Position numbers and translations under genes: made by a program. The notes under the pieces were generated by a model, which was given only the letters and a program-made list of their open reading frames with translations, made no database searches and had not been told where the DNA came from. From positions 5,148-69,147 of the forward strand of contig JAKQKX010000065.1 in the NCBI GenBank assembly GCA_029560465.1: a stretch of 64,000 nucleotides of DNA, in the 5' to 3' direction. This DNA comes from Candidatus Omnitrophota bacterium (GTDB taxonomy: Bacteria > Omnitrophota > Gorgyraeia > Zapsychrales > JANLHA01). Shown piece after piece: positions 1-64,000 of the stretch (positions within the stretch are counted from its first letter, which is position 1; each line of letters begins with the position of its first letter).

Positions 1-1672
1 TCGACCCGCCGGCCTCCAGCCGGTCGATAGCCCGCAGGATACGTTCTTTCTCATAACCCGGAGTGGAATCAAGCGCCAGCCCGGCCTGCCCAGCGTACGT
101 CACGATGGACACCCGTTCCTCCGGCCGCAGCCGCTCGACCATCATTTCCAAAGCGGATTTTAAAAGCGGAAGTTTTTCCGGCCTGTTCATCGACCCTGAA
201 ACGTCAATCAGAAACACGAGGTTGCTCGCCGGCATATCCGCTCCCGAAAGCTCCTTGGCCTTGATTCCGATCAGAGCCAACTGGTGCTCCGGGTTCCAGG
301 GGCAGGGCGCGGTTTCCGTGACCAGGGAAAACGGCTCCTCTCCGTCCGGCTGCGGATAATCGTACACGAAATAGTTCACCATCTCTTCGATGCGCACCGC
401 ATCCCTGGGCGGCATCTGCCCATGATTAAGATACCGGCGGACATTCGCGTAAGAAGCCGTGTCCACATCAATGGAAAACGTGGACAGGGGATTTTCCAGC
501 ACAGCCAGGAACTCGTTTTCATAAATACGGTCATATTGCTCGGTGTTCGCGTCTTCCTTCTTCTCATAATACGGGCGCGGCCCTGCCCAGTCTTCATCCG
601 GTTCAACGATCATAAACCCCGGCCGCATGGGGACAAGGCCCTTGTCCGTATAGTTATAAACCTCTCCGGACCGCCCGTTTGCAACGTACCCCTGCGTGGC
701 AGGCGCCACGGACATGGACGCCGCCGGGGAAGCCATCATTTTCTTTACCGCAGGCGAAGACCACGCTCGGGATTCTTCAGCCGCGTAACGACCGGTGAGC
801 GCCCCCGTTTCCATGGTCCTGTCGCCGAGCCGGCTATCGGCTTTCCCCTCCAACCTGTCCAAGGCAAAGGACTCCGTTTTATGGGCAGATTCCCCGTAAA
901 AAACCGGAAGAGACTCTTGTTCACGTAACTCCCTGTCTTTGCTGACCAGGACCTCATTCTGCCTAATGATCCCCAGGGGAGTTTCCTCCCGCGGAGGCTG
1001 GCCTTTAAATAAAAACCCGTCGCTGAGGACCTCTTCTCCCAAAACAGGCCCGGACACAGCCTCCATCACCGCTTTTCGCTTTTCACCCGGCTCAACAGGT
1101 GCTGCGGCTAACCGGTTCTGGCTGGAAGGGACATCCGATGGGGGTGCGGTCAAATTCGCCTTTTCCCGCAGGGCAGAGCCCCCCTCCATTCTCCCGCGCG
1201 CGGCATTCAGTTGCGGTGTTGCCACCCGCGCGTGCGTTTCTTTTTTGGCTCCCCGGGGTGCCGTTAGGGCCGGAGACGCGTTTTCCGTGCTCACGTCCTC
1301 CCGCGCTTCCTGCAAAGCCGTCTGCACGTTCCGTTTCAAATACACCCGCAAGGACACCGTAAAAACCAGCAAACAAATCATAAGCGTGCTCATCGCGTTA
1401 TAGGGGATGTGATGATCCTTTTTACGCATGTGTTGTCCCTCCCGGTTTTTGACCGCTTTGACCTGATTGATAATTTTCTGCTCCAGATCGGGAGAGAGGG
1501 ATTCGGCGCGCCAAGTTTTAAGAGAAGAGGAAATTTTTTGGACATCCCGGTAAAACCGCTGGCATTCTTCACACTCCACCAGGTGGTCTTCAACCGCCTG
1601 GCGCTCGGATTCAGACAACTCCTGGTCGATATAAGCGGAAATCAGCATGCGCATGTTTTCATGATCAGTCAT
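1..1672 (-). CDS. ZAS-type anti-sigma factor fused to an extracytoplasmic YfbK-like vWA domain; 3' end (C-terminus) lies beyond the window start
   Basis: Hand translation of the minus strand from the ATG at 1672..1670 gives an uninterrupted frame of more than 550 aa to position 1. The N-terminus has the zinc anti-sigma motif H-x3-C-x2-C (DHLVECEECQRF). A hydrophobic membrane-spanning segment follows (LMICLLVFTVSL). Next come a YfbK-like vWA N-terminal region (FSIDVDTASYANVRRYLNHGQMPPRDAVRIEEMVNYF) and the vWA MIDAS motif (LIDVSGSM). This gene is absent from the ORF track because it has no in-window stop. Confidence 0.6.
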   Translation of the reverse strand, partial: MTDHENMRMLISAYIDQELSESERQAVEDHLVECEECQRFYRDVQKISSSLKTWRAESLSPDLEQKIINQVKAVKNREGQHMRKKDHHIPYNAMSTLMICLLVFTVSLRVYLKRNVQTALQEAREDVSTENASPALTAPRGAKKETHARVATPQLNAARGRMEGGSALREKANLTAPPSDVPSSQNRLAAAPVEPGEKRKAVMEAVSGPVLGEEVLSDGFLFKGQPPREETPLGIIRQNEVLVSKDRELREQESLPVFYGESAHKTESFALDRLEGKADSRLGDRTMETGALTGRYAAEESRAWSSPAVKKMMASPAASMSVAPATQGYVANGRSGEVYNYTDKGLVPMRPGFMIVEPDEDWAGPRPYYEKKEDANTEQYDRIYENEFLAVLENPLSTFSIDVDTASYANVRRYLNHGQMPPRDAVRIEEMVNYFVYDYPQPDGEEPFSLVTETAPCPWNPEHQLALIGIKAKELSGADMPASNLVFLIDVSGSMNRPEKLPLLKSALEMMVERLRPEERVSIVTYAGQAGLALDSTPGYEKERILRAIDRLEAGGS

Positions 1673-2246
1673 CTTGCCCCTCCATTAATATGGATGGTAA
1701 ATCTTTTCGCAGCCGCGCCCTTGCTCTGTAAATAAGTATTTTCACGTTCTCGAGCGAGCAGCCCATAATTGCGGCGATATCATCATATTTAAAGCCGTGA
1801 TATTCCCTCAAAATCAGCGCTTCCTTCTGATCGTCCGGCAGTTGTTCCACCGCCCGCTGAATCGCGGTCGCGGTTTCCTCTCCCATCAAACGTTCGGGAG
1901 GCAACGGGCCGGGATCCGGGACAGGGATCTCTTCATATGTGTCACTCCCGCCGCTGGAAACCCAGAGTGACGACAACCGGTTCCGGGACCGGAGTTTAGA
2001 AATGCTGGCATTGCGGGCGATGGTGAAAAGCCAGGTCGAAAATTTGGCCTGGGGCTTATAGCTGTGCTTATGCGTGTATAATTTCATAAAGACTTCCGCC
2101 ACCACATCCTCCGCGTCCGCCCGGTTGCATAAAAGCCGCATGACAAAATTGAAAACCGGGGCCTTATACTTCCGGAACAGGTCTTCGAAAGCCCATTCCT
2201 GGCCATTTTGAAACTCCAAAATCAGCTCTTCGTCAGCGCGCTTCAT
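1665..2246 (-). CDS. ECF-family RNA polymerase sigma factor (sigma-70 regions 2 and 4)
   Basis: The 193 aa ORF has region 2 (FRKYKAPVFNFVMRLLCNRADAEDVVAEVFMKLY) and region 4 (ALILREYHGFKYDDIAAIMGCSLENVKILIYRARARL) signatures. Its stop overlaps the anti-sigma start (ATGACTGA). Confidence 0.85.
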   Translation of the reverse strand: MKRADEELILEFQNGQEWAFEDLFRKYKAPVFNFVMRLLCNRADAEDVVAEVFMKLYTHKHSYKPQAKFSTWLFTIARNASISKLRSRNRLSSLWVSSGGSDTYEEIPVPDPGPLPPERLMGEETATAIQRAVEQLPDDQKEALILREYHGFKYDDIAAIMGCSLENVKILIYRARARLRKDLPSILMEGQDD

Positions 2247-2309
2247 ATCCTCTTTTCCGCTCTCTCCTACCGGTTAAACTGCGTCCTCCCAAAAAAGTTA
2301 CACAAAATT

Positions 2310-2345
2310 TCTCCCACGCGAAAATAGCGCCCCCCGTTCCCGGGC
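2310..2345 (-). promoter_or_regulatory. Candidate ECF-type promoter (GGAAC -35-like element) upstream of the sigma factor gene
   Basis: On the minus strand GGGAAC is followed about 15 nt later by CGCGT, about 70 nt upstream of the sigma start. Autoregulated ECF promoters typically carry GGAAC -35 boxes. Only the motif supports this call. Confidence 0.2.
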
Positions 2346-2433
2346 ACTGTATGATCGCTTCGGCCTGAAAGACTGATATCATTATGTTAAAATGAAGCTA
2401 TCTTGAGGAAGATAAAAAGCGGACAACAAAAAT

Positions 2434-2532
2434 TTAACGACTGCCCATGTAAACCCAGAAAGCGGCGATAAGCAAAACAGCGATGCCTCCGAAAACAAGG
2501 GCCTTCTTTAAAATTGAAGTTATATCCTTCAT
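2434..2532 (-). CDS. Possible small membrane protein (32 aa, MKDITSILKKALVFGGIAVLLIAAFWVYMGSR)
   Basis: Short ORF with one hydrophobic helix in the 390 bp sigma-PEBP intergenic region. It is below the ORF track length cutoff. Confidence 0.15.
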   Translation of the reverse strand: MKDITSILKKALVFGGIAVLLIAAFWVYMGSR

Positions 2533-2637
2533 AAGGATCCTCTGATATACGTTAAAATCCTGTTATTAAATATAACAATATTTTTACTGCCAAGCCATCT
2601 TTTAAATAAATTTTTACAACCCGCGCGATAAGCCTTA

Positions 2638-3165
2638 TTACGGCTTACCGCGGTTAAACAGGCCGATGAGTTCCGCTTCGGCCAGGACATGGCCTTTCAT
2701 GGCTTTGATCACGTCGGCTTTGCCCCATTTCGGCGATGGGGTTAAAACCGTATCCAGGGCGTAGAGTTTAAAAAAATACCGGTGCGTTCCACTAGGCGGG
2801 CAAGGCCCGCCATAATGAGTTCTTCCGAAGCTGTTCAACGCCTGCTGCCCGGGCACGGAATTTTCCGCGATGACCTCAACCGGAGGGATATTATAAAGCA
2901 CCCAGTGGACCCATATCCCCATGGGCGCGTCAGGGTCATCCATAATCAACGCCAGTGTTTTGGCCCCTTCCGGTATTCCGTGGATATACAACGGCGGGTT
3001 GACATCCTCCCCCGAACATGTGTATCGGGCTGGAATCTTTTCATTATCATGAAAGGCCGGGCTCGTGACTTGAAACATGGAAGCGGTTATCCCGGGTTTA
3101 ACGGGCAAGGCCAGACTCCCCCCTATTAAAACACCAACACACACGAGCGCTTGATTTATTTTCAT
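2638..3165 (-). CDS. YbhB/YbcL family PEBP (Raf kinase inhibitor-like) protein with signal peptide
   Basis: 175 aa with N-terminal signal peptide. PEBP-family motifs are present (DPDAPMG...WVHWVLYNIP...GPCPPSGTHRYFFKLYALD). Confidence 0.8.
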   Translation of the reverse strand: MKINQALVCVGVLIGGSLALPVKPGITASMFQVTSPAFHDNEKIPARYTCSGEDVNPPLYIHGIPEGAKTLALIMDDPDAPMGIWVHWVLYNIPPVEVIAENSVPGQQALNSFGRTHYGGPCPPSGTHRYFFKLYALDTVLTPSPKWGKADVIKAMKGHVLAEAELIGLFNRGKP

Positions 3166-3288
3166 GAAGCCCTCCTGGTCTTATCCTCACCAGATACCCG
3201 GGTGAAGGATTTTTTCTAAAACTCTCTCTGGGTTTCCATAAGGAGGCCTCTTGCCTCCCTCCTTTATTATTAATCACGGGCATGCAGG

Positions 3289-4053
3289 TCAATAATTCCA
3301 AATAATACCCACCGGGCAGTGGTCAGAGCCCAGGACATCTTTTAAAATAAACGCGTCTTGAAGGCGCGGGAGCAAATCGGGCGTTATGAAAAAATAATCA
3401 ATCCTCCAACCGACATCCCGTTCCCGGGCTTTGGTTTTATAATCCCACCAGGAATAATGGCCCGGGCTTTTATGAAAATGCCGGAATGTGTCGATATACC
3501 CCAGGCCCAGGAAGCGCGTAAGCCAGGCGCGTTCCTCAGGCAGGAACCCGGTGTTTTTTTCGTTCTCTTTGGGACGGGCCAAGTCAATCTCGGCGTGAGC
3601 GGTATTAATATCCCCGCACATCACAACCGCCTTGCCCGCTTTACGGAATTTCTCCAGTTTCTTGAGCAAACAATCATAAAAGGCCATTTTAAAAGGCACC
3701 CGTTTGTTCCCGCTGCCGCCGTTAGGGACATACAGATTAAACAGGATAAATTCGTTGAATGTGCAAATCAGCACCCGGCCTTCTGCGTCAAATGCGTCCA
3801 CGCCCAGCCCTTCCTCCACCTTCAAAGGCTCGGTCTTTGTGTACACCGCAACCCCGCTATACCCTTTCCGTCGCGCTGATGACCAAAACGAATGGTATCC
3901 GGCCGGGGAAATGACCGCCGCAGATAATTGATCCGGCTGCGCCTTGGTTTCCTGAAGGCACAGGATATCCGGAGACGCGTCTTTCAGCCAGCTCAGGAAC
4001 CCTTTTTTCTCAACCGCTCTGATCCCGTTGACGTTCCAGCTAAGCAATTTCAT
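3289..4053 (-). CDS. xth: Exodeoxyribonuclease III
   Basis: ExoIII/AP endonuclease signatures: MKLLSWNVNGIRA, LCLQETK, and a C-terminal SDHCPV. The ORF track starts it at 4083; the internal MKLLSWNVNG start at 4053 matches the canonical Xth N-terminus. Confidence 0.85.
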   Translation of the reverse strand: MKLLSWNVNGIRAVEKKGFLSWLKDASPDILCLQETKAQPDQLSAAVISPAGYHSFWSSARRKGYSGVAVYTKTEPLKVEEGLGVDAFDAEGRVLICTFNEFILFNLYVPNGGSGNKRVPFKMAFYDCLLKKLEKFRKAGKAVVMCGDINTAHAEIDLARPKENEKNTGFLPEERAWLTRFLGLGYIDTFRHFHKSPGHYSWWDYKTKARERDVGWRIDYFFITPDLLPRLQDAFILKDVLGSDHCPVGIIWNY

Positions 4054-5113
4054 GGGGACCTCCTGCACATGTCTGCTCATCAACAGAGAAAACTCCGGCG
4101 CACTCCGTGCCGCAAAACGCGCATCGGTTGCCTTGTGTCAAATGACAAGCGCCTATTTTATACCCCACCCGTTCGATGACGCACTGCCCACAGCCGTGGC
4201 AATACGTGCTGCTCCCTTCCGGGTCAACGATATTTCCTGTATAAACATGCCGGACACCCCTGGATTTGGCAAGGCGCCTCGAGCGGGCCAAGACATCCGC
4301 CGGCGTGACAGGCGCATCCACGAGCCGGTACGCGGGATGGAACGCGGTGAGGTGCAGCGGCACGTCCGGGCCAAGGTTCGAGACGATCCAATCTGTCATC
4401 CGGGAGAGTTCATCTTCGGAATCGTTCCGGCCCGGGATCAGCAATGTGGTGATTTCCACCCAGACTGAAGTTTCGTTCTTGAGGTACAGAAGGGTTTCCA
4501 GGATCGGCCGCAAGGACCCTTGGCAGTATTCCCGGTAAAACTCTTCTGAAAAAGATTTCAGGTCCACATTGGCGGCGTCCATGGCCTGAAAAAAATCCCG
4601 GCGCGCCTGGCCGGTGATATACCCGGCGGTGACAGCCACGGTTTGGACGCCCTCTTCATGGCAGGCGTCCGCGGTATCAATCGCGTATTCCGCAAAAATA
4701 GCCGGCTCATTATACGTAAACGCCACGCTGCGGCAGCCCAACTCGCGAGCCCGGCGGGCAATAGCGTCTGGAGGCGCGTTGACCGACAGCAGGTCTTCCT
4801 GCCGGGAACGGCTCAAATCCCAGTTCTGGCAAAACCGGCAGCCCAGATTACACCCGGTTGTCCCGAAAGACAAAACACTGGAGCCTGGGAGAAAATGGTT
4901 GAGCGGTTTTTTTTCAATCGGGTCAACGCACAATCCACTGGTGCGGCCGTACGCGGTCAGGACAAGCCGCTGTCCTATATTTTGACGGATAAAACAGAAC
5001 CCCCGCTGGCCTTCAGCAAGGCGGCAGGCCCGCGGACAAAGACGGCAGACAATATGGCCTGAAGCGTCCTTGTCCCAATATTGAGCGGTATAATGCTGTT
5101 GATTTGGATTCAT
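4040..5113 (-). CDS. AmmeMemoRadiSam-system radical SAM enzyme (PFL-activase-like)
   Basis: 357 aa. Radical SAM cluster motif GCNLGCRFCQNW, with an upstream CRLCPRACRL and a C-terminal Cys-rich tail (CHGCGQC...CAFCGTEC) typical of the AmmeMemoSam_rS family. Confidence 0.7.
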   Translation of the reverse strand: MNPNQQHYTAQYWDKDASGHIVCRLCPRACRLAEGQRGFCFIRQNIGQRLVLTAYGRTSGLCVDPIEKKPLNHFLPGSSVLSFGTTGCNLGCRFCQNWDLSRSRQEDLLSVNAPPDAIARRARELGCRSVAFTYNEPAIFAEYAIDTADACHEEGVQTVAVTAGYITGQARRDFFQAMDAANVDLKSFSEEFYREYCQGSLRPILETLLYLKNETSVWVEITTLLIPGRNDSEDELSRMTDWIVSNLGPDVPLHLTAFHPAYRLVDAPVTPADVLARSRRLAKSRGVRHVYTGNIVDPEGSSTYCHGCGQCVIERVGYKIGACHLTQGNRCAFCGTECAGVFSVDEQTCAGGPHEIA

Positions 5114-5158
5114 CAGTCGTCTAGAATTTGATAACGGCCCCGCACAACCGGGGCGGTA

Positions 5159-5734
5159 TCAGTGGACAATGCCGGCAAACCCCATAAACGCCAGGGAAAG
5201 CAATCCGGCAATGACAAGCGTGATCGGGGTCCCCCTCATCCCCTCCGGGACATCCGCCAAATCCAACTGTTCACGAATACTGGAAAAAAGGATCAAGGCC
5301 ATGGAAAAGCCGATTGCGTTGGCCATGGCAAAAACCACGCTTTCCAGCAGGTTATATTCTTTCTGAATGACGAGGATCGCAACACCCAGGACAGTACAGT
5401 TGGTCGTGATCAGCGGCAGAAAAACGCCCAGGGCCTGGTAGAGCGGGCGGCTGACCTTCTTTAAAATAATTTCGACCATCTGAACCAGCGCGGCGATGAC
5501 TAAAATATAAGCCACGGTCTGCAAATAACCGATATGAAGAGGATTCAGGATGTATGTATTGACCAGGTAGGTCACGATCGTGGCGAGGGTCATGACAAAA
5601 ATAACCGCCCCGCACATGCCGACGGCGTTTGAAAAACGGTTTGAAACCCCTAGGCAGGGGCACAATCCCAGAAAACGTGTGAGGACGATATTATTGACGA
5701 GAACGGCGGAAATGATGATCAAAATGTATTCCAT
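5159..5734 (-). CDS. rnfA: Rnf electron transport complex subunit A
   Basis: 191 aa polytopic membrane protein with an RnfA/RsxA N-terminus (LVNNIVLTRFLGLCP). Confidence 0.85.
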   Translation of the reverse strand: MEYILIIISAVLVNNIVLTRFLGLCPCLGVSNRFSNAVGMCGAVIFVMTLATIVTYLVNTYILNPLHIGYLQTVAYILVIAALVQMVEIILKKVSRPLYQALGVFLPLITTNCTVLGVAILVIQKEYNLLESVVFAMANAIGFSMALILFSSIREQLDLADVPEGMRGTPITLVIAGLLSLAFMGFAGIVH

Positions 5735-5738
5735 GATT

Positions 5739-6347
5739 TTAATCCGTTTTGTTGACTAATCTGACCAGCGCGATCATGTACCCCAGGACGATGAAAGCGC
5801 CGGGAGCCAGGATAAACACCAATATCCCGTCACCGGTAATAAATTTGTGGCCAAAAACCGCGCCGCTGCCCAAAAGTTCCCGCACCCCGCCCAGGAGTGT
5901 CAGGGCAAAGGTGAACCCCAGACCCATGCTTAAACCGTCAATGACCGAAAGCCAGACCGGGTTCTTTGAAGCATACGCTTCCGCTCTTCCCAAAATAATA
6001 CAGTTAACAACAATAAGGGGCAGGAACAGCCCCAGCTGCGCGTGCAAGGCCGGCGTATAGGCCGACATCACCAGGTCCACGATCGTTACGAAAGAGGCGA
6101 TCACCACGATAAAACACGGGATCCGGACATCATCCGGGACTAAAGATTTGATCAGGGACACCACCATGTTGGACATCACCAGCACAAAGGTCGCGGCCAG
6201 CCCCATCCCCAACCCATTGACTGCGGAGGTCGTGACCCCGAGCGTGGGGCAGATTCCGAGGACCAAAACAAAAACAGGGTTTTCGCGGAGAAAACCTTTA
6301 GTGAAATTCTTCCAGATACTAATGGCTCGACTCCTTTCTATAGACAT
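5739..6347 (-). CDS. rnfE: Rnf electron transport complex subunit E
   Basis: RnfE/RsxE-like ([28 protein letters not shown]). The likely start is the internal MSIERSRA, because the track ORF start at 6416 would overlap rnfG by about 100 nt. Confidence 0.8.
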
Positions 6348-6897
6348 CATACGCTCTCTGCACCGCGTTGCAAAAGGCTCTGGAACTGATGGTCGCAGCC
6401 GTGATCGCGTCCACACTCCCCCCGTCTTTTTTCACCGTCAGGCTAAAGGCACCCGGATTCTTATTTTGAAATTGCCGGGTGAAATCCGATTTTTTACGGT
6501 CGATTTTATCCCCCAAGCCCGGGGTTTCTTTATGGTCCAGGACCTCCACGTCATAAATCGTTCCGTCAGGAAGAAACCCCACCATAAGCTTTATTTCCCC
6601 CCCGAACCCCTGCTGCGTCCAGGATTCGACAGCGGTCCCCACCACTTCCCCGGCTTTCTTGACCGGATACAGCGTGATACACCGTTCATTCTGGCAGCGT
6701 TCCGTTTTATCGTCAAACGGGGAACTGTCGAATTCCGGCACGACATTCCTGATAGCCTCTATTTTTTTATTTAATTCCGCCCGGGCCTTGGGGCCTTTCG
6801 TGACTTCATAGACAAAACCCAAGGACGCGGAAGAAACAAACGTCGCCACGAAAAGGGTCGTCACCAGATTGAGGAATGTTGGCTCCTTCTTTTTCAT
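6319..6897 (-). CDS. rnfG: Rnf complex subunit G (FMN-binding)
   Basis: 192 aa with an N-terminal membrane anchor and an FMN-binding C-terminus ([15 protein letters not shown]). Confidence 0.8.
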
Positions 6898-6898
6898 C

Positions 6899-7888
6899 TT
6901 ATTCCCCGAAACGTTTCGGCTTGCAATACCTGTTAATAAGCGGGACGAAAGCGTTCATAATAAGGATCGCGAAAGAAACCCCTTCCGGATAAGCGCCGAA
7001 AACCCGGATCGTGACGGTCAGGATCCCGATCCCGCCCCCGAAAATAAACATGCCTTTAGGGATCATCGGTGAGGTCACATAATCTGTGGCCATAAAAATA
7101 GCGCCGAGCAGGATCCCGCCGGTTAAAACATGAAAAACCGGGTTCATATATTTGACCGGGTTCACCAGCCACAATAAGCCGGAAAAAGCGGCGGCGCTTC
7201 CTATCACCGCGACCGGAATATGCCAGGTGATGATTTTCCGGTACAGCAAATACGCGCCGCCCGCCAGGAGCGCCAGGGCGGACATTTCCCCCAAGGATCC
7301 GGCCATCTTGCCCAAAAACAAATCCGAGTAACGCGGCAGCTCGCTCATCAACTGCTGCGGCGTTAGCCCGTTTTTTAATCCTTCCTTAATAATCGCTAGG
7401 GGCGTCGCGGTGGTGACCCCATCCACCGCCGCCATCGCGCCGCTAAACGGCTTGGGCCACGTCGTCATGGCCACGGGAAAAGACACCAGCAAGAAAACCC
7501 GGCCGATCAGCGCAGGGTTAAACGGATTGTTCCCCAACCCGCCGAAGGTCATTTTGGCCACCGCGATCGCGATAAAGCTGCCCAGCACCACCATCCAGCC
7601 TGGAAGCGTGGCCGGCACGTTAAACGCCAACAAAAGGCCCGTGACAGCCGCAGACCCGTCTGATACCGACGGATCTTTTTTAAGGATATACTTCTGGATC
7701 AAATATTCAAAAAAAACGGATGATATCACGGCCAAAGCCGATACTTTCAGCGCCGCCCAGCCAAAAACAATAAGGGACACGATCCAAGCGGGCATCAAAG
7801 CCACCAGCACGCCGGTCATGATTTTGCGGACCGATTCTCCGCTGTACATATGGGGCGACAAAGAAACCGTTAAAAGTGATGGGTTCAT
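6899..7888 (-). CDS. rnfD: Rnf complex subunit D
   Basis: 329 aa polytopic membrane protein with RnfD/NqrB family features (GGLGNNPFNPAL...TDYVTSP). Confidence 0.85.
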   Translation of the reverse strand: MNPSLLTVSLSPHMYSGESVRKIMTGVLVALMPAWIVSLIVFGWAALKVSALAVISSVFFEYLIQKYILKKDPSVSDGSAAVTGLLLAFNVPATLPGWMVVLGSFIAIAVAKMTFGGLGNNPFNPALIGRVFLLVSFPVAMTTWPKPFSGAMAAVDGVTTATPLAIIKEGLKNGLTPQQLMSELPRYSDLFLGKMAGSLGEMSALALLAGGAYLLYRKIITWHIPVAVIGSAAAFSGLLWLVNPVKYMNPVFHVLTGGILLGAIFMATDYVTSPMIPKGMFIFGGGIGILTVTIRVFGAYPEGVSFAILIMNAFVPLINRYCKPKRFGE

Positions 7889-9234
7889 TTTTGTTTTTGT
7901 TCCTTTAATTTCTTAAAAACGTTGGCTTTACCAAGCCGGATATAATCCAGAAGCGGCCGGTGGGACGGGCACACAAAACTACAGCAGGAGCACTCGCAGC
8001 AGCTCAGCACCCTTTCGCCAAAAGCGCGGTCCAACTGATTCCGCTCGACGAGCGCCATCAACAGATACGGCTCCAGGCCCAACGGGCAGGCAAACACGCA
8101 TTTCGCGCAGCGGATACAATTCTCAACAAGTTCACGCTTGGCCTGGTCTTCAGGCAACACGAGAAGCCCGGATGTCCCTTTGGTGACCGGGATATCGGTC
8201 GAGTCCAGGGCCCGGCCCATCATCGGACCGCCGGCAATGATTTTCCCTGTCTTATCCGGCAATCCCCCTGCGGCTTTAATAAGCTCATGAAACGGGGTCC
8301 CGACCCTGACCCAAAAGTTCGACGGGTTTTGAATCGCCGGGCCGGTGACCGTGACGACGCGTTCAATAAGCGGTTTGTTCTTTTGAACGGCTTCGTATAC
8401 AGCGAAAACAGTGCCGACATTAAACACCGCGCAACCGACATCGCTGGGAAGGCCTTTGGGCGGCGGAGGGATTTCCCGCCCGGTCAAAGCTTTGACAAGC
8501 TGCCTCTCCCCTCCCTGAGGATAGCACACCTTAAGGGGTTCGACCCGGATACCGGGATAATCGCGAGCGGCGGCGGCCAGGATATCAATCGCGTCGGGTT
8601 TATTCTCTTCGATACCGATACACGCCTGATCAATGCCCAGGCCTTTTAAAAGAATCCGGACGCCGGTCACGACCTCCTCACTCTTTTCGACCATCAGGCG
8701 GTGGTCCGCCGTGAGGTACGGCTCGCATTCAACTCCGTTAATCAGAAGAAACTCCATGGGCTTGTCTTTCGGCGGAGACAATTTGACATGGGAAGGAAAG
8801 GCCGCCCCGCCCAGGCCGACGATGCCCGCCGCAGCGATCTTCGCGATGATATCCTCCCGCCCCGGGATATCCTTCTTCAAATCCAAGCCCCTGTCAATGC
8901 CGCCCGCCCATTCATCCTCCTGAACATCAAGGATAACTGCCGGGCGTTTATAGCCCGTCACGTCTTTGACGGGATCGATTTTCTTCACGTTCCCGGTCAC
9001 CGAGGCGTGGATGTTCGCGGAGACAAACCCTTCGGCCCGGGCGATAAGCTGCCCGGTCTTCACGAAATCCCCCGCCTTCACCAGAGGAACCGCCGGAGCG
9101 CCGATATGCTGGGAAAGCAGGATCGCAACGGTCTTAGGCAAAGGAAGCATGGATAAGGGTTTGTCCGCTGAAAGCTTGCTGTCATGCGGATGAACCCCTC
9201 CCTGTGGAAATGTTTTTGGCGAACCACTCCTCAT
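7885..9234 (-). CDS. rnfC: Rnf complex subunit C (NADH-binding, 2x[4Fe-4S])
   Basis: Two ferredoxin-type Cys clusters (CIRCAKCVFACP, CCECSCCSFVCP) and an RnfC N-terminal region (FPQGGVHPHDSK). The start is taken at the internal MRSGSPKTF. Confidence 0.85.
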   Translation of the reverse strand: MRSGSPKTFPQGGVHPHDSKLSADKPLSMLPLPKTVAILLSQHIGAPAVPLVKAGDFVKTGQLIARAEGFVSANIHASVTGNVKKIDPVKDVTGYKRPAVILDVQEDEWAGGIDRGLDLKKDIPGREDIIAKIAAAGIVGLGGAAFPSHVKLSPPKDKPMEFLLINGVECEPYLTADHRLMVEKSEEVVTGVRILLKGLGIDQACIGIEENKPDAIDILAAAARDYPGIRVEPLKVCYPQGGERQLVKALTGREIPPPPKGLPSDVGCAVFNVGTVFAVYEAVQKNKPLIERVVTVTGPAIQNPSNFWVRVGTPFHELIKAAGGLPDKTGKIIAGGPMMGRALDSTDIPVTKGTSGLLVLPEDQAKRELVENCIRCAKCVFACPLGLEPYLLMALVERNQLDRAFGERVLSCCECSCCSFVCPSHRPLLDYIRLGKANVFKKLKEQKQK

Positions 9235-9290
9235 AATAAGTCCTCTATTCCAATGGCTTAACTTCCGACCCCACAAACCCGCGCCATGCG

Positions 9291-10148
9291 CTACGCTGAG
9301 CTTTTTACCCCCGCCGGTTCAGAGGCGGCTTTCAATTCGGGCAGGTTCATTTCAACGATCGCGTGTGTCGGGCACACGGGCGCGCATTTCCGGCAAAGCC
9401 GGCACTTTTCATGATCAATATACGCCAGGTTATTTTTCAACGTAATCGCCTCGAATGGGCAGGCCTTAACGCACAACCCGCAGCCGATACAGGCCACTGC
9501 GCAGGACTTTTTAGCGACCGGCCCTTTGTCCTGATTGATACAACTCACAAAAATACGCCTGTTCTTGGGCCCGCGCCTGCGCAACTCAATAATAAACCGG
9601 GGGCACGCTTTGACGCAGGCGCCGCAAGCCGTACATTTATCGTCGATCACCTCCGGAAGGCCGGTGTCCGGGTTCATGAATATCGCCTGAAATTTACAGG
9701 CTTTGACACAGTCGCCCAGGCCGAGGCAACCATAAGCGCATCCCGTATCCCCCCCGTACAAAGAAGCGGCAATGGAACAAGCCGGAGCGCTGTCATAAAG
9801 GCTCGTCTTGGCCCGGTGAGCATACGACCCCTGGCATCGGATCACCGCGATTAAGGGGTCCTTTTGAGACACCTTCTTCCCCAGGATATCAGCCACCGCG
9901 TCCATGCAGGCCTGCCCGCCGACCGGGCAATACAAATCAGTTAAATCCTCGGCCGCGACACAGGCTTCGGCGAAATTCCGGCACCCCGCATATCCGCATC
10001 CCCCGCAATTGGCCAGCGGCAACGCCGCTTCGACCTGGTCGACGCGGGGGTCTCCCTGCACTTTAAACTTCTGGGCCACGGCGTAAAGAATAACAGCAGA
10101 CAGAATACCCAGGACGCTTAATGTTACAATCGTAAAAACTATCGTCAT
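9291..10148 (-). CDS. rnfB: Rnf complex subunit B (polyferredoxin)
   Basis: N-terminal membrane helix, a CGGCGYAGCRNFAEAC cluster, and multiple CxxCxxCxxxCP ferredoxin motifs. Confidence 0.8.
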   Translation of the reverse strand: MTIVFTIVTLSVLGILSAVILYAVAQKFKVQGDPRVDQVEAALPLANCGGCGYAGCRNFAEACVAAEDLTDLYCPVGGQACMDAVADILGKKVSQKDPLIAVIRCQGSYAHRAKTSLYDSAPACSIAASLYGGDTGCAYGCLGLGDCVKACKFQAIFMNPDTGLPEVIDDKCTACGACVKACPRFIIELRRRGPKNRRIFVSCINQDKGPVAKKSCAVACIGCGLCVKACPFEAITLKNNLAYIDHEKCRLCRKCAPVCPTHAIVEMNLPELKAASEPAGVKSSA

Positions 10149-10151
10149 GTT

Positions 10152-10583
10152 TTATGGGTTATGCTTTTTATAAAGTTTCATTTGGAAAGATCCCTTCAAC
10201 CTGGGACTCAAAACGTGCAGAATGACATAATAGGGGACCAGCATCAGCAACGCCCCGCCTCCAACCAGATATTCCCGGGTTGTCATCCTTGAAAGGATCA
10301 GGAGCGAAAAAACAACAATACCTAAGGGTAACAGATACGCCAGAACCAGCGCTTTAAAACCTTTGGCCTGTTCCAGGACAATGTTGACTTCTTCCCCGAC
10401 CGTAAAATCTTCCTGATGGTCGGAGAAAACGAGAATTTGATGTTGTGTTTCCGCCGCCCCGCAATGTTGTCTGGACTCGCATGAGCCGCAGGCCGATGTC
10501 CTCATAAGCTCCACAAAAACATCCCGGCCCTTAAGCTCTTTCACAACGCCCTGGTGCTCAACATTACGACTGGTGTGCATCAT
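10152..10583 (-). CDS. RseC/MucC-family (SoxR-reducing system) membrane protein preceding rnf
   Basis: 143 aa with an N-terminal Cys-containing soluble part (ACGSCESRQHCG) and two C-terminal transmembrane helices, positioned as the first gene of the rnf operon. Confidence 0.6.
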   Translation of the reverse strand: MMHTSRNVEHQGVVKELKGRDVFVELMRTSACGSCESRQHCGAAETQHQILVFSDHQEDFTVGEEVNIVLEQAKGFKALVLAYLLPLGIVVFSLLILSRMTTREYLVGGGALLMLVPYYVILHVLSPRLKGSFQMKLYKKHNP

Positions 10584-10761
10584 ATGTTAATCCGCCGCAT
10601 CAACTAAATGTTTTTACTATATCTTTACCCCTATATCTTGTCAAGCGGCATTTAGGCCTTCTTAAGACGAAAAAGGCGTCTGCGCCTGTTTCCGGGGATA
10701 AGCTTCGCAGGCGAGTCACCCGGAAGGAGGAGCCCTCTTCTTTTTAAAATTACTTTTACTT

Positions 10762-11154
10762 TTATTTTGGGGAACGATTACGCCGGGAAGAGGTTCCCGC
10801 CACACCGGCCGTCCGTGGCAATTTTTTGCGGGAAGTTTGCTTGTAATCAAAAAACTTGATAGCAATAAGGAAAAATGCGCCGGTGACCTTTTTCTCCACG
10901 CGGACCACTTTACCATATCCGTTAAAAATATCCAGGATACCCGACATAACCACGTTCATTTCAATAATATCGTCCACGTGCAGGGGGATGTCTGAAAAGA
11001 AAGCAAGCCCCAAGAAACTCATATCATGAGTCGTGGACAAATGCCAGCGTTTATCCGCTTTTCGAAGCCGTGTTTTGACGACCCGGTATTGAATACTCAG
11101 GATACGCTTCGTGCGTAAAGCTTTCCGCATTTCGCTGGTGGATTGCTTCACCAT
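10762..11154 (-). CDS. Hypothetical protein, possibly PilZ-domain (c-di-GMP binding)
   Basis: 130 aa with an Arg-rich N-terminus (RKALRTKRILS) and a D-x-S-x-x-G-like element (HDMSFLGLAF). The fold assignment is tentative. Confidence 0.3.
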   Translation of the reverse strand: MVKQSTSEMRKALRTKRILSIQYRVVKTRLRKADKRWHLSTTHDMSFLGLAFFSDIPLHVDDIIEMNVVMSGILDIFNGYGKVVRVEKKVTGAFFLIAIKFFDYKQTSRKKLPRTAGVAGTSSRRNRSPK

Positions 11155-11257
11155 ATTCCCTCTCTTATGTTCTTCCTTCCTTAAATAAGGATAAACTTTA
11201 AATCCTTATTCGTCAAGAAGTTACTCCTTATGTTCTTGTTCTTTCTTATGAATGGGG

Positions 11258-13219
11258 TTAAAAGGGCTGCCCTTTAAGAATAAAACGAATGTCTCCCGAA
11301 GGTTTTTTATCGGTCAGGAGAAACACATATAGCCGCCTGTCCTGCACACATTGTCCCGGCTGATCCTGCCGGCAATATGTCACGAAAACCTCTGCGTAAA
11401 GCGTGTCGGCAGGGAAGATCGTGTAAACATGGAAGATGGACGTTTCATCATAGATAGCATAGAGTCGCTGAAAATCTCCCTGAGTGGTCCACAACCTCAT
11501 ATAAGGTTTCCCCTCATAAGAAATCCGTGTCCCCCGGGGCAATTTTATGGACAGCGTCAAATCCTGAACATCGTTGGAAAAAGTTTTACGGGTTCTCAGG
11601 ATCGTCCCCTCAAAACCCTCTACCCCGGGCTGCCCGGCTAGGAACGTTTCAATCTCCCCCTGGAGAGGCAGGGTTTCAACCCGTTTGTTCTCCAAATCCA
11701 GGACGCGGATACTGTGGTTATGGGTGTCGGCGATGAACACGCGGTTTTTCATATAACTTAAACCGCCGGGCTCGTTGAACAGGGCTTTATGAAAAGGGCC
11801 GTCTTTGAACCCGGCGCGGCTATCCCCACTTACGGTGCTCAAGGTGTTGTCCGCCAGGGAAAGCATACGGATTTTATTATTATAAGTATCGGCGATGACC
11901 AAGGATTCTGGAGTCCGGCATATCCCCAACGGATGCTGCAAACGCGCCGTCTCCTGGGTGCCGTCATCATCGCCAAACGTGTGCAGCCCCTTCCCCACCA
12001 CCGTCTCCACCTGGGCCCCCAAAAGCAATCCAACGCGCCTGACGGCGCTGACTTCACTGTCAAGGACGTACAGGGTATTTTCAACCGATACGATCCCCGA
12101 CGGCTGCGCGAAAGCGCTTCTGATCAGCGGGCCATCGATCAAATTCTCGACACCTGATCCGGCACACACCTTGATATCCCCGCTTTCAAGGTCCAGGACC
12201 CAAATCTGATGCGCGCCTGTCATCGCGATATAAAGCTGATCATGGATCAACGTCAAGTCCGTCGGATAATTTAAATCAACGGAGGCCCCAGCCCCCTTTG
12301 GAAAACGCGCCGTGTTTTTCCGGCCTGTTCCCGCAACGGTCATGACCTTTCCTGATTTAAGGTCGACTTTCCGTATCGCGTGATTGCCGGCATCAGCGAC
12401 ATACAAAATGTCCCCCTGCCGTGCCATTCCCTGGGGATCATGAAAACAGGCCGCCCCAAACGCCCCATCCTGAAACCCGCGGGCTCCTGAACCAATGATC
12501 TCCTGAACATGTCCCTGCCAGTCTGTCACGAGGATCCGGTCATGGCCGGAGTCGGCGATAAACAGCCGTTCATCATCCGTGGCCAGCACCTTCCCCGGGA
12601 ACGCCAGACTCGTCATCGGCTCCTTCTTCCTTTCCAGCCGCAAGGCGACTGGCTGGGTCCGCAGGAAATACTGGTTATGATTAAGGCGGGTCGTCAACTC
12701 TTTATCAACAGCCGAAAAAATATCTTCCCCAATCTGCTTATGAATAATTTTGCCCTCAGGATCAATCAAAACAACCGTCGGCCAGGCGCGTATGTCATAA
12801 TCCCGCCATATCCGCATGCGGGCGTCGTTCACCACCGGATAATCCAGCCTGTAACGGATCACCGCTTCCGTGACATTTTTGGGGTGGCGCTGCACGGGGT
12901 ATTTCGGGGAATGAACGCCGATCATGACAAGTTCCCGGGGATATTTCTTTTGCAGGGCCTTTAATTCCTGGAAAAGATTGATGCAGTTAACGCTGGAATA
13001 TGTCCAGAAGTTGAGCAGCACAAACTTGCCTTTGAGCTCCGCCAGGGTGAGCGGAGATTCAGTGTTGAGCCAGTCGAGCCCGGATCTCAAAGCCGGGGCC
13101 TGCTTATGCTGCAAATATTCCACAATGCCGGCACAGGCTGGCCGCCCGCCGGGATTCAAAAGCCACAAGGCCGCCAGGCAAAAATAAAGAAAACGGGATG
13201 TTTGTTTCATGGTTTTCAA
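11258..13219 (-). CDS. Secreted thioredoxin-like (redoxin) domain protein fused to NHL-repeat beta-propeller
   Basis: 653 aa with a signal peptide and an N-terminal redoxin fold (FVLLNFWTYSSVNCI). Repeated NHL-like blades follow (LxxPxGIAxDxxGxLYVADxxNHxIRKV). Confidence 0.7.
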   Translation of the reverse strand: MKTMKQTSRFLYFCLAALWLLNPGGRPACAGIVEYLQHKQAPALRSGLDWLNTESPLTLAELKGKFVLLNFWTYSSVNCINLFQELKALQKKYPRELVMIGVHSPKYPVQRHPKNVTEAVIRYRLDYPVVNDARMRIWRDYDIRAWPTVVLIDPEGKIIHKQIGEDIFSAVDKELTTRLNHNQYFLRTQPVALRLERKKEPMTSLAFPGKVLATDDERLFIADSGHDRILVTDWQGHVQEIIGSGARGFQDGAFGAACFHDPQGMARQGDILYVADAGNHAIRKVDLKSGKVMTVAGTGRKNTARFPKGAGASVDLNYPTDLTLIHDQLYIAMTGAHQIWVLDLESGDIKVCAGSGVENLIDGPLIRSAFAQPSGIVSVENTLYVLDSEVSAVRRVGLLLGAQVETVVGKGLHTFGDDDGTQETARLQHPLGICRTPESLVIADTYNNKIRMLSLADNTLSTVSGDSRAGFKDGPFHKALFNEPGGLSYMKNRVFIADTHNHSIRVLDLENKRVETLPLQGEIETFLAGQPGVEGFEGTILRTRKTFSNDVQDLTLSIKLPRGTRISYEGKPYMRLWTTQGDFQRLYAIYDETSIFHVYTIFPADTLYAEVFVTYCRQDQPGQCVQDRRLYVFLLTDKKPSGDIRFILKGQPF

Positions 13220-13268
13220 GCAGTGTCCGTCAGCAGAACCGCTTAATGGAATCGGTCGTGGTCCTAAA

Positions 13269-14657
13269 TCAATGAGGCCGTGTCATATCTTTGGGCCGGA
13301 TCAGGGCGTCAAATTCCGTTTCGGTGAGATACCCTGATTCGGCCGCCGCGACACGCAACGTTTTATCTTCTTTAAAAGCTTTCTGAACGATCTTGGCCGC
13401 TTTGTCATAGCCGATGTGCGGAGTCAGAGCGGTGACCAGCATGAGCGACTGTTCCAAGTGACGCTGAATGGTTTCAGCATTCAGCGCGATGCCTTGCACG
13501 CAATATTGGGTAAAATTCCGGACCGCGTCAGAGAGCAACTGGATGGATTGCAAAACGTTGAAAATGATGACCGGTTTACATACATTAAGCTGAAAATTCC
13601 CGCTGGCTCCGGCCAAGGCCACGGTCGTGTCATTCCCCACGACCTGCATACAGACCATGATCAAAGCCTCAGCCTGTGTGGGATTGACTTTCCCAGGCAT
13701 AATGGAACTTCCAGGCTCGTTGGCCGGCAATTGAAGTTCTCCGATCCCGCAACGCGGGCCGGAGCCAAGCCATCGGATGTCGTTGGCGATCTTGATCAGG
13801 GAAACCGCGATGACCTTTAAAATCCCGCTTAACTCAACCAGAGCGTCGTGGGCGGCGATCGCCTCAAATTTATTACGGGCGCTGACAAAAGGATACCCAG
13901 TCAACTCCGCCACCTGGGCAATCGCTTTTTCCGGGAATCCCGCCGGAGTGTTGATTCCGGTCCCAACGGCCGTCGCGCCCAACGCCACCTCATAAAGCCG
14001 GGGGAGCACCGCCTCAATTCTCTCCAGGCCGTTGATGATCTGCTGAGAGAACCCGCTAAATTCCTGTCCCAGCGTCAACGGAGTGGCGTCCATCAGGTGC
14101 GTGCGCCCGATCTTAACCACGTCCTCCCATTCCTCCGACTTCCGCGCCAATTGGTCCCCCATCCCCTGCAGTGCCGGGATCAGCGATTCCTGAAGCATGG
14201 TCACGGCGGCGATATGCATGGCCGTCGGAAAAACATCGTTAGAGGACTGGGACATGTTCACATGGTCGTTGGGATGCACGGGGTGTTTACTACCCAGGAC
14301 CCCCCCGGCCATTTCAATCGCCCGGTTGGCGATGACTTCATTCACGTTCATGTTGGTATGGGTGCCGCTCCCTGTCTGCCAGATTTTAAGAGGAAAATGA
14401 TCCAGGAAGAAACCGTCGATCACTTCCTCGGCTGCTTGAACAATATATTCGCAGGTTTTTGCGTCAAGCCTGCCACAGGCGGCGTTGGCCAGGGCACAGG
14501 CTTTTTTAACAATCGCCAGGGCCCGGATCATTTCCAGCGGCATGGCTTCGCCGCCAATGTCGAAATTCGTGGCTGAACGCGCGGTCTGGGCTCCGTAAAA
14601 CACATTCGCCGGCACAGGGATTTCGCCCAGGCTGTCTGATTCCATTCTGTAATCCAT
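13269..14657 (-). CDS. fumC: Class II fumarate hydratase
   Basis: 462 aa with the fumarate lyase signature [16 protein letters not shown]. The TQ variant indicates fumarase rather than aspartase. Confidence 0.85.
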
Positions 14658-14668
14658 AAAAAATATCC

Positions 14669-15412
14669 TTAACCTTTCTTCGAAATCAAGGTCTGAATCA
14701 AATCGACCGGGATCGGGAACAGGGTCGTGGTGTTGTTTTTGCCGCCGATTTCAACGAGCGTCTGAAGATAACGCAGTTGGAGCGACATGGGGGCTTTTTG
14801 CATCATCTCGGCGGCCTGGCAAATCTTTTCCGCCGCCTGAAACTCTCCTTCTGCCGCGATGATTTTCGCGCGGCGTTCCCGCTCCGCTTCGGCCTGGCGC
14901 GCCATCGCCCGCCTTAATTCCTCGGAAATATCCACATGTTTAACTTCCACATTGGTCACCTTGATGCCCCAAGGATCCGTCTGTTTATCCAAAAGCGTTT
15001 GCAGGCTGTCGTTAATCCTCTCTCTCTGGGCGAGGAGGTCATCCATCTCCATCTCCCCAAGCACGCTCCTAAGCGTTGTCTGGGCCATCTGCGAGGTCGC
15101 ATACTGGTAATTCTGAACTTCAACGATCGCCTTGATCGGGTCCATGACCCGAAAATACGCGACAGCGTTGACTTTAACCGAAACATTATCCTTGGTTATG
15201 ACATCCTGAGGCGGGACATCCAGAGTTACCAGGCGCATACTCACAACGACACCGGTCTCAATGGGGAAGAAAATAAAAATCAAACCCGGCCCCCGGGGCG
15301 CTTCCACAATTTTCCCGAGACGGAATATAACAACGCGTTCATATTCCTTAACGATTTTGACACTGTTCATCAACCACCAAGCCAGAATAACCAGGGCTCC
15401 TATAAACCACAT
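14669..15412 (-). CDS. SPFH/band-7 (stomatin-like) protein
   Basis: 247 aa with an N-terminal transmembrane helix, an SPFH domain and a C-terminal coiled coil ([19 protein letters not shown]). Confidence 0.8.
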
Positions 15413-15447
15413 GTCCCGCTCCTTTCGTAAAAGTGTTGCTTTTTTAA

Positions 15448-16935
15448 TTAGCTCTTCAAGGACTTCCTGACCTTCAGGGTCAGGCCATTGATGGCCACAA
15501 CGATGATTTTATCCCCGCCGGAGAGCGCTTCATCAGTTACGGCGTTCCACAATTCGCCGTGGACAAAAACTTTACCGTCAACGCCCGGGCCGAAATCTTT
15601 TTTCGTCACGCCCAGGGCGCCGATCATCCCTTCCTGCCCAGAAACAGGTTTCTGTCGAAAGGTCTTGATCGCCAACCTTAACAGAAAAGACGTGATAAAC
15701 GCGGTCGTCCCAAGGATGGAAATGATAATCGGCATCGAAACACGCATAATGGGTTCAGATCTGTCAAACAAGAGAACGGACCCCAGAAACATACACACCA
15801 CCCCCCCAGTCGTCATAACGCCAAATCCAGGGACAAACGCCTCTGCAATCAGGAGCCCCAACCCGACGAGGATCAGCGCCAACCCGGCATAATTTGTTGG
15901 GAGCATCTGCATGCTGAAAAAAGCCAAGATTAAGAAAATCGAGCCTAAAATGCCCGGGACACCAAACCCAGGGCTGGTTATTTCATAAAGAAGGCTTAAA
16001 AAACCCAGGATAAGGAACAAATAAGCAATATTCGGATTAGCCAGGACATTATAAAACTGCTGGCGCGCGCTCATGTCCACCCTGAAAACCTCGGCCCGGG
16101 CTGTTTTCAAAGTGACATCCATCCCGCGCACTTTCACCGTTTTTCCGTCCATCTGTTTTAACAAATCTTTTTCGTCCTGGGCGATGATATCAATGACATT
16201 CTGTTGCAACGCTTCGGTTTCCGTGATAGAAAGACTTTTGGTCACGCTTTTGATCGCCCATTCTTCATTCCGGCCGCGCAGATGGGCCATTGCCCGGATA
16301 AAAGCCACGGTATCCTGAAGGATTTTGGTGTCGAGCGCGTCATTATCCGGGATATATTCAAAGTCAGGCGCCTCTTCCGGAGACTGAGCCTCTTCCGGTT
16401 CCGGCGGCTTGACCTCAACGGGGTGTTTTTCGGCATCCTGCGATGGATCCGGGGGCAGGTTGCCTTTCGTCTCTTTGAGAATCTCCCTGACCTCTTTCCA
16501 CGGGTCGCTTTTGTGCCGGCCCATCTGGATAGGATGCGCGGCCCCGATATTGGTGGAAGGCGCCATGGCCGCGATATGCGCAGCATAGGTGATAAAAACC
16601 CCGGCGGATCCCGCACGCGACCCGCCGGGGGAAATATACACGACCACCGGCACATCCGCCGAAAGAACATATTTCACGATCTGCCGGGTCGAGGCCAGCA
16701 AGCCACCCGGAGTATCCATTTCAATAATCAAACACTGGGCTTTTTTCTCTTCCGCCAAATCAATGCCCTTCGCAATATATTCCGCAGTGATCGGGTTGAT
16801 CGTGTCATCATTAAGCCGGAGGAGATACACGCGTTCCCCGGCGGCTTCGGCCTTCTCAATGTTCGCCGGCACGCCGCTGGAAAAGCCTGCCAGCAAAATC
16901 ATGATCACAGATAAACGTAGGGATAAGGATTTCAT
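15448..16935 (-). CDS. NfeD-family membrane-bound ClpP-class serine protease (stomatin operon partner)
   Basis: 495 aa with a signal peptide, a ClpP-like protease domain ([14 protein letters not shown]...[11 protein letters not shown]), multiple transmembrane helices and a C-terminal OB-fold-like tail. It lies immediately upstream of the SPFH gene. Confidence 0.75.
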
Positions 16936-18396
16936 TTAATTCCTCTTTAAGAATTCGGTTAACAGGCGTACCCCCGCCCCGGTCGCCCCGGCCGCATAAT
17001 ATAAACGGCTTTTCCCTTCACGGAAAGCCGTGCCGGCAATATCAATATGTGCCCAAGGCGTGTCTTCGGTGAACTGGCGCAAAAATTCCGCAGCCGTCAT
17101 AGTTCCGGCCGCGCCTTTAGGGAAGCCCAAGTTTTTAAGGTCAGCGACCTGCGATTCAACCGCATCTTTGAGCTCAGGATAATTGGGCAGACGCCATAAC
17201 CGGTCATCCGTGATCTCCGCGGCGGCGAGCAATTTAGCGGCGAGGGTTTCATTATTCGAAACCAACCCGCTGTAATCATAACCCAGGGCGATTACGCAAG
17301 CGCCGGTGAGCGTGGCGATATCAATCAAACGCTGGGGCTTGTAATTTCTGACCACATAAGATATCGCGTCAGCGAGGACCAGACGGCCTTCGGCGTCCGT
17401 GTTGGCGACTTCAACCGTTTTACCACTATAACTTTTAAACACATCCCCTGGCTTGCAAGCAAGGGGACCGATGGCATTTTCCGCCAGGCCAAAGGCGAAA
17501 ATAATATTCTTTTTCAGCCCCAGGTGAATCACGTTCTTCAAAGTTCCGAGCAAAGCCGCCGCGCCGCTCATGTCAGAACGCATGGTCTCCATGTGGCCGG
17601 ACGGCTTGAGGTTAAGCCCTCCGGTATCAAACGTGATGCCCTTCCCGACCAAAGCGGTGGTCCGGGCATCGCGCGAGGCTCCCCGGTATTTGACAATAAT
17701 GAGTTTCGGCGGGTACTGGCTGCCTTTGTTCACTGCCAGGTGTAAGTTAAGCCCCTTCTCTTTAAGCTCCTCTTCATTAAGGATTTTAATGCTGGCCTGC
17801 TTGCACCCCCGGCTCACGGAAAAAACCGCTTCTTCAAACGCTTCCGAGTGAACCACGTCAGCGTTATCGTTAACTAGGTCCCTGGCCAATGTGACGCCAT
17901 CACAAACCATGACGGCTTCCGCAAAACATTTCTTTTCCTTCACCACCAGATACACCTGCCGGACTCTGGCCGGGCACTCGTCATTCTTAACGCTTCGGTA
18001 TTTATCCCATGTGTATGTCCCGATTAAAACACCTTCAATAACCGCGATGATTTCCGCGTCTTCCGCGAAAAACGCCGCCAGTTCTACTTCCCGGACCGTT
18101 TTGATAAATTCAGATGCCAGGGCCTGCCGGACCGCCACCCGCAAGGTCGTGAGAAAGCCCGGGGCCTTAGCCCCTAAGCCGACAAACAGGACGGTCCGGT
18201 TCTTCTGGACAACCGGGAAAAGCTCCCCTTTCTCCGCTTTAAAAACCTGGCCCTGTGTTAAGGAAGCAAGCGCGGACTTCAATTCGCCGGGCAGTTGACT
18301 CAGCCAGGTTTTCTGTTCAATTTGATCTTTACCGACCAAAACCAGAAGGGCCGGTTTATCCATTAATAATTTAGGACGAAATTCAATCATAAACAA
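16936..18396 (-). CDS. pepA: Leucyl aminopeptidase (M17)
   Basis: 486 aa with the M17 signature NTDAEGRLVLADAISY and a VGKGITFDTGG motif. Confidence 0.85.
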   Translation of the reverse strand: MFMIEFRPKLLMDKPALLVLVGKDQIEQKTWLSQLPGELKSALASLTQGQVFKAEKGELFPVVQKNRTVLFVGLGAKAPGFLTTLRVAVRQALASEFIKTVREVELAAFFAEDAEIIAVIEGVLIGTYTWDKYRSVKNDECPARVRQVYLVVKEKKCFAEAVMVCDGVTLARDLVNDNADVVHSEAFEEAVFSVSRGCKQASIKILNEEELKEKGLNLHLAVNKGSQYPPKLIIVKYRGASRDARTTALVGKGITFDTGGLNLKPSGHMETMRSDMSGAAALLGTLKNVIHLGLKKNIIFAFGLAENAIGPLACKPGDVFKSYSGKTVEVANTDAEGRLVLADAISYVVRNYKPQRLIDIATLTGACVIALGYDYSGLVSNNETLAAKLLAAAEITDDRLWRLPNYPELKDAVESQVADLKNLGFPKGAAGTMTAAEFLRQFTEDTPWAHIDIAGTAFREGKSRLYYAAGATGAGVRLLTEFLKRN

Positions 18397-18423
18397 TAAT
18401 CCTTTCCGATGGGGATTCCGTTA

Positions 18424-19713
18424 TTAACGCTGGTCGATGGGGATATATTCCCTCTTATTCGCCCCGACATAGATCTGCCTGGGCCTGGCAATACGCGTTT
18501 CGGGATTCTCAACCATTTCTTTCCAGTGGGCGATCCATCCCGGCAGACGGCCAATGGCAAACATCACCGGGAACATCGGCGTGGGGATCCCGATGGCTTT
18601 ATAAATCAGGCCGCTGTAAAAATCAACGTTGGGATAAAGTTTTCTTTCCGCAAAGTAATCATCTTTCAACGCCTTCTCTTCAAGCTTTACAGCTAAATCC
18701 AGCAAAGGGTCATGCCGGTCTAAAGTGTTCAGCAAGGCATGGGTCTCCGTCTTGATAATTTTGGCCCGGGGGTCATAATTTTTATAAACCCGGTGGCCGA
18801 ATCCCATAAGCCGGAACTTGCTGTCGGGGTCTTTGGCCTTCGCGATATATTTGTCCACATCCCCGCCATCAGCGGAGATCATTTCCAGCATCTCAACCAC
18901 TTTCTGGTTGGCGCCGCCGTGCAAAGGCCCCCAAAGAGCAGAGACACCAGCGGAAACCGAAGCGAACAGATTGGCCCCGGAACTGCCGACCATCCTTACC
19001 GTCGAAGTGCTGCAGTTCTGCTCATGGTCGGCATGAAGCAGAAAAAGCATCTTCAGGGTGTTCACAACGGTTTGATTAATTTTGTATTCATGGGTCGGCG
19101 TGGAAAACATCATATGTAAAAAATTCGCCACATATTCCAATTCTTCCTTGGCGTACATAAACGGCTCGCCCACTGTTTTCTTGTACGTGCAAGCCACAAT
19201 CGTCCTGACCTTGGCCATCAGTTCAATGGCGCTCAATTCAATGTCTTCCGGCCTAGGATCCGGCTTAATCAGTTCTGGGTAATAGACAGACAGCGCGCAA
19301 ATCATCGCCGAAAGCATGGCCATAGGGTGGCCTGTTGCCGGATAGCCGCCAAAAAACTTCTTCATGTCCTCATGAAGATTGGCATTTTTGGTAAAAGCAT
19401 TGGAATAACGGCTCAGCTCGGCCCGGGATGGCAGCTCCCCGTTAATAAGGAGATACGCGGTTTCTACAAACGAAGCCTTCTCGGCCAGTTGTTCGATCGG
19501 ATAGCCCCGGTAGCGCAAGATGCCTTTATCCCCGTCTATATAAGTAATCGCGCTCCGGCAGGAACCCGTGCTGGCGAACCCGGGATCAACTGTAATATAG
19601 CCGGTTTCCTGGCGCAATTTGGAAATCACAAAACCATGCTCGCCTTCCGTGCCAACCACCACCGGGAGTTCAATCGTCTTATCATCAATCACAAGTTTAA
19701 CTTTTTCTGACAT
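18424..19713 (-). CDS. gltA: Citrate synthase
   Basis: 429 aa with the citrate synthase signature GFGHRVYKNYDPRA. Confidence 0.9.
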   Translation of the reverse strand: MSEKVKLVIDDKTIELPVVVGTEGEHGFVISKLRQETGYITVDPGFASTGSCRSAITYIDGDKGILRYRGYPIEQLAEKASFVETAYLLINGELPSRAELSRYSNAFTKNANLHEDMKKFFGGYPATGHPMAMLSAMICALSVYYPELIKPDPRPEDIELSAIELMAKVRTIVACTYKKTVGEPFMYAKEELEYVANFLHMMFSTPTHEYKINQTVVNTLKMLFLLHADHEQNCSTSTVRMVGSSGANLFASVSAGVSALWGPLHGGANQKVVEMLEMISADGGDVDKYIAKAKDPDSKFRLMGFGHRVYKNYDPRAKIIKTETHALLNTLDRHDPLLDLAVKLEEKALKDDYFAERKLYPNVDFYSGLIYKAIGIPTPMFPVMFAIGRLPGWIAHWKEMVENPETRIARPRQIYVGANKREYIPIDQR

Positions 19714-19825
19714 GGCAAGCTCCTCTTTCTTTTTGAAGTAAATTGTTGCAAAATATTATATTATAATCACTTTGCATTTGCAACTCTAAAGGGGACAGGG
19801 AGGAAAAAGATACGCGGGAAGAGGG

Positions 19826-20230
19826 CTAATCCTGATCGGATTTTTCTAAAATAGATGCCAATTTGGTTAATAAAATATTAGCATCTATAGGCTTAAGAAT
19901 ATAATCATCGCAGCCTTTCTCATACGCTTCCAGGAAACGTTTTTCATACGCTGTCACAATAATAATGGGGATCCCGTCTCCCAAGGCAATACCGGCGTTT
20001 TTTTCGCTTTCCCTTATTTTTTCAAGGATTTCCAAACCGTTAATCTCCGGGAGCTCAATATCCAGGAGGATCAGGCTATATTGATCGCCTCTCTGAAGAG
20101 ACAAATTATACGCCTCGATAGCTTCCTTCCCGCTGGCCGCGAAATCACATTCCGCGACTTCCCTTAAAATTTCGGCCAGCAACTGCCTGTTCTCAAAATT
20201 ATCATCCACAATGAGGATTTTATGCATCAT
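19826..20230 (-). CDS. Single-domain response regulator (CheY-like receiver)
   Basis: 134 aa with the receiver-domain acidic pocket (ILIVDDNF...ILLDIELP...K). Confidence 0.8.
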   Translation of the reverse strand: MMHKILIVDDNFENRQLLAEILREVAECDFAASGKEAIEAYNLSLQRGDQYSLILLDIELPEINGLEILEKIRESEKNAGIALGDGIPIIIVTAYEKRFLEAYEKGCDDYILKPIDANILLTKLASILEKSDQD

Positions 20231-20262
20231 GATCTCCCGGTCGCCTTATTATACCCATATCC

Positions 20263-20607
20263 CTAAGGCATTTTATTAATATATTCCGAAAACTTTTCGG
20301 ACTCTCTCTTTAAAAGAGCAAAATATTCTGCCAACTTCACGGGGTCGGCCATACCTTTGACTTCAAGGTGCATGAAATTTTCCGCTTCATTGATACTCGA
20401 CAGCCTTAAATTGCTGGCGGTCCCTTTAACTTCATGCAAGATCCTTCGCATCGCCTCTTTATCCATGACCTGCAAAGCAGCGCCCAACTCCGTTATTTTT
20501 TCCTGAAGCGTCCCGGCAAAACTCTTGACAATACGCAGATAAATATCTGGACGGATCTTCAATTCTGAACTGATGCGTTCGGCGTCAATCTGAAATAGCT
20601 CATCCAT
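20263..20607 (-). CDS. Stand-alone Hpt (histidine phosphotransfer) protein
   Basis: 114 aa with the HxxKG motif (HEVKGTASNL) in a helical context. Confidence 0.6.
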   Translation of the reverse strand: MDELFQIDAERISSELKIRPDIYLRIVKSFAGTLQEKITELGAALQVMDKEAMRRILHEVKGTASNLRLSSINEAENFMHLEVKGMADPVKLAEYFALLKRESEKFSEYINKMP

Positions 20608-20619
20608 TTTTTCAATTAT

Positions 20620-20973
20620 TTAACGGCATCCCATGCCGGAATTTTCACAAAACTTTTTCAACTCTTTAAAAACGCCCGATAAAACCGTGAACAATCCGGT
20701 CAGCTCCGCCTGATTGATATTCCCGGATTTAACTATAACATTCATGGTGCGGGCGACAGACGACAGGTCCGTGATGCGCATGTTGTCGTAATCGCCTTTC
20801 AAACGATGCGACAGCTTCTGGACCGTGTCCCAATCTCCCCCGTTCATCGCCTTTTCAAGATCCACGATATCGCCGGTCGTCTGAGCGACAGCCTTATTTA
20901 AAATCCTCAGATAAATATCCCGCCCGATTTTAAGTTCTTCACAATTTTTATCCACATTGATCGCTAATGCCAT
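20620..20973 (-). CDS. Stand-alone Hpt (histidine phosphotransfer) protein, paralogue of the neighbour
   Basis: 117 aa with the HxxKG motif (HRLKGDYDNM). It shares the KIxxDIYLRIxK motif with the 20263..20607 protein. Confidence 0.6.
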   Translation of the reverse strand: MALAINVDKNCEELKIGRDIYLRILNKAVAQTTGDIVDLEKAMNGGDWDTVQKLSHRLKGDYDNMRITDLSSVARTMNVIVKSGNINQAELTGLFTVLSGVFKELKKFCENSGMGCR

Positions 20974-20998
20974 AAGCCCCCTCCAGACGGCACAGTAT

Positions 20999-21595
20999 TC
21001 ATTTCGTTTTCAGCCGGGGCACCGCACCCATCGTCATGTCCATCACCAACCGTCTAACATTGTCTATTTCAAAAACAACTTCAACCATGTCAAATTCATT
21101 ATAACAGAAATCCACCCCGGCAAAGGCGGAATTACGGTAATTTATAAAATGTGACATTTCAAGCTCAATATAGCCGGCGATCGAAATCTCGGATTTGAAC
21201 CGGCCGGATATAATGTTGCAAAGCGTACCGCAGGAATCCTGCATGGCGGTGTCACTCTCATCGTCAATCGGCGGATACTTTAAGAGCTTCATCATTTTGG
21301 AAATATAATCCTGCTGGACATAAATGATCAGGGCTCCCAGCGTCTTTTTTTGAGCCATATCTTTTTCGCTGGCATAGAAATTGACGGCGGAGACATACGT
21401 CGGTTCATTATCATATTTCTCCATCCCGTCAGCGCGCATTTTCCCTTCAAACTCAATGATCTTCCTCCGGGTCTTGGACGGTTCTTTGGAAAAATGCACG
21501 TCCCCCCGTTCGTTGAACAGAGCCACTGTCCCCTGCTCCAGGAGGTCGGCGAATTTATCCAATTCTTTATTTTTCTTACCCAGGAAAAACAACAA
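20999..21595 (-). CDS. Hypothetical protein in phosphorelay island, possible degenerate CheX/CheC-like phosphatase fold
   Basis: 198 aa with no confident family assignment. DSCGTLCNIISGRF resembles the xxxNIxxG core of CheC/CheX motifs but lacks the catalytic Glu. Confidence 0.35.
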   Translation of the reverse strand: MLFFLGKKNKELDKFADLLEQGTVALFNERGDVHFSKEPSKTRRKIIEFEGKMRADGMEKYDNEPTYVSAVNFYASEKDMAQKKTLGALIIYVQQDYISKMMKLLKYPPIDDESDTAMQDSCGTLCNIISGRFKSEISIAGYIELEMSHFINYRNSAFAGVDFCYNEFDMVEVVFEIDNVRRLVMDMTMGAVPRLKTK

Positions 21596-21612
21596 CCACG
21601 TCCTTTCCAGAA

Positions 21613-22023
21613 TTAATTAGACGATTTCAACTGCACAAACGGATAAATAACATCCAGCAATGATTCCGGTGTGTACGGCTTCACAACATACCCGACAAGA
21701 TTAGGATTAACCGCCCAAGCCTTTTTCTTGTTCTCATCCGTCCCGGAAGCGGTGACCATGATGATCGCTTTGTTGGCCACCTGCGGGACTTTCACCACCG
21801 CCTCCATAAATTCCATCCCCGACATCCGGGGCATCTGCCAGTCCAGGAGGATAAGCCCCACTTCCTTGTAATGGGTCCCCAGGATTTCAATCGCCTCCTC
21901 CCCTGTCCTGGCCTGCAGAAAACCATTCTGGACTCCAGCCCCTTTGAGGACCTCAATCAACAACTCCCTCTCCAGGTCAGAATCATCCACCACTAATATT
22001 TTGCCATGATTTAATTCTTCCAC
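21613..22023 (-). CDS. Single-domain response regulator (CheY-like receiver)
   Basis: 136 aa with receiver motifs (ILVVDDSDLE...ILLDWQMP...VKP). Confidence 0.8.
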   Translation of the reverse strand: MEELNHGKILVVDDSDLERELLIEVLKGAGVQNGFLQARTGEEAIEILGTHYKEVGLILLDWQMPRMSGMEFMEAVVKVPQVANKAIIMVTASGTDENKKKAWAVNPNLVGYVVKPYTPESLLDVIYPFVQLKSSN

Positions 22024-22056
22024 AAGGGTCGTCCTTTGGTTAAATAATATCCCTCA

Positions 22057-24342
22057 TCACATTTTTGTGTTACGAATAATTTTCTCCTTCAATTCATCCA
22101 CACCAAACGGCTTGGGAAGATAATCCGTCATGCCGGCTTCCAGGCACCGGTCCTTCTCGTCTTCCAGTTCCGCCGCCGTAAGCGCTATGATCGGCAAATT
22201 CTTTTTTAACTCATTCCGGATAATCCTCGTTGCTTCGACCCCGCCCATCACAGGCATTTGCAAGTCCATAAAACAGATGCCGTAATCATTCTTCCGGAGG
22301 AACTCTATCGCTTCCTGGCCGTTCGCCGCGTAATCACAGGTGCAGCCAAGTGTTTCAAAATGAACTTTCAGCAATTCCATATTGGGAATACTGTCCTCCG
22401 CGACCAGAACTCTCACTCCGGAGCAGGAAATTTTCTGGATCATCTCATCCGATAAAACGCGCGCGTAATCGGTCTTCTCACCCAGGACGCGCTGCAACAC
22501 ATCGCACAGCTCGGCCGAGATAATGGGTTTCGGCAAAAAAATGTCAAACCCGGCCTGGTTGAATTCAGAAGACGTCTCCACTTTAACATCCGACGACACG
22601 CCAATCAGCTTGATATTTTTATAATGTTCCTGCTGTTTCAGTTTATAGGCCAACATATACGCTTGTTTTTCCGGGAGAAGCAAATCAATAAAAATCAAGG
22701 CTGGTAAACTCTGCTGGCCTTTCTCCCTGGACAAGAGCAATTCGGAGGCCTGCTTGGCCGTCTGGCAGACCGCCAGGACGTTCAACCGGGCGGCCTCGAA
22801 CTGCGGGAGATACTGACGCAAAGATGTTTCGTGCATATCCACGATCAAAACTTCCGCCCCGGCGTTCTTTTGGAGGACCACCACATCTTCTTTGGGAGGG
22901 TGCTCCGTGGATTCATCAAAACAAATCGTAAAAATAAAACGGCTGCCTTCCCCCAGTTTCGATTCCAGCCATATCGTCCCCCCCATTGTTTCCACAAAAG
23001 TCTTACACAAGGCCAAACCTAACCCGGAGCCGCCATAAATGCGCGTTGTCGCATCATTGGCCTGCGTGAACGTTTCGAAAACAGCGTCCTGACGGTCTTC
23101 AGGGATCCCGATCCCGGTATCGCGCACGAGAAATTTAAGCGTCCGGCCCGGCTGCGTAAACCCATTCTGTCCGACCAGGCTGACCTCCAACCCGATCTCG
23201 CCATGTTCAGTGAATTTGATCGCGTTATCGATCAAATTGATAAAAATCTGTTTCAGCCGGGTCGGGTCTCCCATGAGAAACCGCGGGACGTCCAGCGCGA
23301 TATTGAAATACAGGTTAATAGGCTTGCTTGTCAAACGGGTACGGATAATCTTAAAAACTTCTTCAACGACATAATCAAGGTTAAAAGGGATCTTCTCCAA
23401 TTTGAGTTTCCCGGACTCAACTTTGGAGAAATCCAGGATGTCGTTGACAATCTCCAACAGCATCCGTCCGCTGACAATAATCGTGTTCAAATGCTCGTTC
23501 TGTTTGCTGTTAAGCCCGCTTTCTTTCAGGAGGTCGGTAAACCCCAAAATCGCATTGATCAGCGTCCGGATCTCATGAGACATGTTCGCCAAATATTCAC
23601 TTTTAGCCCGGGCTTCTTCCTGAGCCTGCTGCGTCAGCTTGATCGCCAGTTCACGCTCCTTGATAAGTTCCCTCTGGCGTTCATGCAACTTACTCTGGGC
23701 CACTTTCAGTTCACGGCCGGTTTCCTCATAATCCTGCAACAGCTTCGAAAGAACCCCGACCTCACAATCAACCCGGCCCTGGGCATGTTCGAGTTGTTGT
23801 TTGAACAAAGTGCAGGCTGTCATGTCCGGCTCGAAATTAATCTTGGGTATATTGCGGACAATCGGCTTCACCGGGCGGGCGGACGAGCTGCTTTTTCGGA
23901 TGGTTTCGTCAACAGCGGCGATAATGCTTGTCACATCGAGATATTCACTCTTCAACTCCCCGCCATTAACGATCTGTTCATCCAAAAGTTCCAGCAATTT
24001 CTGCAGGGCCTCAATGGCCCGCGTGATCAGCAGGATCATATCATTGTCAAGCTGGAGAAGATTCTTGCGGAACTTATCTAATAATGTTTCCGAGGAGGCG
24101 GTGAGCGAGAAGATATCGTGCAGATCTAAAAAATCGGCAAGTCCTTTAATGGTGTGGAATGTTTTAAAAACATCTTCAACCGCTTCCCGATCCGAAGGGA
24201 CAGTTTCCAAAATTAACAATGCGTTCCTGGCAGCAATGAGGTGCCGCTGGGCTTCACGGGAAAAATCCGTGAGCATTTCCGTCCCTTCCGACAGGTCCAG
24301 TTGAGGAACCTGGGGGAGGAACTCTTTTCTCTCAGGAGTCAT
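22057..24342 (-). CDS. Hybrid sensor histidine kinase: N-terminal Hpt - coiled coil - HisKA - HATPase_c - degenerate REC - REC
   Basis: 761 aa. N-terminal Hpt motif FHTIKGLADF. HisKA H-box MSHEIRTLINAILGF. ATPase boxes NLIDNAIKFT, DTGIGIP and GGSGLGLALCK. Two C-terminal receiver-like segments, the last being canonical (VLVAEDSIPN...FMDLQMP). Confidence 0.85.
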   Translation of the reverse strand: MTPERKEFLPQVPQLDLSEGTEMLTDFSREAQRHLIAARNALLILETVPSDREAVEDVFKTFHTIKGLADFLDLHDIFSLTASSETLLDKFRKNLLQLDNDMILLITRAIEALQKLLELLDEQIVNGGELKSEYLDVTSIIAAVDETIRKSSSSARPVKPIVRNIPKINFEPDMTACTLFKQQLEHAQGRVDCEVGVLSKLLQDYEETGRELKVAQSKLHERQRELIKERELAIKLTQQAQEEARAKSEYLANMSHEIRTLINAILGFTDLLKESGLNSKQNEHLNTIIVSGRMLLEIVNDILDFSKVESGKLKLEKIPFNLDYVVEEVFKIIRTRLTSKPINLYFNIALDVPRFLMGDPTRLKQIFINLIDNAIKFTEHGEIGLEVSLVGQNGFTQPGRTLKFLVRDTGIGIPEDRQDAVFETFTQANDATTRIYGGSGLGLALCKTFVETMGGTIWLESKLGEGSRFIFTICFDESTEHPPKEDVVVLQKNAGAEVLIVDMHETSLRQYLPQFEAARLNVLAVCQTAKQASELLLSREKGQQSLPALIFIDLLLPEKQAYMLAYKLKQQEHYKNIKLIGVSSDVKVETSSEFNQAGFDIFLPKPIISAELCDVLQRVLGEKTDYARVLSDEMIQKISCSGVRVLVAEDSIPNMELLKVHFETLGCTCDYAANGQEAIEFLRKNDYGICFMDLQMPVMGGVEATRIIRNELKKNLPIIALTAAELEDEKDRCLEAGMTDYLPKPFGVDELKEKIIRNTKM

Positions 24343-24434
24343 GTCAACCCCACCCGATAAAATATTAATAAATAAAACTCACAATAAATATATCATCAAC
24401 TCCTCGCAAAAAAAAGCATTGATCATAATATTTA

Positions 24435-25508
24435 CTAATATGAATTCACGCATCGGTTTCGTATATCTTCAATGAGGGGCAGAATCTCCAGGAAGCGGTC
24501 CACGATAATAGGAGAAAAATGGGTTTCTTTCATGTGCCGGATCTCTTCAACCGCCGCGTCAACCGGCCACGCTTGCTTATATGGCCGGTCCGAGGTTAAC
24601 GCATCAAAGACATCACAAATACTGCAAATCTGCCCCACGACCGGGATTTCATCGCCCCGAAGCTGTTTGGGATACCCTGTCCCGTCCCATTTTTCATGAT
24701 GCGTGATGCAGATGATCTGCGCCATTTTCATAACCGGAGAACTGCTGCCGGCAAGGAGCTTCGCGCCGATCACGGTGTGAGTCTTCATAATTTCATATTC
24801 TTCCTGTGTCAAACGGCCCGGTTTTAACAAGACGGCGTCGGGGATACCCAGCTTGCCGATATCGTGGAGCGGGCTGGCATGCAGCAAAAGGTCGCACTCC
24901 GGCAGGCTCATTCCCATGGCAACCCCGAATTTCTGGCAATACTGGCTCATCCGGATAATATGCAACCCCGTATCACTGTCGCGGAATTCCGCGGCTTGGG
25001 CGAGCCGCCGGATAATGTCCAGCTGAGTTTCCCTCAGCTCCTTCGTCCGCTCCTGCACTTTGCTTTCCAGGATCTTATTCTGGTTCTTGACTTCCATATG
25101 CAAAGACCGCATCTCGATCATGTTGTGAATGCGAAAAATAATCTCCATATTTTCATAAGGCTTATTAAGAAAATCCGTTGCGCCGGACTGCAGTGCCCGC
25201 AAGCGGACATCGGAACTCTTCTCGGAAGACAGCGCGAGGATGGGGAGATAATGCTCCCTCCGGAATTCTGCCAATTGCTCCATGATCTGAAATCCATCAA
25301 GGTGCGGCATAAAAATATCCAAGACAATGATCTCCGGCTGAAAATCCCGAACCAAACCGAGGACCTTAAGCGAATCGTTGGCGTATTCCACGTTCTTAAA
25401 TCCTTCTTCCGCGAGTATCTTTTTCAAATAAAGTCCGTGGAGTTTCTGGTCATCCACAATCAGAATCCTGGAATTATCCATTTGTTCTTTTGTATACATA
25501 AGAGCCAT
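24435..25508 (-). CDS. Response regulator with HD-GYP c-di-GMP phosphodiesterase output domain
   Basis: 357 aa with an N-terminal receiver (ILIVDDQKLH...IVLDIFMP) and an HD-GYP domain (HHEKWDGTGYP). Confidence 0.85.
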   Translation of the reverse strand: MALMYTKEQMDNSRILIVDDQKLHGLYLKKILAEEGFKNVEYANDSLKVLGLVRDFQPEIIVLDIFMPHLDGFQIMEQLAEFRREHYLPILALSSEKSSDVRLRALQSGATDFLNKPYENMEIIFRIHNMIEMRSLHMEVKNQNKILESKVQERTKELRETQLDIIRRLAQAAEFRDSDTGLHIIRMSQYCQKFGVAMGMSLPECDLLLHASPLHDIGKLGIPDAVLLKPGRLTQEEYEIMKTHTVIGAKLLAGSSSPVMKMAQIICITHHEKWDGTGYPKQLRGDEIPVVGQICSICDVFDALTSDRPYKQAWPVDAAVEEIRHMKETHFSPIIVDRFLEILPLIEDIRNRCVNSY

Positions 25509-25650
25509 CCGTCAATTAAGCGCACGCCGTGACGAATCGCGTCACGCGCCGCCTTCTCACACGCCTGATCTTTTTAAAATTTAATAAATAATACTATTTT
25601 AATGTCTGGACAAGCGGAATGTAAGTAAAATTCCGGTTTTTTAATTTTCA

Positions 25651-26424
25651 TTAAAGATTCTCAGGAATACGCTCAAGATTCCACTGTTGCAGATTCTCTA
25701 AGACCTGATAATCCGTTAAATCACATTGAACAGGGGAAATCGTGATATATTTCTTTTTCAAAGCGCTTGTATCGACATCCAAAACCCCGTCTGTCCGTGG
25801 CGCTTTCCCGCTCATCCAATAGTATGTTCTTCCTGAAGGATCCTGCCGTTTCTTGAAAATTCCTTCGATAGGCGCGACGCACTGCCGGGCCGCCCGGATC
25901 CCCTTAATATCTTTCGCCGGGAGATTGGGAACATTGATATTTAAAAACGTCCCCTTCGGGAGGCCCCGTTTCAGCACATCCCTGGCAACCAGGCGGGCCA
26001 CCTTAGCCGCGGTCCGGAAATCCGGGTTGACAAACGTGTCCAAAGAAACCGCCAAGGAAGGGATTCCGCTCAAAGCGCCTTCCCGCGCCCCGGCGACCGT
26101 TCCGGAATAAAAAACACTGCTGCCGTCGTTCCCTCCGATATTGATCCCGGACACAACAAGGCCAGGCTTTTTCTTTAAAATCACCTTTATCGCGAACTTG
26201 ACACAATCCGCCGGGGTCCCGCTGATCCCGTAGCCAAAGAACGCGCCTTTTCGCCGGATCTCTTTGTACCAGATCGGATGAGACAGAGTAATCCCGTGGC
26301 CCACAGAACTCCGCTCGCTATCCGGGGCCACGACAACGATCTCTCCCATCCTTTTCATTTCCGCGACAAGAGCGTAAATCCCTTCCGAGTAAACGCCATC
26401 ATCATTTGTAATCAGTATGGTCAT
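25651..26424 (-). CDS. surE: 5'/3'-nucleotidase SurE
   Basis: 257 aa with the SurE N-terminal signature MTILITNDDGVYSEGI. Confidence 0.85.
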   Translation of the reverse strand: MTILITNDDGVYSEGIYALVAEMKRMGEIVVVAPDSERSSVGHGITLSHPIWYKEIRRKGAFFGYGISGTPADCVKFAIKVILKKKPGLVVSGINIGGNDGSSVFYSGTVAGAREGALSGIPSLAVSLDTFVNPDFRTAAKVARLVARDVLKRGLPKGTFLNINVPNLPAKDIKGIRAARQCVAPIEGIFKKRQDPSGRTYYWMSGKAPRTDGVLDVDTSALKKKYITISPVQCDLTDYQVLENLQQWNLERIPENL

Positions 26425-26465
26425 GCCCTTCCTCCTTTAGATGGGCCGGCACACCAGCCCTGAAT

Positions 26466-27554
26466 TCACTCCGAAACACATCCCGCACCCCCCGTCAAAC
26501 AGGCACGGCCTTCACGCAGTCTTTCCACTATTTTCACGCTCCCGGAAGGCATCGCATAATCCGAAAACTCCCGGGACCTCACCCAACGGTGCGTTTCATC
26601 AGATTTCGGGATAGGCCGCGCAGAACACAGCCACACGGATAAATGCACGCGGAACTGGGTATAAAAATGCCTCACATTCATCAACGGCACTGCGGACTGA
26701 ATGGCGACGCCCAATTCTTCATCGAGTTCGCGTTCCAAGGCCCGACGGCTTGTTTCTCCCTCCTGAATCTGCCCGCCGGGGAACTCCCACAAACCCGCCA
26801 ATAACCCCGACAGAGGCCGGCGCTGGATAAAAAAACGCCCTTTATGCCTGATCACGGCAATCGCCGCGTAGATATCCTTTAGTTTCTTTGTTTTCGGCTC
26901 CGGGATAATCTCCTGCACTCCTTTATGATAGGCCTGACAGGCGTTCCGAACAGGACATTGAGAACACAAGGGAAGCTGACTGCGGCAAACCGTCGCCCCG
27001 AGCTCCATCAAAGCCTGGTTAAAATCCCCGGGGGCTCGAGCCGGCAAAAGGCGCTTTAATTCTCCGGAAATCACGCCGTCATGCCGGCCATCCGCCTTCC
27101 CGTCCAAAAGGAGCAGGCGCATAAAGACTCTGCGGACATTCGCGTCAATAATCGGTTCCGCTTTCTGAAAAGCGATACTTAAAACGGCCCCGGTCGTGTA
27201 AGCCCCGAAACCGGGCAACCGCCGGAGGTTCTCCTTATCAGCCGGCAATGTTCCCCCGTAACATTCGCAAATGATCTGGGCCGCCTTATGAACATTCCGG
27301 GCACGCTGGTAATACCCGAGCCCCTGCCAAGCTTTTAGAATTTCAGCGGGCGACGCCCGCGCGACACTTCCGACATCCGGGAACTTTTCGATCCACCGCT
27401 CATAATACGGGATGACCGCCGAAACCGTTGTCTGCTGCAACATAATTTCGGAAACCCAGACTTTATATGGATCAGAGGTCCTGCGCCACGGGAGATCCCG
27501 GGCATGCCTCCGGTACCAACAACGCAAATTCCTGTTAAAACCATTTCTATCCAT
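26466..27554 (-). CDS. mutY: A/G-specific adenine DNA glycosylase
   Basis: 362 aa with an HhH-GPD domain (LQQTTVSAVIPYYERW), a 4Fe-4S loop (CRSQLPLCSQCPVRNAC) and a C-terminal NUDIX-like domain (LWEFPGG). Confidence 0.85.
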   Translation of the reverse strand: MDRNGFNRNLRCWYRRHARDLPWRRTSDPYKVWVSEIMLQQTTVSAVIPYYERWIEKFPDVGSVARASPAEILKAWQGLGYYQRARNVHKAAQIICECYGGTLPADKENLRRLPGFGAYTTGAVLSIAFQKAEPIIDANVRRVFMRLLLLDGKADGRHDGVISGELKRLLPARAPGDFNQALMELGATVCRSQLPLCSQCPVRNACQAYHKGVQEIIPEPKTKKLKDIYAAIAVIRHKGRFFIQRRPLSGLLAGLWEFPGGQIQEGETSRRALERELDEELGVAIQSAVPLMNVRHFYTQFRVHLSVWLCSARPIPKSDETHRWVRSREFSDYAMPSGSVKIVERLREGRACLTGGAGCVSE

Positions 27555-27600
27555 GATATGATGATTTTATAAAGGCAGGCCCCCAGCGTGTCGCCCGGCA

Positions 27601-28464
27601 TCACCCCGCGACATAACGGAGACACCGGGAAGAAGACTGAACCCGCACTTGCTCCCCGAAACGGAATAAGCGCCGCTCATGTGAGCCGTCAATGTAAATC
27701 ACGCCTTCCTTCATTAAAGAAATCAGATGAATCCCCGTTTGAGAAGAGACAACCCCGGCCGTGAACCGGCATCTCGGCGCGCGGCCCCGAAAAATTTCCC
27801 GCACCCGATACTGCAGTTTTCGGCTCGTTAAAGGCATAACCGTCCCGCCGGCAGAACGGAGGGCCCCAGTCGACCCCGCGGCCGTGGCGATCCATAACCC
27901 CGAACTGTTGTGTTCCTCGCCCTTCCCCCTGATTCGAATACAATACCGGCTCATCGCCGCCGGATTCTGATGGCAGGCCAGGATATCATTCAGGGCATAA
28001 ACCGTTTCCCCTGATGATTCAAACAGGAGTCGCATCCGGTTAAGCGACAGCGTTTTCATGCGCCCGGAACACATCCGTTGCCAAAGGGGGGCGAATGTGT
28101 CCGCTGTCACGGCGCAGAAACGGCCCACGCTCCATTGAGGGTCGGAATTAACACCCAGGATATATTGCCGGGTCACCGACCGTGCCCCCTCCAAAAAGGT
28201 CCCGTCTCCTCCGACCGTAATCACCACGTCATACCTGGAATAATCAACGGGCTGTCCTCTGGGAACCATGTCAAAAGAAACCCCCTGGGCCTTCAAAGCA
28301 TTTCCAATGGCATCCAGACTCCTATAATGGGCGTCATGAGTCCCCTTAAACCGCGCAACAAAGACCTGCTCCGTCCTGCTCAAAGGCGCTGATGCACGGT
28401 GTTTCTGAAAATGGTGCTTAAACGTGCTCTTTTTATAAAGAAGCAGAACATTTTTAATTTTCAT
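27601..28464 (-). CDS. nadK: NAD(+) kinase
   Basis: 287 aa with the GGDGT motif (DVVITVGGDGTFLEGAR) and a downstream TAAGSTGALRSAGG motif. Confidence 0.75.
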   Translation of the reverse strand: MKIKNVLLLYKKSTFKHHFQKHRASAPLSRTEQVFVARFKGTHDAHYRSLDAIGNALKAQGVSFDMVPRGQPVDYSRYDVVITVGGDGTFLEGARSVTRQYILGVNSDPQWSVGRFCAVTADTFAPLWQRMCSGRMKTLSLNRMRLLFESSGETVYALNDILACHQNPAAMSRYCIRIRGKGEEHNSSGLWIATAAGSTGALRSAGGTVMPLTSRKLQYRVREIFRGRAPRCRFTAGVVSSQTGIHLISLMKEGVIYIDGSHERRLFRFGEQVRVQSSSRCLRYVAG

Positions 28465-29164
28465 CTTTCGGAAAGCCCCCTGTTAGCCTGTGGGGAAAAT
28501 TATCGCGGAAAGAAACTTTTGTCCGCATATCCTTAAATGAAGTAAAAACCCTATCTGCCTGCTTAAGATAACACGGCGGCAATGAAGTCGCGATGGCGAA
28601 ACACATTATCCCTGCGGATTTCGCCGCCTGGATTCCGAACGGTGCGTTCTCAATCACCAGCGCCCTGGGAGCGTTTACCTTGAGTTGACTCAAGGCTTTA
28701 AGATAGGGTTCCGGGGCAGGCTTGCCATGCTTGACATCATTCCCAGTCACAATCACTGTAAACTGCTTTAGAATTCTATCCGGGAGGATACGATGCATTT
28801 CGTGCCGCGAAGTCCCGGTCACCAAGGCTAAACGCATCCCGGCCCGCTCCATCTCGTTGAGAAAACTCCGAGCGCCGCAGATGAACCGTTGTTTGACGAT
28901 TTTCTTAAATAACGCTTCCTTCGCAGACAGGATCCGGTCTCCGTGGGACACCGTGTATTTCTTTTGATACATCGCTAGGATTTCACGCACACTCACACTG
29001 CCCTTCTGCCCTTCCCGACGATAAATCTCCTCATGAGGGACCGAAATCCCCTCCTCTTGGAATAAAACGGTACGCCAGGCCCGGTAATGGTCCGGCATGG
29101 TGTTGGTGATAACCCCATCCATATCAAAAAGAATCGCCTGCACGTCTAGACATGTCGGTTTCAT
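28454..29164 (-). CDS. HAD-superfamily hydrolase (subfamily IA, beta-phosphoglucomutase-like)
   Basis: 236 aa with HAD motif I (ILFDMDGVITNT) and motif IV near the C-terminus. It overlaps nadK by 11 nt. Confidence 0.75.
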   Translation of the reverse strand: MKPTCLDVQAILFDMDGVITNTMPDHYRAWRTVLFQEEGISVPHEEIYRREGQKGSVSVREILAMYQKKYTVSHGDRILSAKEALFKKIVKQRFICGARSFLNEMERAGMRLALVTGTSRHEMHRILPDRILKQFTVIVTGNDVKHGKPAPEPYLKALSQLKVNAPRALVIENAPFGIQAAKSAGIMCFAIATSLPPCYLKQADRVFTSFKDMRTKVSFRDNFPHRLTGGFPKDEN

Positions 29165-29369
29165 AATGACAACCCTTACCTTATAAAATTACACGGACCG
29201 TATTCAATCCTGGCCCATAAAAAGGAGCTGATAAAATTATACTGTTTTTGTGAAAGGACAGCGGGACAGGCAAAAATCTATAGCAGCCTGCGACTGCGGT
29301 CTGTTGAATTTTTCTGATCCCTTAAATACCCCCGCGAGAAAAACATGGGCGCCCATAAAGCGACCAAAT

Positions 29370-29765
29370 TCATTGAGCAGGTTTGTCATAAAAATATGGT
29401 TCAAATTCCTTGCGGCACTTCACTTCACAGACAAAAGGGTTGATTTCGGCTTTATTGAATTCACAATCCTGGACGCACGTTTTGCACTGCATAAAAATAT
29501 CGTTGCTGACAAAACGGCATTCCCCGTCCACAACCCGGCATTCCGCGAACTGGCGGCAAAAATCGCCGAGCTGATACATCGCCGTACAGGCCATGGGCTG
29601 GCTGAACCCGCATTGAATATCAAGCCCATGACAATTCTGAATCCGGCATTGTTCTTCCGGCCTCCCCTGCGGCCTGTCAAGGACCCCTTTTTTATCGCCG
29701 CTGCCCAGCAACACGAACACGCCGATCACGAAAGCGCAGGAAACGGTCCATTTGTTAACAATCAT
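29370..29765 (-). CDS. Small secreted cysteine-rich protein (12 Cys), last gene of the Fap-like cluster
   Basis: The likely start is MIVNKWTVSCAFVIGVFVLLGSG (signal peptide/anchor). The mature part is dense in Cys (CRIQNCHGLDIQCGF...CKTCVQDCEF...CEVKC). The track ORF extends to 29855. The overlapping plus-strand ORF 29250..29846 is judged spurious. Confidence 0.4.
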   Translation of the reverse strand: MIVNKWTVSCAFVIGVFVLLGSGDKKGVLDRPQGRPEEQCRIQNCHGLDIQCGFSQPMACTAMYQLGDFCRQFAECRVVDGECRFVSNDIFMQCKTCVQDCEFNKAEINPFVCEVKCRKEFEPYFYDKPAQ

Positions 29766-29924
29766 AATATTTTTCCCCTTATCCGCATATTTTACGGAAA
29801 TAACAACCCGCATTGCAAGACGCCGACAGAATACATGGCTTCTTAAACAACTCATATTTTATCACGCTTTAATGACGTGACGCAATCATAATGAAATTTA
29901 TAACGACTTGAAAAGACGGGGAGG

Positions 29925-31352
29925 CTAGAAACTGTACGGGAAACGGACTTCAAATGTCATGTCAGGCGCATCGCTTGTAAGCCCCAGGCTCACGGCAAAA
30001 TCCATGGAAGCCCGCTCGCTGAGCGCCCAATTGAAGCCGGTTTTGAAGTTAGCCGCGTTCTGAAAAGAACCCGGCACATCACGCCCGTCTCTATTCATCT
30101 TGCCGGTGACGGTGTGGTCAAAGGAAAAATTAATCGCCGTCTGATAACTCAAAGCGATAGCGGTGCCTAAACTGTAGCCGATGGAATCCCCGGGGTCAAC
30201 CTCCCCAAAATTCTCGATATCACCGCGAGGGATATTGTATGTGTAATTGATGCTCCCGAAAACAACGGCCGGATCGCTGGCCTTGGCTCCGACCAGAGCG
30301 CCGCTAACGGCCCAGTGTCCGGTTCCCATAGCGATATCCGTATTATACGGCTCATCCCCCGTGTTGGATTTAACGGACAGGCTCGCCACAAGATCAGGCA
30401 TTATCCCATGCTCCCAGCCGATCTGACGGCTGATCGAAACCTGAATGTCACCCAACCCGCCTTTCGAATCCGTCTGGTCATAAGTTGTGCTGTCGGTATT
30501 GGTGACGCGGTCATATTCAAACCGGCCCGGGACACGAACTTCAGTCTGAAGGTTATGTAAAAGGCCGTATTTAAACGCCCAGGTATGAATAAACACGTCC
30601 CGTTTTACTTTTTCCGTGTTGATGTCCCCAATGACTAAAATAGGAAGTATGCTGAACCCGTTAATATTAATCCGGTTCGAAGAAAAATGGGCGTAGGTCA
30701 AACTCGGTTCAAACTGCAGTTTCCCTTTCGGAAGCAGGATACTGCCTTTCTGAACGAGCGTCCGTTCAATCGAATCGACCCGCTCTAGAGTCCCTCCCTC
30801 CGGCTCGGGGGCTTGGGATGGGGCCGCTTGTTTTTTAGGGGTTTTTTCGGCATGGGATGCCGAAGCCAAAAGCATAACGTCTTGAGAAGGGGCTCTCATC
30901 ATCCCGACGCCGGGCACTTGGACATCCAATTCGATTCCTTGCCCGGCAATAAAACGGTCTAGTTCCTTATCGGTTAAACCAACATTATATTGCTCAACCG
31001 TTTCCCGGACTGTCCGGCGGACCGCCTCACGGATTGATTCTTCGCCTGGCAGGATGGCTTCCACCTGCCGCGGTAGGCCTTGCGGGTTAACGCCCCCATC
31101 AGCCTCCCCCCCTGCCTTCCGGGCCAGATACGAGTCCACTTCTCTACGGATCTCTTCCGCGATAAAAGGTTCCATCTGGGCCAGCACTTCCGCACGGATA
31201 TCCTTCCTGATCTCCTGACGGATTTGCGCGGCAAGGCCGTCCATGTCCCTGGTGGCCTTGGAATAACGGGAACGCAAAGCCCCAAGGGCCAAGAGAAGGG
31301 ATATGGTTATAACTCCCATGATATAAGGGAAGGTTTTTTTAATCATAATCAT
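29925..31352 (-). CDS. Outer-membrane beta-barrel protein with N-terminal coiled coil (FapF-like secretion pore candidate)
   Basis: 475 aa. An N-terminal signal/anchor is followed by a heptad-like helical segment (AAQIRQEIRKDIRAEVLAQMEPFIAEEIRREVDSYLARK). A C-terminal domain of about 270 aa has alternating amphipathic strands and ends in an aromatic residue (FEVRFPYSF), as outer-membrane beta-barrels do. Confidence 0.5.
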   Translation of the reverse strand: MIMIKKTFPYIMGVITISLLLALGALRSRYSKATRDMDGLAAQIRQEIRKDIRAEVLAQMEPFIAEEIRREVDSYLARKAGGEADGGVNPQGLPRQVEAILPGEESIREAVRRTVRETVEQYNVGLTDKELDRFIAGQGIELDVQVPGVGMMRAPSQDVMLLASASHAEKTPKKQAAPSQAPEPEGGTLERVDSIERTLVQKGSILLPKGKLQFEPSLTYAHFSSNRININGFSILPILVIGDINTEKVKRDVFIHTWAFKYGLLHNLQTEVRVPGRFEYDRVTNTDSTTYDQTDSKGGLGDIQVSISRQIGWEHGIMPDLVASLSVKSNTGDEPYNTDIAMGTGHWAVSGALVGAKASDPAVVFGSINYTYNIPRGDIENFGEVDPGDSIGYSLGTAIALSYQTAINFSFDHTVTGKMNRDGRDVPGSFQNAANFKTGFNWALSERASMDFAVSLGLTSDAPDMTFEVRFPYSF

Positions 31353-31355
31353 GTA

Positions 31356-32039
31356 TTACCATTCATTAGTGAACACCGTTGTCCTGAGCTGAAGCGGGTT
31401 AACAAAACGTTTCAAGGACCGGTAGTCCGCCATGCGGATATCTTCATGTTCAATCTGCAAAGCATAATCATTTTTTATTTCGTGGTCCGGGTGTTCCACC
31501 ACGAAACCGATACCATTCGTCCACATCGATATAAATTTTTCATCTTTAATTGTCATATTCCCGACCGCCGGGTCAGCGATGAATACCCTGTCACCGAAAA
31601 CACCCTTAACGACAACAAAATGCCGGTAATTTTTAAACTTGATAGGCACCAGAACCGGTTTCCCAATGGACTTTAAATACTCAAAATCCATGCGGTATCC
31701 TGTCACTTTATAGCCACGGGACTGAGCGAACTTCTTCAAATCAAATAATGAAAATCCCTGCCGTGCCATCACCTTTTCTAAAGGAATCGTGTTCAGGAGG
31801 GAATTAATGATTTCGATTTCAGGGATCGGGTCATTCAAGTAATAATTAAACAAAGTGGCTAACCCGGCCGCGCCGCAGCTGTAGTCCCAGCCTTGTGTCA
31901 CGACATTCTCCTGCCGGATCTCTTTCAAACTCCTGACTTTCTTGTTAAAACCCATCCCCCCAACCGAGAAGCTGGCCGCATTCGCAGGAAGCGCGAGGGC
32001 GCATAAAAGGCAGACAGTGATAAAAAAGTTTTTAAACAT
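31356..32039 (-). CDS. Periplasmic C39-family cysteine peptidase (FapD-like), stand-alone with Sec signal peptide
   Basis: 227 aa with signal peptide MFKNFFITVCLLCALALPANA. The C39 catalytic Cys context is QGWDYSCGAAGLATLFNYY and the His/Asp context is NYRHFVVVKGVFGDRVFIADP. There is no ABC transporter fusion. Confidence 0.7.
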   Translation of the reverse strand: MFKNFFITVCLLCALALPANAASFSVGGMGFNKKVRSLKEIRQENVVTQGWDYSCGAAGLATLFNYYLNDPIPEIEIINSLLNTIPLEKVMARQGFSLFDLKKFAQSRGYKVTGYRMDFEYLKSIGKPVLVPIKFKNYRHFVVVKGVFGDRVFIADPAVGNMTIKDEKFISMWTNGIGFVVEHPDHEIKNDYALQIEHEDIRMADYRSLKRFVNPLQLRTTVFTNEW

Positions 32040-32094
32040 TGTTATATTGTAAACGAATTAACGGCGGGACGCAACTGATTAATATGAAAGAGGT

Positions 32095-32553
32095 TTATGG
32101 CGCGATAATAAGATTATTGTTACTCATCACATTGCCGGCGATCGTTGAATTGATGATAACATTCAAATTGAGGCCGACTAAGACATTGCTGCCTGCCGCA
32201 TTGACATTGATGAGGCTATTGGCGAATTGCTGGGCATAATCCTGCAAATTAATGTAATTGATATCACCGGAACCCGTACTGAATATAGGACTCGATCCCC
32301 TATCCCCGCTAAAAAACAGCGTCGCATCCCCATTCGCCTCCAAAGTGAAATTCAGTTCCGGCGGCATAAATATTTTATCAAAATTTCCAAAAAAATCATT
32401 GAATCCGCTGAAATTAAACCCCTGCGCATAAATCTGATCTAATTCTTCATCAGACAAGAGGACTGCGGTTCCTGAGGCCACGGCCATGGAAACGGCGGTA
32501 TTCAAACACAAGAAAACAGCCGTTATAATCATAATCACACACTTTCGAACCAT
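32095..32553 (-). CDS. Small secreted N/G-rich repeat protein (FapB-like nucleator candidate)
   Basis: 152 aa with a signal peptide, then LSDEELDQIYAQG directly after the predicted cleavage site. The C-terminus has amyloid-like N-rich beta-repeats (NVNAAGSNVLVGLNLNVIINSTIAGNVMSNNN). Confidence 0.5.
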   Translation of the reverse strand: MVRKCVIMIITAVFLCLNTAVSMAVASGTAVLLSDEELDQIYAQGFNFSGFNDFFGNFDKIFMPPELNFTLEANGDATLFFSGDRGSSPIFSTGSGDINYINLQDYAQQFANSLINVNAAGSNVLVGLNLNVIINSTIAGNVMSNNNLIIAP

Positions 32554-32643
32554 CCCTGGGGCCTCTTTCTTTTAATAGTACTTTATTAAGAATTTTTAGG
32601 GGGGAGGATCGCCTCCCCCCTAAAAAATCCGATTTAACTCTTA

Positions 32644-35112
32644 TTAAAGACCATTCGTCACGTTTGCGATGTTGGACTGATTGATCGTACCGTTCAAACT
32701 GCCTGTTGCGCTCATGATATTCGTTTGAACCGCTACGCCCGACCCAACCGCATTCACAGTACTCAACGCAGTGATTCCGGCTTGTGAAGAACCGGATAAT
32801 ATCAACACGTTTTTCTCGCTCTTGTTTTGACGATTTGTGTTGTTGACTTCAGCTATGTTTGTGATGGTCTGACTTGCGTCATTCGTTGTAGCTTCAATGT
32901 CGTTCGTTTCAACTGAATTCTCGGTCTTCTCATACTGATCTTTGAATTCATCATTGTTACGAGCTTGTGCACCTTCAGAAGCCTGCTCTTCGTCATGGTT
33001 AAACGTCGTTGATAAGGCTCCTTCAGCTTCGAAGTTGCTCGTTGTTGACGCACTGCTCTCATCAGAATGATCAGTCGTGTCAATCGAGTCGGTCGAAGCA
33101 GCAACATCACGGGATGCTGATGTGGATAAAGCGTCAGAATCCGTGTACCCGATCGTCAAACTGTTAGAGGACTCCGAAGAATCCGCCTCAGAGGCTGAAG
33201 CAGAAGCCGCATCGTCATACGCTACGTTTAATGAACCGGAAGCGGTTGTTTCAGAAGAAGAAGCGGCTGACGCGGAGTCATTGTAAGTAGCATCCACGGA
33301 ATTAGAAGCCGTTGTTTCCGAAGAAGCGGCGGCTGACGCGGAATCATCATATGCCGCGTTTAAAGAACCGGAAGCTGTCGTGTCAGAAGAAGAAGCGGCT
33401 GACGCAGAATCATTGTAAGTGGCATCCACGGAATTAGAAGCCGTTGTTTCCGAAGAAGCGGCGGCTGACGCGGAATCACTATAGGTTGCGTCTAATGAAC
33501 CGGAAGCAGTGGTGTTTTCAGAAGCGGCCACAGATTGCTGAGCTTCACCAGAAGCTGCCGCATTGGCAGAATCAGATGCAGAGTCATTATAAGTCGCATT
33601 CAGATTTCCACCTTGAGTACTATTGGACTCTGCAGAGCTTGAGCTGGCAGCAGAATCATTGTAAGTCGCAGAAAGCGCGCCAGAGGCATCCGTGCCTTCA
33701 GAACTCGCTGCTGACGTTGATGCTGTGTTATCTTTGCTGTCATACGTATCACCGCGAGAAGCAACACCTTCAACCGTAGTGGTTGATGTTGCGCAATCTG
33801 CGCAAGTGTCTGTGGTCTGGGTATACGTCCCATCAAGCGCCTGGGCGCTTGTGGATGTTTCTCCATCCGTAGCCGATGAACTGCTTGAAGATTCCGACGC
33901 CGCATTATCAGAATATTGGGCATTGGCATCTAAAGTAGCGGATGTCGCGTCTTGAGCCGCAGCCTGCTCAGAGGCGCTGTCTGACGCGGAATAATCAGCT
34001 TCCAAGGAAGAGGCTGTCGCGCTGTCAGACTGTGAACTGCTTTCATACTGGGCGGCTTGGCTGGCGCTTGCTTCATAAGCGGCACTGTCAGAATAATCAG
34101 CCTCTGCACTTAACGTCGCATCAGTTGCTTCTTGCGATTGCGAAGCAGAACTATCAGAGGAAGCGGAATCCGCTGCAAATGTCGCGGAGGTCGCTTCTTC
34201 TGACTGGGCGGCTTCACTGTCAGAATAATTAACAGCTACGTCTAAGGACGCGCTGGTTGCTTCTTGTGATTGCGAAGCAGAACTATCAGAGGAAGCGGAA
34301 TCCGCTGCAAATGTCGCGGAGGTCGCTTCTTCTGACTGGGCGGCCGCACTGTCAGAATACTGAGCTTCAGCATCTAATGACGCAGACGTCGACTCGGCTG
34401 ATTCAGATTCAGACGTGTGAGCGGCTGACTGCTGAGCCTGCTGGTCATAATCAAACGTCGTGTCATTCGATGCGCTGAACTGCGCGTCGGCGCTGTCTGT
34501 TGCCGCGGCGTGATCTTCGCTCAAAGTTGAATCAGTGACTTTAGACGCTGTATCAGAAGTAGCAGAGGTCGATCCGGAAGCGGATGCGTCTAAGGTAGCC
34601 GATGTAGATTCGGAAGAGCTGCTCGCTGCCGAAGACTGCTCATTGTCATAAATTTGAGTATTGTCTTCTTTTTCCCACAGGTCAGAAGTTTTCACCGTGG
34701 TCTCTTTTGACCAAGCATTGACCTGATCCTGTTCCACGATATTCGTGGCCTTGGTGGACACGGAATAATCTTCGGAAGGATTCATGTTGACGACATTCGC
34801 GGCGTTGCTCTGGCTCGCCTCTACGTCAGCCTGATCTTCGGAGTTGCCGACGTTGGTCTGCACGGCAACCGCACTGTCAACGGTGTTGACAACACTCAAT
34901 CCCGTTAAATTTTCCTGTGCTCCACTTTCAGATTTGAGTTTATTTTCGCTGAAATAAACATCTTCCACCACATCACCTTCAGCAATCACAATCCATTCAC
35001 CAGCCGCGATTTCGTCCATCTCGGAATCGGAAAGCGCGATGCCTTCCGCATAACCGGCCACCGGATAAGCGGCGAACGCCACGGCTAGAATCCAAATAAG
35101 TAATTTTTTCAT
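32644..35112 (-). CDS. Large secreted repeat protein (FapC-like fibre subunit candidate) with giant low-complexity Ser/Thr/Ala/Asp linker
   Basis: 822 aa with a signal peptide, then LSDSEMDEIAAGE. An N-terminal N-rich repeat (LTGLSVVNTVDSAVAVQTNVGNSED) and a C-terminal repeat (ITALSTVNAVGSGVAVQTNIMSATGSLNGTINQSNIANVTNGL) match the motif of the 152 aa neighbour. The central region of about 600 aa is acidic Ser/Thr/Ala-rich tandem repeats. Confidence 0.6.
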   Translation of the reverse strand: MKKLLIWILAVAFAAYPVAGYAEGIALSDSEMDEIAAGEWIVIAEGDVVEDVYFSENKLKSESGAQENLTGLSVVNTVDSAVAVQTNVGNSEDQADVEASQSNAANVVNMNPSEDYSVSTKATNIVEQDQVNAWSKETTVKTSDLWEKEDNTQIYDNEQSSAASSSSESTSATLDASASGSTSATSDTASKVTDSTLSEDHAAATDSADAQFSASNDTTFDYDQQAQQSAAHTSESESAESTSASLDAEAQYSDSAAAQSEEATSATFAADSASSDSSASQSQEATSASLDVAVNYSDSEAAQSEEATSATFAADSASSDSSASQSQEATDATLSAEADYSDSAAYEASASQAAQYESSSQSDSATASSLEADYSASDSASEQAAAQDATSATLDANAQYSDNAASESSSSSSATDGETSTSAQALDGTYTQTTDTCADCATSTTTVEGVASRGDTYDSKDNTASTSAASSEGTDASGALSATYNDSAASSSSAESNSTQGGNLNATYNDSASDSANAAASGEAQQSVAASENTTASGSLDATYSDSASAAASSETTASNSVDATYNDSASAASSSDTTASGSLNAAYDDSASAAASSETTASNSVDATYNDSASAASSSETTASGSLNVAYDDAASASASEADSSESSNSLTIGYTDSDALSTSASRDVAASTDSIDTTDHSDESSASTTSNFEAEGALSTTFNHDEEQASEGAQARNNDEFKDQYEKTENSVETNDIEATTNDASQTITNIAEVNNTNRQNKSEKNVLILSGSSQAGITALSTVNAVGSGVAVQTNIMSATGSLNGTINQSNIANVTNGL
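33180..33560. repeat. Near-perfect tandem repeats of about 120 bp (two 60 bp subunits) inside the 822 aa gene
   Basis: The string cattgtaagtRgcatccacggaattagaagccgttgtttccgaagaagcggcggctgacgcggaatca recurs at about 33283 and 33403. It encodes (DATYNDSASAASSSETTASGSL)n. Confidence 0.7.
34136..34399. repeat. Two near-identical 132 bp (44 codon) tandem repeats inside the 822 aa gene, with diverged flanking copies
   Basis: gattgcgaagcagaactatcagaggaagcggaatccgctgcaaatgtcgcggaggtcgcttcttctgactgggcggc occurs at 34136 and again at 34268. The period of 132 is a multiple of 3. Confidence 0.75.
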
Positions 35113-35503
35113 TCTTATCCTCTCTTTAACTCGGCAAGGGCGAGAATGCCGACTGCGCTTCTCATTAACCCTTTGTTCCCAAACTTAATTCATCCTTATA
35201 AAAATTAACCCAAAACCGCCACTGCTATCAATAATCCGCACTCACCTCCTTTCAACTCTTTAACAATAAAAAACCCGGCAACTCGCCAAACCTGCTGGCC
35301 TGTTTCCGGGTATGACATTATATGACGTTATGTATTTCATAAGCAAAATTGACAGCGTACTTGAAGTAGGACCTATTTTAGCAATAAACGTGTCTTGCGC
35401 AATGGTCGCATTTGTTCATTTATTGGAAATTTTTGTCTTGATCACACCGATATATGAAGGGTAAGGCAACAGTATTTTTATAGCATTCTAAAAATGCTAA
35501 ACA

Positions 35504-36367
35504 TCAAGCGCGGGCCTCCATCTGGGCAAATCCTTGGCGGACTTTAGGTAAGGTTAAACGGCGGGACGTCTGATAAACACGGTAAAAACCCGGAGTCTTC
35601 CCATACGCCTTCTTAAACACCTTGCAAAAATAGCCCGGGTCTTCATACCCGCAGGTATAAGCGATCTCCGAAACTGACAAACTCTTATTCTGCAAAAGAC
35701 GGGAAGCGACTTGCAATCGGGTGTTATTAAGATACTGGGTAAAATTGGTTTTTAACACTTTCTTAATTAACCGGCTGAGATAATGATAGCTTAATCCGGT
35801 TTCTTCACAAAGATGCCGCAGGGAAAGATCCGGCTGGTGGTAATTTGTGCTTATATAACGGGCCACCTTCTCGACAACTTTCTGTTGATAACTCATTGTA
35901 TTATCTTTAAGATTCGAGAACAAGGTCAACTCTTCCCTGATATCCGACAAAAAATTTTCCAAAAGATTAACGATCGCTTTAATCTGTTGATGGCTGAGGC
36001 GGAAATGCGGGGTTTCCAAGACAAGCAAATAACCCACAATATCCTGACGGATTTCAATAGGGAGCAAAATCTTGGCAAACCCGGCCCGGCACTTGTCAAC
36101 CTGGATTTTCCCGGAACTGGTTGCTTTCTCTATAATAGAGGAAATCAGGGAATCACACACCTCAGTCCGGGACTGACAATCCGCGTGGAAATCCTGAATG
36201 TTCTCATGTTGAGGATTATGCAAAGCGGGAGAATAATTGCATTTAAAAATCCGGCCATCCAATGACCGGATTTCCAAGGTGGCGCCACAAAGGATACAGA
36301 TCACTTCTTGGATATGTTTGAACGCATGAGCTTCTTCAAAATACTCTAAGAGAGTATTAAAGTTCAT
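35504..36367 (-). CDS. AraC-family transcriptional regulator with N-terminal Cys-containing sensory domain
   Basis: 287 aa with a C-terminal AraC HTH (LSRLIKKVLKTNFTQYLNNTRLQVASRLL...YEDPGYFCKVFKKAYGKTPGFY). The N-terminus carries conserved Cys/His (ICILCGATLEIR...FKCNY). Confidence 0.85.
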   Translation of the reverse strand: MNFNTLLEYFEEAHAFKHIQEVICILCGATLEIRSLDGRIFKCNYSPALHNPQHENIQDFHADCQSRTEVCDSLISSIIEKATSSGKIQVDKCRAGFAKILLPIEIRQDIVGYLLVLETPHFRLSHQQIKAIVNLLENFLSDIREELTLFSNLKDNTMSYQQKVVEKVARYISTNYHQPDLSLRHLCEETGLSYHYLSRLIKKVLKTNFTQYLNNTRLQVASRLLQNKSLSVSEIAYTCGYEDPGYFCKVFKKAYGKTPGFYRVYQTSRRLTLPKVRQGFAQMEARA

Positions 36368-36521
36368 CGAGTCCTCCTTCGTTAGCTATATTAAGGAACA
36401 TGAAATTCCATATCTTTTTAATTTAATTATGACAAATTGTCAACATGACACAACAGGACAATCCCAGACATGGACACACGTGGAAACAGTATGACACAAG
36501 ATTAAAAGTAAATATTAGATG

Positions 36522-37415
36522 TTAATACTGGACATAAACTTTAACTTCTTTAAGGTGGGTTTCGGACTTTTGGGAGGAGCCCGACGATGCCAGGGATTTC
36601 TTATTAAGGCCGTCCTGGGCGTTCTGGAAATTCTGGCGGAGACAGGCCAGGGGCTGTTCGTACCCGAGGATAAACAACCCGTTCACAAGCTCCAGGTATT
36701 GAATAAAATATTGAATCGCGAAGAGGTAATTCCATTCCACGCCAACCGCCGAAGGCCCGGGCGCGAATGTTAAAGTTTTATGCCCCTGGATAATATACTC
36801 CTTGTCCCCAAGGATCGTCGGGTGAGAAAACCGCGAGCATTGCCGGAACATGGATTCGTACTCCTGGTGCAGTTCGCGGCTGACAATCCGCGCCATATCT
36901 TTGACCGTTCTCCCGGACCAGGTCACCAGGGCCCGGTCTGAAGTAACACGGTATTTCTTCTTAAAATCTTCAACATGCGAGAGGACCAGGGCTTTCTTTT
37001 CCAAAAATTCCTTCTGGCTTTTTTCCGGGGCGCGGCGCAGGGAGAGTTCTTCTTCAGCGATCGAACGCTTGAAAATGACCCACTTATATTCTACAAACCG
37101 CCTGGCTTTTTCATCCGCCTTATGGGGATCATAAATAATATACTGTACCGTAATCAGGTTTTCCAACAGGCTCCTGAGCAGGGCCGAAACATCCTGCCCA
37201 TACCCACGCTGGCATAAGACTTCAATCGCCGCGAAAGTTTTGACCGCCCGGGTCATGATAAAGAGAAAAATTCGCTTATGCGCCGGGAGGTCAAAAAGCT
37301 TAATATTTCTCCTGTTAATTTCCTGAAACAGCGTCCTCCCCAGGTCATGGGCCGCTTTTCCGGCCTGGGCCAGCTCAAGGCAAGAAATAAAGTTGTGATC
37401 CATATTCTTAGTCAT
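36522..37415 (-). CDS. Hypothetical helical protein, co-operonic with the SPL-family radical SAM gene
   Basis: 297 aa with no confident family assignment. Its start overlaps the stop of the upstream radical SAM gene (ATGA). Confidence 0.5.
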   Translation of the reverse strand: MTKNMDHNFISCLELAQAGKAAHDLGRTLFQEINRRNIKLFDLPAHKRIFLFIMTRAVKTFAAIEVLCQRGYGQDVSALLRSLLENLITVQYIIYDPHKADEKARRFVEYKWVIFKRSIAEEELSLRRAPEKSQKEFLEKKALVLSHVEDFKKKYRVTSDRALVTWSGRTVKDMARIVSRELHQEYESMFRQCSRFSHPTILGDKEYIIQGHKTLTFAPGPSAVGVEWNYLFAIQYFIQYLELVNGLFILGYEQPLACLRQNFQNAQDGLNKKSLASSGSSQKSETHLKEVKVYVQY

Positions 37416-38773
37416 TGTCTTCGAGAGAAAACCGCCCGGTCAAGTCGCCGTTCCAGCGGCAGGCCTTCCCAGGCCTCTGTCTGTTCCATGCACAAATAAA
37501 CCGGAACACCCTCATCCTCTTCCCGGATACTGTTCAACATGCTTTTATAAATCGTTCTCCTCACATTCAAGGGATACCGTAATTTCCCGTCATAACCAGG
37601 CACAAGTTCCCCGCCAAGGATGCGGGATGCCGGGAAACGGGATTCCATCACCTGTTTAAGCCGCGGCATCATCCGCAAGCATCCCAAGCTGATCCAGGCC
37701 ATCCTCTCCGGAGGCACAGCTTCAAATAAACGTCGGACCACCCCTCGGTACTCTTCTTCCCACCCCTCATCATACACGATCGGGTCGAAATGAAACGACA
37801 CACGCCAGCCCCGGCCAGCACATTTCTGAGCAGCCGCCAGGCGCTGCTCCAGCGATGCCGTCCCTTGTTCGTCACGGGCAACCACCCGTTCGGGATTCAG
37901 GGACCAACCGACACAGACATTCGGCGAAGAGTCCTCTTCCAATAATAAACTTATATTATCACTTTTAGTTTTAAATTCAAAGAACCAGTCCGGATGCCGC
38001 CGCATGAAATGGATGATGTGACGGGAATATTCTGTAAAATGATCCAACGCCAGGGAATCGCTAAATTGCCCGGTCCCGATCCGCCACGGGCCCCCGTGAG
38101 CTTCCAAGCTCCGGAAAAAATCATTAATATTCGAGGGAAAAACAATCCCCGGGGAGTTCAGATATCCTTGCATAAAGCAATATGTACAGTCAAAAGGACA
38201 CCCCTGGCCCAAATTCAGGACAGCGTAACCGCAAGAAACCGACCCTTTTGAGCAGGGACACGCTTGCCAGAATTGATGCTTTTCCCGGACGACAAAAAAC
38301 ACCTCTGCCCGTCGGTTGTACTCCGCGACGGAAAACGCCTGTTGGCGGCAATACTGCTTATACGAAACAACCAGCTCTATCGGGACGCCAGGAAGCATCC
38401 GCCGCAGGCGCTGGGCCAACGGATCAGCCAACAATGGTTCTTCCACCAATATCCTTTTCGGCTTAAAGTGACACGCCTTGGACTCCGCATCCGGTATCGG
38501 GCAGGGCTCCGGTATTTTCAAAAAACGCTGCAGTCCCCTTCTCTGAAACGCCGGCATATTCGGATACCGGCGTTTCGTCAAAAACGCTTTGACTTGCCGA
38601 AATGAGCAACTCTGCTGTACCCTTTCCGGTAAAACAGCCTGGACAGGGCAGCCGTCGCGCCTGACAATTTCAAACAGCAAACGTGAAATTTCCTGCTTTT
38701 TATTCACGCCAAAAGCCGGGAAGGTTTCATCCGTATAACGCTGAATCGAGACAGCTGAAGTCATCGCGTCCAT
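37412..38773 (-). CDS. Spore-photoproduct-lyase-family (SplB/COG1533-like) radical SAM protein with about 100 aa N-terminal extension
   Basis: 453 aa. The radical SAM cluster CPFDCTYC (C-x3-C-x2-C) sits at about residue 195 rather than about 90 as in SplB. Confidence 0.65.
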   Translation of the reverse strand: MDAMTSAVSIQRYTDETFPAFGVNKKQEISRLLFEIVRRDGCPVQAVLPERVQQSCSFRQVKAFLTKRRYPNMPAFQRRGLQRFLKIPEPCPIPDAESKACHFKPKRILVEEPLLADPLAQRLRRMLPGVPIELVVSYKQYCRQQAFSVAEYNRRAEVFFVVREKHQFWQACPCSKGSVSCGYAVLNLGQGCPFDCTYCFMQGYLNSPGIVFPSNINDFFRSLEAHGGPWRIGTGQFSDSLALDHFTEYSRHIIHFMRRHPDWFFEFKTKSDNISLLLEEDSSPNVCVGWSLNPERVVARDEQGTASLEQRLAAAQKCAGRGWRVSFHFDPIVYDEGWEEEYRGVVRRLFEAVPPERMAWISLGCLRMMPRLKQVMESRFPASRILGGELVPGYDGKLRYPLNVRRTIYKSMLNSIREEDEGVPVYLCMEQTEAWEGLPLERRLDRAVFSRRQ

Positions 38774-39700
38774 TTATAACCGTCCAATACCTTCCAGTTC
38801 TTCGTCTGACAAATCCCAGTCTGCCGCGGCCATATTATCATTCACCTGCTGAGCGGTACGGCACCCGACAACAACACTGGAAACACCTGCCTGTTGGCGC
38901 GCCCAGTTGATCGCCGTCTGATTGATCGGGCGCCCGATTTTGCGAAAAGCATCCAATACCGCCTGCGCTTTCTGGAAAGGTGCCCCGGTATAAAATTTAT
39001 AAAAAAAACTCCGGGCGTCAGCCTTATCTAAAACAGGGGGCACCGCATATTTCCCTGTCAGGAGACCCCCTCCCAAAGCGCCGTACGCAAAAACCGCCAG
39101 CCCCTCCTTCCGGCAAAACGGGAGCAACTCTCTGAGAATATCCTGGGTTAAGGCCGACAGCTGGCTCTGGGCCGAAAATACCGCTGTATAAGTCATGGCT
39201 TCTTTCAATTGCTCCGAGGAGAAATTGGACACGCCGATATGCCGGATTTTTCCTTCCCCCTGGAGTTTGCACATGGCGCTCATGGTCTCTTCCAAAGGAG
39301 TTTTCGGGTCCGGCCAATGACACTGATACACATCAATATATTCTGTCCCCAGTCGCCGCAAAGATTGTTCCACTTCAGAGCGTATACTGACGGCCTTGAG
39401 GTTGATCATAACGCGGCGGCCCTGGCGGATCAACCCGCATTTCGTTGCGATAATGACCTTGTCACGCCGCCCCTTGATAGCCTGGCCGACCAGGGTTTCC
39501 GCCTGGCCTTGACCATAAACCGGAGCCGTATCGATACAGGTCACACCCGCGTCCAACGCCGCATGAATAGCGTTAAGACTCTCCCTATCATCGCTTCCTC
39601 CCCAATTCTCCCCACCATACACCCATGTTCCCAAAGTCAATGCGGAAATCCGCAACCCCGGATAAACCTCCTTAATATATTTCATCCCCCATCCTTTCAA
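38774..39700 (-). CDS. Aldo/keto reductase
   Basis: 308 aa with an AKR N-terminus (LRISALTLGTWVYGG) and the IDTAPVYGQG and GVSNFS motifs. Confidence 0.85.
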   Translation of the reverse strand: MKGWGMKYIKEVYPGLRISALTLGTWVYGGENWGGSDDRESLNAIHAALDAGVTCIDTAPVYGQGQAETLVGQAIKGRRDKVIIATKCGLIRQGRRVMINLKAVSIRSEVEQSLRRLGTEYIDVYQCHWPDPKTPLEETMSAMCKLQGEGKIRHIGVSNFSSEQLKEAMTYTAVFSAQSQLSALTQDILRELLPFCRKEGLAVFAYGALGGGLLTGKYAVPPVLDKADARSFFYKFYTGAPFQKAQAVLDAFRKIGRPINQTAINWARQQAGVSSVVVGCRTAQQVNDNMAAADWDLSDEELEGIGRL

Positions 39701-39783
39701 TCTGTTCTATAATAAACATCCCTGTGATATAATGTTCCATTCTAACATATTTCAATAAAAATAAGAATTATCCTCTAAAGATC

Positions 39784-40506
39784 ATGTTCAGAGAGCTTTT
39801 CGGCGAAGATCCGCAAGCCATTAAACCATTCTGCCTCCTGGCGCCTTTTTACAGCGCCGCGATCCTGGACATATTACGAATACCCAGGCTGAAACAAGGC
39901 ACGCTCTACGCCTGCGGGCACAATCATGATTTGACTTTCATTCATACCCGCATCGGGCCGACCTTCCTGGGAGATGCGGTCCTTCACCTTGAAAAAACAC
40001 CCTGCCAGAATCTTACCCTGCTCGGAGCCTGCGGCGCCACTTCCATGACACCAGGGATGGAATTGGGAACCCCGATCTTCCCGTCAGGCAGTTACGCCAT
40101 GGACTCTTTCTCCGCGGTCTTGTCCAAAACTAAAACCAACTTCCCTTTTTATAAAAGTGATGCCGCGCTGACCGAAGACTTATTTCACCATAACGGCGGC
40201 GCCGGGCAACGCGTCTCCGCGGCTGCCAGCTTCAGCTCTTTTTATTTGGAAACGCAATATCGCGATCTTTTCCTCAAGAAAGGGATCGAAGTTGTCGACA
40301 TGGAAACAGCCGCTTTGTTCCAGGCCGCGGCGCTCACCGGGAAGAAAGCGGGAGCCGTGCTTTACGTTACGGATATTCTTGACATATCCCACCCCTTCCG
40401 CCACTGGTCAAGGGCAGAAAAACGCCTCTTGCAAGAGGCATCCCGGCAGGCGGCATCGATCATCCTGCGGACAGCCCGTCAAAAAAACAAATCGGCGAGC
40501 AATTAA
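39784..40506 (+). CDS. PNP_UDP_1 family nucleoside phosphorylase/nucleosidase (MTA/SAH nucleosidase or futalosine hydrolase-like)
   Basis: 240 aa with a C-terminal VVDMETAALFQAAAL segment characteristic of the phosphorylase-I family. The specific subfamily is undetermined. Confidence 0.45.
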   Translation: MFRELFGEDPQAIKPFCLLAPFYSAAILDILRIPRLKQGTLYACGHNHDLTFIHTRIGPTFLGDAVLHLEKTPCQNLTLLGACGATSMTPGMELGTPIFPSGSYAMDSFSAVLSKTKTNFPFYKSDAALTEDLFHHNGGAGQRVSAAASFSSFYLETQYRDLFLKKGIEVVDMETAALFQAAALTGKKAGAVLYVTDILDISHPFRHWSRAEKRLLQEASRQAASIILRTARQKNKSASN

Positions 40507-40614
40507 CCAGTTAAACACCCCAAAAATCTTCCAAGGAAACGTTGTCGTCCAGGAAACAACTATTCCAACGGCTAGGCAAACCGGCTTTATATATGTTATA
40601 CTTCAATTGACAAT

Positions 40615-40725
40615 TAGAAAGGTAAACTATTCGAAAGAATAGGGCGCAAAGCCGTGAGCCTAAATCTTCCTGCAAAAAGGCGGGAATGATATGGTTGTCT
40701 GGCTACCGTGACCATCCGGTTTCGT
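40615..40725 (+). ncRNA. Probable c-di-GMP-I (GEMM) riboswitch aptamer
   Basis: UAAACUAUUCGAAAGAAUAGGGCGCAAAGCCGUGAGCCUAAA aligns almost position-for-position with the Vibrio Vc2 aptamer core (AAACCAUUCGAAAGAGUGGGACGCAAAGCC...GCCUAAA). The P2 stem CUAUUC/GAAUAG carries a GAAA tetraloop, and a second stem UUCCUGC/GCGGGAA follows. Confidence 0.55.
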
Positions 40726-40734
40726 GAAAATATG

Positions 40735-40769
40735 AGCCCTTCGAATCTTTCGAAGGGCTTTTTCTTTTT
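40735..40769 (+). terminator. Intrinsic terminator/expression platform downstream of the riboswitch
   Basis: Perfect hairpin GCCCTTCGAA-TCTTT-CGAAGGGC followed by TTTTTCTTTTT. An RBS (AAGGAG) and the ATG of the next gene follow within 15 nt. Confidence 0.6.
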
Positions 40770-40782
40770 AAAGGAGCATTTT

Positions 40783-41046
40783 ATGAATAAATTTTTATTG
40801 ATATCCCTCATCGCAATTCTTCTTGCGCCCTTCTGTCCAAAATCCTCTATGGCGGCGCCGACTTCTTCCCAGGAGTTTAAAATTGTTGTGTATATTCCGG
40901 CGATCCCTGGGATCAATGCCCCCCTGGACAAACTGACTGAAGATGTGCGCGTCGACGGGATGACAGGGACATCATTTTACGTCACGACAGAAGAACTCCA
41001 GGAAGATGGCCAAAAGGTCTTCCGGGAAACGATTGTGGCCAGGTAG
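40783..41046 (+). CDS. Small secreted protein (87 aa) under riboswitch control
   Basis: A strong RBS (AAGGAGcattttATG) precedes signal peptide MNKFLLISLIAILLAPFCPKSSMA. There is no recognisable family. The track ORF starts upstream at 40708 inside the terminator. Confidence 0.5.
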   Translation: MNKFLLISLIAILLAPFCPKSSMAAPTSSQEFKIVVYIPAIPGINAPLDKLTEDVRVDGMTGTSFYVTTEELQEDGQKVFRETIVAR

Positions 41047-41054
41047 GAAGCTGG

Positions 41055-43811
41055 CTATTTAGCCTTTTCTTTGAGGGGGATATTGAACACGTACGTGATC
41101 CCTTCCGCGACTTTAATCTCATTCTTAATTTTAACTAACGGGATACAATTCTTAGGAAGAGAATTGACGTCCAGTTCCAGGACGTGTATTCCGGGCTTAA
41201 TATTGTCAAAACTATATGTCCCTTCAAAATCACTAAATGTTACCTCTTTCCCATCCAAAATAACCTTGGCTTTGGAGACAAACTTGTCATCCTTATCCAG
41301 GACATTGTTTTGATTAGTATCAATGAACACAACGCCGTAAACACCCGACTGGCTGGTCAGGCCGAAGTTGTTCACGTTCACTTTCCTATGCTCAACAATG
41401 ACATCCTTCATGAATCCGTTGGAATTTACGTAACCGGTCGGCAAAGTCGAAATATCCAACGCAACCCGCACCTTCCGGGCTTTAACCTTCGCGAAATATC
41501 GCCCCTGGCTGTTAGTTTTAACGACCTTATCCCCGACTTTGATCCCAATACCGGGGATGCCCTCTTCTCCCAAATCAAGAACAGTATTTCCGTTTATGTC
41601 GTTAAATACACGCCCTTGAAAAATTCCGGTGGGATTCCAGCGGAAAAAGGTATCCCAATTGGTCCGCAACCCTAACCGCACGTCAGCGTCATTAAAAGGC
41701 GAATTGTCAGGGTTTTCCGTCCAAACGCTGCGGATATTGCCATCTAAATATATTTCAAAATCACGATTCGGGCGGTAAACGAACCCTAAAGATCCACGGA
41801 TAGAGTCCTCCCCGGAAAGGAAACTGAACTGCTCTGTTGTCTTCTCTTCATCCCGGTATCGTAAGCTCATCCTTCCGGACAAGGGTTCGAACATCCTCCA
41901 GGTATAATCAACCCCCGTAGTCAGCACATGCGGATATGTCCAATCATCGGCCTGGATATTATGGACAAATGAATATTCATAATTCACGTAAAAACTCATA
42001 TCTGAAAAAAGCGGCATCCGCAGCCCCGCGGATAAAGAATTACGGTCAAACTCAGACGCCGGAGATTTATCATAACGGTTTTGCTGGAACGTCTGCCCGA
42101 GAGAAAACGTCATCGCCCGTCCCCCAAAAAACGGAAAACGCTGATTAAACATATTCATAATACTTCTACTTTGATGCGGGGAAATAAGCTGCGGGGTGTA
42201 GGAAACAAAAGCCCCTGTCGTCCATGAGGACGCGGACGATAGGGGATAGTTAAAAGAGCCGTTCCAGTCAACATTCAGGTCATCCTCTTTGTCGGGATTA
42301 AACAAAAAGCGGTCGCGGTAAATATCAAGATTCGAATTAAGACGGGTTTTCTCTCCCCGGAACGCATAACGTATATTGCCACCCACTTCCCCTCGGTCCG
42401 AAGGACGCCCGACCAGAGTCACATAGTCTTTATCAATATCGCGAAAATTTATGTTTAAAGTATAATTTTTCTTTTTAATCTCCGTCCTAATGACGTCACT
42501 ATAAACGTCTTCATCGGAGGCAATCTCCCCGTATATTTTGAAATCATTGAATTTGTGTTCAGTCTCCGCCGAAAACACTTTATCTTTAAGAAAATTATCC
42601 CGGGAGTCTCCATACCCCCGCCCGACATTAATCGTGTAATTATGGTCATCGTCAGGGAACAACGTGACACTCGCTCCTTCAATATGGGTTTTCTTAACAG
42701 ACAGGATCCCAGGACTGATAAACAAAAACTGGGCGCGGTCCTGCCCTTGAAAGACCGTATAACGAAGATTATGATGCGCCGCGTAACTTTCTAACTTGAC
42801 TCCCCGGAAACTCCGGCCCGGGATTGACAGGTCAGAGAAGAAGACCTCGGTGTCAAAGCCCCGAATTGTAAAATCCCGGAAAGGACCCACGAGGCCATTG
42901 GTCAGCCCTACCCGCTCGCCTATCCGCTCCGTGGATTCGGCATATTTATAAAAATTCATAGAAGCATCAAAATCGCCATAGGGCGTTTTCCCGTACATCC
43001 CAACCCACTGCGAAAAATTGAGGTTTGTCCGAACCATGTCCGGGATACGGTCCCCGAGATAAATACTGCTCCAATTATTAGAATACGCGATATTAAACGG
43101 CGGGGAATCTTCTTTCCCGGTCAATTCAAACTTTTCCACCTGCACGTTCTGCTGAATACGCGGGAGCTGGCCTTTAACGTTAAAAGTCCAGCGGCCCCGG
43201 TCGTCCCAGATGTGAAAAAAAGTATTCGCCCGGACTTTAGTCATAATACTGATACGATTTTGGTCCAACCGATCCACTTCCAGGATTCCTTCGTTGACCG
43301 CCAGGAACTGTTTAATATTCCGGCCCTGCAAAATATAAGTCTTATTCGTTTCGATTTCCAAGTCGGTATTAGGCTGCCTGGCCCACAGCGTGTCATCCAG
43401 GTTAAGGATTGCCGCATGTTTCGGTTTAAGAGCCTCTTCCTTGGCTTTCATCATGGCCGGCGATGCGGTAAACTGCTGCACGATGGCCGTCCGTTCCTCC
43501 TCCCTCTGTTGATCAGGGGTCACCACCTCTTTGGGAAAAACATCCGGTTGCACAACAGCCATGCGGCCTTCCTTAAAACGTTTAATGAGTTTAATGTATT
43601 TGAAAGGAGTTTCTTTGGATGGGGCAATCGCCTGAGCCTGTTCAAAATACAAAATAGCTTTATCATAAAAGCCCTTATCAAAAGCCCGGACGCCCAAACT
43701 CATATAATAATGATAATCAGATTCTGAAGCAGCGGAGCTTGCTCCAGGACAGGAAAGGATAAATAATGCAGCGATAAGAATTCCAAGGAAAAATTTGCTC
43801 ATACCTCGCAA
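41055..43811 (-). CDS. Large outer-membrane protein: N-terminal TPR region, central beta-barrel-like region, C-terminal carboxypeptidase-regulatory-like (Ig-like) domains; usher-like candidate
   Basis: 918 aa with signal peptide, TPR-like helices (YYMSLGVRAFDKGFYDKAILYFEQAQAIAP) and a long Tyr/Asn/Asp-rich beta-strand region. Two C-terminal CarbopepD_reg-like modules are present (VFNDINGNTVLDLGEEGIPGIGIKV...; VYGVVFIDTNQNNVLDKDDKFVSKAKVILDGKEV). Confidence 0.45.
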   Translation of the reverse strand: MRGMSKFFLGILIAALFILSCPGASSAASESDYHYYMSLGVRAFDKGFYDKAILYFEQAQAIAPSKETPFKYIKLIKRFKEGRMAVVQPDVFPKEVVTPDQQREEERTAIVQQFTASPAMMKAKEEALKPKHAAILNLDDTLWARQPNTDLEIETNKTYILQGRNIKQFLAVNEGILEVDRLDQNRISIMTKVRANTFFHIWDDRGRWTFNVKGQLPRIQQNVQVEKFELTGKEDSPPFNIAYSNNWSSIYLGDRIPDMVRTNLNFSQWVGMYGKTPYGDFDASMNFYKYAESTERIGERVGLTNGLVGPFRDFTIRGFDTEVFFSDLSIPGRSFRGVKLESYAAHHNLRYTVFQGQDRAQFLFISPGILSVKKTHIEGASVTLFPDDDHNYTINVGRGYGDSRDNFLKDKVFSAETEHKFNDFKIYGEIASDEDVYSDVIRTEIKKKNYTLNINFRDIDKDYVTLVGRPSDRGEVGGNIRYAFRGEKTRLNSNLDIYRDRFLFNPDKEDDLNVDWNGSFNYPLSSASSWTTGAFVSYTPQLISPHQSRSIMNMFNQRFPFFGGRAMTFSLGQTFQQNRYDKSPASEFDRNSLSAGLRMPLFSDMSFYVNYEYSFVHNIQADDWTYPHVLTTGVDYTWRMFEPLSGRMSLRYRDEEKTTEQFSFLSGEDSIRGSLGFVYRPNRDFEIYLDGNIRSVWTENPDNSPFNDADVRLGLRTNWDTFFRWNPTGIFQGRVFNDINGNTVLDLGEEGIPGIGIKVGDKVVKTNSQGRYFAKVKARKVRVALDISTLPTGYVNSNGFMKDVIVEHRKVNVNNFGLTSQSGVYGVVFIDTNQNNVLDKDDKFVSKAKVILDGKEVTFSDFEGTYSFDNIKPGIHVLELDVNSLPKNCIPLVKIKNEIKVAEGITYVFNIPLKEKAK

Positions 43812-43988
43812 CGTTTCTGCGGTTCCACGGCATCTTCTGAAAAATCCGAACTATAACCCAGCCTCTTGTCCCAAGAATATTTCCCATGGTATCTTTGAAT
43901 CAAATTCAGCATGAGGCCGAAACACAGAAAAATTTTCACCACCTTTATTATAAATATTATCCGGCAAAACAAAAGCGGGATCGGGAAA

Positions 43989-44885
43989 TTAATCCCGTGT
44001 GGCAACCAAATTTATATCCCCTTCCGGATTCTTATTAAAATCAACTTCGATGACCACACTGTCCCCGCGCTCCAAATCAAATGTCAAGACAACCGTATGC
44101 TTCCCCGGAGGGAGTGTTTCAGGAATAACAAATTGAAAATCCGCTTTCGCCTGCGGCGGGACATACAGCTTATTAACTTCTCCCCGGTCTTCGACCAAGC
44201 CATCCTCACTGAGGAAAAAGAAGACTCCTTTGGGGAAAAGCACGACATCCCCCTGGTTATGAAAATTCCCCTGCAGCACTCCTCCATTAAGAGCCAGATC
44301 TTCAACCTTCGCGGATTTGTTCGCATCCGTTGACTCGAGAAAAAACAAAGTGCCAATCCTGGTCACAAAACTCATCCCGATTCTTGACTTAGCCACATCC
44401 GGGCTCATCTCAAAAAAAAGCACGCCATCGCAGCCTGTTTTAAATGATTCCGGGACTTTAACCGAATACTTTACCTCTTGCTTCCCGAACGGCGGAAGGG
44501 TTATTGTATTGGGGCTAAACGTGATTTTGTCCGCGCAGGAATAATCAGAGGTGCCGCTCGGCATAAATTCTTTGTTCCCTTTATCAAACGGTTGGCGGTA
44601 AATAAAATCCTGCCAATACAATTTTACGGCTAACGGCTTATTGGTGCTGTTTGTGACTTCCAGGGAATCCACGATTCCCGAGCCCGGAGCCATTTCATGT
44701 TTAATGACGCTCTTCTGAATAATCAGTTGCGCAGAAACTCTGCCCGGCATACCGAGTAAACCGACAAAGAAAAAAGGGATTATATGGATAAATCGATGCA
44801 TAAGTTTAATAACTTTTGCGGGCAGGTTACTCCTGCCCGCAAAAGTTTCAATTTTTAAAAACAAATTACGGTCCAGGAGCAGCAA
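43989..44885 (-). CDS. Periplasmic protein with PapD-like pilus-chaperone N-terminal pattern (two Ig-like domains)
   Basis: The likely start is the internal MHRFIHIIPFFFVGLLGMPGRVSA (near 44801). The mature N-terminus AQLIIQKSVIKHEMAPGSGIVDSLEVTNSTNKPLAVKLYW follows the chaperone pattern A-x-[LIV]-x-[LIV]...[LIV]x[LIV]xNxxxxP[LIV][LIV]xxW. Single-base sequence reading around 44820 was ambiguous, so the coordinates follow the ORF track. Confidence 0.35.
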   Translation of the reverse strand: MLLLDRNLFLKIETFAGRSNLPAKVIKLMHRFIHIIPFFFVGLLGMPGRVSAQLIIQKSVIKHEMAPGSGIVDSLEVTNSTNKPLAVKLYWQDFIYRQPFDKGNKEFMPSGTSDYSCADKITFSPNTITLPPFGKQEVKYSVKVPESFKTGCDGVLFFEMSPDVAKSRIGMSFVTRIGTLFFLESTDANKSAKVEDLALNGGVLQGNFHNQGDVVLFPKGVFFFLSEDGLVEDRGEVNKLYVPPQAKADFQFVIPETLPPGKHTVVLTFDLERGDSVVIEVDFNKNPEGDINLVATRD

Positions 44886-45549
44886 CAGTCATGGTTAACG
44901 TGCCGGTGTAATTACCAGGCGTGTCTCCCGGATTAAACGGGATAGCCCCAGCAGGTTCCGATTCAAGCGGATTCCCGGTTGAAAGCCCGACATAAAAACG
45001 CAAATACTGCCCGTTGGCTAAAATATCCGCAGCATAAACAGTTTGTGCGATGTTCGCCAATATCGCCCGGGTTCCTATTTGAGTTTCAGTGTCATCGGTG
45101 TAAACATCCGGAGTCCCATTGTTGTCATTCGCAACAGGCGTTCCAATGGCATGAACTCCAAGGCCACTTCCATCATTCGGTGAGCCGTTGGGGTTGTCGT
45201 CATCCGTATAAGTAAGAGTAACATTAAGAGCACCCGCCCCATACGGCCACACATCAACAGCATAGTAAACATCGCCCAGGTAAGCATATTGAGGTGGATC
45301 CCCAGGATCCGCGACATTAGTGAGGATCGGCTCAAACTGCAAAGTTGTGGACGGCCAATCTGTGAATACCCCTCCGTCAACCTGGTAGACTACGAACGTT
45401 GCCGTGCTGGCGTTGTCGATGTCAACGGTAATCGGGAACGTCGCCGAGCTGGTCTGCGCCGAGGCGCCGGACACGAAGCACAACAAGGCCCCCACCATTA
45501 ACACCGTTAAGAAAGTTAGTTTTCGCATTTTCTTCCTTCCTCCTTTCAA
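44866..45549 (-). CDS. Secreted beta-rich protein (fibre/pilin-like subunit candidate)
   Basis: Signal peptide MRKLTFLTVLMVGALLCFVSGASA, Thr/Asp/Gly-rich with a Pro-rich C-terminus. No family assigned. Confidence 0.4.
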   Translation of the reverse strand: MKGGRKKMRKLTFLTVLMVGALLCFVSGASAQTSSATFPITVDIDNASTATFVVYQVDGGVFTDWPSTTLQFEPILTNVADPGDPPQYAYLGDVYYAVDVWPYGAGALNVTLTYTDDDNPNGSPNDGSGLGVHAIGTPVANDNNGTPDVYTDDTETQIGTRAILANIAQTVYAADILANGQYLRFYVGLSTGNPLESEPAGAIPFNPGDTPGNYTGTLTMTVAAPGP

Positions 45550-45557
45550 AAATTAAA

Positions 45558-46937
45558 CTAAATGGCACCTAATGAATACATCACTTGCACTTTATAATTA
45601 CCAGCCTGCATATTCGGATAAGGCTTCATACGGTAACTCACAGTCAAAACAGCTGACGACCCCAGGTCGTCTGAAACGTATAAAGGAACCTCACCCTTGC
45701 TTACTGGAGAAAAATCGTCGTGTTGAACGCTTCCCTGCCCATCAACAAGTTCTTCCTTGAATGTAAAGAATTCGCTGGAAAATTCCTCCCCCTCTTCATT
45801 AGTCAGCGGTGCGTGTAAAATTTGATTCACGACATACGGTTTGCCCAAGTTTGTCTTGACCGCAACTTTAATCTCCTTAATTTGCGGCGGGTCGGTTTCC
45901 AGGGTGCCGTGAAAACTCATACCCTCGGTGGGATACTCCACGTTCAGTTCAAAAACCGGGTCCACCACAAGCTCCAAATGAACATCAAACACGTGTTCAC
46001 CCCGCCTGCTTTCAACAATATATCTGGCAGCGCCTTCATAACGGCCCGCCTGGTAATTTTGCACCAAATCCTGATTCACGCTATAGTTAACTCCGATTGT
46101 ATCGTGGCTGGCGGTCCCTTCATAAATAAGCGTTTGTTCCGGCCGCAAATCACCCGAGGACTCCTGAAGGACCTCCCCCCGTTCCCCCCCAAAAACCAGA
46201 TATTGAATCAAACCCAATTCAACCGACTGCATCAACTCGTCTCTGGGGAAGGCGTCGATCTTTTGATAAATCTTAATGGGGTTGCCTTCAACGTTGTTCG
46301 TAAAAGAGATCGAAAAATTCGCCTCTGAAACAGGCCTCTGATCTGTTGTTATCCTGATGCGGTCCTGACCGGCATTCCCAGACGTTTCAATCTTTAAATC
46401 GCCGCCAGCTTCCAAAGTGACAGTCAGGACTCTTTCATCAATTGCCCCCTCACCTATCTGACGGACAGTATAAAACATCTGTCCCTGAAAAGATCCTGAA
46501 ACGCTCAACGCATCCGGGTCGACTTTATAAAAGACCACAAAAGAATCCGCGGTCCCGGAAGGGTCAGAAGAATAAATCTGCTGATCGGAAAGCCCCAAAG
46601 GCTCAACATCCTGAATATAGAGCGTGCCACGGGAATTGGAACCAAGCAACCCCCCGCTTAAGATAGCGGAGCGATACAGGGTTTCCCCTTTTTCATTAAC
46701 CAGTGGGCCTATCCTTTGAAAGACCTGGTATTGTTGCCCTTCATCAGAATTCACACGGATACGGACTTCCTTATCTTCTGAGGAGAAAGTATCTACACGC
46801 CCAAAACGGATACTCCCGCCCCCTTCAGCCGGAATCACAGACAGCGTCACCGCGGCAAAAGATAAATTAGGGATAATTTCTATTAAAAATAATATTAATG
46901 CTATAGTTAAATATTTTTTTAAGTTTACATAATTCAT
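45558..46937 (-). CDS. Secreted multi-domain beta-rich protein (tip/adhesin-like candidate)
   Basis: 459 aa with a signal peptide and repeated Ig-like strand patterns. It is the first gene after a 170 bp AT-rich promoter tract. Confidence 0.4.
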   Translation of the reverse strand: MNYVNLKKYLTIALILFLIEIIPNLSFAAVTLSVIPAEGGGSIRFGRVDTFSSEDKEVRIRVNSDEGQQYQVFQRIGPLVNEKGETLYRSAILSGGLLGSNSRGTLYIQDVEPLGLSDQQIYSSDPSGTADSFVVFYKVDPDALSVSGSFQGQMFYTVRQIGEGAIDERVLTVTLEAGGDLKIETSGNAGQDRIRITTDQRPVSEANFSISFTNNVEGNPIKIYQKIDAFPRDELMQSVELGLIQYLVFGGERGEVLQESSGDLRPEQTLIYEGTASHDTIGVNYSVNQDLVQNYQAGRYEGAARYIVESRRGEHVFDVHLELVVDPVFELNVEYPTEGMSFHGTLETDPPQIKEIKVAVKTNLGKPYVVNQILHAPLTNEEGEEFSSEFFTFKEELVDGQGSVQHDDFSPVSKGEVPLYVSDDLGSSAVLTVSYRMKPYPNMQAGNYKVQVMYSLGAI

Positions 46938-47111
46938 ATTTAATATCTTACTAAATAATCATCAAAAAGTATAGATATTTCTTTTCCATAAATATATGAA
47001 AAATAACAATTTATATTTTTAATAAATTTTTTTCTTAAATAAAATTAAAAATTTAAAAATTCTATAATAAAATTGAATCTTTATGATATAAATAATTTTA
47101 ATTAATATAAT

Positions 47112-48605
47112 TTATTCTTTAACTACGCTTTTTAACCATTCCTCGACTTCTTTGGAATATGGAGCAGGAATATTATTCCGTCCTATAATATGCTCGGTTA
47201 GCTGGGCAATATTTTCGGTTCTTAAAATAAAATGATGCCGCATCTGAGTTTCTATGACCGTAAAAGGCCCCGGGGCTTTCGCCAGCAATTGCACAAACTC
47301 TTTAAATGATTCAAATTCCTGGCCATCAACTTTCTGGTTCACTTCATTACTGAAATCATGGTATCCGATATTCACATCATCAGGCAGAACCTGAAGTAGA
47401 ACAACTAGTTCTTTCTTACGGGCGAGGTTTAAACGCCCCTCTCCTGTTAAATAGGCCATAAACTCCAAAGGGGCCTTTTCCCACCACTGATTCCCCCAGG
47501 ACTGCAGCAAATCCGCGCTGAGGACAGTAAAAACCATGCCTCCAAATATATAATAAGGAGGTTTCTTAAAAAAATTGGGCTGGGGAATTAATTCAGCGTA
47601 AGGATGCAACGGGACTATTTTCTCCTGAACAACTCCGTTCCGGACAATTTCAAAAGGGATTGCGTGACCAATGTGCTCATTATGAATGAGATAAGAAAAA
47701 CCCAACCGTTCATTATCTCGGAATTCGAAGGTGCCGTCCATGCCAATGGGAACGCCATTCACGGCCAGGATGATATCCCCTTCCTGCAATATCCTGTCTG
47801 CGGAAGAAAAGGGCAAAACCCTCGTGATATAAACCCCTCCATTATGATCCGTAAATTGATAAAACTCCCTCAGCGCCGGGTTTTCCGTGTTGTGATATTC
47901 CACCCCCAAGCTAGGAAATCCGTCATACTGTCCGTTATCATGTAAATCTTTCAGGAAATGATGAATGATCGGGACCGGGATCATATAACCGATATTCTGG
48001 CTGTGCCTCATGGCTTGCATGGCGACACCAACAATTTTTCCATCTTTAAAAACCGGGCCGCCACTGTTGCCGGGATTGATCGCCGCGTCGATCTGCACCG
48101 CCAGCAGCCGTTTGGATGTTTGCACATACGGGATAATTTCAATACGGGAAACCACCCCTTCGGTGATCGACAACTTATCCCCGCCCTCGGGGAACCCCAG
48201 CACGACAACCGTGTCCTGGAGCTGCGGGAGGTCACCGAAATCCAACGGGACGACCCCGTCGAAAAACCGAGGGTCATCCACGGTGAGGATGGCCAGATCA
48301 CAGTCGTGCCCGAGGGCTTCGACCCTGGCGGTATATTTCGTGGGATCGGATTCTTTCCGCACCTGGATGAAGGTGCTGTCAACGACAACATGCGCATTCG
48401 TTAAAATTCTTTGCCCCGCCAATATACACCCTGATCCGGTCGCGGAAAAACTTCCGCGCGACTGCCAAGGCCGGTAAAAATCCATTTGGTTGGACGTGAC
48501 AAAGATTTTAACAACCGAATCACGCGGGTTGTCACAATGGCCATCGGCAAGATAAAAGCACACACATCCGGCCGCCAAAAGAAAACATAGCAAGGCTTTC
48601 TTCAT
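47112..48605 (-). CDS. S1C-family trypsin-like serine protease with PDZ domains (HtrA/DegP-related)
   Basis: 497 aa with a signal peptide and the catalytic triad contexts TNAHVV, DLAIL and GNSGGPVF. A PDZ-like C-terminal half follows. Confidence 0.8.
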   Translation of the reverse strand: MKKALLCFLLAAGCVCFYLADGHCDNPRDSVVKIFVTSNQMDFYRPWQSRGSFSATGSGCILAGQRILTNAHVVVDSTFIQVRKESDPTKYTARVEALGHDCDLAILTVDDPRFFDGVVPLDFGDLPQLQDTVVVLGFPEGGDKLSITEGVVSRIEIIPYVQTSKRLLAVQIDAAINPGNSGGPVFKDGKIVGVAMQAMRHSQNIGYMIPVPIIHHFLKDLHDNGQYDGFPSLGVEYHNTENPALREFYQFTDHNGGVYITRVLPFSSADRILQEGDIILAVNGVPIGMDGTFEFRDNERLGFSYLIHNEHIGHAIPFEIVRNGVVQEKIVPLHPYAELIPQPNFFKKPPYYIFGGMVFTVLSADLLQSWGNQWWEKAPLEFMAYLTGEGRLNLARKKELVVLLQVLPDDVNIGYHDFSNEVNQKVDGQEFESFKEFVQLLAKAPGPFTVIETQMRHHFILRTENIAQLTEHIIGRNNIPAPYSKEVEEWLKSVVKE

Positions 48606-48640
48606 AAATAACTCCGTTGTTAATAGCTGGTTGTAATACT

Positions 48641-50275
48641 TTACTTAAACTGAATTATTTCGCTGTTTAGAGGCTTTGTGTTCATTAAATTTTCGACACG
48701 GTATTTCGTGCTTTCGAGAATCGGAAGGGCTGCTTTGCTGTCGATCATGCCCGGAGGGGTAACAGAATCACGGTTGGCGGGAGCAGGGACTTCTGGGACA
48801 TTCTTGTCTTCTGAAACAGAATCAGCAGGGAAATCAAACGTGTTTTGATCAAAAAGGCTTTCCAACCCGCGGAGCTGTTGTTCAATTTCAAAAATATACA
48901 TATCCCTTTTCTTCAACAGTTCACAGGTATCGTCCAGCCGGCCTTTATATATTTCCAGAATCCCCTTCACCTGAACTAACTCCTGCTCTTTCTTAAAATG
49001 GCTTTGCCGGTAAGAAATAACCTTGCGGTCCAGTAATCCGACGAGCTGATTAAGTTCGGAGATATGGGATTCTTTTTCCTTCACAACATCCTCAAGAGTC
49101 TGATATTTCGCGCTTAAAGCGCCCAATTTCTCCTCAAAAGCCGTCACAGGGCCACCCGTCCCGAGGGGAAAAAGGACCGGCCCAGCCTGATCAGAAACTG
49201 GGGCCTCGAAGCCCCCCCCCGTGGCCAGATGAACCGCCTCTCTGGTTTTTAAACGCTCCTCCAGTTGCCGGAGTTGCGACTGGAACTCCGCAATCCGTTC
49301 GTCCTTCTCTCCAATAATGCCCTGAACAAGCTGTAACTGGGCCTGGGACTCTCTCAGCTGTTCGCTTAACTGCCGGATCATGGCATCCTTGTCCTCAAGC
49401 ATCTTCTGTTTATCAAATCCGTCCAGAGACATTCCGGCAAGTTCTTTGGTTAACTCCGCCAATTTTCTATCCGTGTCAGTCATTTTTCGCTGAAGATCGG
49501 AGAACTCCAGTCGAACCTCTTGCAAGTCACCGCGCAACGATTGGATTTGCTTGTTCTGCATCTCAATCTGGGCTTCTTTCTCCGCCAGTTGCTTGTGCAA
49601 CCCCTCCGAACTCTGGTCTGTTTTTTCTGGGAGTGGTAGCCGTTGCCTTGCAATTTCCTTGTCAACCAACGCCTGTTTGAGGGAACGCAGCTGGCTGTTG
49701 ATCCGCTGTTTCGTTTCGAGCGTCTCCATAGACTGTTCTTTCTGATCCAACATCAGCTTAACCGCAAGGCTTAAGGTTTCAACATCATGGGCGTCTCGGA
49801 TCTGCTCTAATTTTGTGGCTAACGCCTGGATATCCCGTTTGGGTTTGACCATCGAGGCCAAGGCCTCAAAATTTTCCTGGTTTTTATCCGTCACAAGGTT
49901 GTTTTTTTTAATAAACGCGAAAAGCCGTTCATTCGATTCATCCAGGTACGCAATCCGGGAATTCAGGAAATCCGTTTGATCCGCCAGGTCCAGGAATTTT
50001 TTGAGTTTATATTGCTCATACTTATCCTTTAAAACGGCCTCCATGTCTGGCCGAGACAAATAGTCCCTGGCTTTGGGATGTGCCGGGTTAAGAAGGGTCA
50101 CAATCAGGAACTGATTCATGGCCAAAAGATAATCCTCTTTCTCAAGCAACCGTTCGCCCTTGGCCAGATAAAAATCAACAAGGGAATATTTTTCTTGAGC
50201 AAAAATTCTTTCGGGGAAAGTCAGTCCCGCAGCAATCATGGAAAACGATAAGATAAATATAAGGAATTTACGCAT
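48641..50275 (-). CDS. Secreted long coiled-coil protein with N-terminal TPR-like segment
   Basis: 544 aa with a signal peptide and extended heptad-rich Glu/Lys/Leu/Gln sequence. Confidence 0.5.
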   Translation of the reverse strand: MRKFLIFILSFSMIAAGLTFPERIFAQEKYSLVDFYLAKGERLLEKEDYLLAMNQFLIVTLLNPAHPKARDYLSRPDMEAVLKDKYEQYKLKKFLDLADQTDFLNSRIAYLDESNERLFAFIKKNNLVTDKNQENFEALASMVKPKRDIQALATKLEQIRDAHDVETLSLAVKLMLDQKEQSMETLETKQRINSQLRSLKQALVDKEIARQRLPLPEKTDQSSEGLHKQLAEKEAQIEMQNKQIQSLRGDLQEVRLEFSDLQRKMTDTDRKLAELTKELAGMSLDGFDKQKMLEDKDAMIRQLSEQLRESQAQLQLVQGIIGEKDERIAEFQSQLRQLEERLKTREAVHLATGGGFEAPVSDQAGPVLFPLGTGGPVTAFEEKLGALSAKYQTLEDVVKEKESHISELNQLVGLLDRKVISYRQSHFKKEQELVQVKGILEIYKGRLDDTCELLKKRDMYIFEIEQQLRGLESLFDQNTFDFPADSVSEDKNVPEVPAPANRDSVTPPGMIDSKAALPILESTKYRVENLMNTKPLNSEIIQFK

Positions 50276-50372
50276 TGTCCGCCTATTTCTTGGAATGAAA
50301 GTGTGGGGAGATTATAGCATTAAAAAGGGGCGTGTTCAAGCACCAGAATTTTTGTCCGTGAAATAAAACCGG

Positions 50373-51323
50373 CTATTTTCTTCTAGACAAAGGGCATACG
50401 AAAGGAGGCGGGCCCGGCTCTTTATCAATCACCTTGAACGACAATAGTTTAGACGCGGTAATCTCTTGTGAGCCCATATTCCAGACTCCGATAATCAGCA
50501 CTTCGTAAAGGCCGAGGCTGGCATCAGACTCAATACGCAGGGAATATTGACCACTCACATCCTTATCTTCCAGAGAATAAAACGGCGACAGGATAAGCAA
50601 TTTATCCGGCTTCTTGACGTCTTCCGCGAATTGAATTTTCAAAGGAACGGTTTGTCCTCGGCGGACACGGGTGTTGTTTCTAGGGAACAGAATATCAATA
50701 TCCGTATCTTGGGGAATCTTATTTGGAGTTCCTCCTGGGACAAAACAAATCTCATCAATCGGGATCAAAAGTTCAAACGGGTAAAACAGTTCTTGGGGCG
50801 AAACCGAAACTTTTAATATCAAGTTATCCCGGATCTCATCAAAAGACTGGAAATACAGCGCCACGCTGTCCGGCCCTGGGATAGCATGCCGGGGTTCAGC
50901 CGGGGGCCGGGCGGCACCATCCCTCCCCCCCCGCTCTTCATTCAAGAATTTCATGGCCCGGCCCTGCGTGTCCCTCAACTCATATTGAAAGACCGTCTTG
51001 TCATCAAACGGCCAACTCTGCCCGTTTCTTAAAACCGCCATATTCAATGAAATAATATATCGCATTTCAGAAGACTGCGGGATGTCTTGCGGGAGCGGGA
51101 AAATGTTCATCGCCAGGGCAGGCGGGGTTGGCATCTTAATAATTTCCGCGCGGCGGATAAAAAATTCTAAATTTTTTTCAGTATGCCGATCCGGGGGGAG
51201 TTCCGCACGAAGCGGAGCCGTCCCGACACCCATGCCCAGCCCAAAAAACATAGAAAGAAAAAATACCCAAATTATTTGTGATATTGTTTTCACGGGCAAC
51301 ATTATAACAAAAAAATGCCGCAA
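50373..51323 (-). CDS. Hypothetical secreted/membrane-anchored protein
   Basis: 316 aa with an N-terminal hydrophobic segment. No recognisable family. Confidence 0.4.
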   Translation of the reverse strand: MRHFFVIMLPVKTISQIIWVFFLSMFFGLGMGVGTAPLRAELPPDRHTEKNLEFFIRRAEIIKMPTPPALAMNIFPLPQDIPQSSEMRYIISLNMAVLRNGQSWPFDDKTVFQYELRDTQGRAMKFLNEERGGRDGAARPPAEPRHAIPGPDSVALYFQSFDEIRDNLILKVSVSPQELFYPFELLIPIDEICFVPGGTPNKIPQDTDIDILFPRNNTRVRRGQTVPLKIQFAEDVKKPDKLLILSPFYSLEDKDVSGQYSLRIESDASLGLYEVLIIGVWNMGSQEITASKLLSFKVIDKEPGPPPFVCPLSRRK

Positions 51324-51370
51324 CTAAATCTATTAAATGACTTTTTATCTAAATATATAGCACCCCAAAA

Positions 51371-51754
51371 TCAGAACCCGTCTTCTAAATTCTGTTCGAT
51401 GGCTGCGATTAACTCTTCGACGGATGAGGGTTTGGCTAGAAAAACGTGCCCCCCGACCAGGCCACAACCAGACGCCGTTTCCTCTTTTGTAATTGTGGCT
51501 GTCAGGAAAATAACAGGAATATCCCTGGAAAGAGGATGGTTCCGCAGCTGAAAGGCCACGTCCGGGCCTTCCCGGTACGGCATAATGACATCAAGAAGGA
51601 TGATATCCGGCTGGGTCCGTATAACCGTATCCATGGCGAATTCAGAATCGTTCTCGATAAAAACACGGTAACGCCCGGTCACCTCAAGATTGAGCTTGAC
51701 CATTTCTGTAAAACCACGCTCATCGTCAATAATCAGGATTTTGGCTTTTCTCAT
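51371..51754 (-). CDS. Single-domain response regulator
   Basis: 127 aa with receiver motifs (ILIIDDERGF...ILLDVIMP). Confidence 0.8.
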   Translation of the reverse strand: MRKAKILIIDDERGFTEMVKLNLEVTGRYRVFIENDSEFAMDTVIRTQPDIILLDVIMPYREGPDVAFQLRNHPLSRDIPVIFLTATITKEETASGCGLVGGHVFLAKPSSVEELIAAIEQNLEDGF

Positions 51755-51767
51755 ATCCCCGGCACCC

Positions 51768-52961
51768 TTATCTTTTAAAAATCAAGCGCGCCCGCACGCC
51801 CCCGTCTGCCATATTCGTGATGCTGATCAGCCCTTGGTGGTTATGCATGATCGTGCGGGCGATGGACAGGCCGAGCCCGACGCCCCCGGCAGCACGTTTT
51901 GTAGTAAAAAAAGGGTCGAATATCTTCGACAAATATTCCGCGCTGATCCCTTCCCCGGAATCAACGATATCGACAATCACCACGGGATCGCCGATGTTAA
52001 TCGAGCATGACGGCGGCCTGGCAAATCCGTCGTCATCGCTGGCAAAAAATTTCACCTGTGTGGAGATTTTCAAAGCCCCCCCGCGCGGCATGGCTTGGAT
52101 CGCGTTTAACGTCAGGTCCAGGATGACTTGTTCGATCCGGTTGCGGTCAATGTATATTTCGGGGACCGAGGGAGCGTATTTCTTCTGAATATCAATAGAA
52201 AATTTCTCGCACTGGTGGTGAATCAATGTCAGGGCATGGTCAATAACCGAATGAATATCCTCCGCCCGTTTCTGTAGCGACGAGAGGCTGGCAAAATCCA
52301 GAAGATCTTTAATAATCCTATTGGCCTTGACCGCCGCCTCCTGGATGGCATTCAATGTAACGTGGATCTGCTCGTCATCCGTGTCTTCAAACTTAGTGTA
52401 AAGGAATTCAATCCCGTATAAAATAGTGGCCAGGGGATTTTTAACTTCATGCGCGACCCCGCTGGCCAGGCCACCGATGACATTGATTTTTTCGGCCTGA
52501 ATCAGTTGAGCCTGCGTCTCCCGCAGATGGTTATAAGCCGCCTTCAGATCCTGCTCCGCCTTTTTGCGTTCAACCGCATAATAAAGCGCTTTGCTTAATC
52601 CGTAAGGCAGATATTTCCCTTTAATCAGATAATCCTGCGCGCCGCTGGTGATCGCCTTAAGCCCCATACTATCTTCATAGGCGCCTGTGTTAATAACGAT
52701 CGGCAAATGAGGGAACTGGTGATGGATCCGCCCCAGCGTATCAAGCCCCCGGCTATCCTGAAGATTCAAATCCAGGAGGACAACATCATAAGTATTATTT
52801 TCCAACCGTCGGCAAGCGTCCGCGAGGCAACTGCAGCAATCGAGGTCAAACGACCCGTAAGCCGTTTTCTCCAACATCCCTTTCAACATCCGGCTGTCCA
52901 CCTGATTGTTTTCAACAATCAGGACAAATAGCTTCCTTTTCATCTCAGGGCTTGTGGGCAT
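51768..52961 (-). CDS. Hybrid response regulator/histidine kinase (REC-HisKA-HATPase_c)
   Basis: 397 aa with an N-terminal receiver (VLIVENNQVDSRML...VLLDLNLQD) and H-box VAHEVKNPLATI. The ATPase boxes DLTLNAIQAM and GGVGLGLSIARTIM are present. Confidence 0.8.
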   Translation of the reverse strand: MPTSPEMKRKLFVLIVENNQVDSRMLKGMLEKTAYGSFDLDCCSCLADACRRLENNTYDVVLLDLNLQDSRGLDTLGRIHHQFPHLPIVINTGAYEDSMGLKAITSGAQDYLIKGKYLPYGLSKALYYAVERKKAEQDLKAAYNHLRETQAQLIQAEKINVIGGLASGVAHEVKNPLATILYGIEFLYTKFEDTDDEQIHVTLNAIQEAAVKANRIIKDLLDFASLSSLQKRAEDIHSVIDHALTLIHHQCEKFSIDIQKKYAPSVPEIYIDRNRIEQVILDLTLNAIQAMPRGGALKISTQVKFFASDDDGFARPPSCSINIGDPVVIVDIVDSGEGISAEYLSKIFDPFFTTKRAAGGVGLGLSIARTIMHNHQGLISITNMADGGVRARLIFKR

Positions 52962-53028
52962 GTGTCTCTCTCCCCCCTTAAGAAAAAGAATATCCGAAGC
53001 TCGGCTTTCAGGCGTGATGGGAAACGAA

Positions 53029-54204
53029 TTACCGGGGGCCGAGCAGATTGCGGGAAAATACCGCGGGCATATGTTGTTTGATCCAGTCGACTTTTTGGTC
53101 GTCAGTCGCCAAAGTCAAATATTTGGAAAAATATGTGACGGCCGAATCATAATCCCCTAAAGACTGGATCGAGCGCCCAGCGAAAAAATAAGCATTAGCC
53201 TTATCCGGCTGCAAATCAATTACCCGCCGGAAATGGTCATATGCCTTGCGATAATCGGCCATACTGAAGTAGAGGTTCCCCAGCTTGTAATGCACTTCGA
53301 TATCGCGGCCGTGGGACAAAAGCGCCTTCTCAAAAAAGTCCGCCGCCAAAGGCGCGTTCCCCTCTTTCTCGGCCTGGTGTCCTTTTGCGAGCCATAGATA
53401 GAACTGCGCTTGGCCCCTGTTCCCGCTCAGTTGCAGAGCCCGCGACAACGATCTGACGGATGCGTGGTAGTCCCCCATCCTCAGATAAGCCAAACCGAGA
53501 TATTCATTCAACTCGTAAGAGCTGTCTTCCAGTTCCAGCGCCTGCCGGCAATAATGAACCGTTTTATCATACTGCTGATATTTGTTCAGGTGGATCCAGG
53601 CCAACCGTTTCAAAATTTTCTGGCGCAATTCCTGTCCCGGGTTCATATCCAACGCAATCAAGAAATATTCCACCGCTTTTTGCGGTTCATCCTGATCCAA
53701 AACAAAGGAACCGGCGTAAAAGAATGTCTTCGGGTCTTCCGGATACAGTGTTAAATAAATCTGGGCCTCTTTTTTATTCAGGTAATAATTTTCGAATATT
53801 TTTTCGATTCCCGAATAATGATCGTGGACGGCGCGGATCGTCGGGCCTAATTCCAGGGCTTTAACAGCGTTAGGCAAGGCTTGTTCGTGCACCAGTTTCA
53901 TATTGTAATGGTTGTCGAATAAAGCCGCCTCCATCAAGAGGGACTGACTCATCCCCAAGTAGCCAAAAGCCGATTCGGGATAGCGTACGATTAACTGCTG
54001 AAAAATTTTCTGGGCTTCGAGGATGTCCTGCCTGTCCCCGCGGAATGACGTCAGGAACTCTGTTCCTCTTTCATAATAGTCTAAAGGATGCGGGGTGGTG
54101 GTGGCGCCGGCGCCCCCCCCAAAAACGGTAAGGAGAATTAGCAAACTTGCGCCTAAATTGATGCCCCTGGTTTTATATTTCATACTCCAGATGTTCCTTA
54201 TCAT
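53029..54204 (-). CDS. Secreted TPR-repeat protein
   Basis: 391 aa with a signal peptide and multiple 34-residue TPR-like repeats (AxxYxxLGxxY patterns). Confidence 0.7.
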   Translation of the reverse strand: MIRNIWSMKYKTRGINLGASLLILLTVFGGGAGATTTPHPLDYYERGTEFLTSFRGDRQDILEAQKIFQQLIVRYPESAFGYLGMSQSLLMEAALFDNHYNMKLVHEQALPNAVKALELGPTIRAVHDHYSGIEKIFENYYLNKKEAQIYLTLYPEDPKTFFYAGSFVLDQDEPQKAVEYFLIALDMNPGQELRQKILKRLAWIHLNKYQQYDKTVHYCRQALELEDSSYELNEYLGLAYLRMGDYHASVRSLSRALQLSGNRGQAQFYLWLAKGHQAEKEGNAPLAADFFEKALLSHGRDIEVHYKLGNLYFSMADYRKAYDHFRRVIDLQPDKANAYFFAGRSIQSLGDYDSAVTYFSKYLTLATDDQKVDWIKQHMPAVFSRNLLGPR

Positions 54205-54425
54205 TACATTTTATAAACTGCTATCAAAAAATAACTTCAATACTAGGGAAGCGTTTCCTCCCGTCCATGACCTATCACAGGGAAAGTGTAACATATTCCA
54301 AAGCCAAAACAAGAGCCTCTAATATTATTTATTATTATAGAAGGTCTGTGGAAGGGAGCTGAAATATACCGCATCCATCCCACCCCTCAAGTCCATCATT
54401 ATATATGGCAGGGGGGCTCTACGCT

Positions 54426-55031
54426 TCACGTGTCAACAGAAGGATTAGGATAGGCCGGGGCCGAGGAAAAATAGGATTTGACATGCGGCTTACAAAAATA
54501 GCTGATCAGCAATAACCAAATCACCAGGGGCTGCAGAAACGCCTGCAGGAAATAAGTTGGCTGCTCCCTCACAACATCAAAAACACTGGGATTCAAAAGC
54601 ATGGATTGCGCCAGGAGAAAACGGTATTTCCAATTCAAGAACAGGGACAAACCAGCCAGAGGGACGACGGTCATGGTGACCCGTCTGGCCCAAGGCCTCG
54701 CCATGTAAAGGCTGACGCCCGCCGAGTAAAACAAAAGCGGCATAATCCCGTACAGGATAAACCCGAGGAAAGCCAATGGGGTTGTGATCAGGAGGGAACT
54801 CAACCCGTGCACACGGACTGAATCCAGGATAAAAATAAAAATAATGATTGTTGAAAACCCGCCAACCACAATCATTAAACTGCTGACAAACGTAACCCCC
54901 CAAGGACGTTTTTGCATGGCAAATACCGGATAAAACCGACTTCGGGAGATGTCCTCAACGTTCTTCCCCCCCCAAGAACGCCGGCTCTCAATCATTGAAA
55001 ATGGAAGACAAGACCTACAACGGTCGTCCAA
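54426..55031 (-). CDS. Hypothetical polytopic membrane protein
   Basis: 201 aa with 4-5 predicted transmembrane helices. The start is probably internal, because the track ORF overlaps the MipA gene by about 40 nt. Confidence 0.4.
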   Translation of the reverse strand: MDDRCRSCLPFSMIESRRSWGGKNVEDISRSRFYPVFAMQKRPWGVTFVSSLMIVVGGFSTIIIFIFILDSVRVHGLSSLLITTPLAFLGFILYGIMPLLFYSAGVSLYMARPWARRVTMTVVPLAGLSLFLNWKYRFLLAQSMLLNPSVFDVVREQPTYFLQAFLQPLVIWLLLISYFCKPHVKSYFSSAPAYPNPSVDT

Positions 55032-55783
55032 AGCCTTTGTTTGTCCACCAAAGGGCTCTTCTCAATCTTAGAGCCCAATTCCTCAAACTGGACATCGGTG
55101 ACAAGAACCCAGGAGGCTCTTACGGGAAGAGCCATCTGGATTCCCGCCGTGAAATTAACAGCCGGGCCGCCTTCATAGGCTGGACGGCCAGGCCTCGATT
55201 CCTCCCCTCGAACCCCATAATAATAATCAACAATATCCTCATTGAGCCAGCTCACCCCAACCCGCGGGGTGAGGAAGCCTTGATAAAATTGATGGGACAC
55301 CAAGACCTTCATTTCCTGCCCCTGGTGATTATTAAAAAGGTCTGAAACGCCAACCAACTCCAGGCTAAAAAAGCGGTGACTCCAAAGGCAGCGGATCCCT
55401 CCGTCGATGCCGCTGTCACGGTCATCCATCCCGTCTAAAAACGGGCTATCATCATGATCGTAACCGTTAAAGCGGGGAACCCCGACCAAGGACAAGTCCC
55501 CGGATGGAAAACGTTTCAGGACGTAGCCGAGTTTGCGACCATCCATAAAAAAATTCTTATACCGACCCACGATAAGCGGAACCGGACACACATCATGATC
55601 CTTGTCAATATACGGGGATTCCGCATACCGTACTCCCAGCCCCGTGACCGTAATGTCTAGGTCTTCTTCATGGGCATCCGTAAAATCTTTGAAGCGGGCA
55701 TGCAGCGAAGTTCCAGCGCAGGGAGAAACCAGCAGGGAAAAAAATGACAAAACCATAAAACAAATAATAATGGGAATTTTCAT
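54992..55783 (-). CDS. MipA/OmpV-family outer-membrane protein
   Basis: 263 aa with a signal peptide. It has the MipA-type segment LGVRYAESPYIDKDHDVCPVPLIVGRYKNFFMDGRKLGY and a C-terminal aromatic residue. Confidence 0.6.
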   Translation of the reverse strand: MKIPIIICFMVLSFFSLLVSPCAGTSLHARFKDFTDAHEEDLDITVTGLGVRYAESPYIDKDHDVCPVPLIVGRYKNFFMDGRKLGYVLKRFPSGDLSLVGVPRFNGYDHDDSPFLDGMDDRDSGIDGGIRCLWSHRFFSLELVGVSDLFNNHQGQEMKVLVSHQFYQGFLTPRVGVSWLNEDIVDYYYGVRGEESRPGRPAYEGGPAVNFTAGIQMALPVRASWVLVTDVQFEELGSKIEKSPLVDKQRLWTTVVGLVFHFQ

Positions 55784-55807
55784 GATAACGATTGAAGAAT
55801 ATTATTG

Positions 55808-56773
55808 CTAGTCGACCGACAGGACGATTTTACCGAAAGCCCCGGGCTGCATAACGGCGTCATGCGCCAGGGAGGCATCCTTAAGTTTAAATTCCCGACC
55901 GACCACCGGGCTTAAACTGCCGTTTTGAAAATACGGATCCAAAGCCTGAAACACTTTCTGGCGCTCTTCGGCAGGAAGGTTCAAGAGAGACATACCGCAG
56001 ATAGTGGCGTCCCGGGACATCGCATCTCGGGGATTAATCGTAACTTCCCCGCGGCACCCCACGATCACGACACGGCTGTTTTGGTCCAACATCTGAAGGT
56101 CAGCCGCCAAATTCTTATTAGCCAGCATTTCAACAATAATTTGCACCCCGCGGCCACGGGTAAAATCAAGGACCTCATGGCAATAATGTTCAGTGGTGTG
56201 GTTCAAAACCAGGTCCGCGCCAAGATCCCGGAGCAAAGAAAGCCCTTTTTCACTGCCAGCGGTCGCGATCACAGCCAACCCCAGGCATTTTGCCAATTGC
56301 ACTACGGCTGTGCCAACGCCACCGCTGCCGCCGTGCACCATAACCGTTTCTTTATCAACAGCCTGGGCTTTTGTAAATAACGCGCGGTACGCTGTGGCGA
56401 AAGGGACTCCAATCGCAGCGCCCTGCGCAAAAGAAAAAGCTTCCGGGAGGAAAACCGCTTCATGAACCGAGCACACGGCCTCATCGGCGTAAGTCCCCAA
56501 ATGTGTTCCGCTGATATACACCTTATCCCCAGGGGCAAAACGGGTCACCCCTTCACCTGTTTCTTCGACAACGCCGGAGGCATCCATCCCCGGAGTAAAA
56601 GGCAATGTGATATCAAGAGGGTACAGGCCTTTGCGGATATACGTATCAACAGGGTTGACCCCCGCAGCCTTTATCCGGACAAGAATCTGGCCGGCCTGTG
56701 GCCGCCGGGACTCGACAGTTTCCAAACACATAACATCACTCTCACCAAAATTATGGATACGAATGGCTCGCAT
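55808..56773 (-). CDS. NADPH:quinone oxidoreductase (zinc-independent MDR superfamily)
   Basis: 321 aa with a GroES-like N-terminal domain and a Rossmann motif (VMVHGGSGGVGTAVVQLAK). Confidence 0.8.
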   Translation of the reverse strand: MRAIRIHNFGESDVMCLETVESRRPQAGQILVRIKAAGVNPVDTYIRKGLYPLDITLPFTPGMDASGVVEETGEGVTRFAPGDKVYISGTHLGTYADEAVCSVHEAVFLPEAFSFAQGAAIGVPFATAYRALFTKAQAVDKETVMVHGGSGGVGTAVVQLAKCLGLAVIATAGSEKGLSLLRDLGADLVLNHTTEHYCHEVLDFTRGRGVQIIVEMLANKNLAADLQMLDQNSRVVIVGCRGEVTINPRDAMSRDATICGMSLLNLPAEERQKVFQALDPYFQNGSLSPVVGREFKLKDASLAHDAVMQPGAFGKIVLSVD

Positions 56774-56990
56774 AACATCCTTTCATAAAAAAGCCGCAGG
56801 GTCTGCCGCAGCTAGGTTGATCCCATCCCATTTATGACATGTTCTCATGGCTATCCCCCTGCATCCTTTCCCCTTCCCCCTATGACGTGGGGACGGTTTA
56901 TCCTCTCCTCGAATATTACAAAATAAATATTCCGTTGTCAAACACTAGGTCAAAAACTTCATCGCTTGGTAAGAAGGGGCCCACTGTTAT

Positions 56991-57032
56991 TAAAACAAAA
57001 AAATGAGGCCAGTGATCCCCAGCCTCATTTTT
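56991..57032. terminator. Bidirectional intrinsic terminator between csp and the quinone oxidoreductase gene
   Basis: Hairpin AATGAGGC-CAGTGATCCCCA-GCCTCATT is flanked by an A-run on the left and a T-run on the right. It serves the minus-strand csp gene. Confidence 0.5.
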
Positions 57033-57051
57033 TGTCGGATTATTATATCTA

Positions 57052-57252
57052 TTAAAACTTTACGACATTTTGAGCATGTTCTCCTTTAGGACCATTCTCA
57101 ACTTCAAATTCAACATCCTGGCCTTCCTCTAGGGTCTTATAACCATCTCCTTGGATGGCAGAATGATGGACAAAAACATCCTCTCCCCCATCCCTTGAGA
57201 TAAAACCGTACCCTTTTGTGTTATTAAACCATTTGACTTTACCTTTTGCCAT
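57052..57252 (-). CDS. cspA: Cold-shock protein, CspA family
   Basis: 66 aa with the RNP1/RNP2 motifs of the CspA family ([34 protein letters not shown]). Confidence 0.9.
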
Positions 57253-57482
57253 TACTTACCCTCCTTTCTTAATTTCATGCAAGCAAATAATGGCAGAAAC
57301 CGGTACCTTTCGTACTCCTTAATTTAGGCACATTGATGAAACGACCTCAAAAAACGAAACCTAGAAGGACACCCAAAAAGTAACCACGTTCACACGATTA
57401 TTCACTTCAAAATTAGTATGCCTGATTTGTCAAATATTGTCAAATGACCCGTAAAAAAAACACAGAAGATGGGAATCTGAAA

Positions 57483-57833
57483 TCAAGCCCCCTTATCCGC
57501 CAACAACTGCGTCAATTTTTTCTCATAACGCTCAAAACATATCTTCAGGATATCCTCCATCGAGGCCTCATATTCAACAAGCAATTCCAGGCAAAGAACA
57601 ATCAAATCTCCGGTTTCCACCAAAAAATGGCGGTCTTGCTCTTCCCAAAGACTCTGAATCTCAGCGGTATGGCTAGCCATAAGCTCCAACAGCCTCCGGC
57701 TGTGGTCATTGCGGATTTTCTGGTTATACGTCTTCGATAAACCGTGAATATCCCGGATTCGTTGTTCCGTATAACAGGTCAACGCACGCTCACGCATATC
57801 CTTCGCCTCCTTAAAAATATTAAAACTGACCAC
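57483..57833 (-). CDS. Small helical protein, possibly MazG-like nucleotide pyrophosphohydrolase fold
   Basis: About 104-116 aa. The Glu-rich helices (LWEEQDRHFLVETGDLIVLCLELL) resemble the MazG EExxE/EExGD metal-binding pattern. This is weak evidence. Confidence 0.3.
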   Translation of the reverse strand: MVSFNIFKEAKDMRERALTCYTEQRIRDIHGLSKTYNQKIRNDHSRRLLELMASHTAEIQSLWEEQDRHFLVETGDLIVLCLELLVEYEASMEDILKICFERYEKKLTQLLADKGA

Positions 57834-58179
57834 TTTTCAATAACAGGAGCGTGCAGGCGCGCTGCGTGACAATCCCATGCGCTTTCGCCTCGCACTCCAG
57901 AGCCTCATTTTCAGCCCCGGGATTAAAAATAATCCTTTGGGGATGGCTGTCCAAGATATCAGCCTGGATGCCGGAAGAAACATCGGCGTTAACATACAGC
58001 GTAATCGTGTCCAAAGGGCCGGGAACCGCAGCGAGATTCGGATAAACCGTAAGCCCCAGTACTGTCTTAAGCCTTGGACGCACCGGGTAAACGGTATGCC
58101 CATATTTTAACAGCAACTCAACCGCTTTGTAAGAATACCGGTCCTTTTTATCAGACGCTCCCAAAACCGCAACGCGCAT
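57820..58179 (-). CDS. CoA-binding domain protein (YccU-like)
   Basis: 119 aa with the CoA-binding Rossmann start RVAVLGASDKKDRYSYKAVELLLKYGHTVYPV. Confidence 0.7.
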   Translation of the reverse strand: MRVAVLGASDKKDRYSYKAVELLLKYGHTVYPVRPRLKTVLGLTVYPNLAAVPGPLDTITLYVNADVSSGIQADILDSHPQRIIFNPGAENEALECEAKAHGIVTQRACTLLLLKSGQF

Positions 58180-58183
58180 ACGC

Positions 58184-59032
58184 TCACTCCTTCCAGGATT
58201 TAAGCCCGTTTAAGAAATCATTCAATTGCTGGACAAACGTACGGTCAGAAAACCAGCCGATGTACGCGTTCGCCCCGGACAAAAGACAGGCTTCATGCCC
58301 GGCATCGATCATCTCCGTCCTCTGCCGGATATCTTCGCTGCCAAGGTTTTCGACCCGGTAATAACTGAACACAACCACCGGGGTCCTTTGGAAGTCCGGC
58401 AGAAGGCGCAGGGCCTTGATATATTCCGCCGGCGCACCCAGTCCCGGCAAAAGGACATCCATGACGATCAGATGCGGTTGAAAAACCAGCGCCCGAGTTA
58501 ATATATCTTGTCCTTTCCGAACCACCACCACTTCGCAGGATTCCTGCCTAAGGAGCCCGGCCATGAGCTCGGCATTATCACGCTCATGCCCTCCCAGCAA
58601 AACTCTCCGGCGGTAAAGGCAGGACTGGCGTTGCTTCGCGATCAGATCCAGGGCGTTCCCCGGGCTGCGGGTGCGGGAGAGCGCACTGGATAAAAGCGAT
58701 AGCAAAAAATATTCATCAATCGGTTTATAAATAATATGATCAACGCCCAAGACTTTAAAGCCCTCTTCCCTCTGACGGCGGCTCAACAACAGGACGATTG
58801 GAACCACAGCGAGTTTTTTTATGCCCTTGATGCGTTTGCACAACTCAAAGGCATTTCCCCCCGACCATTCTTCATCAATAAGAAAGAGATCAGCCGGTTG
58901 CCCGCTGATATACTCAAACCCGGCTTCGCCGGAAGGCGCGAGCAGTAATCGGTAGCCGGCCTGTTCCAACAAAAGGCCCAGCCGCTGAAGACAAGCCTGG
59001 TCATGGCTGGCCGCAAGAATACAAGGTATCAT
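58184..59032 (-). CDS. Tandem-receiver protein (two REC-like domains, first degenerate)
   Basis: 282 aa. REC1 has SH instead of the DD pair but retains the LFLIDEEW phospho-acceptor context and a lysine. REC2 carries LIVMDVLLPG. Confidence 0.55.
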   Translation of the reverse strand: MIPCILAASHDQACLQRLGLLLEQAGYRLLLAPSGEAGFEYISGQPADLFLIDEEWSGGNAFELCKRIKGIKKLAVVPIVLLLSRRQREEGFKVLGVDHIIYKPIDEYFLLSLLSSALSRTRSPGNALDLIAKQRQSCLYRRRVLLGGHERDNAELMAGLLRQESCEVVVVRKGQDILTRALVFQPHLIVMDVLLPGLGAPAEYIKALRLLPDFQRTPVVVFSYYRVENLGSEDIRQRTEMIDAGHEACLLSGANAYIGWFSDRTFVQQLNDFLNGLKSWKE

Positions 59033-59111
59033 GGAAATCCCTCCTCAAGGGGGCCGCCGCCACAATTTCATCTACGGACCACAAAGAGCGCGGTTACTCA
59101 AGACAGCTCAC

Positions 59112-59142
59112 AACAAAAAAAGTCCTGGCTACAAGCCAGGAC
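59112..59142 (-). terminator. Intrinsic terminator downstream of the 97 aa membrane protein gene
   Basis: Perfect 9 bp stem GTCCTGGCT-ACAA-GCCAGGAC, followed on the minus strand by TTTTTTT. Confidence 0.5.
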
Positions 59143-59177
59143 TTCAATGGTCGTCATTCCCGTTTTAAAAAAAGCAG

Positions 59178-59471
59178 TTAATTCTTCCGGGTGTTTTGTT
59201 CGATGTGGACCTGGCACAGAGCCTGCTGGGCCTGCATCTTAAGCTCAAATGCCCGGTTTTGTCCGGAACCATAGCCCATCACACCGCCGATCATCGCGCC
59301 GATGGCCACAATAAGCGCGTCGTAGCTTCCCAACAAAGCGTCGCTCACCCCGCCGAATATAATGATCCCGAAAAAGATGCCGATAAAGAAATGCCGCATC
59401 GTTGTGGCCCTGGCTTGCGAATATAGCCGCTTGGCATATGCCTTGACCAGTTCAAGATCGTATTCAACCAT
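59178..59471 (-). CDS. Small Gly-rich membrane protein
   Basis: 97 aa with two glycine-zipper-like transmembrane helices (FFIGIFFGIIIFGGV; AIGAMIGGVMGYGSG). Confidence 0.4.
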   Translation of the reverse strand: MVEYDLELVKAYAKRLYSQARATTMRHFFIGIFFGIIIFGGVSDALLGSYDALIVAIGAMIGGVMGYGSGQNRAFELKMQAQQALCQVHIEQNTRKN

Positions 59472-59572
59472 ATTAAGCCTCCATTGTATTGGTTAGTAGT
59501 CAAAAAACATAATCTATAAAACAGTTATATACGCAAAGATATAGGATGTCAACGGGTAAAGAGACTTTTTCA

Positions 59573-59890
59573 TCATTCTTCCATTAAAATATTTTTAGTC
59601 CTCTGCACATACGCGCACGCCTCCCGGCCCGGCCAAGAGTCATGCAAAATTTCCCGTATCGGGAGGCAGCGGAAAAGCCGGCCCCCCACGGTTTTTCTGA
59701 TTCCAAAACGCTCTTCGTATATACGGCAAAAAAACCGCCCCGACGATTCGCTTTGAAGATGCTCGCAGGGATCCCCGTCAAAGGCGCCACAGCAGGCCCC
59801 GCACCGAAGACAGAGGGATTCCCATCGACGTTGCTGTTCCTTTTGAAAACAGATGTAATCCCGCTCCCCGCCATCATGGTCTGGCATCAT
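59573..59890 (-). CDS. YkgJ-family cysteine-cluster protein (CxxCxxCC putative Fe-S/Zn chelating domain)
   Basis: 105 aa with CLRCGACCG matching the CxxCGxCC signature, plus additional C-terminal Cys residues. Confidence 0.55.
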   Translation of the reverse strand: MMPDHDGGERDYICFQKEQQRRWESLCLRCGACCGAFDGDPCEHLQSESSGRFFCRIYEERFGIRKTVGGRLFRCLPIREILHDSWPGREACAYVQRTKNILMEE

Positions 59891-59923
59891 AAAACTCGCG
59901 GTTCCCTCCCCTCCCGGGATACG

Positions 59924-61924
59924 TTACGGCGACGATTTAATCATTTGGTCGATATTTCTTTCAATGCGCCTTTCTATAAAATCCGGGATCCTTTTTTTTA
60001 TAAGGTCTTTGACATGGGAAGGCAGCCATTGGAAGTTAACCGCTTCCAGCGGTCCGGAAAGCTGAAATTCAAAATTATAATTAAGACGGGCCGGATTTTT
60101 CTCTTTCAACAACTGGGCAAGTTCAAGAGACTGATCCACGTAAGACGTGTCCATAAGAATGGATAACCGGCTTGAGACCATTTTTTGCGCAGAAAGCGAA
60201 AAATTCCCCCGGATATGGACACGGTCACTGATAAGGCTCAACCGGTCGATATGGACACCAGATGGATCCATCACCATCGACAAAGAAAGCGCGTCGAACT
60301 TCAAACGTTTCATCGCTTTGAACCCAAAGGCCGCTGAAAACCACTCCAAAAATCTCACCCGATTCAAGACCCCGTCCGTAAAAAGCATCTTCCCTTTCAT
60401 GGTGAACATGGGGTCGGCCCGGAGAAAATAACGGCCGGATAAACGGCCGGACACGGCAGCGAGCCCCTGCCAATCCTGATGCCAATCTTCCAAGTGCAAA
60501 TTCTGCAAATCCAGAGCCCAGAAAGAACGGGCGTTCCCGTTCGCATCTTTTCTAAACCAGGCCCGGCTGAAAAACCGGCCCGAATACAACTGCCCGGTGA
60601 AGAATAAATAATCCATATTATTTAAGCGCGCGTTCCAAAACATGTCAACCCCTTTTAGGCGGACATCCCCGGACGGCAAGGAAATCGTCAACGCATCAAT
60701 GCCAACCCCCGGGCAGCGCTGGACATCTTTAAAATGGAGTCCTTCCACCTGAAGCGCCACCTTAACCTCACGGGAGATGGCCCCTGGAGGCCGGGCCAGC
60801 ACGGTGAGCAGCCCTGATGAAATCCAACGACGGTCCTTCACCCGGCCCTGGATATCCCCCTGCAGGCTGTAACAGCCGGGGAAAAACCGCTCGAGTTTCG
60901 GCGACTGGGCCAAGATGGAAACCCGAGTTGGCAAATCACCCGTGGTCCCAAGCCCGCCGCTCACCCGCACCGGGACAGTGTTCACATGGAAACAAAGAGT
61001 GTCAAGGCGGATCTCAGCCGGAGTGACTGTCACCGTGGCGTGCATATCAAGGATAACCAGATTAGGGTCCCAACGGGCGGCCGGGACTCCCCATCCTTCC
61101 AAAGGCCGGCCCTCCGCCCCATCATGGCGGCGGGTGTCCCCAAGGGCATACCCCGTCACCTGTGCCGTACGCCCATCCCATAAGCCCTGCCAATGGCCTT
61201 CTCCCCGCGGGTGTTTGATCATCAAATCCTTAATACGGCTTTTATCCTTGCCCAGGTCCATGGAGAGCAGAAGACTCAAAGCATCCGGAGCCCCGAGGAC
61301 CCGGCTTGCCAGACCCAGGGGCAAACGGCACCGGAAGCCCGGGGCGCACATTCGGCCTTCCAATTCCAATTGCTCCGGGTTCTGTCGGAAGACAGCGTTT
61401 ATAATGTACCCTTTATCAGGGCTGCTTTCCCTGTTCACGGACTCGAGGCGGGCATTCCGCACCTTAACAGTGAGAAAGGCGGGCCTTTCTCCCGCCGGGG
61501 CAGGCAAGAACGAACCGAACTCCCTCCCCACCTGCAGGAGATCCGGATAGTTCCCGCGCAAGGACTTCAAAACAATCACGGGGAAGATGATTTTCTTTTC
61601 AAAAAAATATCTTTTCAAAGAAAACCTTAGGACCAAGGTAGGAATCCGGGCCAGGACCCGGCCTTGAGACTCCCCCTCCTTTTCAGGGAAGAAACGGATA
61701 TCCATGTCCTGAATAATAATACCATTCGGAGGAAGAAAAAAACCCGGACCAGCCCGGAAACGATAACCGGGGGATCGCGCATTCAGGCCGCTTAAAAGAA
61801 AATCTTTCGTGATATTCAGGCGCCACGTCCCTATACCAACTGCGAGGCAAAACATCAAAAAAGAAGTGGCCCCGAAGGTAAACAACACCTTAATACAATA
61901 TCGTTTCGAAAGGAATGTCATCAA
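59924..61924 (-). CDS. Large membrane-anchored beta-rich protein, AsmA-like
   Basis: 666 aa with a single N-terminal transmembrane helix and a long Arg/Gly/Leu-rich beta-type periplasmic region, as in the AsmA/TamB-like family. This is a weak assignment. Confidence 0.35.
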   Translation of the reverse strand: MMTFLSKRYCIKVLFTFGATSFLMFCLAVGIGTWRLNITKDFLLSGLNARSPGYRFRAGPGFFLPPNGIIIQDMDIRFFPEKEGESQGRVLARIPTLVLRFSLKRYFFEKKIIFPVIVLKSLRGNYPDLLQVGREFGSFLPAPAGERPAFLTVKVRNARLESVNRESSPDKGYIINAVFRQNPEQLELEGRMCAPGFRCRLPLGLASRVLGAPDALSLLLSMDLGKDKSRIKDLMIKHPRGEGHWQGLWDGRTAQVTGYALGDTRRHDGAEGRPLEGWGVPAARWDPNLVILDMHATVTVTPAEIRLDTLCFHVNTVPVRVSGGLGTTGDLPTRVSILAQSPKLERFFPGCYSLQGDIQGRVKDRRWISSGLLTVLARPPGAISREVKVALQVEGLHFKDVQRCPGVGIDALTISLPSGDVRLKGVDMFWNARLNNMDYLFFTGQLYSGRFFSRAWFRKDANGNARSFWALDLQNLHLEDWHQDWQGLAAVSGRLSGRYFLRADPMFTMKGKMLFTDGVLNRVRFLEWFSAAFGFKAMKRLKFDALSLSMVMDPSGVHIDRLSLISDRVHIRGNFSLSAQKMVSSRLSILMDTSYVDQSLELAQLLKEKNPARLNYNFEFQLSGPLEAVNFQWLPSHVKDLIKKRIPDFIERRIERNIDQMIKSSP

Positions 61925-62441
61925 TCATGAATTCTATTTTGTCTATGCTGTACACAGCCCGGTAGTGCCTGAAGAAGGGTGACGTGAAATGAAAATCTTT
62001 AGATTTTCTGAATATAAGGCTCAATTGTTGAGATTGAACGATCCGTTGCTTCATAGCCTCGACGTCCGCCAGATTTTTGCCTTTTCGGGCGATGTGGTAG
62101 CCGTTCACCATGGCGAAAAGAGATTCCGGGACATCGTTGGGATACTGTTCAAGAAAAGCCTGCCAGGCTGATTTCGCGGACAGGGTATCTCCCGAAAGGG
62201 AAAAATATTCCGCCTTGGCAAATAAAGCGGTTTTGTGATATTTCGAATGCGGCAACCTTAAGATAGAATTGTAATACGCATATGCGGCATCGCGCCGTCC
62301 GGCTTTAGCCGCCTCGGCGGCCTTGCTGTACAGATAACTCCCGCTCGCCGCTTCAACCGGGGCGTGGGCCACCCCCCCTAAAACAGCCACCATTCCCAGA
62401 AAACCGATCACGCGGATTCGAACATCTTTTAAAAAGTTCAT
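61890..62441 (-). CDS. Secreted TPR-like helical protein
   Basis: 183 aa with a signal peptide and Ala/Tyr-rich helical repeats (AAYAYYNSIL...AKAEYFSLSGD). Confidence 0.4.
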   Translation of the reverse strand: MNFLKDVRIRVIGFLGMVAVLGGVAHAPVEAASGSYLYSKAAEAAKAGRRDAAYAYYNSILRLPHSKYHKTALFAKAEYFSLSGDTLSAKSAWQAFLEQYPNDVPESLFAMVNGYHIARKGKNLADVEAMKQRIVQSQQLSLIFRKSKDFHFTSPFFRHYRAVYSIDKIEFMIDDIPFETILY

Positions 62442-62455
62442 GGCGTATCACAATC

Positions 62456-62827
62456 TTATTCCCCGAGGATATCGCGGATCCTGGCAACAAGCTCTGAAGT
62501 CTTAAAAGGTTTTGCGAGCACGTTAAAAAATGACTCCTCGATATTGGCCCCCAAATGCTCCTCATCCTTGGAAAGGGCACACGTTAAAAAAAGCACCGGG
62601 ATATCTTCGGTTTCCGGGTCGGCTTTGATCAGGCTATACGCTTCGGTCCCGTCCATTTCAGGCATCAGGATATCCATCAGGATAAGATCCGGACGGATAT
62701 CCCGCGCTTTCGCAATGCTGTCCAATCCGTTATCGGCCGTGACGATTTTATATTGGAATTTTTCCAACGTGTCCGAAATCAATTTCAGGTCCACCGGATC
62801 ATCATCAACCACCAAAATCGTCTTCAT
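62456..62827 (-). CDS. Single-domain response regulator
   Basis: 123 aa with receiver motifs (ILVVDDDPVD...ILMDILMPEMDG). Confidence 0.8.
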   Translation of the reverse strand: MKTILVVDDDPVDLKLISDTLEKFQYKIVTADNGLDSIAKARDIRPDLILMDILMPEMDGTEAYSLIKADPETEDIPVLFLTCALSKDEEHLGANIEESFFNVLAKPFKTSELVARIRDILGE

Positions 62828-62891
62828 ATTTCGGCTCCTTATTGTAGAAGTGCCCCCTGGGATGCCCCACCCTCAAAATGCAATGCAAAAC

Positions 62892-63275
62892 TTATTTGGA
62901 CGAATTCAGGATCAATTTAATAATATCTCGACGGCTAATCACCCCCATGACCCTGCCGTTTTCAACGATAGGGACCCGGCGCACGTTCGTTCTGATAAAA
63001 AATTCGCAAATATCAATCACACTATCCCCGGGAGCAAAAAATTGCACATCCAACGACATGTAATCACCCACGACTTCCTGGGAAGTAATCACATCGCTGA
63101 CTAAAAGCCTCAAAAGGTCCTTCTCCGTTATGACCCCTATGAGTTTTTCGTCTTTATCCACGACCGGCAACCCGCTAATCCGCTTCTCAACCAATATTCT
63201 CATAGCGTCAAGCAACGGGGTGGTCTGATGGACCACGATAACATCCTTTATCATAATATCTCTGGCGTTTAACAT
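62892..63275 (-). CDS. CBS-pair domain protein
   Basis: 127 aa with two CBS motifs (IMIKDVIVVHQTTPLLDAMRIL...ISGLPVVD and GDYMSLDVQFFAPGDSV...RRVPIVENGRVMGVISRRDI). Confidence 0.8.
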   Translation of the reverse strand: MLNARDIMIKDVIVVHQTTPLLDAMRILVEKRISGLPVVDKDEKLIGVITEKDLLRLLVSDVITSQEVVGDYMSLDVQFFAPGDSVIDICEFFIRTNVRRVPIVENGRVMGVISRRDIIKLILNSSK

Positions 63276-63292
63276 AAAAACCCCTCCCCCCG

Positions 63293-63658
63293 TTATTCCC
63301 CCAAAGCGGATCGGACGGCGGAAAGGACCCGGTCGCTTTCAAAAGGCTTGATGATATAATCCACCGCCCCGGCGCGGATCGCTTTCATCAAGGCCACCCG
63401 CTGATCCACGGCGGTCACCATGATGATTTTCGCTTTCCCGTCAATAGCCAGGATATCATGGATCGCCTCAATGCCATCCTTTTCAGGCATGACAATATCC
63501 ATTGTCAACAAATCCGGCCGCAGCTCGCGGAAAAGCTCAACAGCTTCTTTGCCGTTATTGCATTCCGCGGTCACCTCATAACCCGCCTGGACAAGAATAT
63601 CTTTAAGCATGGAACGGATTATAGGAGCGTCGTCAACTACAATAATCTTTTTTGACAT
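63293..63658 (-). CDS. Single-domain response regulator (CheY-like)
   Basis: 121 aa with receiver motifs (IIVVDDAPII...LLTMDIVMPEKDG...IIKP). Confidence 0.8.
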   Translation of the reverse strand: MSKKIIVVDDAPIIRSMLKDILVQAGYEVTAECNNGKEAVELFRELRPDLLTMDIVMPEKDGIEAIHDILAIDGKAKIIMVTAVDQRVALMKAIRAGAVDYIIKPFESDRVLSAVRSALGE

Positions 63659-63673
63659 AGGAACCCTCTTTTT

Positions 63674-64000
63674 TTACATAGTATTAATAATATAACTTAA
63701 AACTTTCTCGCTTTCCCCCAGGGGAAGAAGATACATGTGACAACGGATATCATTTTTAATGACATGGAAACAACTCTCCATAATCAGGATATCATTACGC
63801 TCGGGAGCCGCGCTCACCAGGAATTCCTGGAATACGGTGCCGACATAATCGTTCACGACCTCCGGAGGGGTCGGATGGAGGTCAATGCTGAAATCGGACG
63901 AAAAAACTCCGGAAATGGCGCTGGCCAGGATATTCCCGATTTCCTGCACCGCGCTGGCGGCATACACATCAAATTCTTTTGTTGTCCCCACCTCCCGGCG
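63674..64000 (-). CDS. CheC/CheX-family phosphatase-like protein, N-terminus outside window
   Basis: AVQEIGNILASAISGVF matches the CheC/CheX E-[IV]-G-N-I-x-x-G motif. The frame stays open to the window edge (GTG at 63991 is not necessarily the start). Confidence 0.5.
   Translation of the reverse strand, partial: RREVGTTKEFDVYAASAVQEIGNILASAISGVFSSDFSIDLHPTPPEVVNDYVGTVFQEFLVSAAPERNDILIMESCFHVIKNDIRCHMYLLPLGESEKVLSYIINTM

What the first reader, a model, noticed from the sequence alone, without database searches (positions are those of the whole stretch)
33180..34400. Near-identical in-frame tandem DNA repeats (120 bp and 132 bp units) building a giant low-complexity linker
The central 600 aa of the 822 aa protein is composed of Ser/Thr/Ala/Asp/Glu-rich units. 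At the DNA level it contains perfect or near-perfect tandem copies, with a 132 bp unit repeated at 34136/34268 and a 120 bp unit repeated at about 33283/33403. Long perfect direct repeats inside a surface-protein gene are classic substrates for RecA-dependent or slipped-strand copy-number change. They could give heritable length variation of an extracellular fibre subunit. Short-read assemblies may also have collapsed them, so the true gene may be longer.
Basis: seen in the sequence. Interest (0 to 1): 0.55.

Follow-up and report, generated by a model that had tools for sequence, protein, structure and literature searches.

The report
Mirrored repeat arrays in secreted protein
The tandem repeats are real but imperfect, and they form two matched, mirror-placed arrays inside the acidic middle of a secreted protein from an uncultured Omnitrophota bacterium; the gene length did not change among close relatives.

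Summary
The gene (32644-35112, minus strand, 822 aa) does contain in-frame tandem repeats, far beyond chance. The description needs correcting. Both arrays have a 132-bp period (two 66-bp sub-units). They are 83-88% identical, with perfect cores of 77 and 57 bp. The claimed 120-bp unit does not exist.

The protein has a Sec signal, an invariant leader (LSDSEMDEIAAG) resembling a double-glycine leader, one ~55-aa conserved motif at each end, and a 656-aa acidic Ser/Ala/Thr/Asp spacer. It is followed by a small one-motif protein, a periplasmic C39 peptidase and a FapF-like outer-membrane barrel. This operon is conserved across Candidatus Omnitrophota. The substrates match no FapB, FapC, FapE or FilA model.

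No length variation was found. Four assemblies of this population and two lineages at 86-92% identity all encode 822 aa. A 67%-identical orthologue lacks exactly one 22-aa unit in each array.

Unexpectedly, the spacer is mirror-symmetric. A CxxC sits at its exact midpoint, and the two arrays are equal in length and equidistant from it. This holds in five lineages with different unit sizes (p about 1e-5). I infer a folded-back two-armed stalk whose arms must stay equal. Repeat gain and loss would then be paired and rare, not a free variation switch.

The parts
32644..35112 (-). Gene for the 822-aa secreted repeat protein. It is the first structural gene of the operon.
   Evidence: ORF. No Pfam or NCBIfam family. 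The exact protein occurs on three JGI metagenome contigs. Orthologues occur in 13 Omnitrophota MAG loci.
35041..35112 (-). Predicted Sec signal peptide (about residues 1-24, MKKLLIWILAVAFAAYPVAGYAEG).
   Evidence: Read from the translation. It is conserved in orthologues. Cleavage is inferred.
34993..35034 (-). Invariant leader-like motif LSDSEMDEIAAGEW (residues 27-40). It is the candidate recognition and cleavage site for the adjacent C39 peptidase.
   Evidence: It is the most conserved stretch of the family. The pattern L-[ST]-D-x-[EQ]-[ML]-[DE]-x-[IV]-x-A-G-[ED]-W occurs in 64 of 96 family proteins. The N-terminal 43 aa weakly match Pfam DUF6160 (E 0.012), the family that Acinetobacter FilA matches (3.9e-9).
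34786..34947 (-). N-terminal copy of the ~55-aa conserved repeat motif (residues 56-109; ...GLSVVNTVDSAVAVQTN...QSNAANVVN).
   Evidence: An HMM built only from the 27 repeats of P0004 and P0005 hits here with E 6e-11. It is 47% identical to the C-terminal copy.
32818..34785 (-). 656-residue acidic Ser/Ala/Thr/Asp/Glu-rich spacer (residues 110-765), made of about 20 degenerate 22-aa units.
   Evidence: Composition and unit register. AF2 pLDDT is below 50 over most of it. Between species there are 143 synonymous against 66 amino-acid-changing codon differences, so it is under purifying selection.
34082..34384 (-). Array A: 132-bp (44-codon, 2 x 22) tandem repeat, 2.3 copies, 83% matches. The perfect 77-bp core lies at 34136-34212 and 34268-34344. 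It covers residues 243-344.
33793..33804 (-). CxxC (C437-A-D-C440), the only cysteines in the protein, at the exact midpoint of the spacer.
   Evidence: The offset from the midpoint is 1-4 residues in 10 of 11 family members that carry such a motif, for spacers from 138 to 655 aa.
33211..33515 (-). Array B: 132-bp tandem repeat, 2.3 copies, 88% matches. The perfect 57-bp core lies at 33290-33346 and 33422-33478. It covers residues 533-634, the mirror image of array A about the CxxC.
32653..32817 (-). C-terminal copy of the conserved repeat motif (residues 766-820; ...ALSTVNAVGSGVAVQTN...QSNIANVTN).
   Evidence: HMM hit with E 1.4e-10. BLASTP against the N-terminal copy gives 8e-08.
32593..32626 (-). 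GC-rich stem-loop just after the stop codon, between the big gene and the downstream genes.
   Evidence: Folding energy -32 kcal/mol, z = -5. It appears in the terminator-like scan. A strong hairpin sits at the same position in L004, L006, L007, L009, L010, L013, L018 and L020, with different sequences.
32095..32553 (-). Small secreted protein (152 aa; the JGI gene call gives 145 aa). It has a signal peptide, LSDEELDQIYAQG, and a C-terminal ...LINVNAAGSNVLVGLNLNV motif.
   Evidence: Orthologues carry LSD.ELDQI.AGG and one repeat-HMM hit at the C-terminus (L013 4e-6, L010 7e-4). The window protein itself gives no repeat-HMM hit at that threshold. No family hit.
31356..32039 (-). Periplasmic C39 cysteine peptidase of the FapD/FilB type, with its own signal peptide. 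The Gln/Cys/His/Asp catalytic set is intact.
   Evidence: Pfam Peptidase_C39 3.6e-22. NCBIfam FilB 5e-41 and FapD 1.3e-33, both below the curated cut-offs. Catalytic residues were read from the translation (TQGWDYSCG, YRHFVVV, IADP).
29925..31352 (-). FapF-like outer-membrane beta-barrel transporter with a charged N-terminal region whose coiled-coil character is inferred from the sequence.
   Evidence: NCBIfam FapF 5e-44 and FilC 1.6e-16. PDB FapF 5o65/5o67 at 2e-32 over residues 199-475. Pfam Phenol_MetA_deg. NCBI names the cluster 'transporter [Candidatus Omnitrophota bacterium]'.
35504..36367 (-). AraC-family regulator directly upstream. It is a neighbour in every orthologous locus, usually upstream but downstream of the barrel gene in L009, L010 and L011.
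   Evidence: Pfam HTH_18 and HTH_AraC. Synteny.

Best explanation
The flagged DNA encodes the two youngest blocks of repeats in the 656-residue acidic spacer of a secreted protein.

Shown:
- The repeats are in-frame imperfect duplications of a 22-codon unit, organised as 44-codon units.
- Each long orthologue has its own unit size, so the spacer grew by lineage-specific tandem duplication.
- The copies are kept similar by intragenic gene conversion.
- The spacer lies between two copies of a ~55-aa conserved motif. That motif occurs 12-18 times in related proteins.
- The gene belongs to an operon conserved in Omnitrophota: AraC regulator, this protein, a small one-motif protein, a periplasmic C39 peptidase and a FapF-like outer-membrane barrel.
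- The spacer is mirror-symmetric about a central CxxC, and arrays A and B are equal in length and equidistant from that centre.

Inferred:
- The protein is exported by Sec.
- The C39 peptidase removes its leader after the LSDSEMDEIAAG motif, which resembles a double-glycine leader.
- The FapF-like barrel then secretes it, as in the Fap and Fil systems.
- Outside the cell, the two terminal motifs come together, either stacking into a cross-beta core or anchoring the protein. The spacer folds back on itself as a two-armed antiparallel stalk with the CxxC at the tip.
- Because the arms must stay in register, a unit gained or lost in one array is tolerated only with a matching change in the other. 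That would explain why copy number is frozen among close relatives and why L006 lacks one unit in each arm.

The repeats are therefore a slow, paired evolutionary length-tuning device, not a rapid variation switch.
For: Repeat anatomy.

Conversion and unit-length indels.

No length change:
- The window and L001-L003 have the same length.
- L004 (90% aa identity) and L018 (86.5%) are both 822 aa without indels.
- L009 and L011 are equal in length.

Lineage-specific periods, always as two arrays.

Mirror symmetry:
- The CxxC lies 1-4 aa from the midpoint in 10 of 11 proteins, with spacers of 138-655 aa.
- Array asymmetry is 1-3.5 aa in five lineages, Fisher p 9e-6. Array lengths are 102/102, 117/116, 118/114, 141/143 and 227/224 aa, r = 0.999.
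- No DNA inverted repeat explains it.

Operon:
- Synteny holds in 13 Omnitrophota loci.
- The multi-repeat relatives P0004 and P0005 sit in the same kind of operon, next to exopolysaccharide export genes.

Terminal motif as a repeat unit. Its cores are modelled as beta-strand pairs with pLDDT 75-86 in P0005.

Leader.

Literature: FapD is periplasmic and essential for secretion, and its target is unknown (PMC5557850). FapC repeats form the fibril core while its linkers are variable (PMC3792158; PMC12392863).
Against: - Nothing here is experimental.
- AF2 gives no confident structure for the spacer. Mean pLDDT is 45 and residues 404-710 are all below 50. No arm-arm contacts could be read from the model, so the hairpin rests on symmetry alone.
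- Foldseek found nothing.
- A spacer with net charge -85 is hard to zip together or pack densely without counter-ions.
- The terminal motif shows no sequence similarity to FapB, FapC, FapE or FilA in NCBIfam. The NCBIfam models do recognise the Aeromonas and Acinetobacter proteins. Nor does it match any PDB chain, and I expect FapC to be among them.
- The strict Fap repeat pattern is not met.
- The lineages are related, so the five symmetry tests are not fully independent.
- L013 shows only one detectable array.
Confidence: 0.55

Rival explanations
1. The near-identical repeats are an active substrate for RecA-dependent or slipped-strand copy-number change, giving heritable length polymorphism of a surface fibre within populations, as at a contingency locus.
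For: Perfect tracts of 77 and 57 bp at a 132-bp spacing are long enough for homologous recombination or slippage (general knowledge). Gene conversion has clearly acted. Spacer length differs 3.6-fold across the family.
Against: The window and three metagenome contigs are equal in length, and one contig carries SNPs. Two lineages at 86-92% aa identity are both exactly 822 aa with no indel. L009 and L011 are equal in length. The only unit indels appear at 67% identity, and they are paired. Units are multiples of 3, so no on/off switching is possible. Whole units are only 79-90% identical.
Confidence: 0.08
2. The repeat region is an assembly artefact. Short-read assemblers collapsed a longer array, so the true gene is longer.
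For: Repeats are a known cause of collapse. All close relatives come from metagenome assemblies, and read depth could not be checked.
Against: The copies differ at 12-17% of positions. The perfect tracts are at most 77 bp, which is shorter than ordinary reads and the large k-mers used in assembly. Six independent assemblies from three lineages give 822 aa. L006 is recorded as a complete 3.36-Mb chromosome and has the same architecture minus two units. The exact mirror symmetry about the CxxC would not survive a collapse in one array.
Confidence: 0.04
3. The spacer is simply an intrinsically disordered, polyanionic 'fuzzy coat' linker, like the variable linkers of FapC. It has no folded-back structure. 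The symmetry is inherited from a symmetric short ancestor, or reflects some other constraint such as equal tethers on either side of a central binding or cross-linking site.
For: AF2 predicts disorder. The composition is typical of disordered acidic regions. FapC linkers of 30-260 aa are variable and are thought to coat the fibril (PMC12392863; PMC3792158). The short forms already have the CxxC at the midpoint.
Against: Inheritance alone does not explain why about 258 residues were added to each arm, keeping the CxxC within 1.5 aa of the midpoint. It also does not explain why arrays of equal length sit at mirrored positions in five lineages with different unit sizes, or why L006 lost one unit in each arm. 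The spacer is under purifying selection and has a fixed length among close lineages.
Confidence: 0.27
4. The protein is not a fibre subunit. It is a monomeric or oligomeric secreted or surface-tethered acidic protein, for example a cation-binding, anti-adhesive or adhesive stalk. It uses the terminal motifs as secretion or anchoring signals for the FapF-like barrel.
For: It has only two terminal motifs, against 3 or more in FapC and 12-18 in P0004 and P0005. It is extremely negatively charged. It shows no detectable similarity to FapB or FapC. Published work found that FapD and FapF HMMs hit many non-Fap proteins, so these belong to larger families (PMC3792158).
Against: The same motif is tandemly repeated up to 18 times in relatives encoded in the same kind of operon, and it is modelled there as stacked beta-strand pairs. 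A small one-motif partner protein is co-encoded, as the minor subunit FapB is with FapC. A conserved hairpin after the gene suggests a highly expressed major subunit.
Confidence: 0.25

Closest known systems
Pseudomonas Fap functional-amyloid system (fapABCDEF), with FapC as the major subunit
   Same: Both have a periplasmic C39 peptidase and a FapF-type outer-membrane barrel encoded after the substrate genes. In both, a large substrate has conserved repeat motifs separated by a spacer of highly variable length, and a smaller related partner protein is present. In the Fap system, size variation lies in the linkers (PMC3792158; PMC12392863).
   Different: The substrates here have no detectable similarity to FapB, FapC or FapE. 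There are two motifs instead of three. One 656-aa spacer compares with a maximum of about 260 aa in FapC. No FapA or FapE was found in the operon. The 2013 survey found Fap systems only in Proteobacteria, whereas this operon is in Omnitrophota (PMC3792158). The substrates carry a motif resembling a double-glycine leader, which Fap proteins were reported to lack (PMC5557850). The spacer is mirror-symmetric.
Acinetobacter Fil putative pilus system (FilA, FilB, FilC; Pfam DUF6160)
   Same: The C39 peptidase scores best against the FilB model (5e-41), and the barrel also hits FilC (1.6e-16). The N-terminal 43 aa of the 822-aa protein weakly match DUF6160 (E 0.012), the family that FilA matches. 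FilA also has an M-D-D-x-x-L...G-Q stretch directly after its signal peptide.
   Different: All scores are far below the curated cut-offs. There is no FilA match. FilD, FilE and FilF equivalents were not seen in the operon. FilA (289 aa) has no giant repeat spacer.
Double-glycine leader peptides cleaved by C39 peptidase domains (class II bacteriocin and peptide exporters)
   Same: The motif L-S-x-x-E-[ML]-x-x-I-x-A-G fits the L-S-x-x-E-L-x-x-I-x-G-G consensus at every position but one. This consensus is from my own knowledge; quotes GG or GA cleavage. Orthologues of the small protein have ...AGG. A catalytically intact C39 peptidase is adjacent.
   Different: Here the leader sits behind a Sec signal peptide and the peptidase is a free periplasmic protein, not a cytoplasmic domain of an ABC exporter. 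Cleavage has not been tested.
Repeat-length-variable surface proteins and contingency loci (for example Gram-positive Ser-rich or SD-repeat adhesins and alpha-C-like proteins)
   Same: In-frame tandem coding repeats lie in a Ser-rich region of a secreted protein. There is concerted evolution of the copies, and differences between species are one unit long.
   Different: No copy-number polymorphism was found among close relatives. The copies are only 79-90% identical. The arrays come as a mirrored, length-matched pair.
Antiparallel two-armed stalks with matched arm lengths (SMC, Rad50 and MukB coiled-coil arms). This is an analogy from my own knowledge.
   Same: Two segments on either side of a central tip element keep equal lengths over evolution. 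The central CxxC recalls the Rad50 zinc hook (CxxC) at the apex of its arms.
   Different: No coiled-coil signature was seen. The composition is Ser/Ala/Thr/Asp-rich, and the protein is extracellular. Only the symmetry was tested here, not any homology or structure.

Membership tests
Fap functional amyloid system | FapF-type outer-membrane beta-barrel transporter | tested here: met
   NCBIfam FapF at 5e-44 (150.7 bits) and PDB FapF 5o65 at 2e-32 over residues 199-475. This shows homology only. It is far below the equivalog cut-off of 700, but the genuine Aeromonas FapF also scores below that cut-off (371 bits).
Fap functional amyloid system | Periplasmic C39 peptidase FapD | tested here: met
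   Pfam Peptidase_C39 at 3.6e-22. NCBIfam FapD at 1.3e-33 and FilB at 5e-41. It has its own signal peptide and an intact Gln/Cys/His/Asp set. It is a homologue, not an equivalog.
Fap functional amyloid system | Subunits with FapB/FapC repeats (G-x4-N-x3-G-x6-N; GN-x-G-N-x2-AG-x2-NQQ-x-N) | tested here: not met
   No hit to the NCBIfam FapB, FapC or FapE models at E up to 1, although those models detect the Aeromonas proteins. The repeat profile finds no FapC or CsgA chain in the PDB. The strict regular expression gives 0 matches. Only a relaxed [GA]-x4-N-x3-[GS]-x6-N form matches.
Fap functional amyloid system | FapA and FapE accessory genes in the operon | tested here: not met
   The operon has only four structural genes. 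The 152-aa protein hits no Fap model.
Fap functional amyloid system | Formation of amyloid fibrils | not testable with these tools
   The only indication is indirect. The repeat cores of the relative P0005 are modelled as beta-strand pairs with pLDDT 75-86.
Acinetobacter Fil system | FilA, FilB and FilC at NCBIfam cut-offs | tested here: not met
   FilB scores 140.9 bits against a cut-off of 475. FilC scores 60.7 against 630. There is no FilA hit. The only link is a weak DUF6160 match of the first 43 aa (E 0.012).
Double-glycine leader substrates of C39 peptidases | Leader with the consensus L-S-x-x-E-L-x-x-I-x-G-G next to a catalytically intact C39 peptidase | tested here: inconclusive
   The motif is present and is the most conserved part of the family. 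Position -2 is Ala in the large protein, and the small-protein orthologues have GG. The consensus is recalled from my own knowledge, and cleavage is untested. The position behind a Sec signal is atypical.
Contingency or length-variable repeat locus | Copy-number polymorphism among closely related genomes | tested here: not met
   Six assemblies from three lineages at 86-100% identity are all 822 aa with no indel. L009 and L011 are equal in length.
Contingency or length-variable repeat locus | Long, near-identical tandem units | tested here: inconclusive
   There are 2.3 copies per array at 83-88% matches, with perfect cores of 77 and 57 bp. L010 has about 4 copies at 95-97%.
Folded-back two-armed stalk (structural class, by analogy) | Two arms of equal length about a central tip element, with arm lengths co-varying | tested here: met
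   The CxxC lies within 1-4 aa of the midpoint in 10 of 11 proteins. The arrays are mirrored to within 1-3.5 aa in five lineages, p 9e-6, and their lengths correlate at r 0.999. L006 shows a paired 22-aa loss.
Folded-back two-armed stalk (structural class, by analogy) | Physical contact between the two arms | not testable with these tools
   The AF2 models have low confidence, and no contact information was available.

The most novel reading that the evidence does not exclude
Omnitrophota carry a third, undescribed branch of the Fap/Fil type of secretion system, built on a periplasmic C39 peptidase and a FapF-like barrel. It has a new substrate family with three features.

(a) An invariant leader resembling a double-glycine leader sits behind the Sec signal. 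It would identify what FapD-type peptidases recognise, which is still an open question for Fap.

(b) The central 'linker' is in fact a folded-back, two-armed acidic stalk with a CxxC tip.

(c) The length of the stalk has evolved through compensated, mirror-image expansions of tandem repeats in the two arms. This would be a case of length co-evolution between two repeat arrays within one gene.
Probability: 0.35. Interest if true: 0.7.

Novelty: new variant of a known kind. Interest (0 to 1): 0.5.

Why it matters
- In-frame repeats in surface proteins are usually read as variation hot-spots. Here the comparative data show the opposite: copy number is frozen and changes only in matched pairs. That points to a structural rule of equal arms, which can be tested.
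- The operon extends Fap/Fil-type secretion to an uncultured PVC-group phylum, with substrates that no current family model recognises.
- Those substrates carry a clear candidate cleavage motif for the periplasmic C39 peptidase, whose target in the Pseudomonas Fap system is still unknown.
- For Omnitrophota, whose cell-surface biology is essentially unexplored, this is a conserved and probably abundant secreted product.

Tried and rejected
- Full-length homology search. The low-complexity centre swamped the word index and nothing scored. I switched to the N-terminal 160 aa and then to a profile.
- The 120-bp unit. Tested and rejected: 34% identity at that offset.
- Sequence search of the PDB with the whole protein, the repeat profile and the small protein. 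Only chance hits appeared (alanine racemase; 'QEALWALSNI' in designed armadillo proteins). No FapC or CsgA chain matched.
- AF2 of the 822-aa protein with a 36-sequence alignment and of the 12-repeat relative P0005. Mean pLDDT was 45-46. Only the repeat cores of P0005 reached 75-86.
- Foldseek of the P0005 model against the PDB. No match reached E of 0.001 or better, so I ignored the results.
- Metagenome scan.
- Apparent frameshift of L011 (534 aa). It lies beside a 177-N masked stretch, and the gene length equals that of L009 to within one base. I therefore did not treat it as a real frameshift or length variant.
- DNA inverted repeat as the cause of the mirror symmetry. Rejected: the arms found were at most 24 nt and 75-82% complementary.
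- A direct duplication of half the spacer as the cause. Rejected: the offsets fit mirror symmetry, not translational symmetry. In L010 the offsets are 193 and 193 aa in mirror, against 193 and 77 aa in translation.
- Literature searches for Omnitrophota plus amyloid, and for targets of periplasmic C39 peptidases. Nothing relevant was found.

Full report
THE OBSERVATION

The region lies inside one ORF on the minus strand (32644-35112, 822 aa). Tandem Repeats Finder reports two separate arrays, both with a period of 132 bp and both made of 66-bp sub-units. One is 34082-34384 (2.3 copies, 83% matches) and the other is 33211-33515 (2.3 copies, 88%). The gap-free repeat finder agrees.

The longest perfect direct repeats are 77 bp (34136/34268) and 57 bp (33290/33422), both at a lag of 132 bp. 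Its '120 bp unit at 33283/33403' is not: identity at that offset is 34%, which is background. Whole units are 79-90% identical, so 'perfect or near-perfect' is overstated.

The signal is far above chance even for this biased composition. In 500 codon shuffles of the centre, the longest exact repeat never exceeded 17 bp.

At the protein level, residues 161-700 are S 27%, A 23%, T 11.5%, D 10% and E 6%, with net charge -85. They consist of about 20 degenerate copies of one 22-30-aa unit carrying the motif T-A-S-x-S-L-D-A-x-Y-x-D-S-A. The two arrays are simply its youngest or most homogenised copies.

WHAT THE GENE IS

The protein has no Pfam or NCBIfam family. It starts with a Sec-type signal peptide.

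The three genes downstream on the same strand are:
- a 152-aa secreted protein with no family;
- a C39 cysteine peptidase with its own signal peptide (Pfam 3.6e-22; NCBIfam FilB 5e-41 and FapD 1.3e-33);
- an outer-membrane barrel (NCBIfam FapF 5e-44; PDB FapF 5o65 at 2e-32; FilC 1.6e-16).

An AraC regulator lies upstream.

The exact protein occurs on three JGI metagenome contigs. A profile of its N-terminal domain finds 13 loci among species-representative genomes. Most are labelled Candidatus Omnitrophota, and a few carry placeholder Planctomycetes names. NCBI names the barrel's cluster 'transporter [Candidatus Omnitrophota bacterium]'.

In every locus with enough flank, the set DUF5677, AraC, large protein, small protein, C39 and FapF-like barrel recurs. 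AraC lies downstream of the barrel gene in L009-L011, DUF5677 was not found in L007 or L012, and no small-protein match was found in L016.

An exhaustive HMMER search of 1.84 billion representatives finds only 75 relatives. Most are about 300-320 aa with two matched stretches. P0004 (1283 aa) has 18 matched stretches and P0005 (1000 aa) has 12. An HMM built only from the repeats of those two proteins hits the window protein exactly twice, at residues 56-109 and 766-820 (E about 1e-10). It hits small-protein orthologues once, at the C-terminus. The window's own 152-aa protein gives no hit at that threshold.

The architecture is therefore: signal peptide, leader, motif 1, 656-aa spacer, motif 2.

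P0004 and P0005 are adjacent in one genome. They are followed by a small protein, a C39 peptidase and a Phenol_MetA_deg barrel, and then by exopolysaccharide export genes. This supports a role in the extracellular matrix. In the AF2 model of P0005, each repeat core is a beta-strand pair with pLDDT 75-86, although the overall model is poor.

RELATION TO FAP AND FIL

NCBIfam holds models for FapB, FapC, FapE and FilA. They recognise the Aeromonas Fap proteins and Acinetobacter FilA that I fetched as controls. None of them hits the 822-aa or 152-aa protein at E up to 1. The strict Fap repeat pattern of Dueholm et al. (PMC3792158) is not met; only a relaxed form matches. The repeat profile finds no FapC or CsgA chain in the PDB.

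So the export machinery is homologous to FapD/FapF and FilB/FilC, but the substrates are a new family.

The design resembles FapC. In FapC, conserved repeats are separated by linkers of 30-260 aa, which account for its size variation and are thought to coat the fibril (PMC3792158; PMC12392863).

The 2013 survey found Fap systems only in Proteobacteria. It also noted that FapD and FapF HMMs hit larger families. My literature searches found nothing on Omnitrophota.

THE LEADER (OUTSIDE THE ORIGINAL FINDING BUT CENTRAL TO MECHANISM)

Directly after the signal peptide comes LSDSEMDEIAAGEW, the most conserved stretch of the whole family. The pattern L-[ST]-D-x-[EQ]-[ML]-[DE]-x-[IV]-x-A-G-[ED]-W occurs in 64 of 96 family proteins. 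The small protein has LSDEELDQIYAQG, and its orthologues have ...AGG.

This fits the double-glycine leader consensus L-S-x-x-E-L-x-x-I-x-G-G (my own knowledge) that C39 peptidases cleave after GG or GA.

The adjacent peptidase keeps the Gln, Cys, His and Asp catalytic residues (read).

Rouse et al. showed that FapD acts in the periplasm and is essential for secretion. They also noted that its target is unknown and that Fap proteins lack a canonical site (PMC5557850).

The first 43 aa of the window protein weakly match Pfam DUF6160 (E 0.012). Acinetobacter FilA matches this family at 3.9e-9. Aeromonas FapE has LADGELAHLRG after its signal peptide.

Cleavage here is an inference.

DOES THE REPEAT NUMBER VARY?

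- The window and the three metagenome contigs align without a gap. One contig has two synonymous SNPs.
- L004 (90% aa and 86.4% DNA identity) and L018 (86.5% aa identity) are both exactly 822 aa, with no indel anywhere.
- L009 and L011 (about 96% DNA identity outside the masked stretch) are equal in length. The apparent frameshift in L011 lies beside a 177-N masked stretch.
- Only L006 (67% aa identity; recorded as a complete 3.36-Mb chromosome) differs. It has 778 aa because exactly one 22-aa unit is missing in each array.

The copies do recombine:
- In array B, paralogues within a genome are more alike than orthologues, with 9 concerted sites against 2 orthologue-pattern sites.
- In array A, the 77-bp perfect tract is a local conversion.
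- L004 replaced the start of its third unit with a copy of its second.

Across the family the protein ranges from 304 to 1107 aa. Each long orthologue has its own in-frame unit size: 108, 132, 144, 162 or 24/48/210 bp. The short forms have no arrays.

The spacer evolves somewhat faster than the termini (88% against 93-100% identity), but it shows 143 synonymous against 66 replacement codon differences.

In conclusion, the spacer was built and remodelled by tandem duplication and conversion over long times. There is no sign of rapid variation and no sign of assembly collapse.

THE UNEXPECTED PART: MIRROR SYMMETRY

Every long orthologue with detectable arrays has two of them, both with the same period, except L013, where only one was found.

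I measured positions from the normalised ends of the two terminal motifs. Array A begins as far from motif 1 as array B ends from motif 2:
- window: 133 and 131 aa;
- L006: 128 and 122;
- L008: 113 and 111;
- L009: 121 and 126;
- L010: 193 and 193.

The arrays are also equal in length: 102/102, 86/89, 117/116, 118/114 and 141/143 aa. An independent self-similarity profile gives the same picture and adds L007 (227 and 224 aa).

I placed array B at random after array A in five lineages with different unit sizes. The combined probability of such symmetry is 9e-6, and the array lengths correlate at r = 0.999. The lineages are related, so this is an upper bound on the significance.

The only two cysteines of the protein (C437-A-D-C440) lie at the exact midpoint of the spacer (437.5). 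The same holds in L004, L018 and L006. It also holds in six of the seven short forms that carry a CxxC or CxxxC, whose spacers are about 138-145 aa. The offset is 1-4 residues in these ten of eleven proteins. If the short form is ancestral, this lineage added about 258 residues to each side of the CxxC.

Cys-less lineages have a Thr/Gly-rich stretch with a T-G-P-A-E motif within 15 residues of the midpoint.

Two simple causes are excluded:
- No DNA inverted repeat exists (at most 24 nt, 75-82% complementary).
- The offsets do not fit a direct duplication of half the spacer.

A and B units within a lineage are related, but they diverged before the split between the window lineage and L006.

INTERPRETATION

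The simplest reading is that the two arms of the spacer must remain equal. The spacer would then fold back as an antiparallel two-armed stalk with the CxxC (or TGPAE) element at the tip, bringing the two terminal motifs together at the base.

This explains three things:
- the fixed length among close lineages;
- the paired loss in L006;
- the matched arrays.

It predicts that a copy-number change in a single array is deleterious. That is the opposite of a free variation hot-spot.

The reading is inferred from symmetry only. AF2 gives no confident model (mean pLDDT 45) and Foldseek finds nothing. A net charge of -85 argues that any zipping would need counter-ions.

The main rivals are:
- a purely disordered acidic coat with an unexplained symmetry constraint;
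- a protein that is not a fibre subunit at all.

VERDICT

The thing itself is a new variant of a known kind: a Fap/Fil-type secretion operon with a novel substrate. The mirrored, length-matched pair of repeat arrays is unusual and testable.

Noticed in passing
window 34993-35034 (822-aa protein) and about 32415-32456 (152-aa protein, residues 33-46): Both putative substrates carry a motif resembling a double-glycine leader directly behind their Sec signal peptides (LSDSEMDEIAAGEW and LSDEELDQIYAQGF). It is the most conserved part of the family. It is probably the recognition site of the adjacent periplasmic C39 peptidase.
   Followed up: partly
window 33793-33804: The CxxC (TDTCADC) holds the only cysteines in the protein and sits at the exact midpoint of the spacer. 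It is conserved at the midpoint in long and short family members. It might form a disulphide turn or a metal-binding half-site.
   Followed up: partly
window 32593-32626: A strong GC-rich stem-loop (-32 kcal/mol, z = -5) follows the stop codon of the large gene without a clear U-run. A hairpin with a different sequence sits at the same place in eight related loci. It may be an intercistronic attenuator or an mRNA stabiliser that favours the major subunit.
   Followed up: partly
L007 13430-14221; L010 13052-13984; L013 12630-13673; L012 about 3001-4770: Orthologues of the small 152-aa protein also vary in length (151 to about 590 aa) through an inserted middle. In L007 this middle is Pro/Gly-rich with its own repeats (PNGPFEPNGVVAPGSP...).
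   Followed up: no
L012 993-2911 and L016 9003-10930: Some Omnitrophota carry two tandem short paralogues (about 300 aa) of the large protein instead of one long one.
   Followed up: no
L020 (GCA_030765235.1, JAVCCW010000029.1) 3962-13891: Two adjacent relatives with 18 and 12 copies of the terminal motif (1283 and 1000 aa) are followed by a small protein, a C39 peptidase and a Phenol_MetA_deg barrel. Wza, Wzz and Wzy exopolysaccharide genes come next. A gene of more than 4154 aa lies just upstream.
   Followed up: partly
window 36522-37415 and related loci: A DUF5677 gene is found next to the operon in most related loci (it was not found in L007 or L012). Its link to the system is unknown.
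   Followed up: no
L022 (Aeromonas caviae) 6599-7246 and L021 (Acinetobacter baumannii) 5646-6515: Aeromonas FapE (LADGELAHLRG) and Acinetobacter FilA (MDDAALSAATGQ) each have an L/M-x-D-x-x-L...G stretch right after the signal peptide. This suggests a common leader for FapD/FilB-type peptidases. Only one sequence of each was examined.
   Followed up: partly
L011 10700-10890: A run of 177 N (masked) lies inside the orthologous gene. It lies beside an apparent 1-bp frameshift and hides the first array there.
   Followed up: yes
L013 10001-12511: Only one tandem array (period 144 bp, residues 528-618) is detectable in this orthologue. The mirrored position in the other arm shows no array above threshold. 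This is the one exception to the paired-array rule.
   Followed up: no

Follow-up and report, generated by a model that had tools for sequence, protein, structure and literature searches.

A c-di-GMP-I riboswitch with an intrinsic terminator predicted to control the gene of a small secreted protein in a Candidatus Omnitrophota bacterium

Examining the + strand of the window (the whole 64-kb stretch of DNA that was analysed, from a Candidatus Omnitrophota bacterium), we found a compact transcription unit composed of a promoter, an aptamer, a terminator, a ribosome binding site (RBS) and an ORF of 87 amino acids with a signal peptide. A consensus scan located the putative promoter at 40573-40602 (+), carrying the -35-like element TAGGCA (40573-40578), an 18-nt spacer and an extended -10 element, TGtTATACT (40594-40602), from which transcription would start at ~40609-40610. 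The element TGyTATACTT is kept 5' of the aptamer in every lineage inspected. The c-di-GMP-I (GEMM-I) aptamer follows at 40611-40710 (+) and overlaps a hairpin, H1 (40707-40724, +), that was defined by folding and by compensatory changes. A terminator scan placed an intrinsic terminator with a 12-bp stem at 40734-40769 (+), its U-tract reaching 40769. The RBS AAGGAG (40771-40776, +), read directly from the sequence and kept in the leader alignment, lies 6 nt before the ATG (40783) of the small ORF (40783-41046, +). An earlier note on this DNA had proposed a riboswitch with terminator in front of this gene; direct reading of the window recovered all the sequence elements that it quoted, among them the RBS and the start of the 87-aa signal-peptide protein. 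The order promoter-aptamer-terminator-RBS-ORF is kept in all orthologous loci, i.e. the aptamer holds a cis-regulatory position and has an expression platform, and the leader DNA shows stronger conservation than the stretch after it that encodes the signal peptide.

On the opposite strand, an outer-membrane protein of 918 aa with usher-like architecture (41055-43811, -; Pfam SdrD_B) converges on the small ORF, the two stop codons being 8 nt apart. This tail-to-tail arrangement with the gene of a roughly 1000-aa protein was found in all family loci with context, and in 10 of 11 loci the stop codons lie 2-23 nt apart. The AlphaFold2 model of the 918-aa protein (pLDDT 84.9) retrieved FimD/PapC ushers as its top 12 Foldseek matches in the PDB (E 1.8e-20 to 3e-10), with TM-scores of only 0.26-0.48 and with full-length usher chains aligned over about 760-820 columns; neither Pfam nor a PDB sequence search gave a usher family match. 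The usher fold consists of an N-terminal domain, a 24-strand barrel and two C-terminal domains. In the 918-aa model a small beta domain on the N-terminal side is joined to a large barrel and a C-terminal pair of beta-sandwich domains, as in FimD and PapC, but the model differs from them in an extra TPR-like N-terminus. Three further genes of the cluster (43989-46937, -) encode proteins of about 270, 220 and 459 aa with signal peptides and no recognised family, and the gene order of the cluster is kept in lineages L002, L006, L013-L019 and L021. A PDB search with the cluster proteins returned no match, and no PapD-type chaperone or pilin could be recognised among them, the matches being limited to weak ones to fn3_5 and WxLIP_PGBD. 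Elsewhere in the window lie a REC+HD-GYP protein (24438-25508, -) with the motifs HDIGK and HHEKWDGTGYP, and a PilZ protein (10765-11154, -; PF07238, scoring 28.8 bits where the cutoff is 22.5) that contains RKALR and DMSFLG; the first had been recognised in the earlier note as a phosphodiesterase and the second suspected.

Scanning the leader with cmsearch, as had been proposed, matched 40611-40710 (+) to RF01051 (c-di-GMP-I) with 63.8 bits (gathering score 35), the alignment spanning all 87 positions of the model, 1-87 (E 3.7e-10 in the 64-kb window, 3.8e-12 locally). This was the sole Rfam hit within the window, and the c-di-GMP-II model RF01786 gave no match in 40450-41100 even at E<=10. 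The core that had been likened to Vc2, UAAACUAUUCGAAAGAAUAGGGCGCAAAGCCGUGAGCCUAAA, lies at 40623-40664, its likeness being far above chance by the RF01051 score, and the second stem UUCCUGC/GCGGGAA is found at 40667-40673/40680-40686. P2 (CUAUUC-GAAA-GAAUAG, 40627-40642) is capped by a GNRA-type GAAA tetraloop (40633-40636), and P3 (40650-40704) holds the two halves CCUAAA (40659-40664) and UAUGG (40690-40694) of what we take to be the 11-nt tetraloop receptor. Alignment mapping put the equivalents of G20, A47 and C92 (Vc2 numbering) at 40621, 40648 and 40706, in the matching model columns; A47 is a ligand contact in the Vc2 structure. G20 and C92 have ligand-contact roles in c-di-GMP-I riboswitches (PMC6140456), and both of these contacts, whose loss would have spoken against the initial assignment, are present. 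In a covariation count over 7 sequences, several of them closely related, 96.1% of the helix cells were paired compared with 39-52% when the partners were slid, and compensatory changes were seen at 5 pairs, a number equalled by 0 of 500 shuffles. As judged from sequence and alignment, the aptamer is a genuine class I c-di-GMP riboswitch of the ordinary class and would bind this ligand, and in all likelihood it functions as a c-di-GMP-I riboswitch acting in cis on the gene of the 87-aa protein.

The 3' side of the aptamer departs from the usual design. H1 (CG-U-GACC-AUCC-GGUU-U-CG) begins at the equivalents of C93 and G94, directly after C92, and these two residues pair with the downstream CG, whereas in Vc2 C93 and G94 form P1 with the 5' strand. 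H1 was predicted independently in 8 of the 9 lineages fetched first and again in L020; the minimum-energy fold of L009 has it in a different register. Its inner stem changes in a compensatory manner across the leaders (GACC/GGUU, AACC/GGUU, AACCA/UGGUU, AACAA/UUGUU, AAGU/ACUU and AACUAUU/AAUAGUU), and all of its cells were paired in the formal covariation count. No canonical 5'-3' P1 was detectable in the window leader: pairing of the 5' leader with the 3' tail reached -1.4 kcal/mol at best, whereas shuffles averaged -3.1. P1 falls outside the RF01051 consensus structure, and a natural P1 of only 2-3 bp, as in the RF03167 consensus, could be missed. H1 may take the place of P1, a small structural variation of possible interest to riboswitch structural biologists. 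Another helix, GACAAUUA (40609-40616) with UGGUUGUC (40692-40699), dominates the unconstrained folds, yet it was rejected as a conserved element; by reading of the leaders, L013 lacks it, and in L006 and L009 changes that are not compensatory weaken it.

The product of the small ORF consists of a signal peptide, a conserved SSQEFKIVVYIPAIPGINAP segment, a variable linker, of acidic character in the window protein, and a beta-hairpin at the C-terminus whose last residues are TIVAR. Neither Pfam nor NCBIfam has a match to it, nor does the PDB by sequence or by fold, and its AlphaFold2 model (pLDDT 77, pTM 0.27) is not globular. It had been regarded as a novel protein, which holds as far as Pfam and NCBIfam families are concerned, but it is not an orphan: the family counts at least 310 proteins. 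Searching ahead of the homologues, another check that had been suggested, revealed the same leader there. An aptamer of the GEMM-I clan stands upstream of the homologous gene in all 15 lineages examined, above the gathering score in 14 of them and just below it in L015 (29.3 bits, E 0.025), while protein identity among these lineages goes down to about 22-25%. Degenerate-pattern scans of genome and metagenome contigs yielded no more than 6 loci; two of these, L010 and L012, are 29-aa matches that lack a riboswitch and probably lie outside the family. The small ORF clearly belongs to a conserved protein family under selection, and in the Omnitrophota lineages examined the predicted aptamer is strictly linked to this one uncharacterised family of small secreted proteins.

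The expression platform is formed by the terminator, whose stem (40734-40745/40749-40760, GAGCCCUUCGAA/UUCGAAGGGCUU) comprises 12 bp with 6 G-C pairs and closes a 3-nt loop, UCU; it is followed by UUUCUUUUU, and the hairpin energy is -18.1 kcal/mol. The perfect terminator and T-run of the earlier note are indeed there, although the stem is longer than described. The terminator was found in every orthologous leader, with compensatory changes, and it is probably the element through which regulation is exerted. A proposed switching helix between its UUCGAA arm and the P2 loop found no support: a 9-nt complement exists, yet the pairing energy of -10.3 kcal/mol lies at shuffle level (mean -9.8, with 35% of shuffles equal or better), and, by reading of the leaders, the complement is lost in L013, L014, L015 and L020, where P2 or the terminator differs. 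With the aptamer enforced and the terminator left out, the 5' arm of the terminator had no alternative partner (-33.8 kcal/mol); in the unconstrained folds it was sequestered by 5-8 kcal/mol (-38.9, -42.5 and -39.3). The 3' strand of H1 can also form a hairpin with the 5' arm of the terminator. In the window, L001, L002 and L009 this alternative is at least about as strong as H1, but it is weak in L006, absent in L014 and present in no fold of L020. This patchiness led us to reject it as a single conserved antiterminator, while it lends partial support to an OFF switch. In a sister clade, the 5' arm of the second terminator is complementary to strands of the aptamer, at -19.0 kcal/mol in L019 (0 of 200 shuffles) and -14.9 in L018 (2%). 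For the window terminator, no single antiterminator was statistically superior to the shuffles, the best reaching -13.0 kcal/mol and being matched by 12% of them. The most closely related orthologous leaders hardly differ from that of the window and add little independent evidence. In thermodynamic terms the terminator prevails in either modelled state (-52.1 and -54.2 kcal/mol); therefore any switching must be kinetic.

From folding and the comparison with the sister clade we lean towards the OFF direction. In this model the riboswitch would be transcribed from the conserved extended -10 promoter, with the monocistronic gene of the 87-aa protein as its output. Binding of c-di-GMP would lock the aptamer together with H1 and leave the 5' arm of the terminator unpaired, such that the terminator forms and transcription ends before the RBS. 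Without ligand, strands of the aptamer and the 3' strand of H1 would transiently pair with this arm, and its sequestration would let more polymerases read through into the ORF. The opposite direction, an ON switch in which binding of c-di-GMP permits read-through, so that high c-di-GMP would bring about the secreted protein alongside surface or pilus functions, we consider rather unlikely, even though c-di-GMP usually induces surface structures, commonly adhesins and pili, and an expectation built on this, with an usher-like cluster next door, would favour ON. The great stability of the terminator, the default in every model, would also fit a system that is off until an activating signal arrives. 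Against ON, none of the structures found has the terminator engaged, even in part, by H1 or by the aptamer in its ligand-bound form: H1 stops 9 nt short of the terminator, which also stays intact in the aptamer-enforced fold. The complementarity between terminator arm and aptamer in the sister clade is, moreover, the classical OFF arrangement. Taken as a whole, the explanation that a c-di-GMP-I riboswitch regulates the gene of the 87-aa protein through an intrinsic terminator, with OFF as the likeliest direction, is very probably right.

A simple terminator scan, of a kind that can miss terminators, detected no terminator-like site on the + strand between 40761 and 42515, and the first strong one beyond the small ORF lies at 44811-44847. 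Because no terminator follows the small ORF, polymerases that read through would probably continue antisense into the usher-like gene. It could be argued that this antisense transcription is the main output, the riboswitch gating transcriptional interference or an antisense RNA into the usher-like operon and the small protein being a second output; the 8-nt gap between the stop codons, its short counterparts in the other loci, the lack of a + strand terminator-like site and the family-wide tail-to-tail arrangement would all suit such a role. We regard it as improbable, since the small ORF represents a conserved family under selection, and sense control of the protein is hence at least one real output. 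In antisense-oriented c-di-GMP riboswitches (PMC9943018), too, the transcription unit is directed at the 3' end of a convergent gene without an intervening terminator, but in the window a conserved protein gene lies between the riboswitch and the convergent gene; the window riboswitch would therefore be primarily sense-acting and an antisense effect hypothetical. Also improbable is a combined scheme for Omnitrophota, in which the aptamer, lacking P1 and closed by the 3' hairpin, would gate a convergent transcription unit. Low c-di-GMP would yield both a minimal secreted beta-strand protein and an antisense transcript of the usher operon; the protein would act on a divergent pilus machine of chaperone-usher-like type, perhaps in the role of a donor-strand cap or terminator. 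High c-di-GMP would turn both off and let the pilus be assembled. If true, this uncultivated phylum of nanobacteria would have a riboswitch that switches its attachment to surfaces or hosts.

The equivalents of G20, A47 and C92, together with the GAAA tetraloop and its receptor, point to c-di-GMP rather than cGAMP as the predicted ligand. The GEMM-Ib 3',3'-cGAMP riboswitches of Geobacter (e.g. Gs1761) share the overall fold and the Rfam family or clan with the window aptamer, but they carry A at the G20-equivalent position (PMC6140456), where the window has G (40621). Sensing of another cyclic dinucleotide such as 3',3'-cGAMP, or of another ligand as suggested for variant classes, is very improbable, although the variant model RF03167 (c-di-GMP-I-GGC; same clan, CL00126) gives the highest scores for the relatives L016-L019 and L021, and L013 carries C at the G20-equivalent position. 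RF01051 is the top-scoring family of the clan for the window aptamer, which reads GCAAAG and has A, not G, where the RF03167 consensus, GCGAA at the A47 equivalent, differs. L016-L019 and L021 also read GCAAA there and retain G20, A47 and C92, and we rejected them as true GGC variants; their match to RF03167 reflects a short P3 and no change in the binding site. That the likeness arose by chance, or that the aptamer has decayed and lost its function, deserves next to no weight because it is contradicted by the conservation data, i.e. a score 29 bits above threshold, a leader more conserved than the signal-peptide coding DNA, compensatory changes in the helices and the occurrence of the aptamer throughout 15 lineages whose gene family has diverged.

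As an RNA, the riboswitch brings nothing new: its class was already known in 2008, and the window copy would be annotated by any pipeline that uses Rfam. What is new is the family of at least 310 members, the aptamer in 15 of its lineages, the tail-to-tail usher-like neighbour and the covarying hairpin after C92 with no detectable P1. The words c-di-GMP and riboswitch are absent from the Omnitrophota genome papers PMC10066038 and bioRxiv 10.64898/2026.06.07.730766. The riboswitch gives a functional handle on this uncultivated phylum: the linkage of aptamer, protein and usher-like cluster identifies this module as an output of c-di-GMP signalling and hence as a candidate for surface attachment. 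Omnitrophota are thought to depend on hosts.

Among known systems, the likely mode of action resembles that of Cd1 upstream of the flagellar operon of Clostridioides difficile, where a class I aptamer is reportedly followed by a terminator and the ligand is said to promote termination. The succession of class I aptamer and intrinsic terminator is the same, as is the OFF logic that we favour for the window. The two differ in that Cd1 precedes a long flagellar operon and the window riboswitch a single gene for an 87-aa secreted protein, with an antiterminator that is not clearly defined. In structure, the window aptamer is close to Vc2 of Vibrio cholerae (RF01051; PDB 3IRW as cited in PMC6140456), in which the same P2 GAAA tetraloop docks into the P3 receptor. 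The Vc2 junction is of the ACGCAAAGC type and its counterpart in the window is GGCGCAAAGCC, and the equivalents of G20, A47 and C92 occupy identical alignment columns. In contrast to Vc2, the window aptamer has a longer P3 tip, carries the conserved 3' hairpin H1 at the C93/G94 equivalents instead of a detectable P1, uses an intrinsic terminator as its expression platform and resides in a host of the phylum Omnitrophota.

With gathering thresholds applied, Rfam 15 has a single match in the 64-kb window, the c-di-GMP-I riboswitch (RF01051; 40611-40710, + strand; 63.8 bits, gathering score 35), which spans model positions 1-87 of 87 and bears out the c-di-GMP-I (GEMM) identity proposed in an earlier note. 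A separate permissive local scan (E≤10) gave no match to c-di-GMP-II, and its extra matches were noise only. Every element quoted in that note was found on direct reading of the window sequence, including the conserved core UAAACUAUUCGAAAGAAUAGGGCGCAAAGCCGUGAGCCUAAA (40623-40664, +) and the distal stem UUCCUGC/GCGGGAA (40667-40673 and 40680-40686, +). A GAAA tetraloop caps P2, and P3 contains CCUAAA/UAUGG, which we take to be the 11-nt tetraloop receptor. In the RF01051 model alignment the equivalents of Vc2 G20, A47 and C92 are G40621, A40648 and C40706. Of the two ligand guanines, one pairs with G20 and the other, in Watson-Crick fashion, with C92; in the cGAMP-sensing GEMM-Ib RNAs an A replaces G20 (PMC6140456). 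Since the G20 and C92 equivalents are kept and no A occupies the G20 position, the window aptamer, judged by its sequence, bears the c-di-GMP signature. The c-di-GMP-I class has been known since 2008; the window RNA is a standard member of it, and routine annotation would detect this copy.

The last base of a sigma-70-like promoter (TAGGCA, 18 nt, TATACT with TG upstream of it; +) is 40602, so that transcription probably starts near 40609-40610, at the aptamer's 5' edge; TGyTATACTT is kept at the matching place in all related leaders. The terminator described in the earlier note is present and stronger than described there, an intrinsic terminator with a 12-bp stem (40734-40745 and 40749-40760, +), a 3-nt loop and a U-tract. 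Direct reading places the ribosome-binding site AAGGAG at 40771-40776 (+), ahead of the ATG at 40783 that opens an 87-aa ORF (40783-41046, +). A box, TTGACAAT(TAG), lies directly 3' of the extended -10 in most lineages (40608-40618 in the window) and was also seen just downstream of the -10 in L001, L002, L007, L016, L017 and L019, among the related loci compared here (L001-L021). It is kept in clades with differing aptamers, there ~17 nt upstream of the aptamer, and in some lineages sits within an AATTGaCAATT palindrome; it may act as an operator, or its conservation may be that of an initial transcribed sequence.

The structure derived from the window was examined for covariation, from aptamer to terminator, in a seven-sequence alignment. 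Standard pairs filled 96.1% of alignment cells, compared with 39-52% when partners were slid 1-3 columns, and five pairs changed on both sides, a number reached by 0 of 500 shuffles; as the set is small and includes several close relatives, covariation supports the structure but is not strong on its own. Directly after the C92 equivalent, C40707 and G40708 pair with CG at 40723-40724 and close a hairpin, H1 (40707-40724), whereas the corresponding nucleotides of Vc2 belong to P1. H1 was independently predicted in 8 of 9 lineages tested and separately in L020, the minimum-energy fold of L009 having this region in a different register, and it was 100% paired in the formal covariation count. Its inner stem takes the compensatory forms GACC/GGUU, AACC/GGUU, AACCA/UGGUU, AACAA/UUGUU, AAGU/ACUU with an inserted hairpin, and AACUAUU/AAUAGUU. 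No pairing of the 5' leader with the 3' tail was detectable, the best duplex (-1.4 kcal/mol) being worse than the shuffle mean (-3.1). Natural P1 helices can be very short, and the RF01051 consensus does not include P1. We infer that H1 stands in for P1, stacking under the binding pocket.

Scanning the loci of close and distant family members with Rfam, we found RF01051 upstream of the gene at 36-72 bits in L001, L002-L005, L006, L007, L008, L009, L011, L013, L014 and L020, and RF03167 (c-di-GMP-I-GGC, of the same clan) at 62-67 bits in L016, L017, L018, L019 and L021; L015 has an RF01051 match below threshold (29.3 bits, E 0.025). Homologues of the 87-aa protein, which the earlier note proposed to search for this leader, do carry it: the aptamer precedes the gene in 15 distinct lineages, 14 of them above threshold, down to a protein identity of about 22-25%. 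L010 and L012, with matches of 29 residues and no aptamer, are probably not family members. The RF03167 consensus differs from RF01051 in having G at the A47-equivalent position (GCGAA). L016-L019 and L021 depart from it, reading GCAAA and keeping G20 and C92, and were rejected as altered-binding-site variants; they match RF03167 because their P3 is short. In the L013 aptamer (3813-3906; RF01051, 63.9 bits) the G20 equivalent is C (UAAACGUAAAC), which is unusual for this binding-site position. In the short-P3 clade (L016-L019, L021) the riboswitch precedes a bicistron in which the family member is the second gene, and the leaders carry two tandem terminator-like hairpins with U-tracts 3' of the aptamer (in L016, 3630-3650 and 3659-3693). 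The first gene (L016 3711-4004, L017 3766-3999, L018 3707-3988, L019 3766-3999, L021 2744-3004) encodes a 77-97 aa cytoplasmic protein with QRVVTFLNRxEVDFLDKLGKDALFSTGxKLSRAKLIAWLVD, which by eye resembles DNA-binding proteins of the ribbon-helix-helix type. Tested against the family profile, the products of L016-L019 did not match it; that of L021 has 86 aa.

The 87-aa product matches no Pfam or NCBIfam family. A first database search returned four clusters only, all labelled Candidatus Omnitrophota; a profile search of 1.84 billion representatives added about twenty small proteins of 81-97 aa, and one of a large collection gave 310 proteins at E≤0.001, the named ones nearly all Omnitrophota. 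A few contigs bear other bin labels (Planctomycetales, Smithella), a suspected binning error. Members share a signal peptide and, after residues that are alternately hydrophobic, a near-invariant IPAIPG-(I/V)-N-x-P core; a variable linker, which in the window protein is acidic, leads to a C-terminal T-(I/V)-V-x-(K/R). An AlphaFold2 model from 81 sequences (mean pLDDT 77) shows a signal helix and a conserved N-terminal segment that is extended and lacks regular structure; residues 54-59 are disordered, and the C-terminus forms a beta-hairpin modelled with confidence. The model's pTM of only 0.27 indicates that the protein, as modelled, is not a globular fold. Neither sequence profile nor Foldseek gave a match in the PDB.

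The minimum-energy fold accommodates both aptamer and terminator, and every model has the terminator thermodynamically dominant (-52.1 and -54.2 kcal/mol); therefore any switching must be kinetic. The alternative pairing put forward in the earlier note, of the terminator's UUCGAA arm with the P2 loop, did not hold: it is no better than in shuffled sequence and, in leaders read by eye, is lost in lineages with differing P2 or terminator. The best partner of the terminator 5' arm is P2 with the P2-P3 junction (-13.0 kcal/mol, equalled in 12% of shuffles). When the aptamer and its ligand-contact bases were constrained to model the bound state, this arm was partnerless before the 3' arm is made, whereas in the unconstrained fold it was held by 5-8 kcal/mol, pairing with aptamer strands or the H1 3' strand, which favors termination upon c-di-GMP binding. 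The same direction is favored by an alternative hairpin between the H1 3' strand and the terminator start, which roughly equals H1 in stability in the window and surpasses it in L002 and L009; this hairpin is weak in L006, absent in L014 and in no L020 fold. It is favored too by the L016-L019 clade, where the 5' arm of the second tandem terminator is complementary to aptamer strands (L019, -19.0 kcal/mol, 0 of 200 shuffles; L018, -14.9 kcal/mol, 2%), the classical arrangement of ligand-promoted termination. On these models we lean towards an OFF switch; an ON switch, in which binding would give read-through past the dominant terminator, appears doubtful, and the rest of the probability falls to other, or no, control of the terminator.

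The gene for the 87-aa protein is monocistronic; it faces a 918-aa gene (41055-43811, -) tail-to-tail, the stop codons lying 8 nt apart; in 10 of 11 loci this gap is 2-23 nt. Downstream of the small ORF the + strand has no terminator-like site before 42516, and the first strong one, a 16-bp hairpin with a T-rich tail, is at 44811-44847, between or within - strand cluster genes. Read-through would therefore be antisense to the 918-aa gene, a possible rival or additional output of the riboswitch beside the secreted protein. Of riboswitch families, those for c-di-GMP are the most enriched in antisense orientation (PMC9943018). The near-palindromic riboswitch terminator hairpin (40735-40759) also scored as terminator-like on the - strand, with a poor T-run there; if it ends the transcript of the 918-aa gene, that mRNA would overlap the whole small ORF in antisense.

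Both c-di-GMP-related genes named in the earlier note are in the window: a REC + HD_5 protein (24438-25508, -) with the HD-GYP motifs HDIGK and HHEKWDGTGYP, and a PilZ protein (10765-11154, -; PF07238, 28.8 bits against a cutoff of 22.5) with RKALR and DMSFLG. No GGDEF gene was found among the window ORFs scanned; in L013 a divergent REC-PAS-GGDEF gene lies upstream of and adjoins the riboswitch. Two-component signalling genes are dense at 19829-25508, 51371-52961 and 58187-63658 (-), with several stand-alone receiver domains, REC-HD-GYP and REC-histidine kinase, a hybrid histidine kinase with an Hpt domain (22060-24342, -) and a CheX-like protein (21002-21595, -). The PilZ gene directly adjoins an Rnf-type electron-transport complex operon (4043-10583, -; RnfC, RnfD, FMN-binding, Rnf-Nqr and ferredoxin subunits) with an RseC/MucC-like gene alongside.

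We found no paper tying Omnitrophota to c-di-GMP riboswitches, and the terms c-di-GMP and riboswitch are absent from the Omnitrophota genome papers PMC10066038 and bioRxiv 10.64898/2026.06.07.730766. New here are the strict link of the aptamer to an uncharacterised secreted protein family, the link of that family to the cluster containing the 918-aa gene, and the hairpin H1 apparently in place of P1. The 918-aa protein matched only SdrD_B and, weakly, TPR or CarboxypepD_reg domains, and its relatives matched T2SS-T3SS_pil_N. Its structure model (41 homologues) is confident (pLDDT 84.9): a signal peptide and a short TPR-like stretch of helices precede a small beta domain, residues 237-734 form a barrel of roughly 24-26 strands, and a pair of beta-sandwich domains makes up the C-terminus. 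Among PDB structures Foldseek ranked FimD or PapC ushers in all of the first twelve places (E 1.8e-20 to 3e-10), full-length usher chains among them aligning over about 760-820 columns, and other barrels followed from near 1e-9. Because TM-scores were low (0.26-0.48) and no usher matched at the sequence level, we call the modelled protein usher-like, not an usher. Upstream on the same strand lie three conserved genes of about 459, 220 and 270 aa, whose products all have a signal peptide and belong to no recognised family; the four-gene cluster (41055-46937, -) is conserved and limited to Omnitrophota. Weak fn3_5 and WxLIP_PGBD matches occur in the cluster, and the secreted ~270-aa protein has weak Ig-like matches. 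The cluster runs from secreted proteins through an Ig-like periplasmic protein to the usher-like one, a layout resembling that of a chaperone-usher operon as far as the weak fn3_5 and WxLIP_PGBD matches indicate; it may be a divergent chaperone-usher-type system.

Follow-up and report, generated by a model that had tools for sequence, protein, structure and literature searches.

The 64,000-nucleotide window, the whole stretch of Omnitrophota DNA that was analysed, carries a cluster of five members, A, B, C, D and a convergent E, that probably represents a relative of chaperone-usher pilus machines not recognised before. The cluster would be a chaperone-usher variant that cannot be detected as such by sequence and that has sequence links to Gram-positive WxL clusters. 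On balance, we favour a self-contained, five-gene export and assembly system that would follow the chaperone-usher principle and whose surface structure is most likely a fibre. An earlier note had raised the possibility of an unclassified, chaperone-usher-like pathway for surface-fibre assembly; the predicted folds of C and D and the linkage of the genes support that proposal in outline.

The four co-directional genes described in that note, A-B-C-D following an AT-rich tract, are present as open reading frames on the minus strand where it had placed them. The same order is found again in ~33 independent Omnitrophota loci, wherever upstream sequence suffices, at 28–80% protein identity and among unrelated flanking genes. 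That the order is kept in so many loci despite unrelated flanks argues that A to D are genuine genes and not chance reading frames. Gene A always occupies the first position, and each of the four products begins with a Sec-type signal peptide, as judged by eye; the start codons of B, C and D were chosen from homologue lengths. Genes around the cluster encode a protease, a coiled-coil protein, a phosphorylase, an aldo-keto reductase and similar unrelated housekeeping functions. Upstream of A lies an extremely AT-rich tract (46938..47111, minus strand) with 9.2% GC, against 49.8% for the whole window, which is the probable promoter region of the cluster. Sigma-70-like hexamers are present in this tract, yet are no more numerous than in shuffled sequence.

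Gene C (43989..44801, minus strand) encodes a periplasmic protein of two Ig-like domains, our candidate chaperone. Its reading frame (43989-44885) spans 298 aa, and the likely start, ATG 44801, yields 270 aa. The AF2 model (pLDDT 87.9) comprises two Ig-like beta domains at residues ~26–157 and 164–269. The earlier note had made a two-domain, Ig-like chaperone fold for C the test of its own proposal, and the confident model, matching WxLIP and then chaperone-usher chaperones, bears this out. In Foldseek comparisons with the PDB, Enterococcus faecium WxLIP (9i1y, 9i25) ranked first at 3e-12 and CfaA next at 1e-10 (target TM-score 0.64), with CfaA, Caf1M, CupB2, FimC, CsuC, PapD, SafB, DraB and EcpB spanning E values of 1e-10 to 4e-8. 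Chaperones of the alpha, gamma, pi, sigma and ECP groups of the chaperone-usher pathway account for ~38 of the 50 best matches. A two-Ig-domain, periplasmic chaperone-like protein is common to this cluster and to chaperone-usher pili (classical Fim/Pap, alternate CFA/I and ECP, archaic Csu).

At the sequence level, the best PDB match of C is likewise a chaperone, EcpB, at a suggestive E value of 0.021 (profile positions 93–161). The aligned segment takes in an invariant Arg of C (R148 in the mature window protein), which lies within DSSP strand 147–157 and is aligned to the Arg of the EcpB segment ARIGTILVV; K77 is invariant as well. In ~30 of 36 family members a Lys or Arg occurs close to where the first strand begins, the window protein being without one at that column. 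In PapD, Arg8 and Lys112 form the conserved basic pair of the inter-domain cleft that anchors the subunit C-terminus. The window protein matched neither PapD_N (PF00345) nor PapD_C (PF02753), nor an NCBIfam fimbrial chaperone model (E ≤ 1), and the list of the 25 most-matched families for the 36 members contains no chaperone model. Alignment of C with FimC by hhalign was not significant, which leaves the earlier claim of a PapD-family pattern at its N-terminus unproven.

The sole recurrent Pfam similarity of C is to WxLIP_PGBD, matched by 22 of the 36 family members with a best E value of 2.2e-7; the window protein scores 17.3 bits, under the curated cut-off of 27.3 bits. A longer, three-domain variant of C from the same cluster type also matches WxLIP_HBD. 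WxLIP (DUF916 + DUF3324) belongs to the WxL clusters of Firmicutes, which are defined by at least two WxL-domain proteins and a WxLIP with a C-terminal transmembrane helix. WxLIP is predicted to bind its WxL partner via strand insertion, and the commonest cluster make-up is one small and one large WxL protein with one WxLIP (PMC10599100), an arrangement mirrored here by B, A and C. Together with the top structural match, these similarities would suit a fibre-less, diderm counterpart of the Gram-positive WxL cluster, in which C forms a stable, non-polymeric strand-insertion complex with A and B, and D only exports or anchors that complex as a surface adhesin. We regard this reading as unlikely. 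The WxL domain (PF13731) was matched by none of the 27 A and 38 B family members (0/65; E ≤ 1), and in the PDB neither A nor B matches the WxL chain of 9i25 by sequence. C lacks the membrane helix of WxLIP, having no C-terminal transmembrane helix or hydrophobic tail and stopping directly after domain 2. Unlike the WxL clusters, moreover, this one resides in a diderm host and includes a dedicated, giant outer-membrane barrel of usher-like architecture, D, while multiple copies of B and a hairpin after B suggest that one subunit is in stoichiometric excess.

Gene D (41055..43802, minus strand) encodes an outer-membrane protein that we consider a candidate usher-like translocon without a plug. 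Its reading frame (41055-43811) spans 918 aa, reduced to 915 aa by the likely start at ATG 43802. The AF2 model (pLDDT 87.5) runs from a signal peptide through a TPR module (28–80), a disordered linker (84–118), a small beta domain (134–215) and ~26 long strands (240–720) to two Ig-like domains (728–820 and 823–915). The earlier description of TPR helices, a long beta-strand region and two Ig-like domains thus stands, on N-terminal TPR and C-terminal SdrD_B / CarboxypepD_reg matches and on the AF2 strands. The 15 best Foldseek matches in the PDB are all FimD or PapC ushers (E values 5e-21 to 1.6e-9), so D does not model as an unrelated transporter, the outcome that the earlier note had weighed against its own proposal. 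Alignments with these ushers cover ~720–820 columns for full-length chains and ~545 for the isolated FimD barrel. The predicted layout, an N-domain, a large barrel and two C-terminal beta domains, is the usher domain order. The flanking domains account for most of D's Foldseek lead over other barrels: the best barrel-only match is the isolated FimD barrel with a target TM-score of 0.48, against 0.38 for the best non-usher barrel, and the D barrel alone gives 1e-10 vs 3e-9 for the next non-usher barrel.

That D is no canonical usher, as had also been proposed, was upheld on several grounds. The canonical usher has 24 strands, with a plug inserted between strands 6 and 7. DSSP on the AF2 model of D counts 26 long strands in succession across residues 240–720, interrupted by only one sizeable loop (~359–375, 17 residues); none of 59 homologues has a plug insertion, and the barrel region measures 488–501 aa in 59/59. 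D further differs from ushers in its extra TPR module and disordered linker, in its N-domain, which is of the PF13629 (CpaC) type (11 of 14 homologues, best E value 1.5e-7), and in its C-domains, which are SdrD_B / CarboxypepD_reg / prealbumin-like (SdrD_B in 14/14 homologues). No match to Usher (PF00577), PapC_N (PF13954) or PapC_C (PF13953) was found for the window protein even at E ≤ 10, for the 14 homologues the list of the 25 most-matched families, out of 32, contains no usher model, and alignment with FimD by hhalign was not significant. Unlike components of the chaperone-usher pathway, C and D therefore match none of its Pfam or NCBIfam models. The most conserved motif of D is located in the N-domain, and some homologues are annotated 'pilus assembly protein N-terminal domain-containing protein'. 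PF13629, the 'pilus formation protein N-terminal region', is common to most D homologues and the Tad/Flp secretin CpaC/RcpA; unlike the latter, D consists of a barrel formed from a single chain, lacks a secretin domain and has no genes for a Tad ATPase or platform next to it.

The N-terminal TPR module, the weak matches of two D homologues to the porin family BBP2_2 and a barrel-only likeness to ushers barely above that to other barrels could also fit a general porin or a TPR-plus-barrel polysaccharide exporter (PgaA, BcsC, PelB), with A, B, C and E as unrelated Ig-like neighbours. Exporters of this type combine a long TPR superhelix with a barrel of 16–18 strands and are encoded with synthase or glycosyltransferase genes. 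D, in contrast, has about one TPR unit (28–80), not a long superhelix, and ~26 strands; no glycosyltransferase or polymerase genes were found near the cluster. The order of D with C and the secreted proteins is strictly conserved across distant loci, and the three periplasmic beta domains of D follow the usher order, making an exporter or porin very improbable.

The secreted products of A and B are the candidate structural components of the favoured chaperone-usher-like system. Gene B (44866..45528, minus strand) encodes the candidate major subunit, a protein of 220 aa (mature ~196 aa) rich in Thr, Gly, Ala and Asp; its reading frame (44866-45549) allows 227 aa, and the likely start, ATG 45528, has a GGAGG site upstream. 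B is conserved at both ends, in an N-terminal strand of alternating pattern (FxVSATIP) and in an extreme C-terminal strand with a fixed C-terminus (GxYxGTLTxTATxx). It has no match in Pfam, among PDB sequences or among known pilin families. Gene A (45558..46937, minus strand) encodes a secreted protein of 459 aa, a candidate tip or adhesin component. Three homologous, beta-rich domains of ~150 aa each stand in tandem in A, with shifted copies recovered at probabilities of 99.5 and 98.8 when A was aligned to itself by hhalign, and the last stretch of the protein is a conserved beta-strand whose C-terminus is fixed. A is without Pfam, NCBIfam or PDB sequence matches. Pilins of the chaperone-usher pathway have an incomplete Ig fold that lacks the last strand and carry an N-terminal donor-strand extension. 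The N-terminal motif of A is repeated where its internal domains begin, and the shared motif may for this reason be an ordinary first strand and not a donor-strand extension. A compact operon with large and small secreted beta-rich proteins (A and B) is a further likeness to chaperone-usher pili; a first gene encoding three tandem homologous domains is a difference from them.

Gene E (40783..41046, plus strand) is convergent with D, the two stop codons being separated by 8 nt, and 30 of 32 loci have it at the 3' end of the cluster. Its 87-aa precursor would yield a secreted, mature protein of ~63 aa, a putative accessory component for which chaperone-usher pili have no counterpart. The N-terminal strand of E, FKISVTIPAIPGVN, is similar to that of B (hhalign E value 4e-4; 14/20 top matches in a specificity test), and its C-terminal strand is conserved with the fixed end TIVxK/R. 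No Pfam match was found. The conserved gene E and the conserved B-C hairpin are additions to the original four-gene description.

This hairpin, a perfect 16-bp, GC-rich stem between B and C (44811..44847, minus strand), is a candidate partial terminator or mRNA stabiliser. Its position is the same in most loci while its sequence differs, and the 50-nt segments after B reach a mean best folding energy of -21.9 kcal/mol, compared with -12.6 for those after A and -9.8 for those after C. As a candidate regulatory element, it would raise expression of B relative to C and D. At the window locus, a terminator-like hairpin with a T-run (43976..43997, minus strand) lies at the C stop codon, within the 177-nt gap between C and D. 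B is present in three copies in locus L025 and in two in L032, and additional B-C pairs occur in L029 and L031; duplication of the small-subunit gene in some genomes, with a hairpin behind it, again recalls chaperone-usher pili. B, which is fast-evolving and Thr/Gly/Ala-rich and would be abundant by virtue of the hairpin, could also be the lattice protein of a two-dimensional, non-filamentous surface layer or sheath for which D would serve as the outer-membrane anchor. To our knowledge, neither a chaperone-like protein nor an usher-like domain order is among the features of known S-layer systems, to which C and D would be foreign. The Omnitrophota species V. archaeovorus LiM is glossed as a 'coated coccus' (PMC10066038), and nothing supports a layer specifically; we give this reading little credence.

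We therefore return to assembly on the chaperone-usher principle and propose the following route, in which polymerisation and donor-strand exchange or strand complementation are conjectural. Sec would export A, B and E to the periplasm, where the soluble, PapD-like or WxLIP-like C may bind each of them through beta-strand complementation, gripping the conserved strand at its extreme C-terminus. The next partner, D, is a very large outer-membrane barrel with one beta domain on its N-terminal side and two predicted periplasmic ones on its C-terminal side; it would take the secreted proteins over from C, and its N-domain, the part most strongly conserved, may dock the chaperone-subunit complexes. 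The major subunit would be B, which evolves fast, is duplicated in some loci and would be abundant, with expression boosted by the hairpin behind it; A, with three tandem domains and first in gene order, would form the distal or adhesive part. E, a putative mini-subunit consisting of terminal strands only, may cap, anchor or gate the assembly, including the plug-less barrel.

A more far-reaching possibility, which we advance tentatively, is that these loci represent a phylum-wide class of strand-complementation machines, intermediate between WxL/WxLIP surface-display clusters and chaperone-usher pili. Such a machine would pair a WxLIP-related, soluble chaperone with a plug-less, ~26-strand barrel that arrives at an usher-like architecture from different domain families, and E would act in trans as the cap, anchor or gate, a part played in cis by PapH-type terminators or the usher plug.

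Chaperone-usher pili have been catalogued almost wholly with the PapD and Usher models of Pfam. Those models miss this cluster, yet its C has the fold of the chaperone and its D the domain order of the usher, which suggests that the principle is of greater age or wider distribution than existing classification schemes reflect. The similarity in sequence between C and WxLIP provides a testable evolutionary bridge to surface-protein clusters of Gram-positive bacteria, the mechanism of which is still being worked out, and a plug-less translocon accompanied by a conserved mini-protein poses a concrete question of gating. Omnitrophota are uncultured, ultra-small bacteria that are presumed to depend on hosts. 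Their main genomic survey discusses type IV pili, Tad pili and giant ORFs and leaves ushers unmentioned (PMC10066038), so a conserved adhesive-fibre system would, in a phylum of presumed host-dependent cells, be a new candidate for host attachment.

The four co-directional genes that the earlier note proposed as a surface-fibre cluster were recovered where it had placed them, all on the minus strand. Gene A (proposed tip/adhesin) occupies 45558-46937 and encodes 459 aa. It is followed by B (proposed major subunit; ORF 44866-45549, probable start ATG 45528, 220 aa), C (chaperone-like; ORF 43989-44885, probable start ATG 44801, 270 aa) and D (usher-like outer-membrane barrel; ORF 41055-43811, probable start ATG 43802, 915 aa), each also on the minus strand. 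For B, C and D, these shorter products are indicated by the lengths of homologues and by ribosome-binding sites. We add a fifth gene, E, at 40783-41046 on the plus strand; it has a good Shine-Dalgarno site, and its stop codon and the D stop codon are 8 nt apart. Judged by eye, every product carries a Sec-type signal peptide at its start. The tract upstream of A (46938-47111) has a GC content of 9.2%, against a window average of 49.8%. Across the window (1-64000), the minus strand carries 33 of the 34 ORFs of at least 250 aa, and these 64 kb yielded no tRNA gene.

Using a 14-sequence D alignment as query against one genome per species, a locus scan identified 34 loci encoding a D relative, and exact look-ups added more; a 59-sequence D alignment held no conserved stretch adequate for such a scan. 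Iterative profile searches over all ORFs of these loci found the order A-B-C-D in every locus with sufficient upstream sequence. Because this order recurs at protein identities of 28 to 80% and amid unrelated flanking genes, the four are genuine co-selected genes. B varies in copy number: locus L025 carries three copies in tandem upstream of A, and L032 carries two. In 30 of the 32 loci with room for the gene, E sits in convergent orientation at the cluster's 3' end. Two loci (L029:4224-7907 and L031:7302-10980) have two extra B-C pairs after D and then E, a placement that marks E as a cluster member. The source organism belongs to Candidatus Omnitrophota, a label shared by all named homologues and almost every related locus. 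Two cluster-bearing contigs, JAIWAR010000056.1 and JBLINE010000088.1 (loci L017 and L019), bear the labels 'Methanosarcinales archaeon' and 'Lysobacterales bacterium', and several others read 'uncultured Planctomycetales'; all of them are probably Omnitrophota contigs that were mis-binned or mislabelled.

The neighbours of the cluster, encoding an HtrA-like protease, a coiled-coil protein, a phosphorylase-family protein, an aldo-keto reductase and a spore-photoproduct-lyase-like enzyme, accompany it in close relatives only. For this reason we dropped as candidate members the two genes directly upstream on the minus strand, which encode a secreted HtrA/DegP-like protease with PDZ domains (47112-48605) and a secreted 544-aa coiled-coil protein (48641-50275). 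The latter is matched by the iterated D-family profile (E 1.6e-19), and we read the part it shares with D as a putative TPR-like module at the N-terminus. In L004-L006, which are close relatives, this profile also matches ORFs of ~570 aa upstream of A; none was seen there in more distant loci.

No curated Pfam or NCBIfam family matched C, and a single-sequence PDB search gave no relevant match (best, the unrelated PtsGHI antiterminator, E 0.005). An AlphaFold2 model from a 14-sequence alignment (pLDDT 87.9, pTM 0.76) confidently placed two beta domains at ~26-157 and 164-269, bearing out the suggestion of a two-domain Ig-like chaperone-type protein. Foldseek against the PDB ranked the Enterococcus faecium WxL-interacting protein (WxLIP) first (9i1y, 9i25; E 3e-12), followed by CfaA (E 1e-10, target TM-score 0.64), with further matches to Caf1M, CupB2, FimC, CsuC, DraB, PapD, SafB, YadV and EcpB. 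Chaperones of chaperone-usher systems from many clades made up ~38 of the 50 top matches. In sequence searches, WxLIP_PGBD (DUF916) gave sub-threshold matches in 22 of 36 C-family members (best E 2.2e-7), and PapD_N was absent among the families listed for these 36. hhalign of the family profile with Escherichia coli FimC found no significant match; the best PDB sequence match of the 36-sequence profile, a borderline one, was the fimbrial chaperone EcpB (E 0.021), spanning profile positions 93-161 and including an invariant Arg (R148 in mature window C).

Longer C variants of 360-390 aa with a third Ig-like domain (P0140, P0154, P0186, P0206 and others) extend the family. P0140, a 370-aa three-domain protein, sits in the same four-gene context (L039:2571-3683); below threshold, P0140 and P0186 match WxLIP_PGBD as well as WxLIP_HBD, and P0154 matches WxLIP_HBD alone. 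The 568-aa P0150 resembles a tandem duplication of C. Searched against 1.84 billion representative proteins, the C profile matched 223 at E<=1e-30, 2,568 at E<=1e-10 and 8,050 at E<=1e-3, counts that place the C family within a much larger superfamily. By its modelled fold, C is a soluble member of the PapD-like/WxLIP-like structural class, nearest to WxLIP in sequence.

The likeness to WxLIP raises the main rival to a chaperone-usher type of assembly, namely a WxL-like complex on the cell surface that does not polymerise and would leave through D. WxLIP is predicted to insert a beta strand into its WxL partner (PMC10599100), the same principle as donor-strand complementation by chaperones. 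The resemblance to WxL clusters runs through C; the present cluster, however, has no WxL domains, and C lacks the helix that anchors WxLIP in the membrane. We regard such a complex as rather unlikely.

For D, Pfam recognized an N-terminal TPR and two C-terminal SdrD_B/CarboxypepD_reg domains, and 11 of 14 homologues matched PF13629, the CpaC-type 'pilus formation protein N-terminal region'. Usher, PapC_N and PapC_C gave no match in the window D even at E<=10 and were absent among the top families listed for its homologues. PDB sequence searches, single and profile, returned TPR and SdrD matches only, hhalign of the D profile with E. coli FimD found no significant match, and an exact database look-up of the window D returned no record. 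A lipoprotein signal in D was considered and dropped, as its Cys is not conserved.

The confident structure model of D from 59 sequences (pLDDT 87.5) has, after the signal peptide, a TPR (28-80) and a disordered linker (84-118), then a small beta domain (134-215), a short helix, 26 consecutive long strands (240-720) and two Ig-like domains (728-820 and 823-915). FimD and PapC ushers made up all 15 of its best PDB structure matches (E 5e-21 to 1.6e-9). Full-length usher chains aligned with D over ~720-820 columns in the same order of N-domain, barrel and two C-terminal domains. With the barrel taken by itself, the top match remained the FimD translocation domain (E 1e-10, target TM-score 0.48), by a small margin over unrelated barrels (3e-9 and below, TM-score at most 0.38), and the resemblance of D to ushers is therefore mainly architectural. 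Alongside this small margin stands the reading of D as a polysaccharide exporter or generic porin with the other genes as bystanders; set beside the A-B-C-D order kept across loci, we consider it very unlikely.

D departs from ushers in having no plug, ~26 strands rather than 24, an added TPR module and flanking domains from other families. None of the 59 homologues carries a plug insertion, and their barrels all measure 488-501 aa. Conservation in D is highest in a stretch of the N-domain, TFFHIWDDRGRWTFN, which by analogy with the usher N-domain would fit a docking role. The earlier view of a surface-fibre assembly cluster was essentially correct, as was its description of the outer-membrane protein as non-canonical.

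A, B and E, alone or as family profiles, matched nothing in Pfam, NCBIfam or PDB sequences. A consists of three homologous domains of ~150 aa each (self-comparison probabilities 99.5 and 98.8), each starting with 'LSVxP...G..S.xF' and ending with 'G-x-Y/F-x-G-x-hydrophobic-x-Y'. Mature B begins with a conserved strand, FxVSATIP, and its extreme C-terminus, GxYxGTLTxTATxx, is almost invariant. We do not claim homology between B and the A domains, as hhalign of B with A, and of B with C, aligned only the generic C-terminal 'G-x-Y-x-G' strand. E is a secreted protein of ~63 residues after its signal peptide, with a conserved strand at each terminus: FKISVTIPAIPGVN at the N-terminus, and one that ends in TIVxK/R at the C-terminus. 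A lipoprotein signal in E was likewise dropped for want of a conserved Cys. With signal peptides removed, the N-terminal strand of E is weakly but specifically like that of B (hhalign E 4e-4 over 24 columns), and a model of the B N-terminus run on 2,285 small ORFs placed the E family in 14 of its 20 top matches, none individually significant. A, B and E each carry a conserved strand at the very end, free of a variable tail, as would be expected if the C-terminus sat in a chaperone cleft. Another reading is a lattice of the S-layer type; next to the chaperone- and usher-like models of C and D it seems improbable. Like the exporter or porin reading, it is less likely than a WxL-like complex.

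A perfect 16-bp GC-rich hairpin (44811-44847) separates B from C. Most loci (L004-L018 and others) have a hairpin between B and C, its position kept and its sequence different, and it may set the subunit-to-machinery ratio. Mean best 50-nt folding energies across loci were -21.9 kcal/mol after B, -12.6 after A and -9.8 after C. In the 177-nt gap between C and D (43812-43988), a terminator-like hairpin with a T-run (43976-43997) overlaps the C stop codon; the two genes may not form one simple transcript. A 12-bp palindromic hairpin with T-runs on both strands (40734-40760), between a phosphorylase-family gene (39784-40506, plus strand) and E, looks like a bidirectional terminator and ends only ~23 nt before the E start codon. 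Gene E, the variable B copy number and the hairpin after B all go beyond the earlier description.

We found no paper that connects chaperone-usher systems with Omnitrophota; the principal genome survey of this phylum covers type IV and Tad pili as well as giant ORFs, and the word 'usher' is absent from it (PMC10066038). In our best-supported reading, the cluster is probably a strand-complementation export and assembly system that works like the chaperone-usher pathway, but C and D fall outside its sequence families. C would act as the periplasmic chaperone and D as the outer-membrane translocon. We infer the roles of the remaining three: B would be the abundant, variable major subunit, its expression raised relative to C and D by the hairpin that follows it; A would be a three-domain distal or adhesive component; and E would be a mini-subunit with a possible capping, anchoring or gating function.
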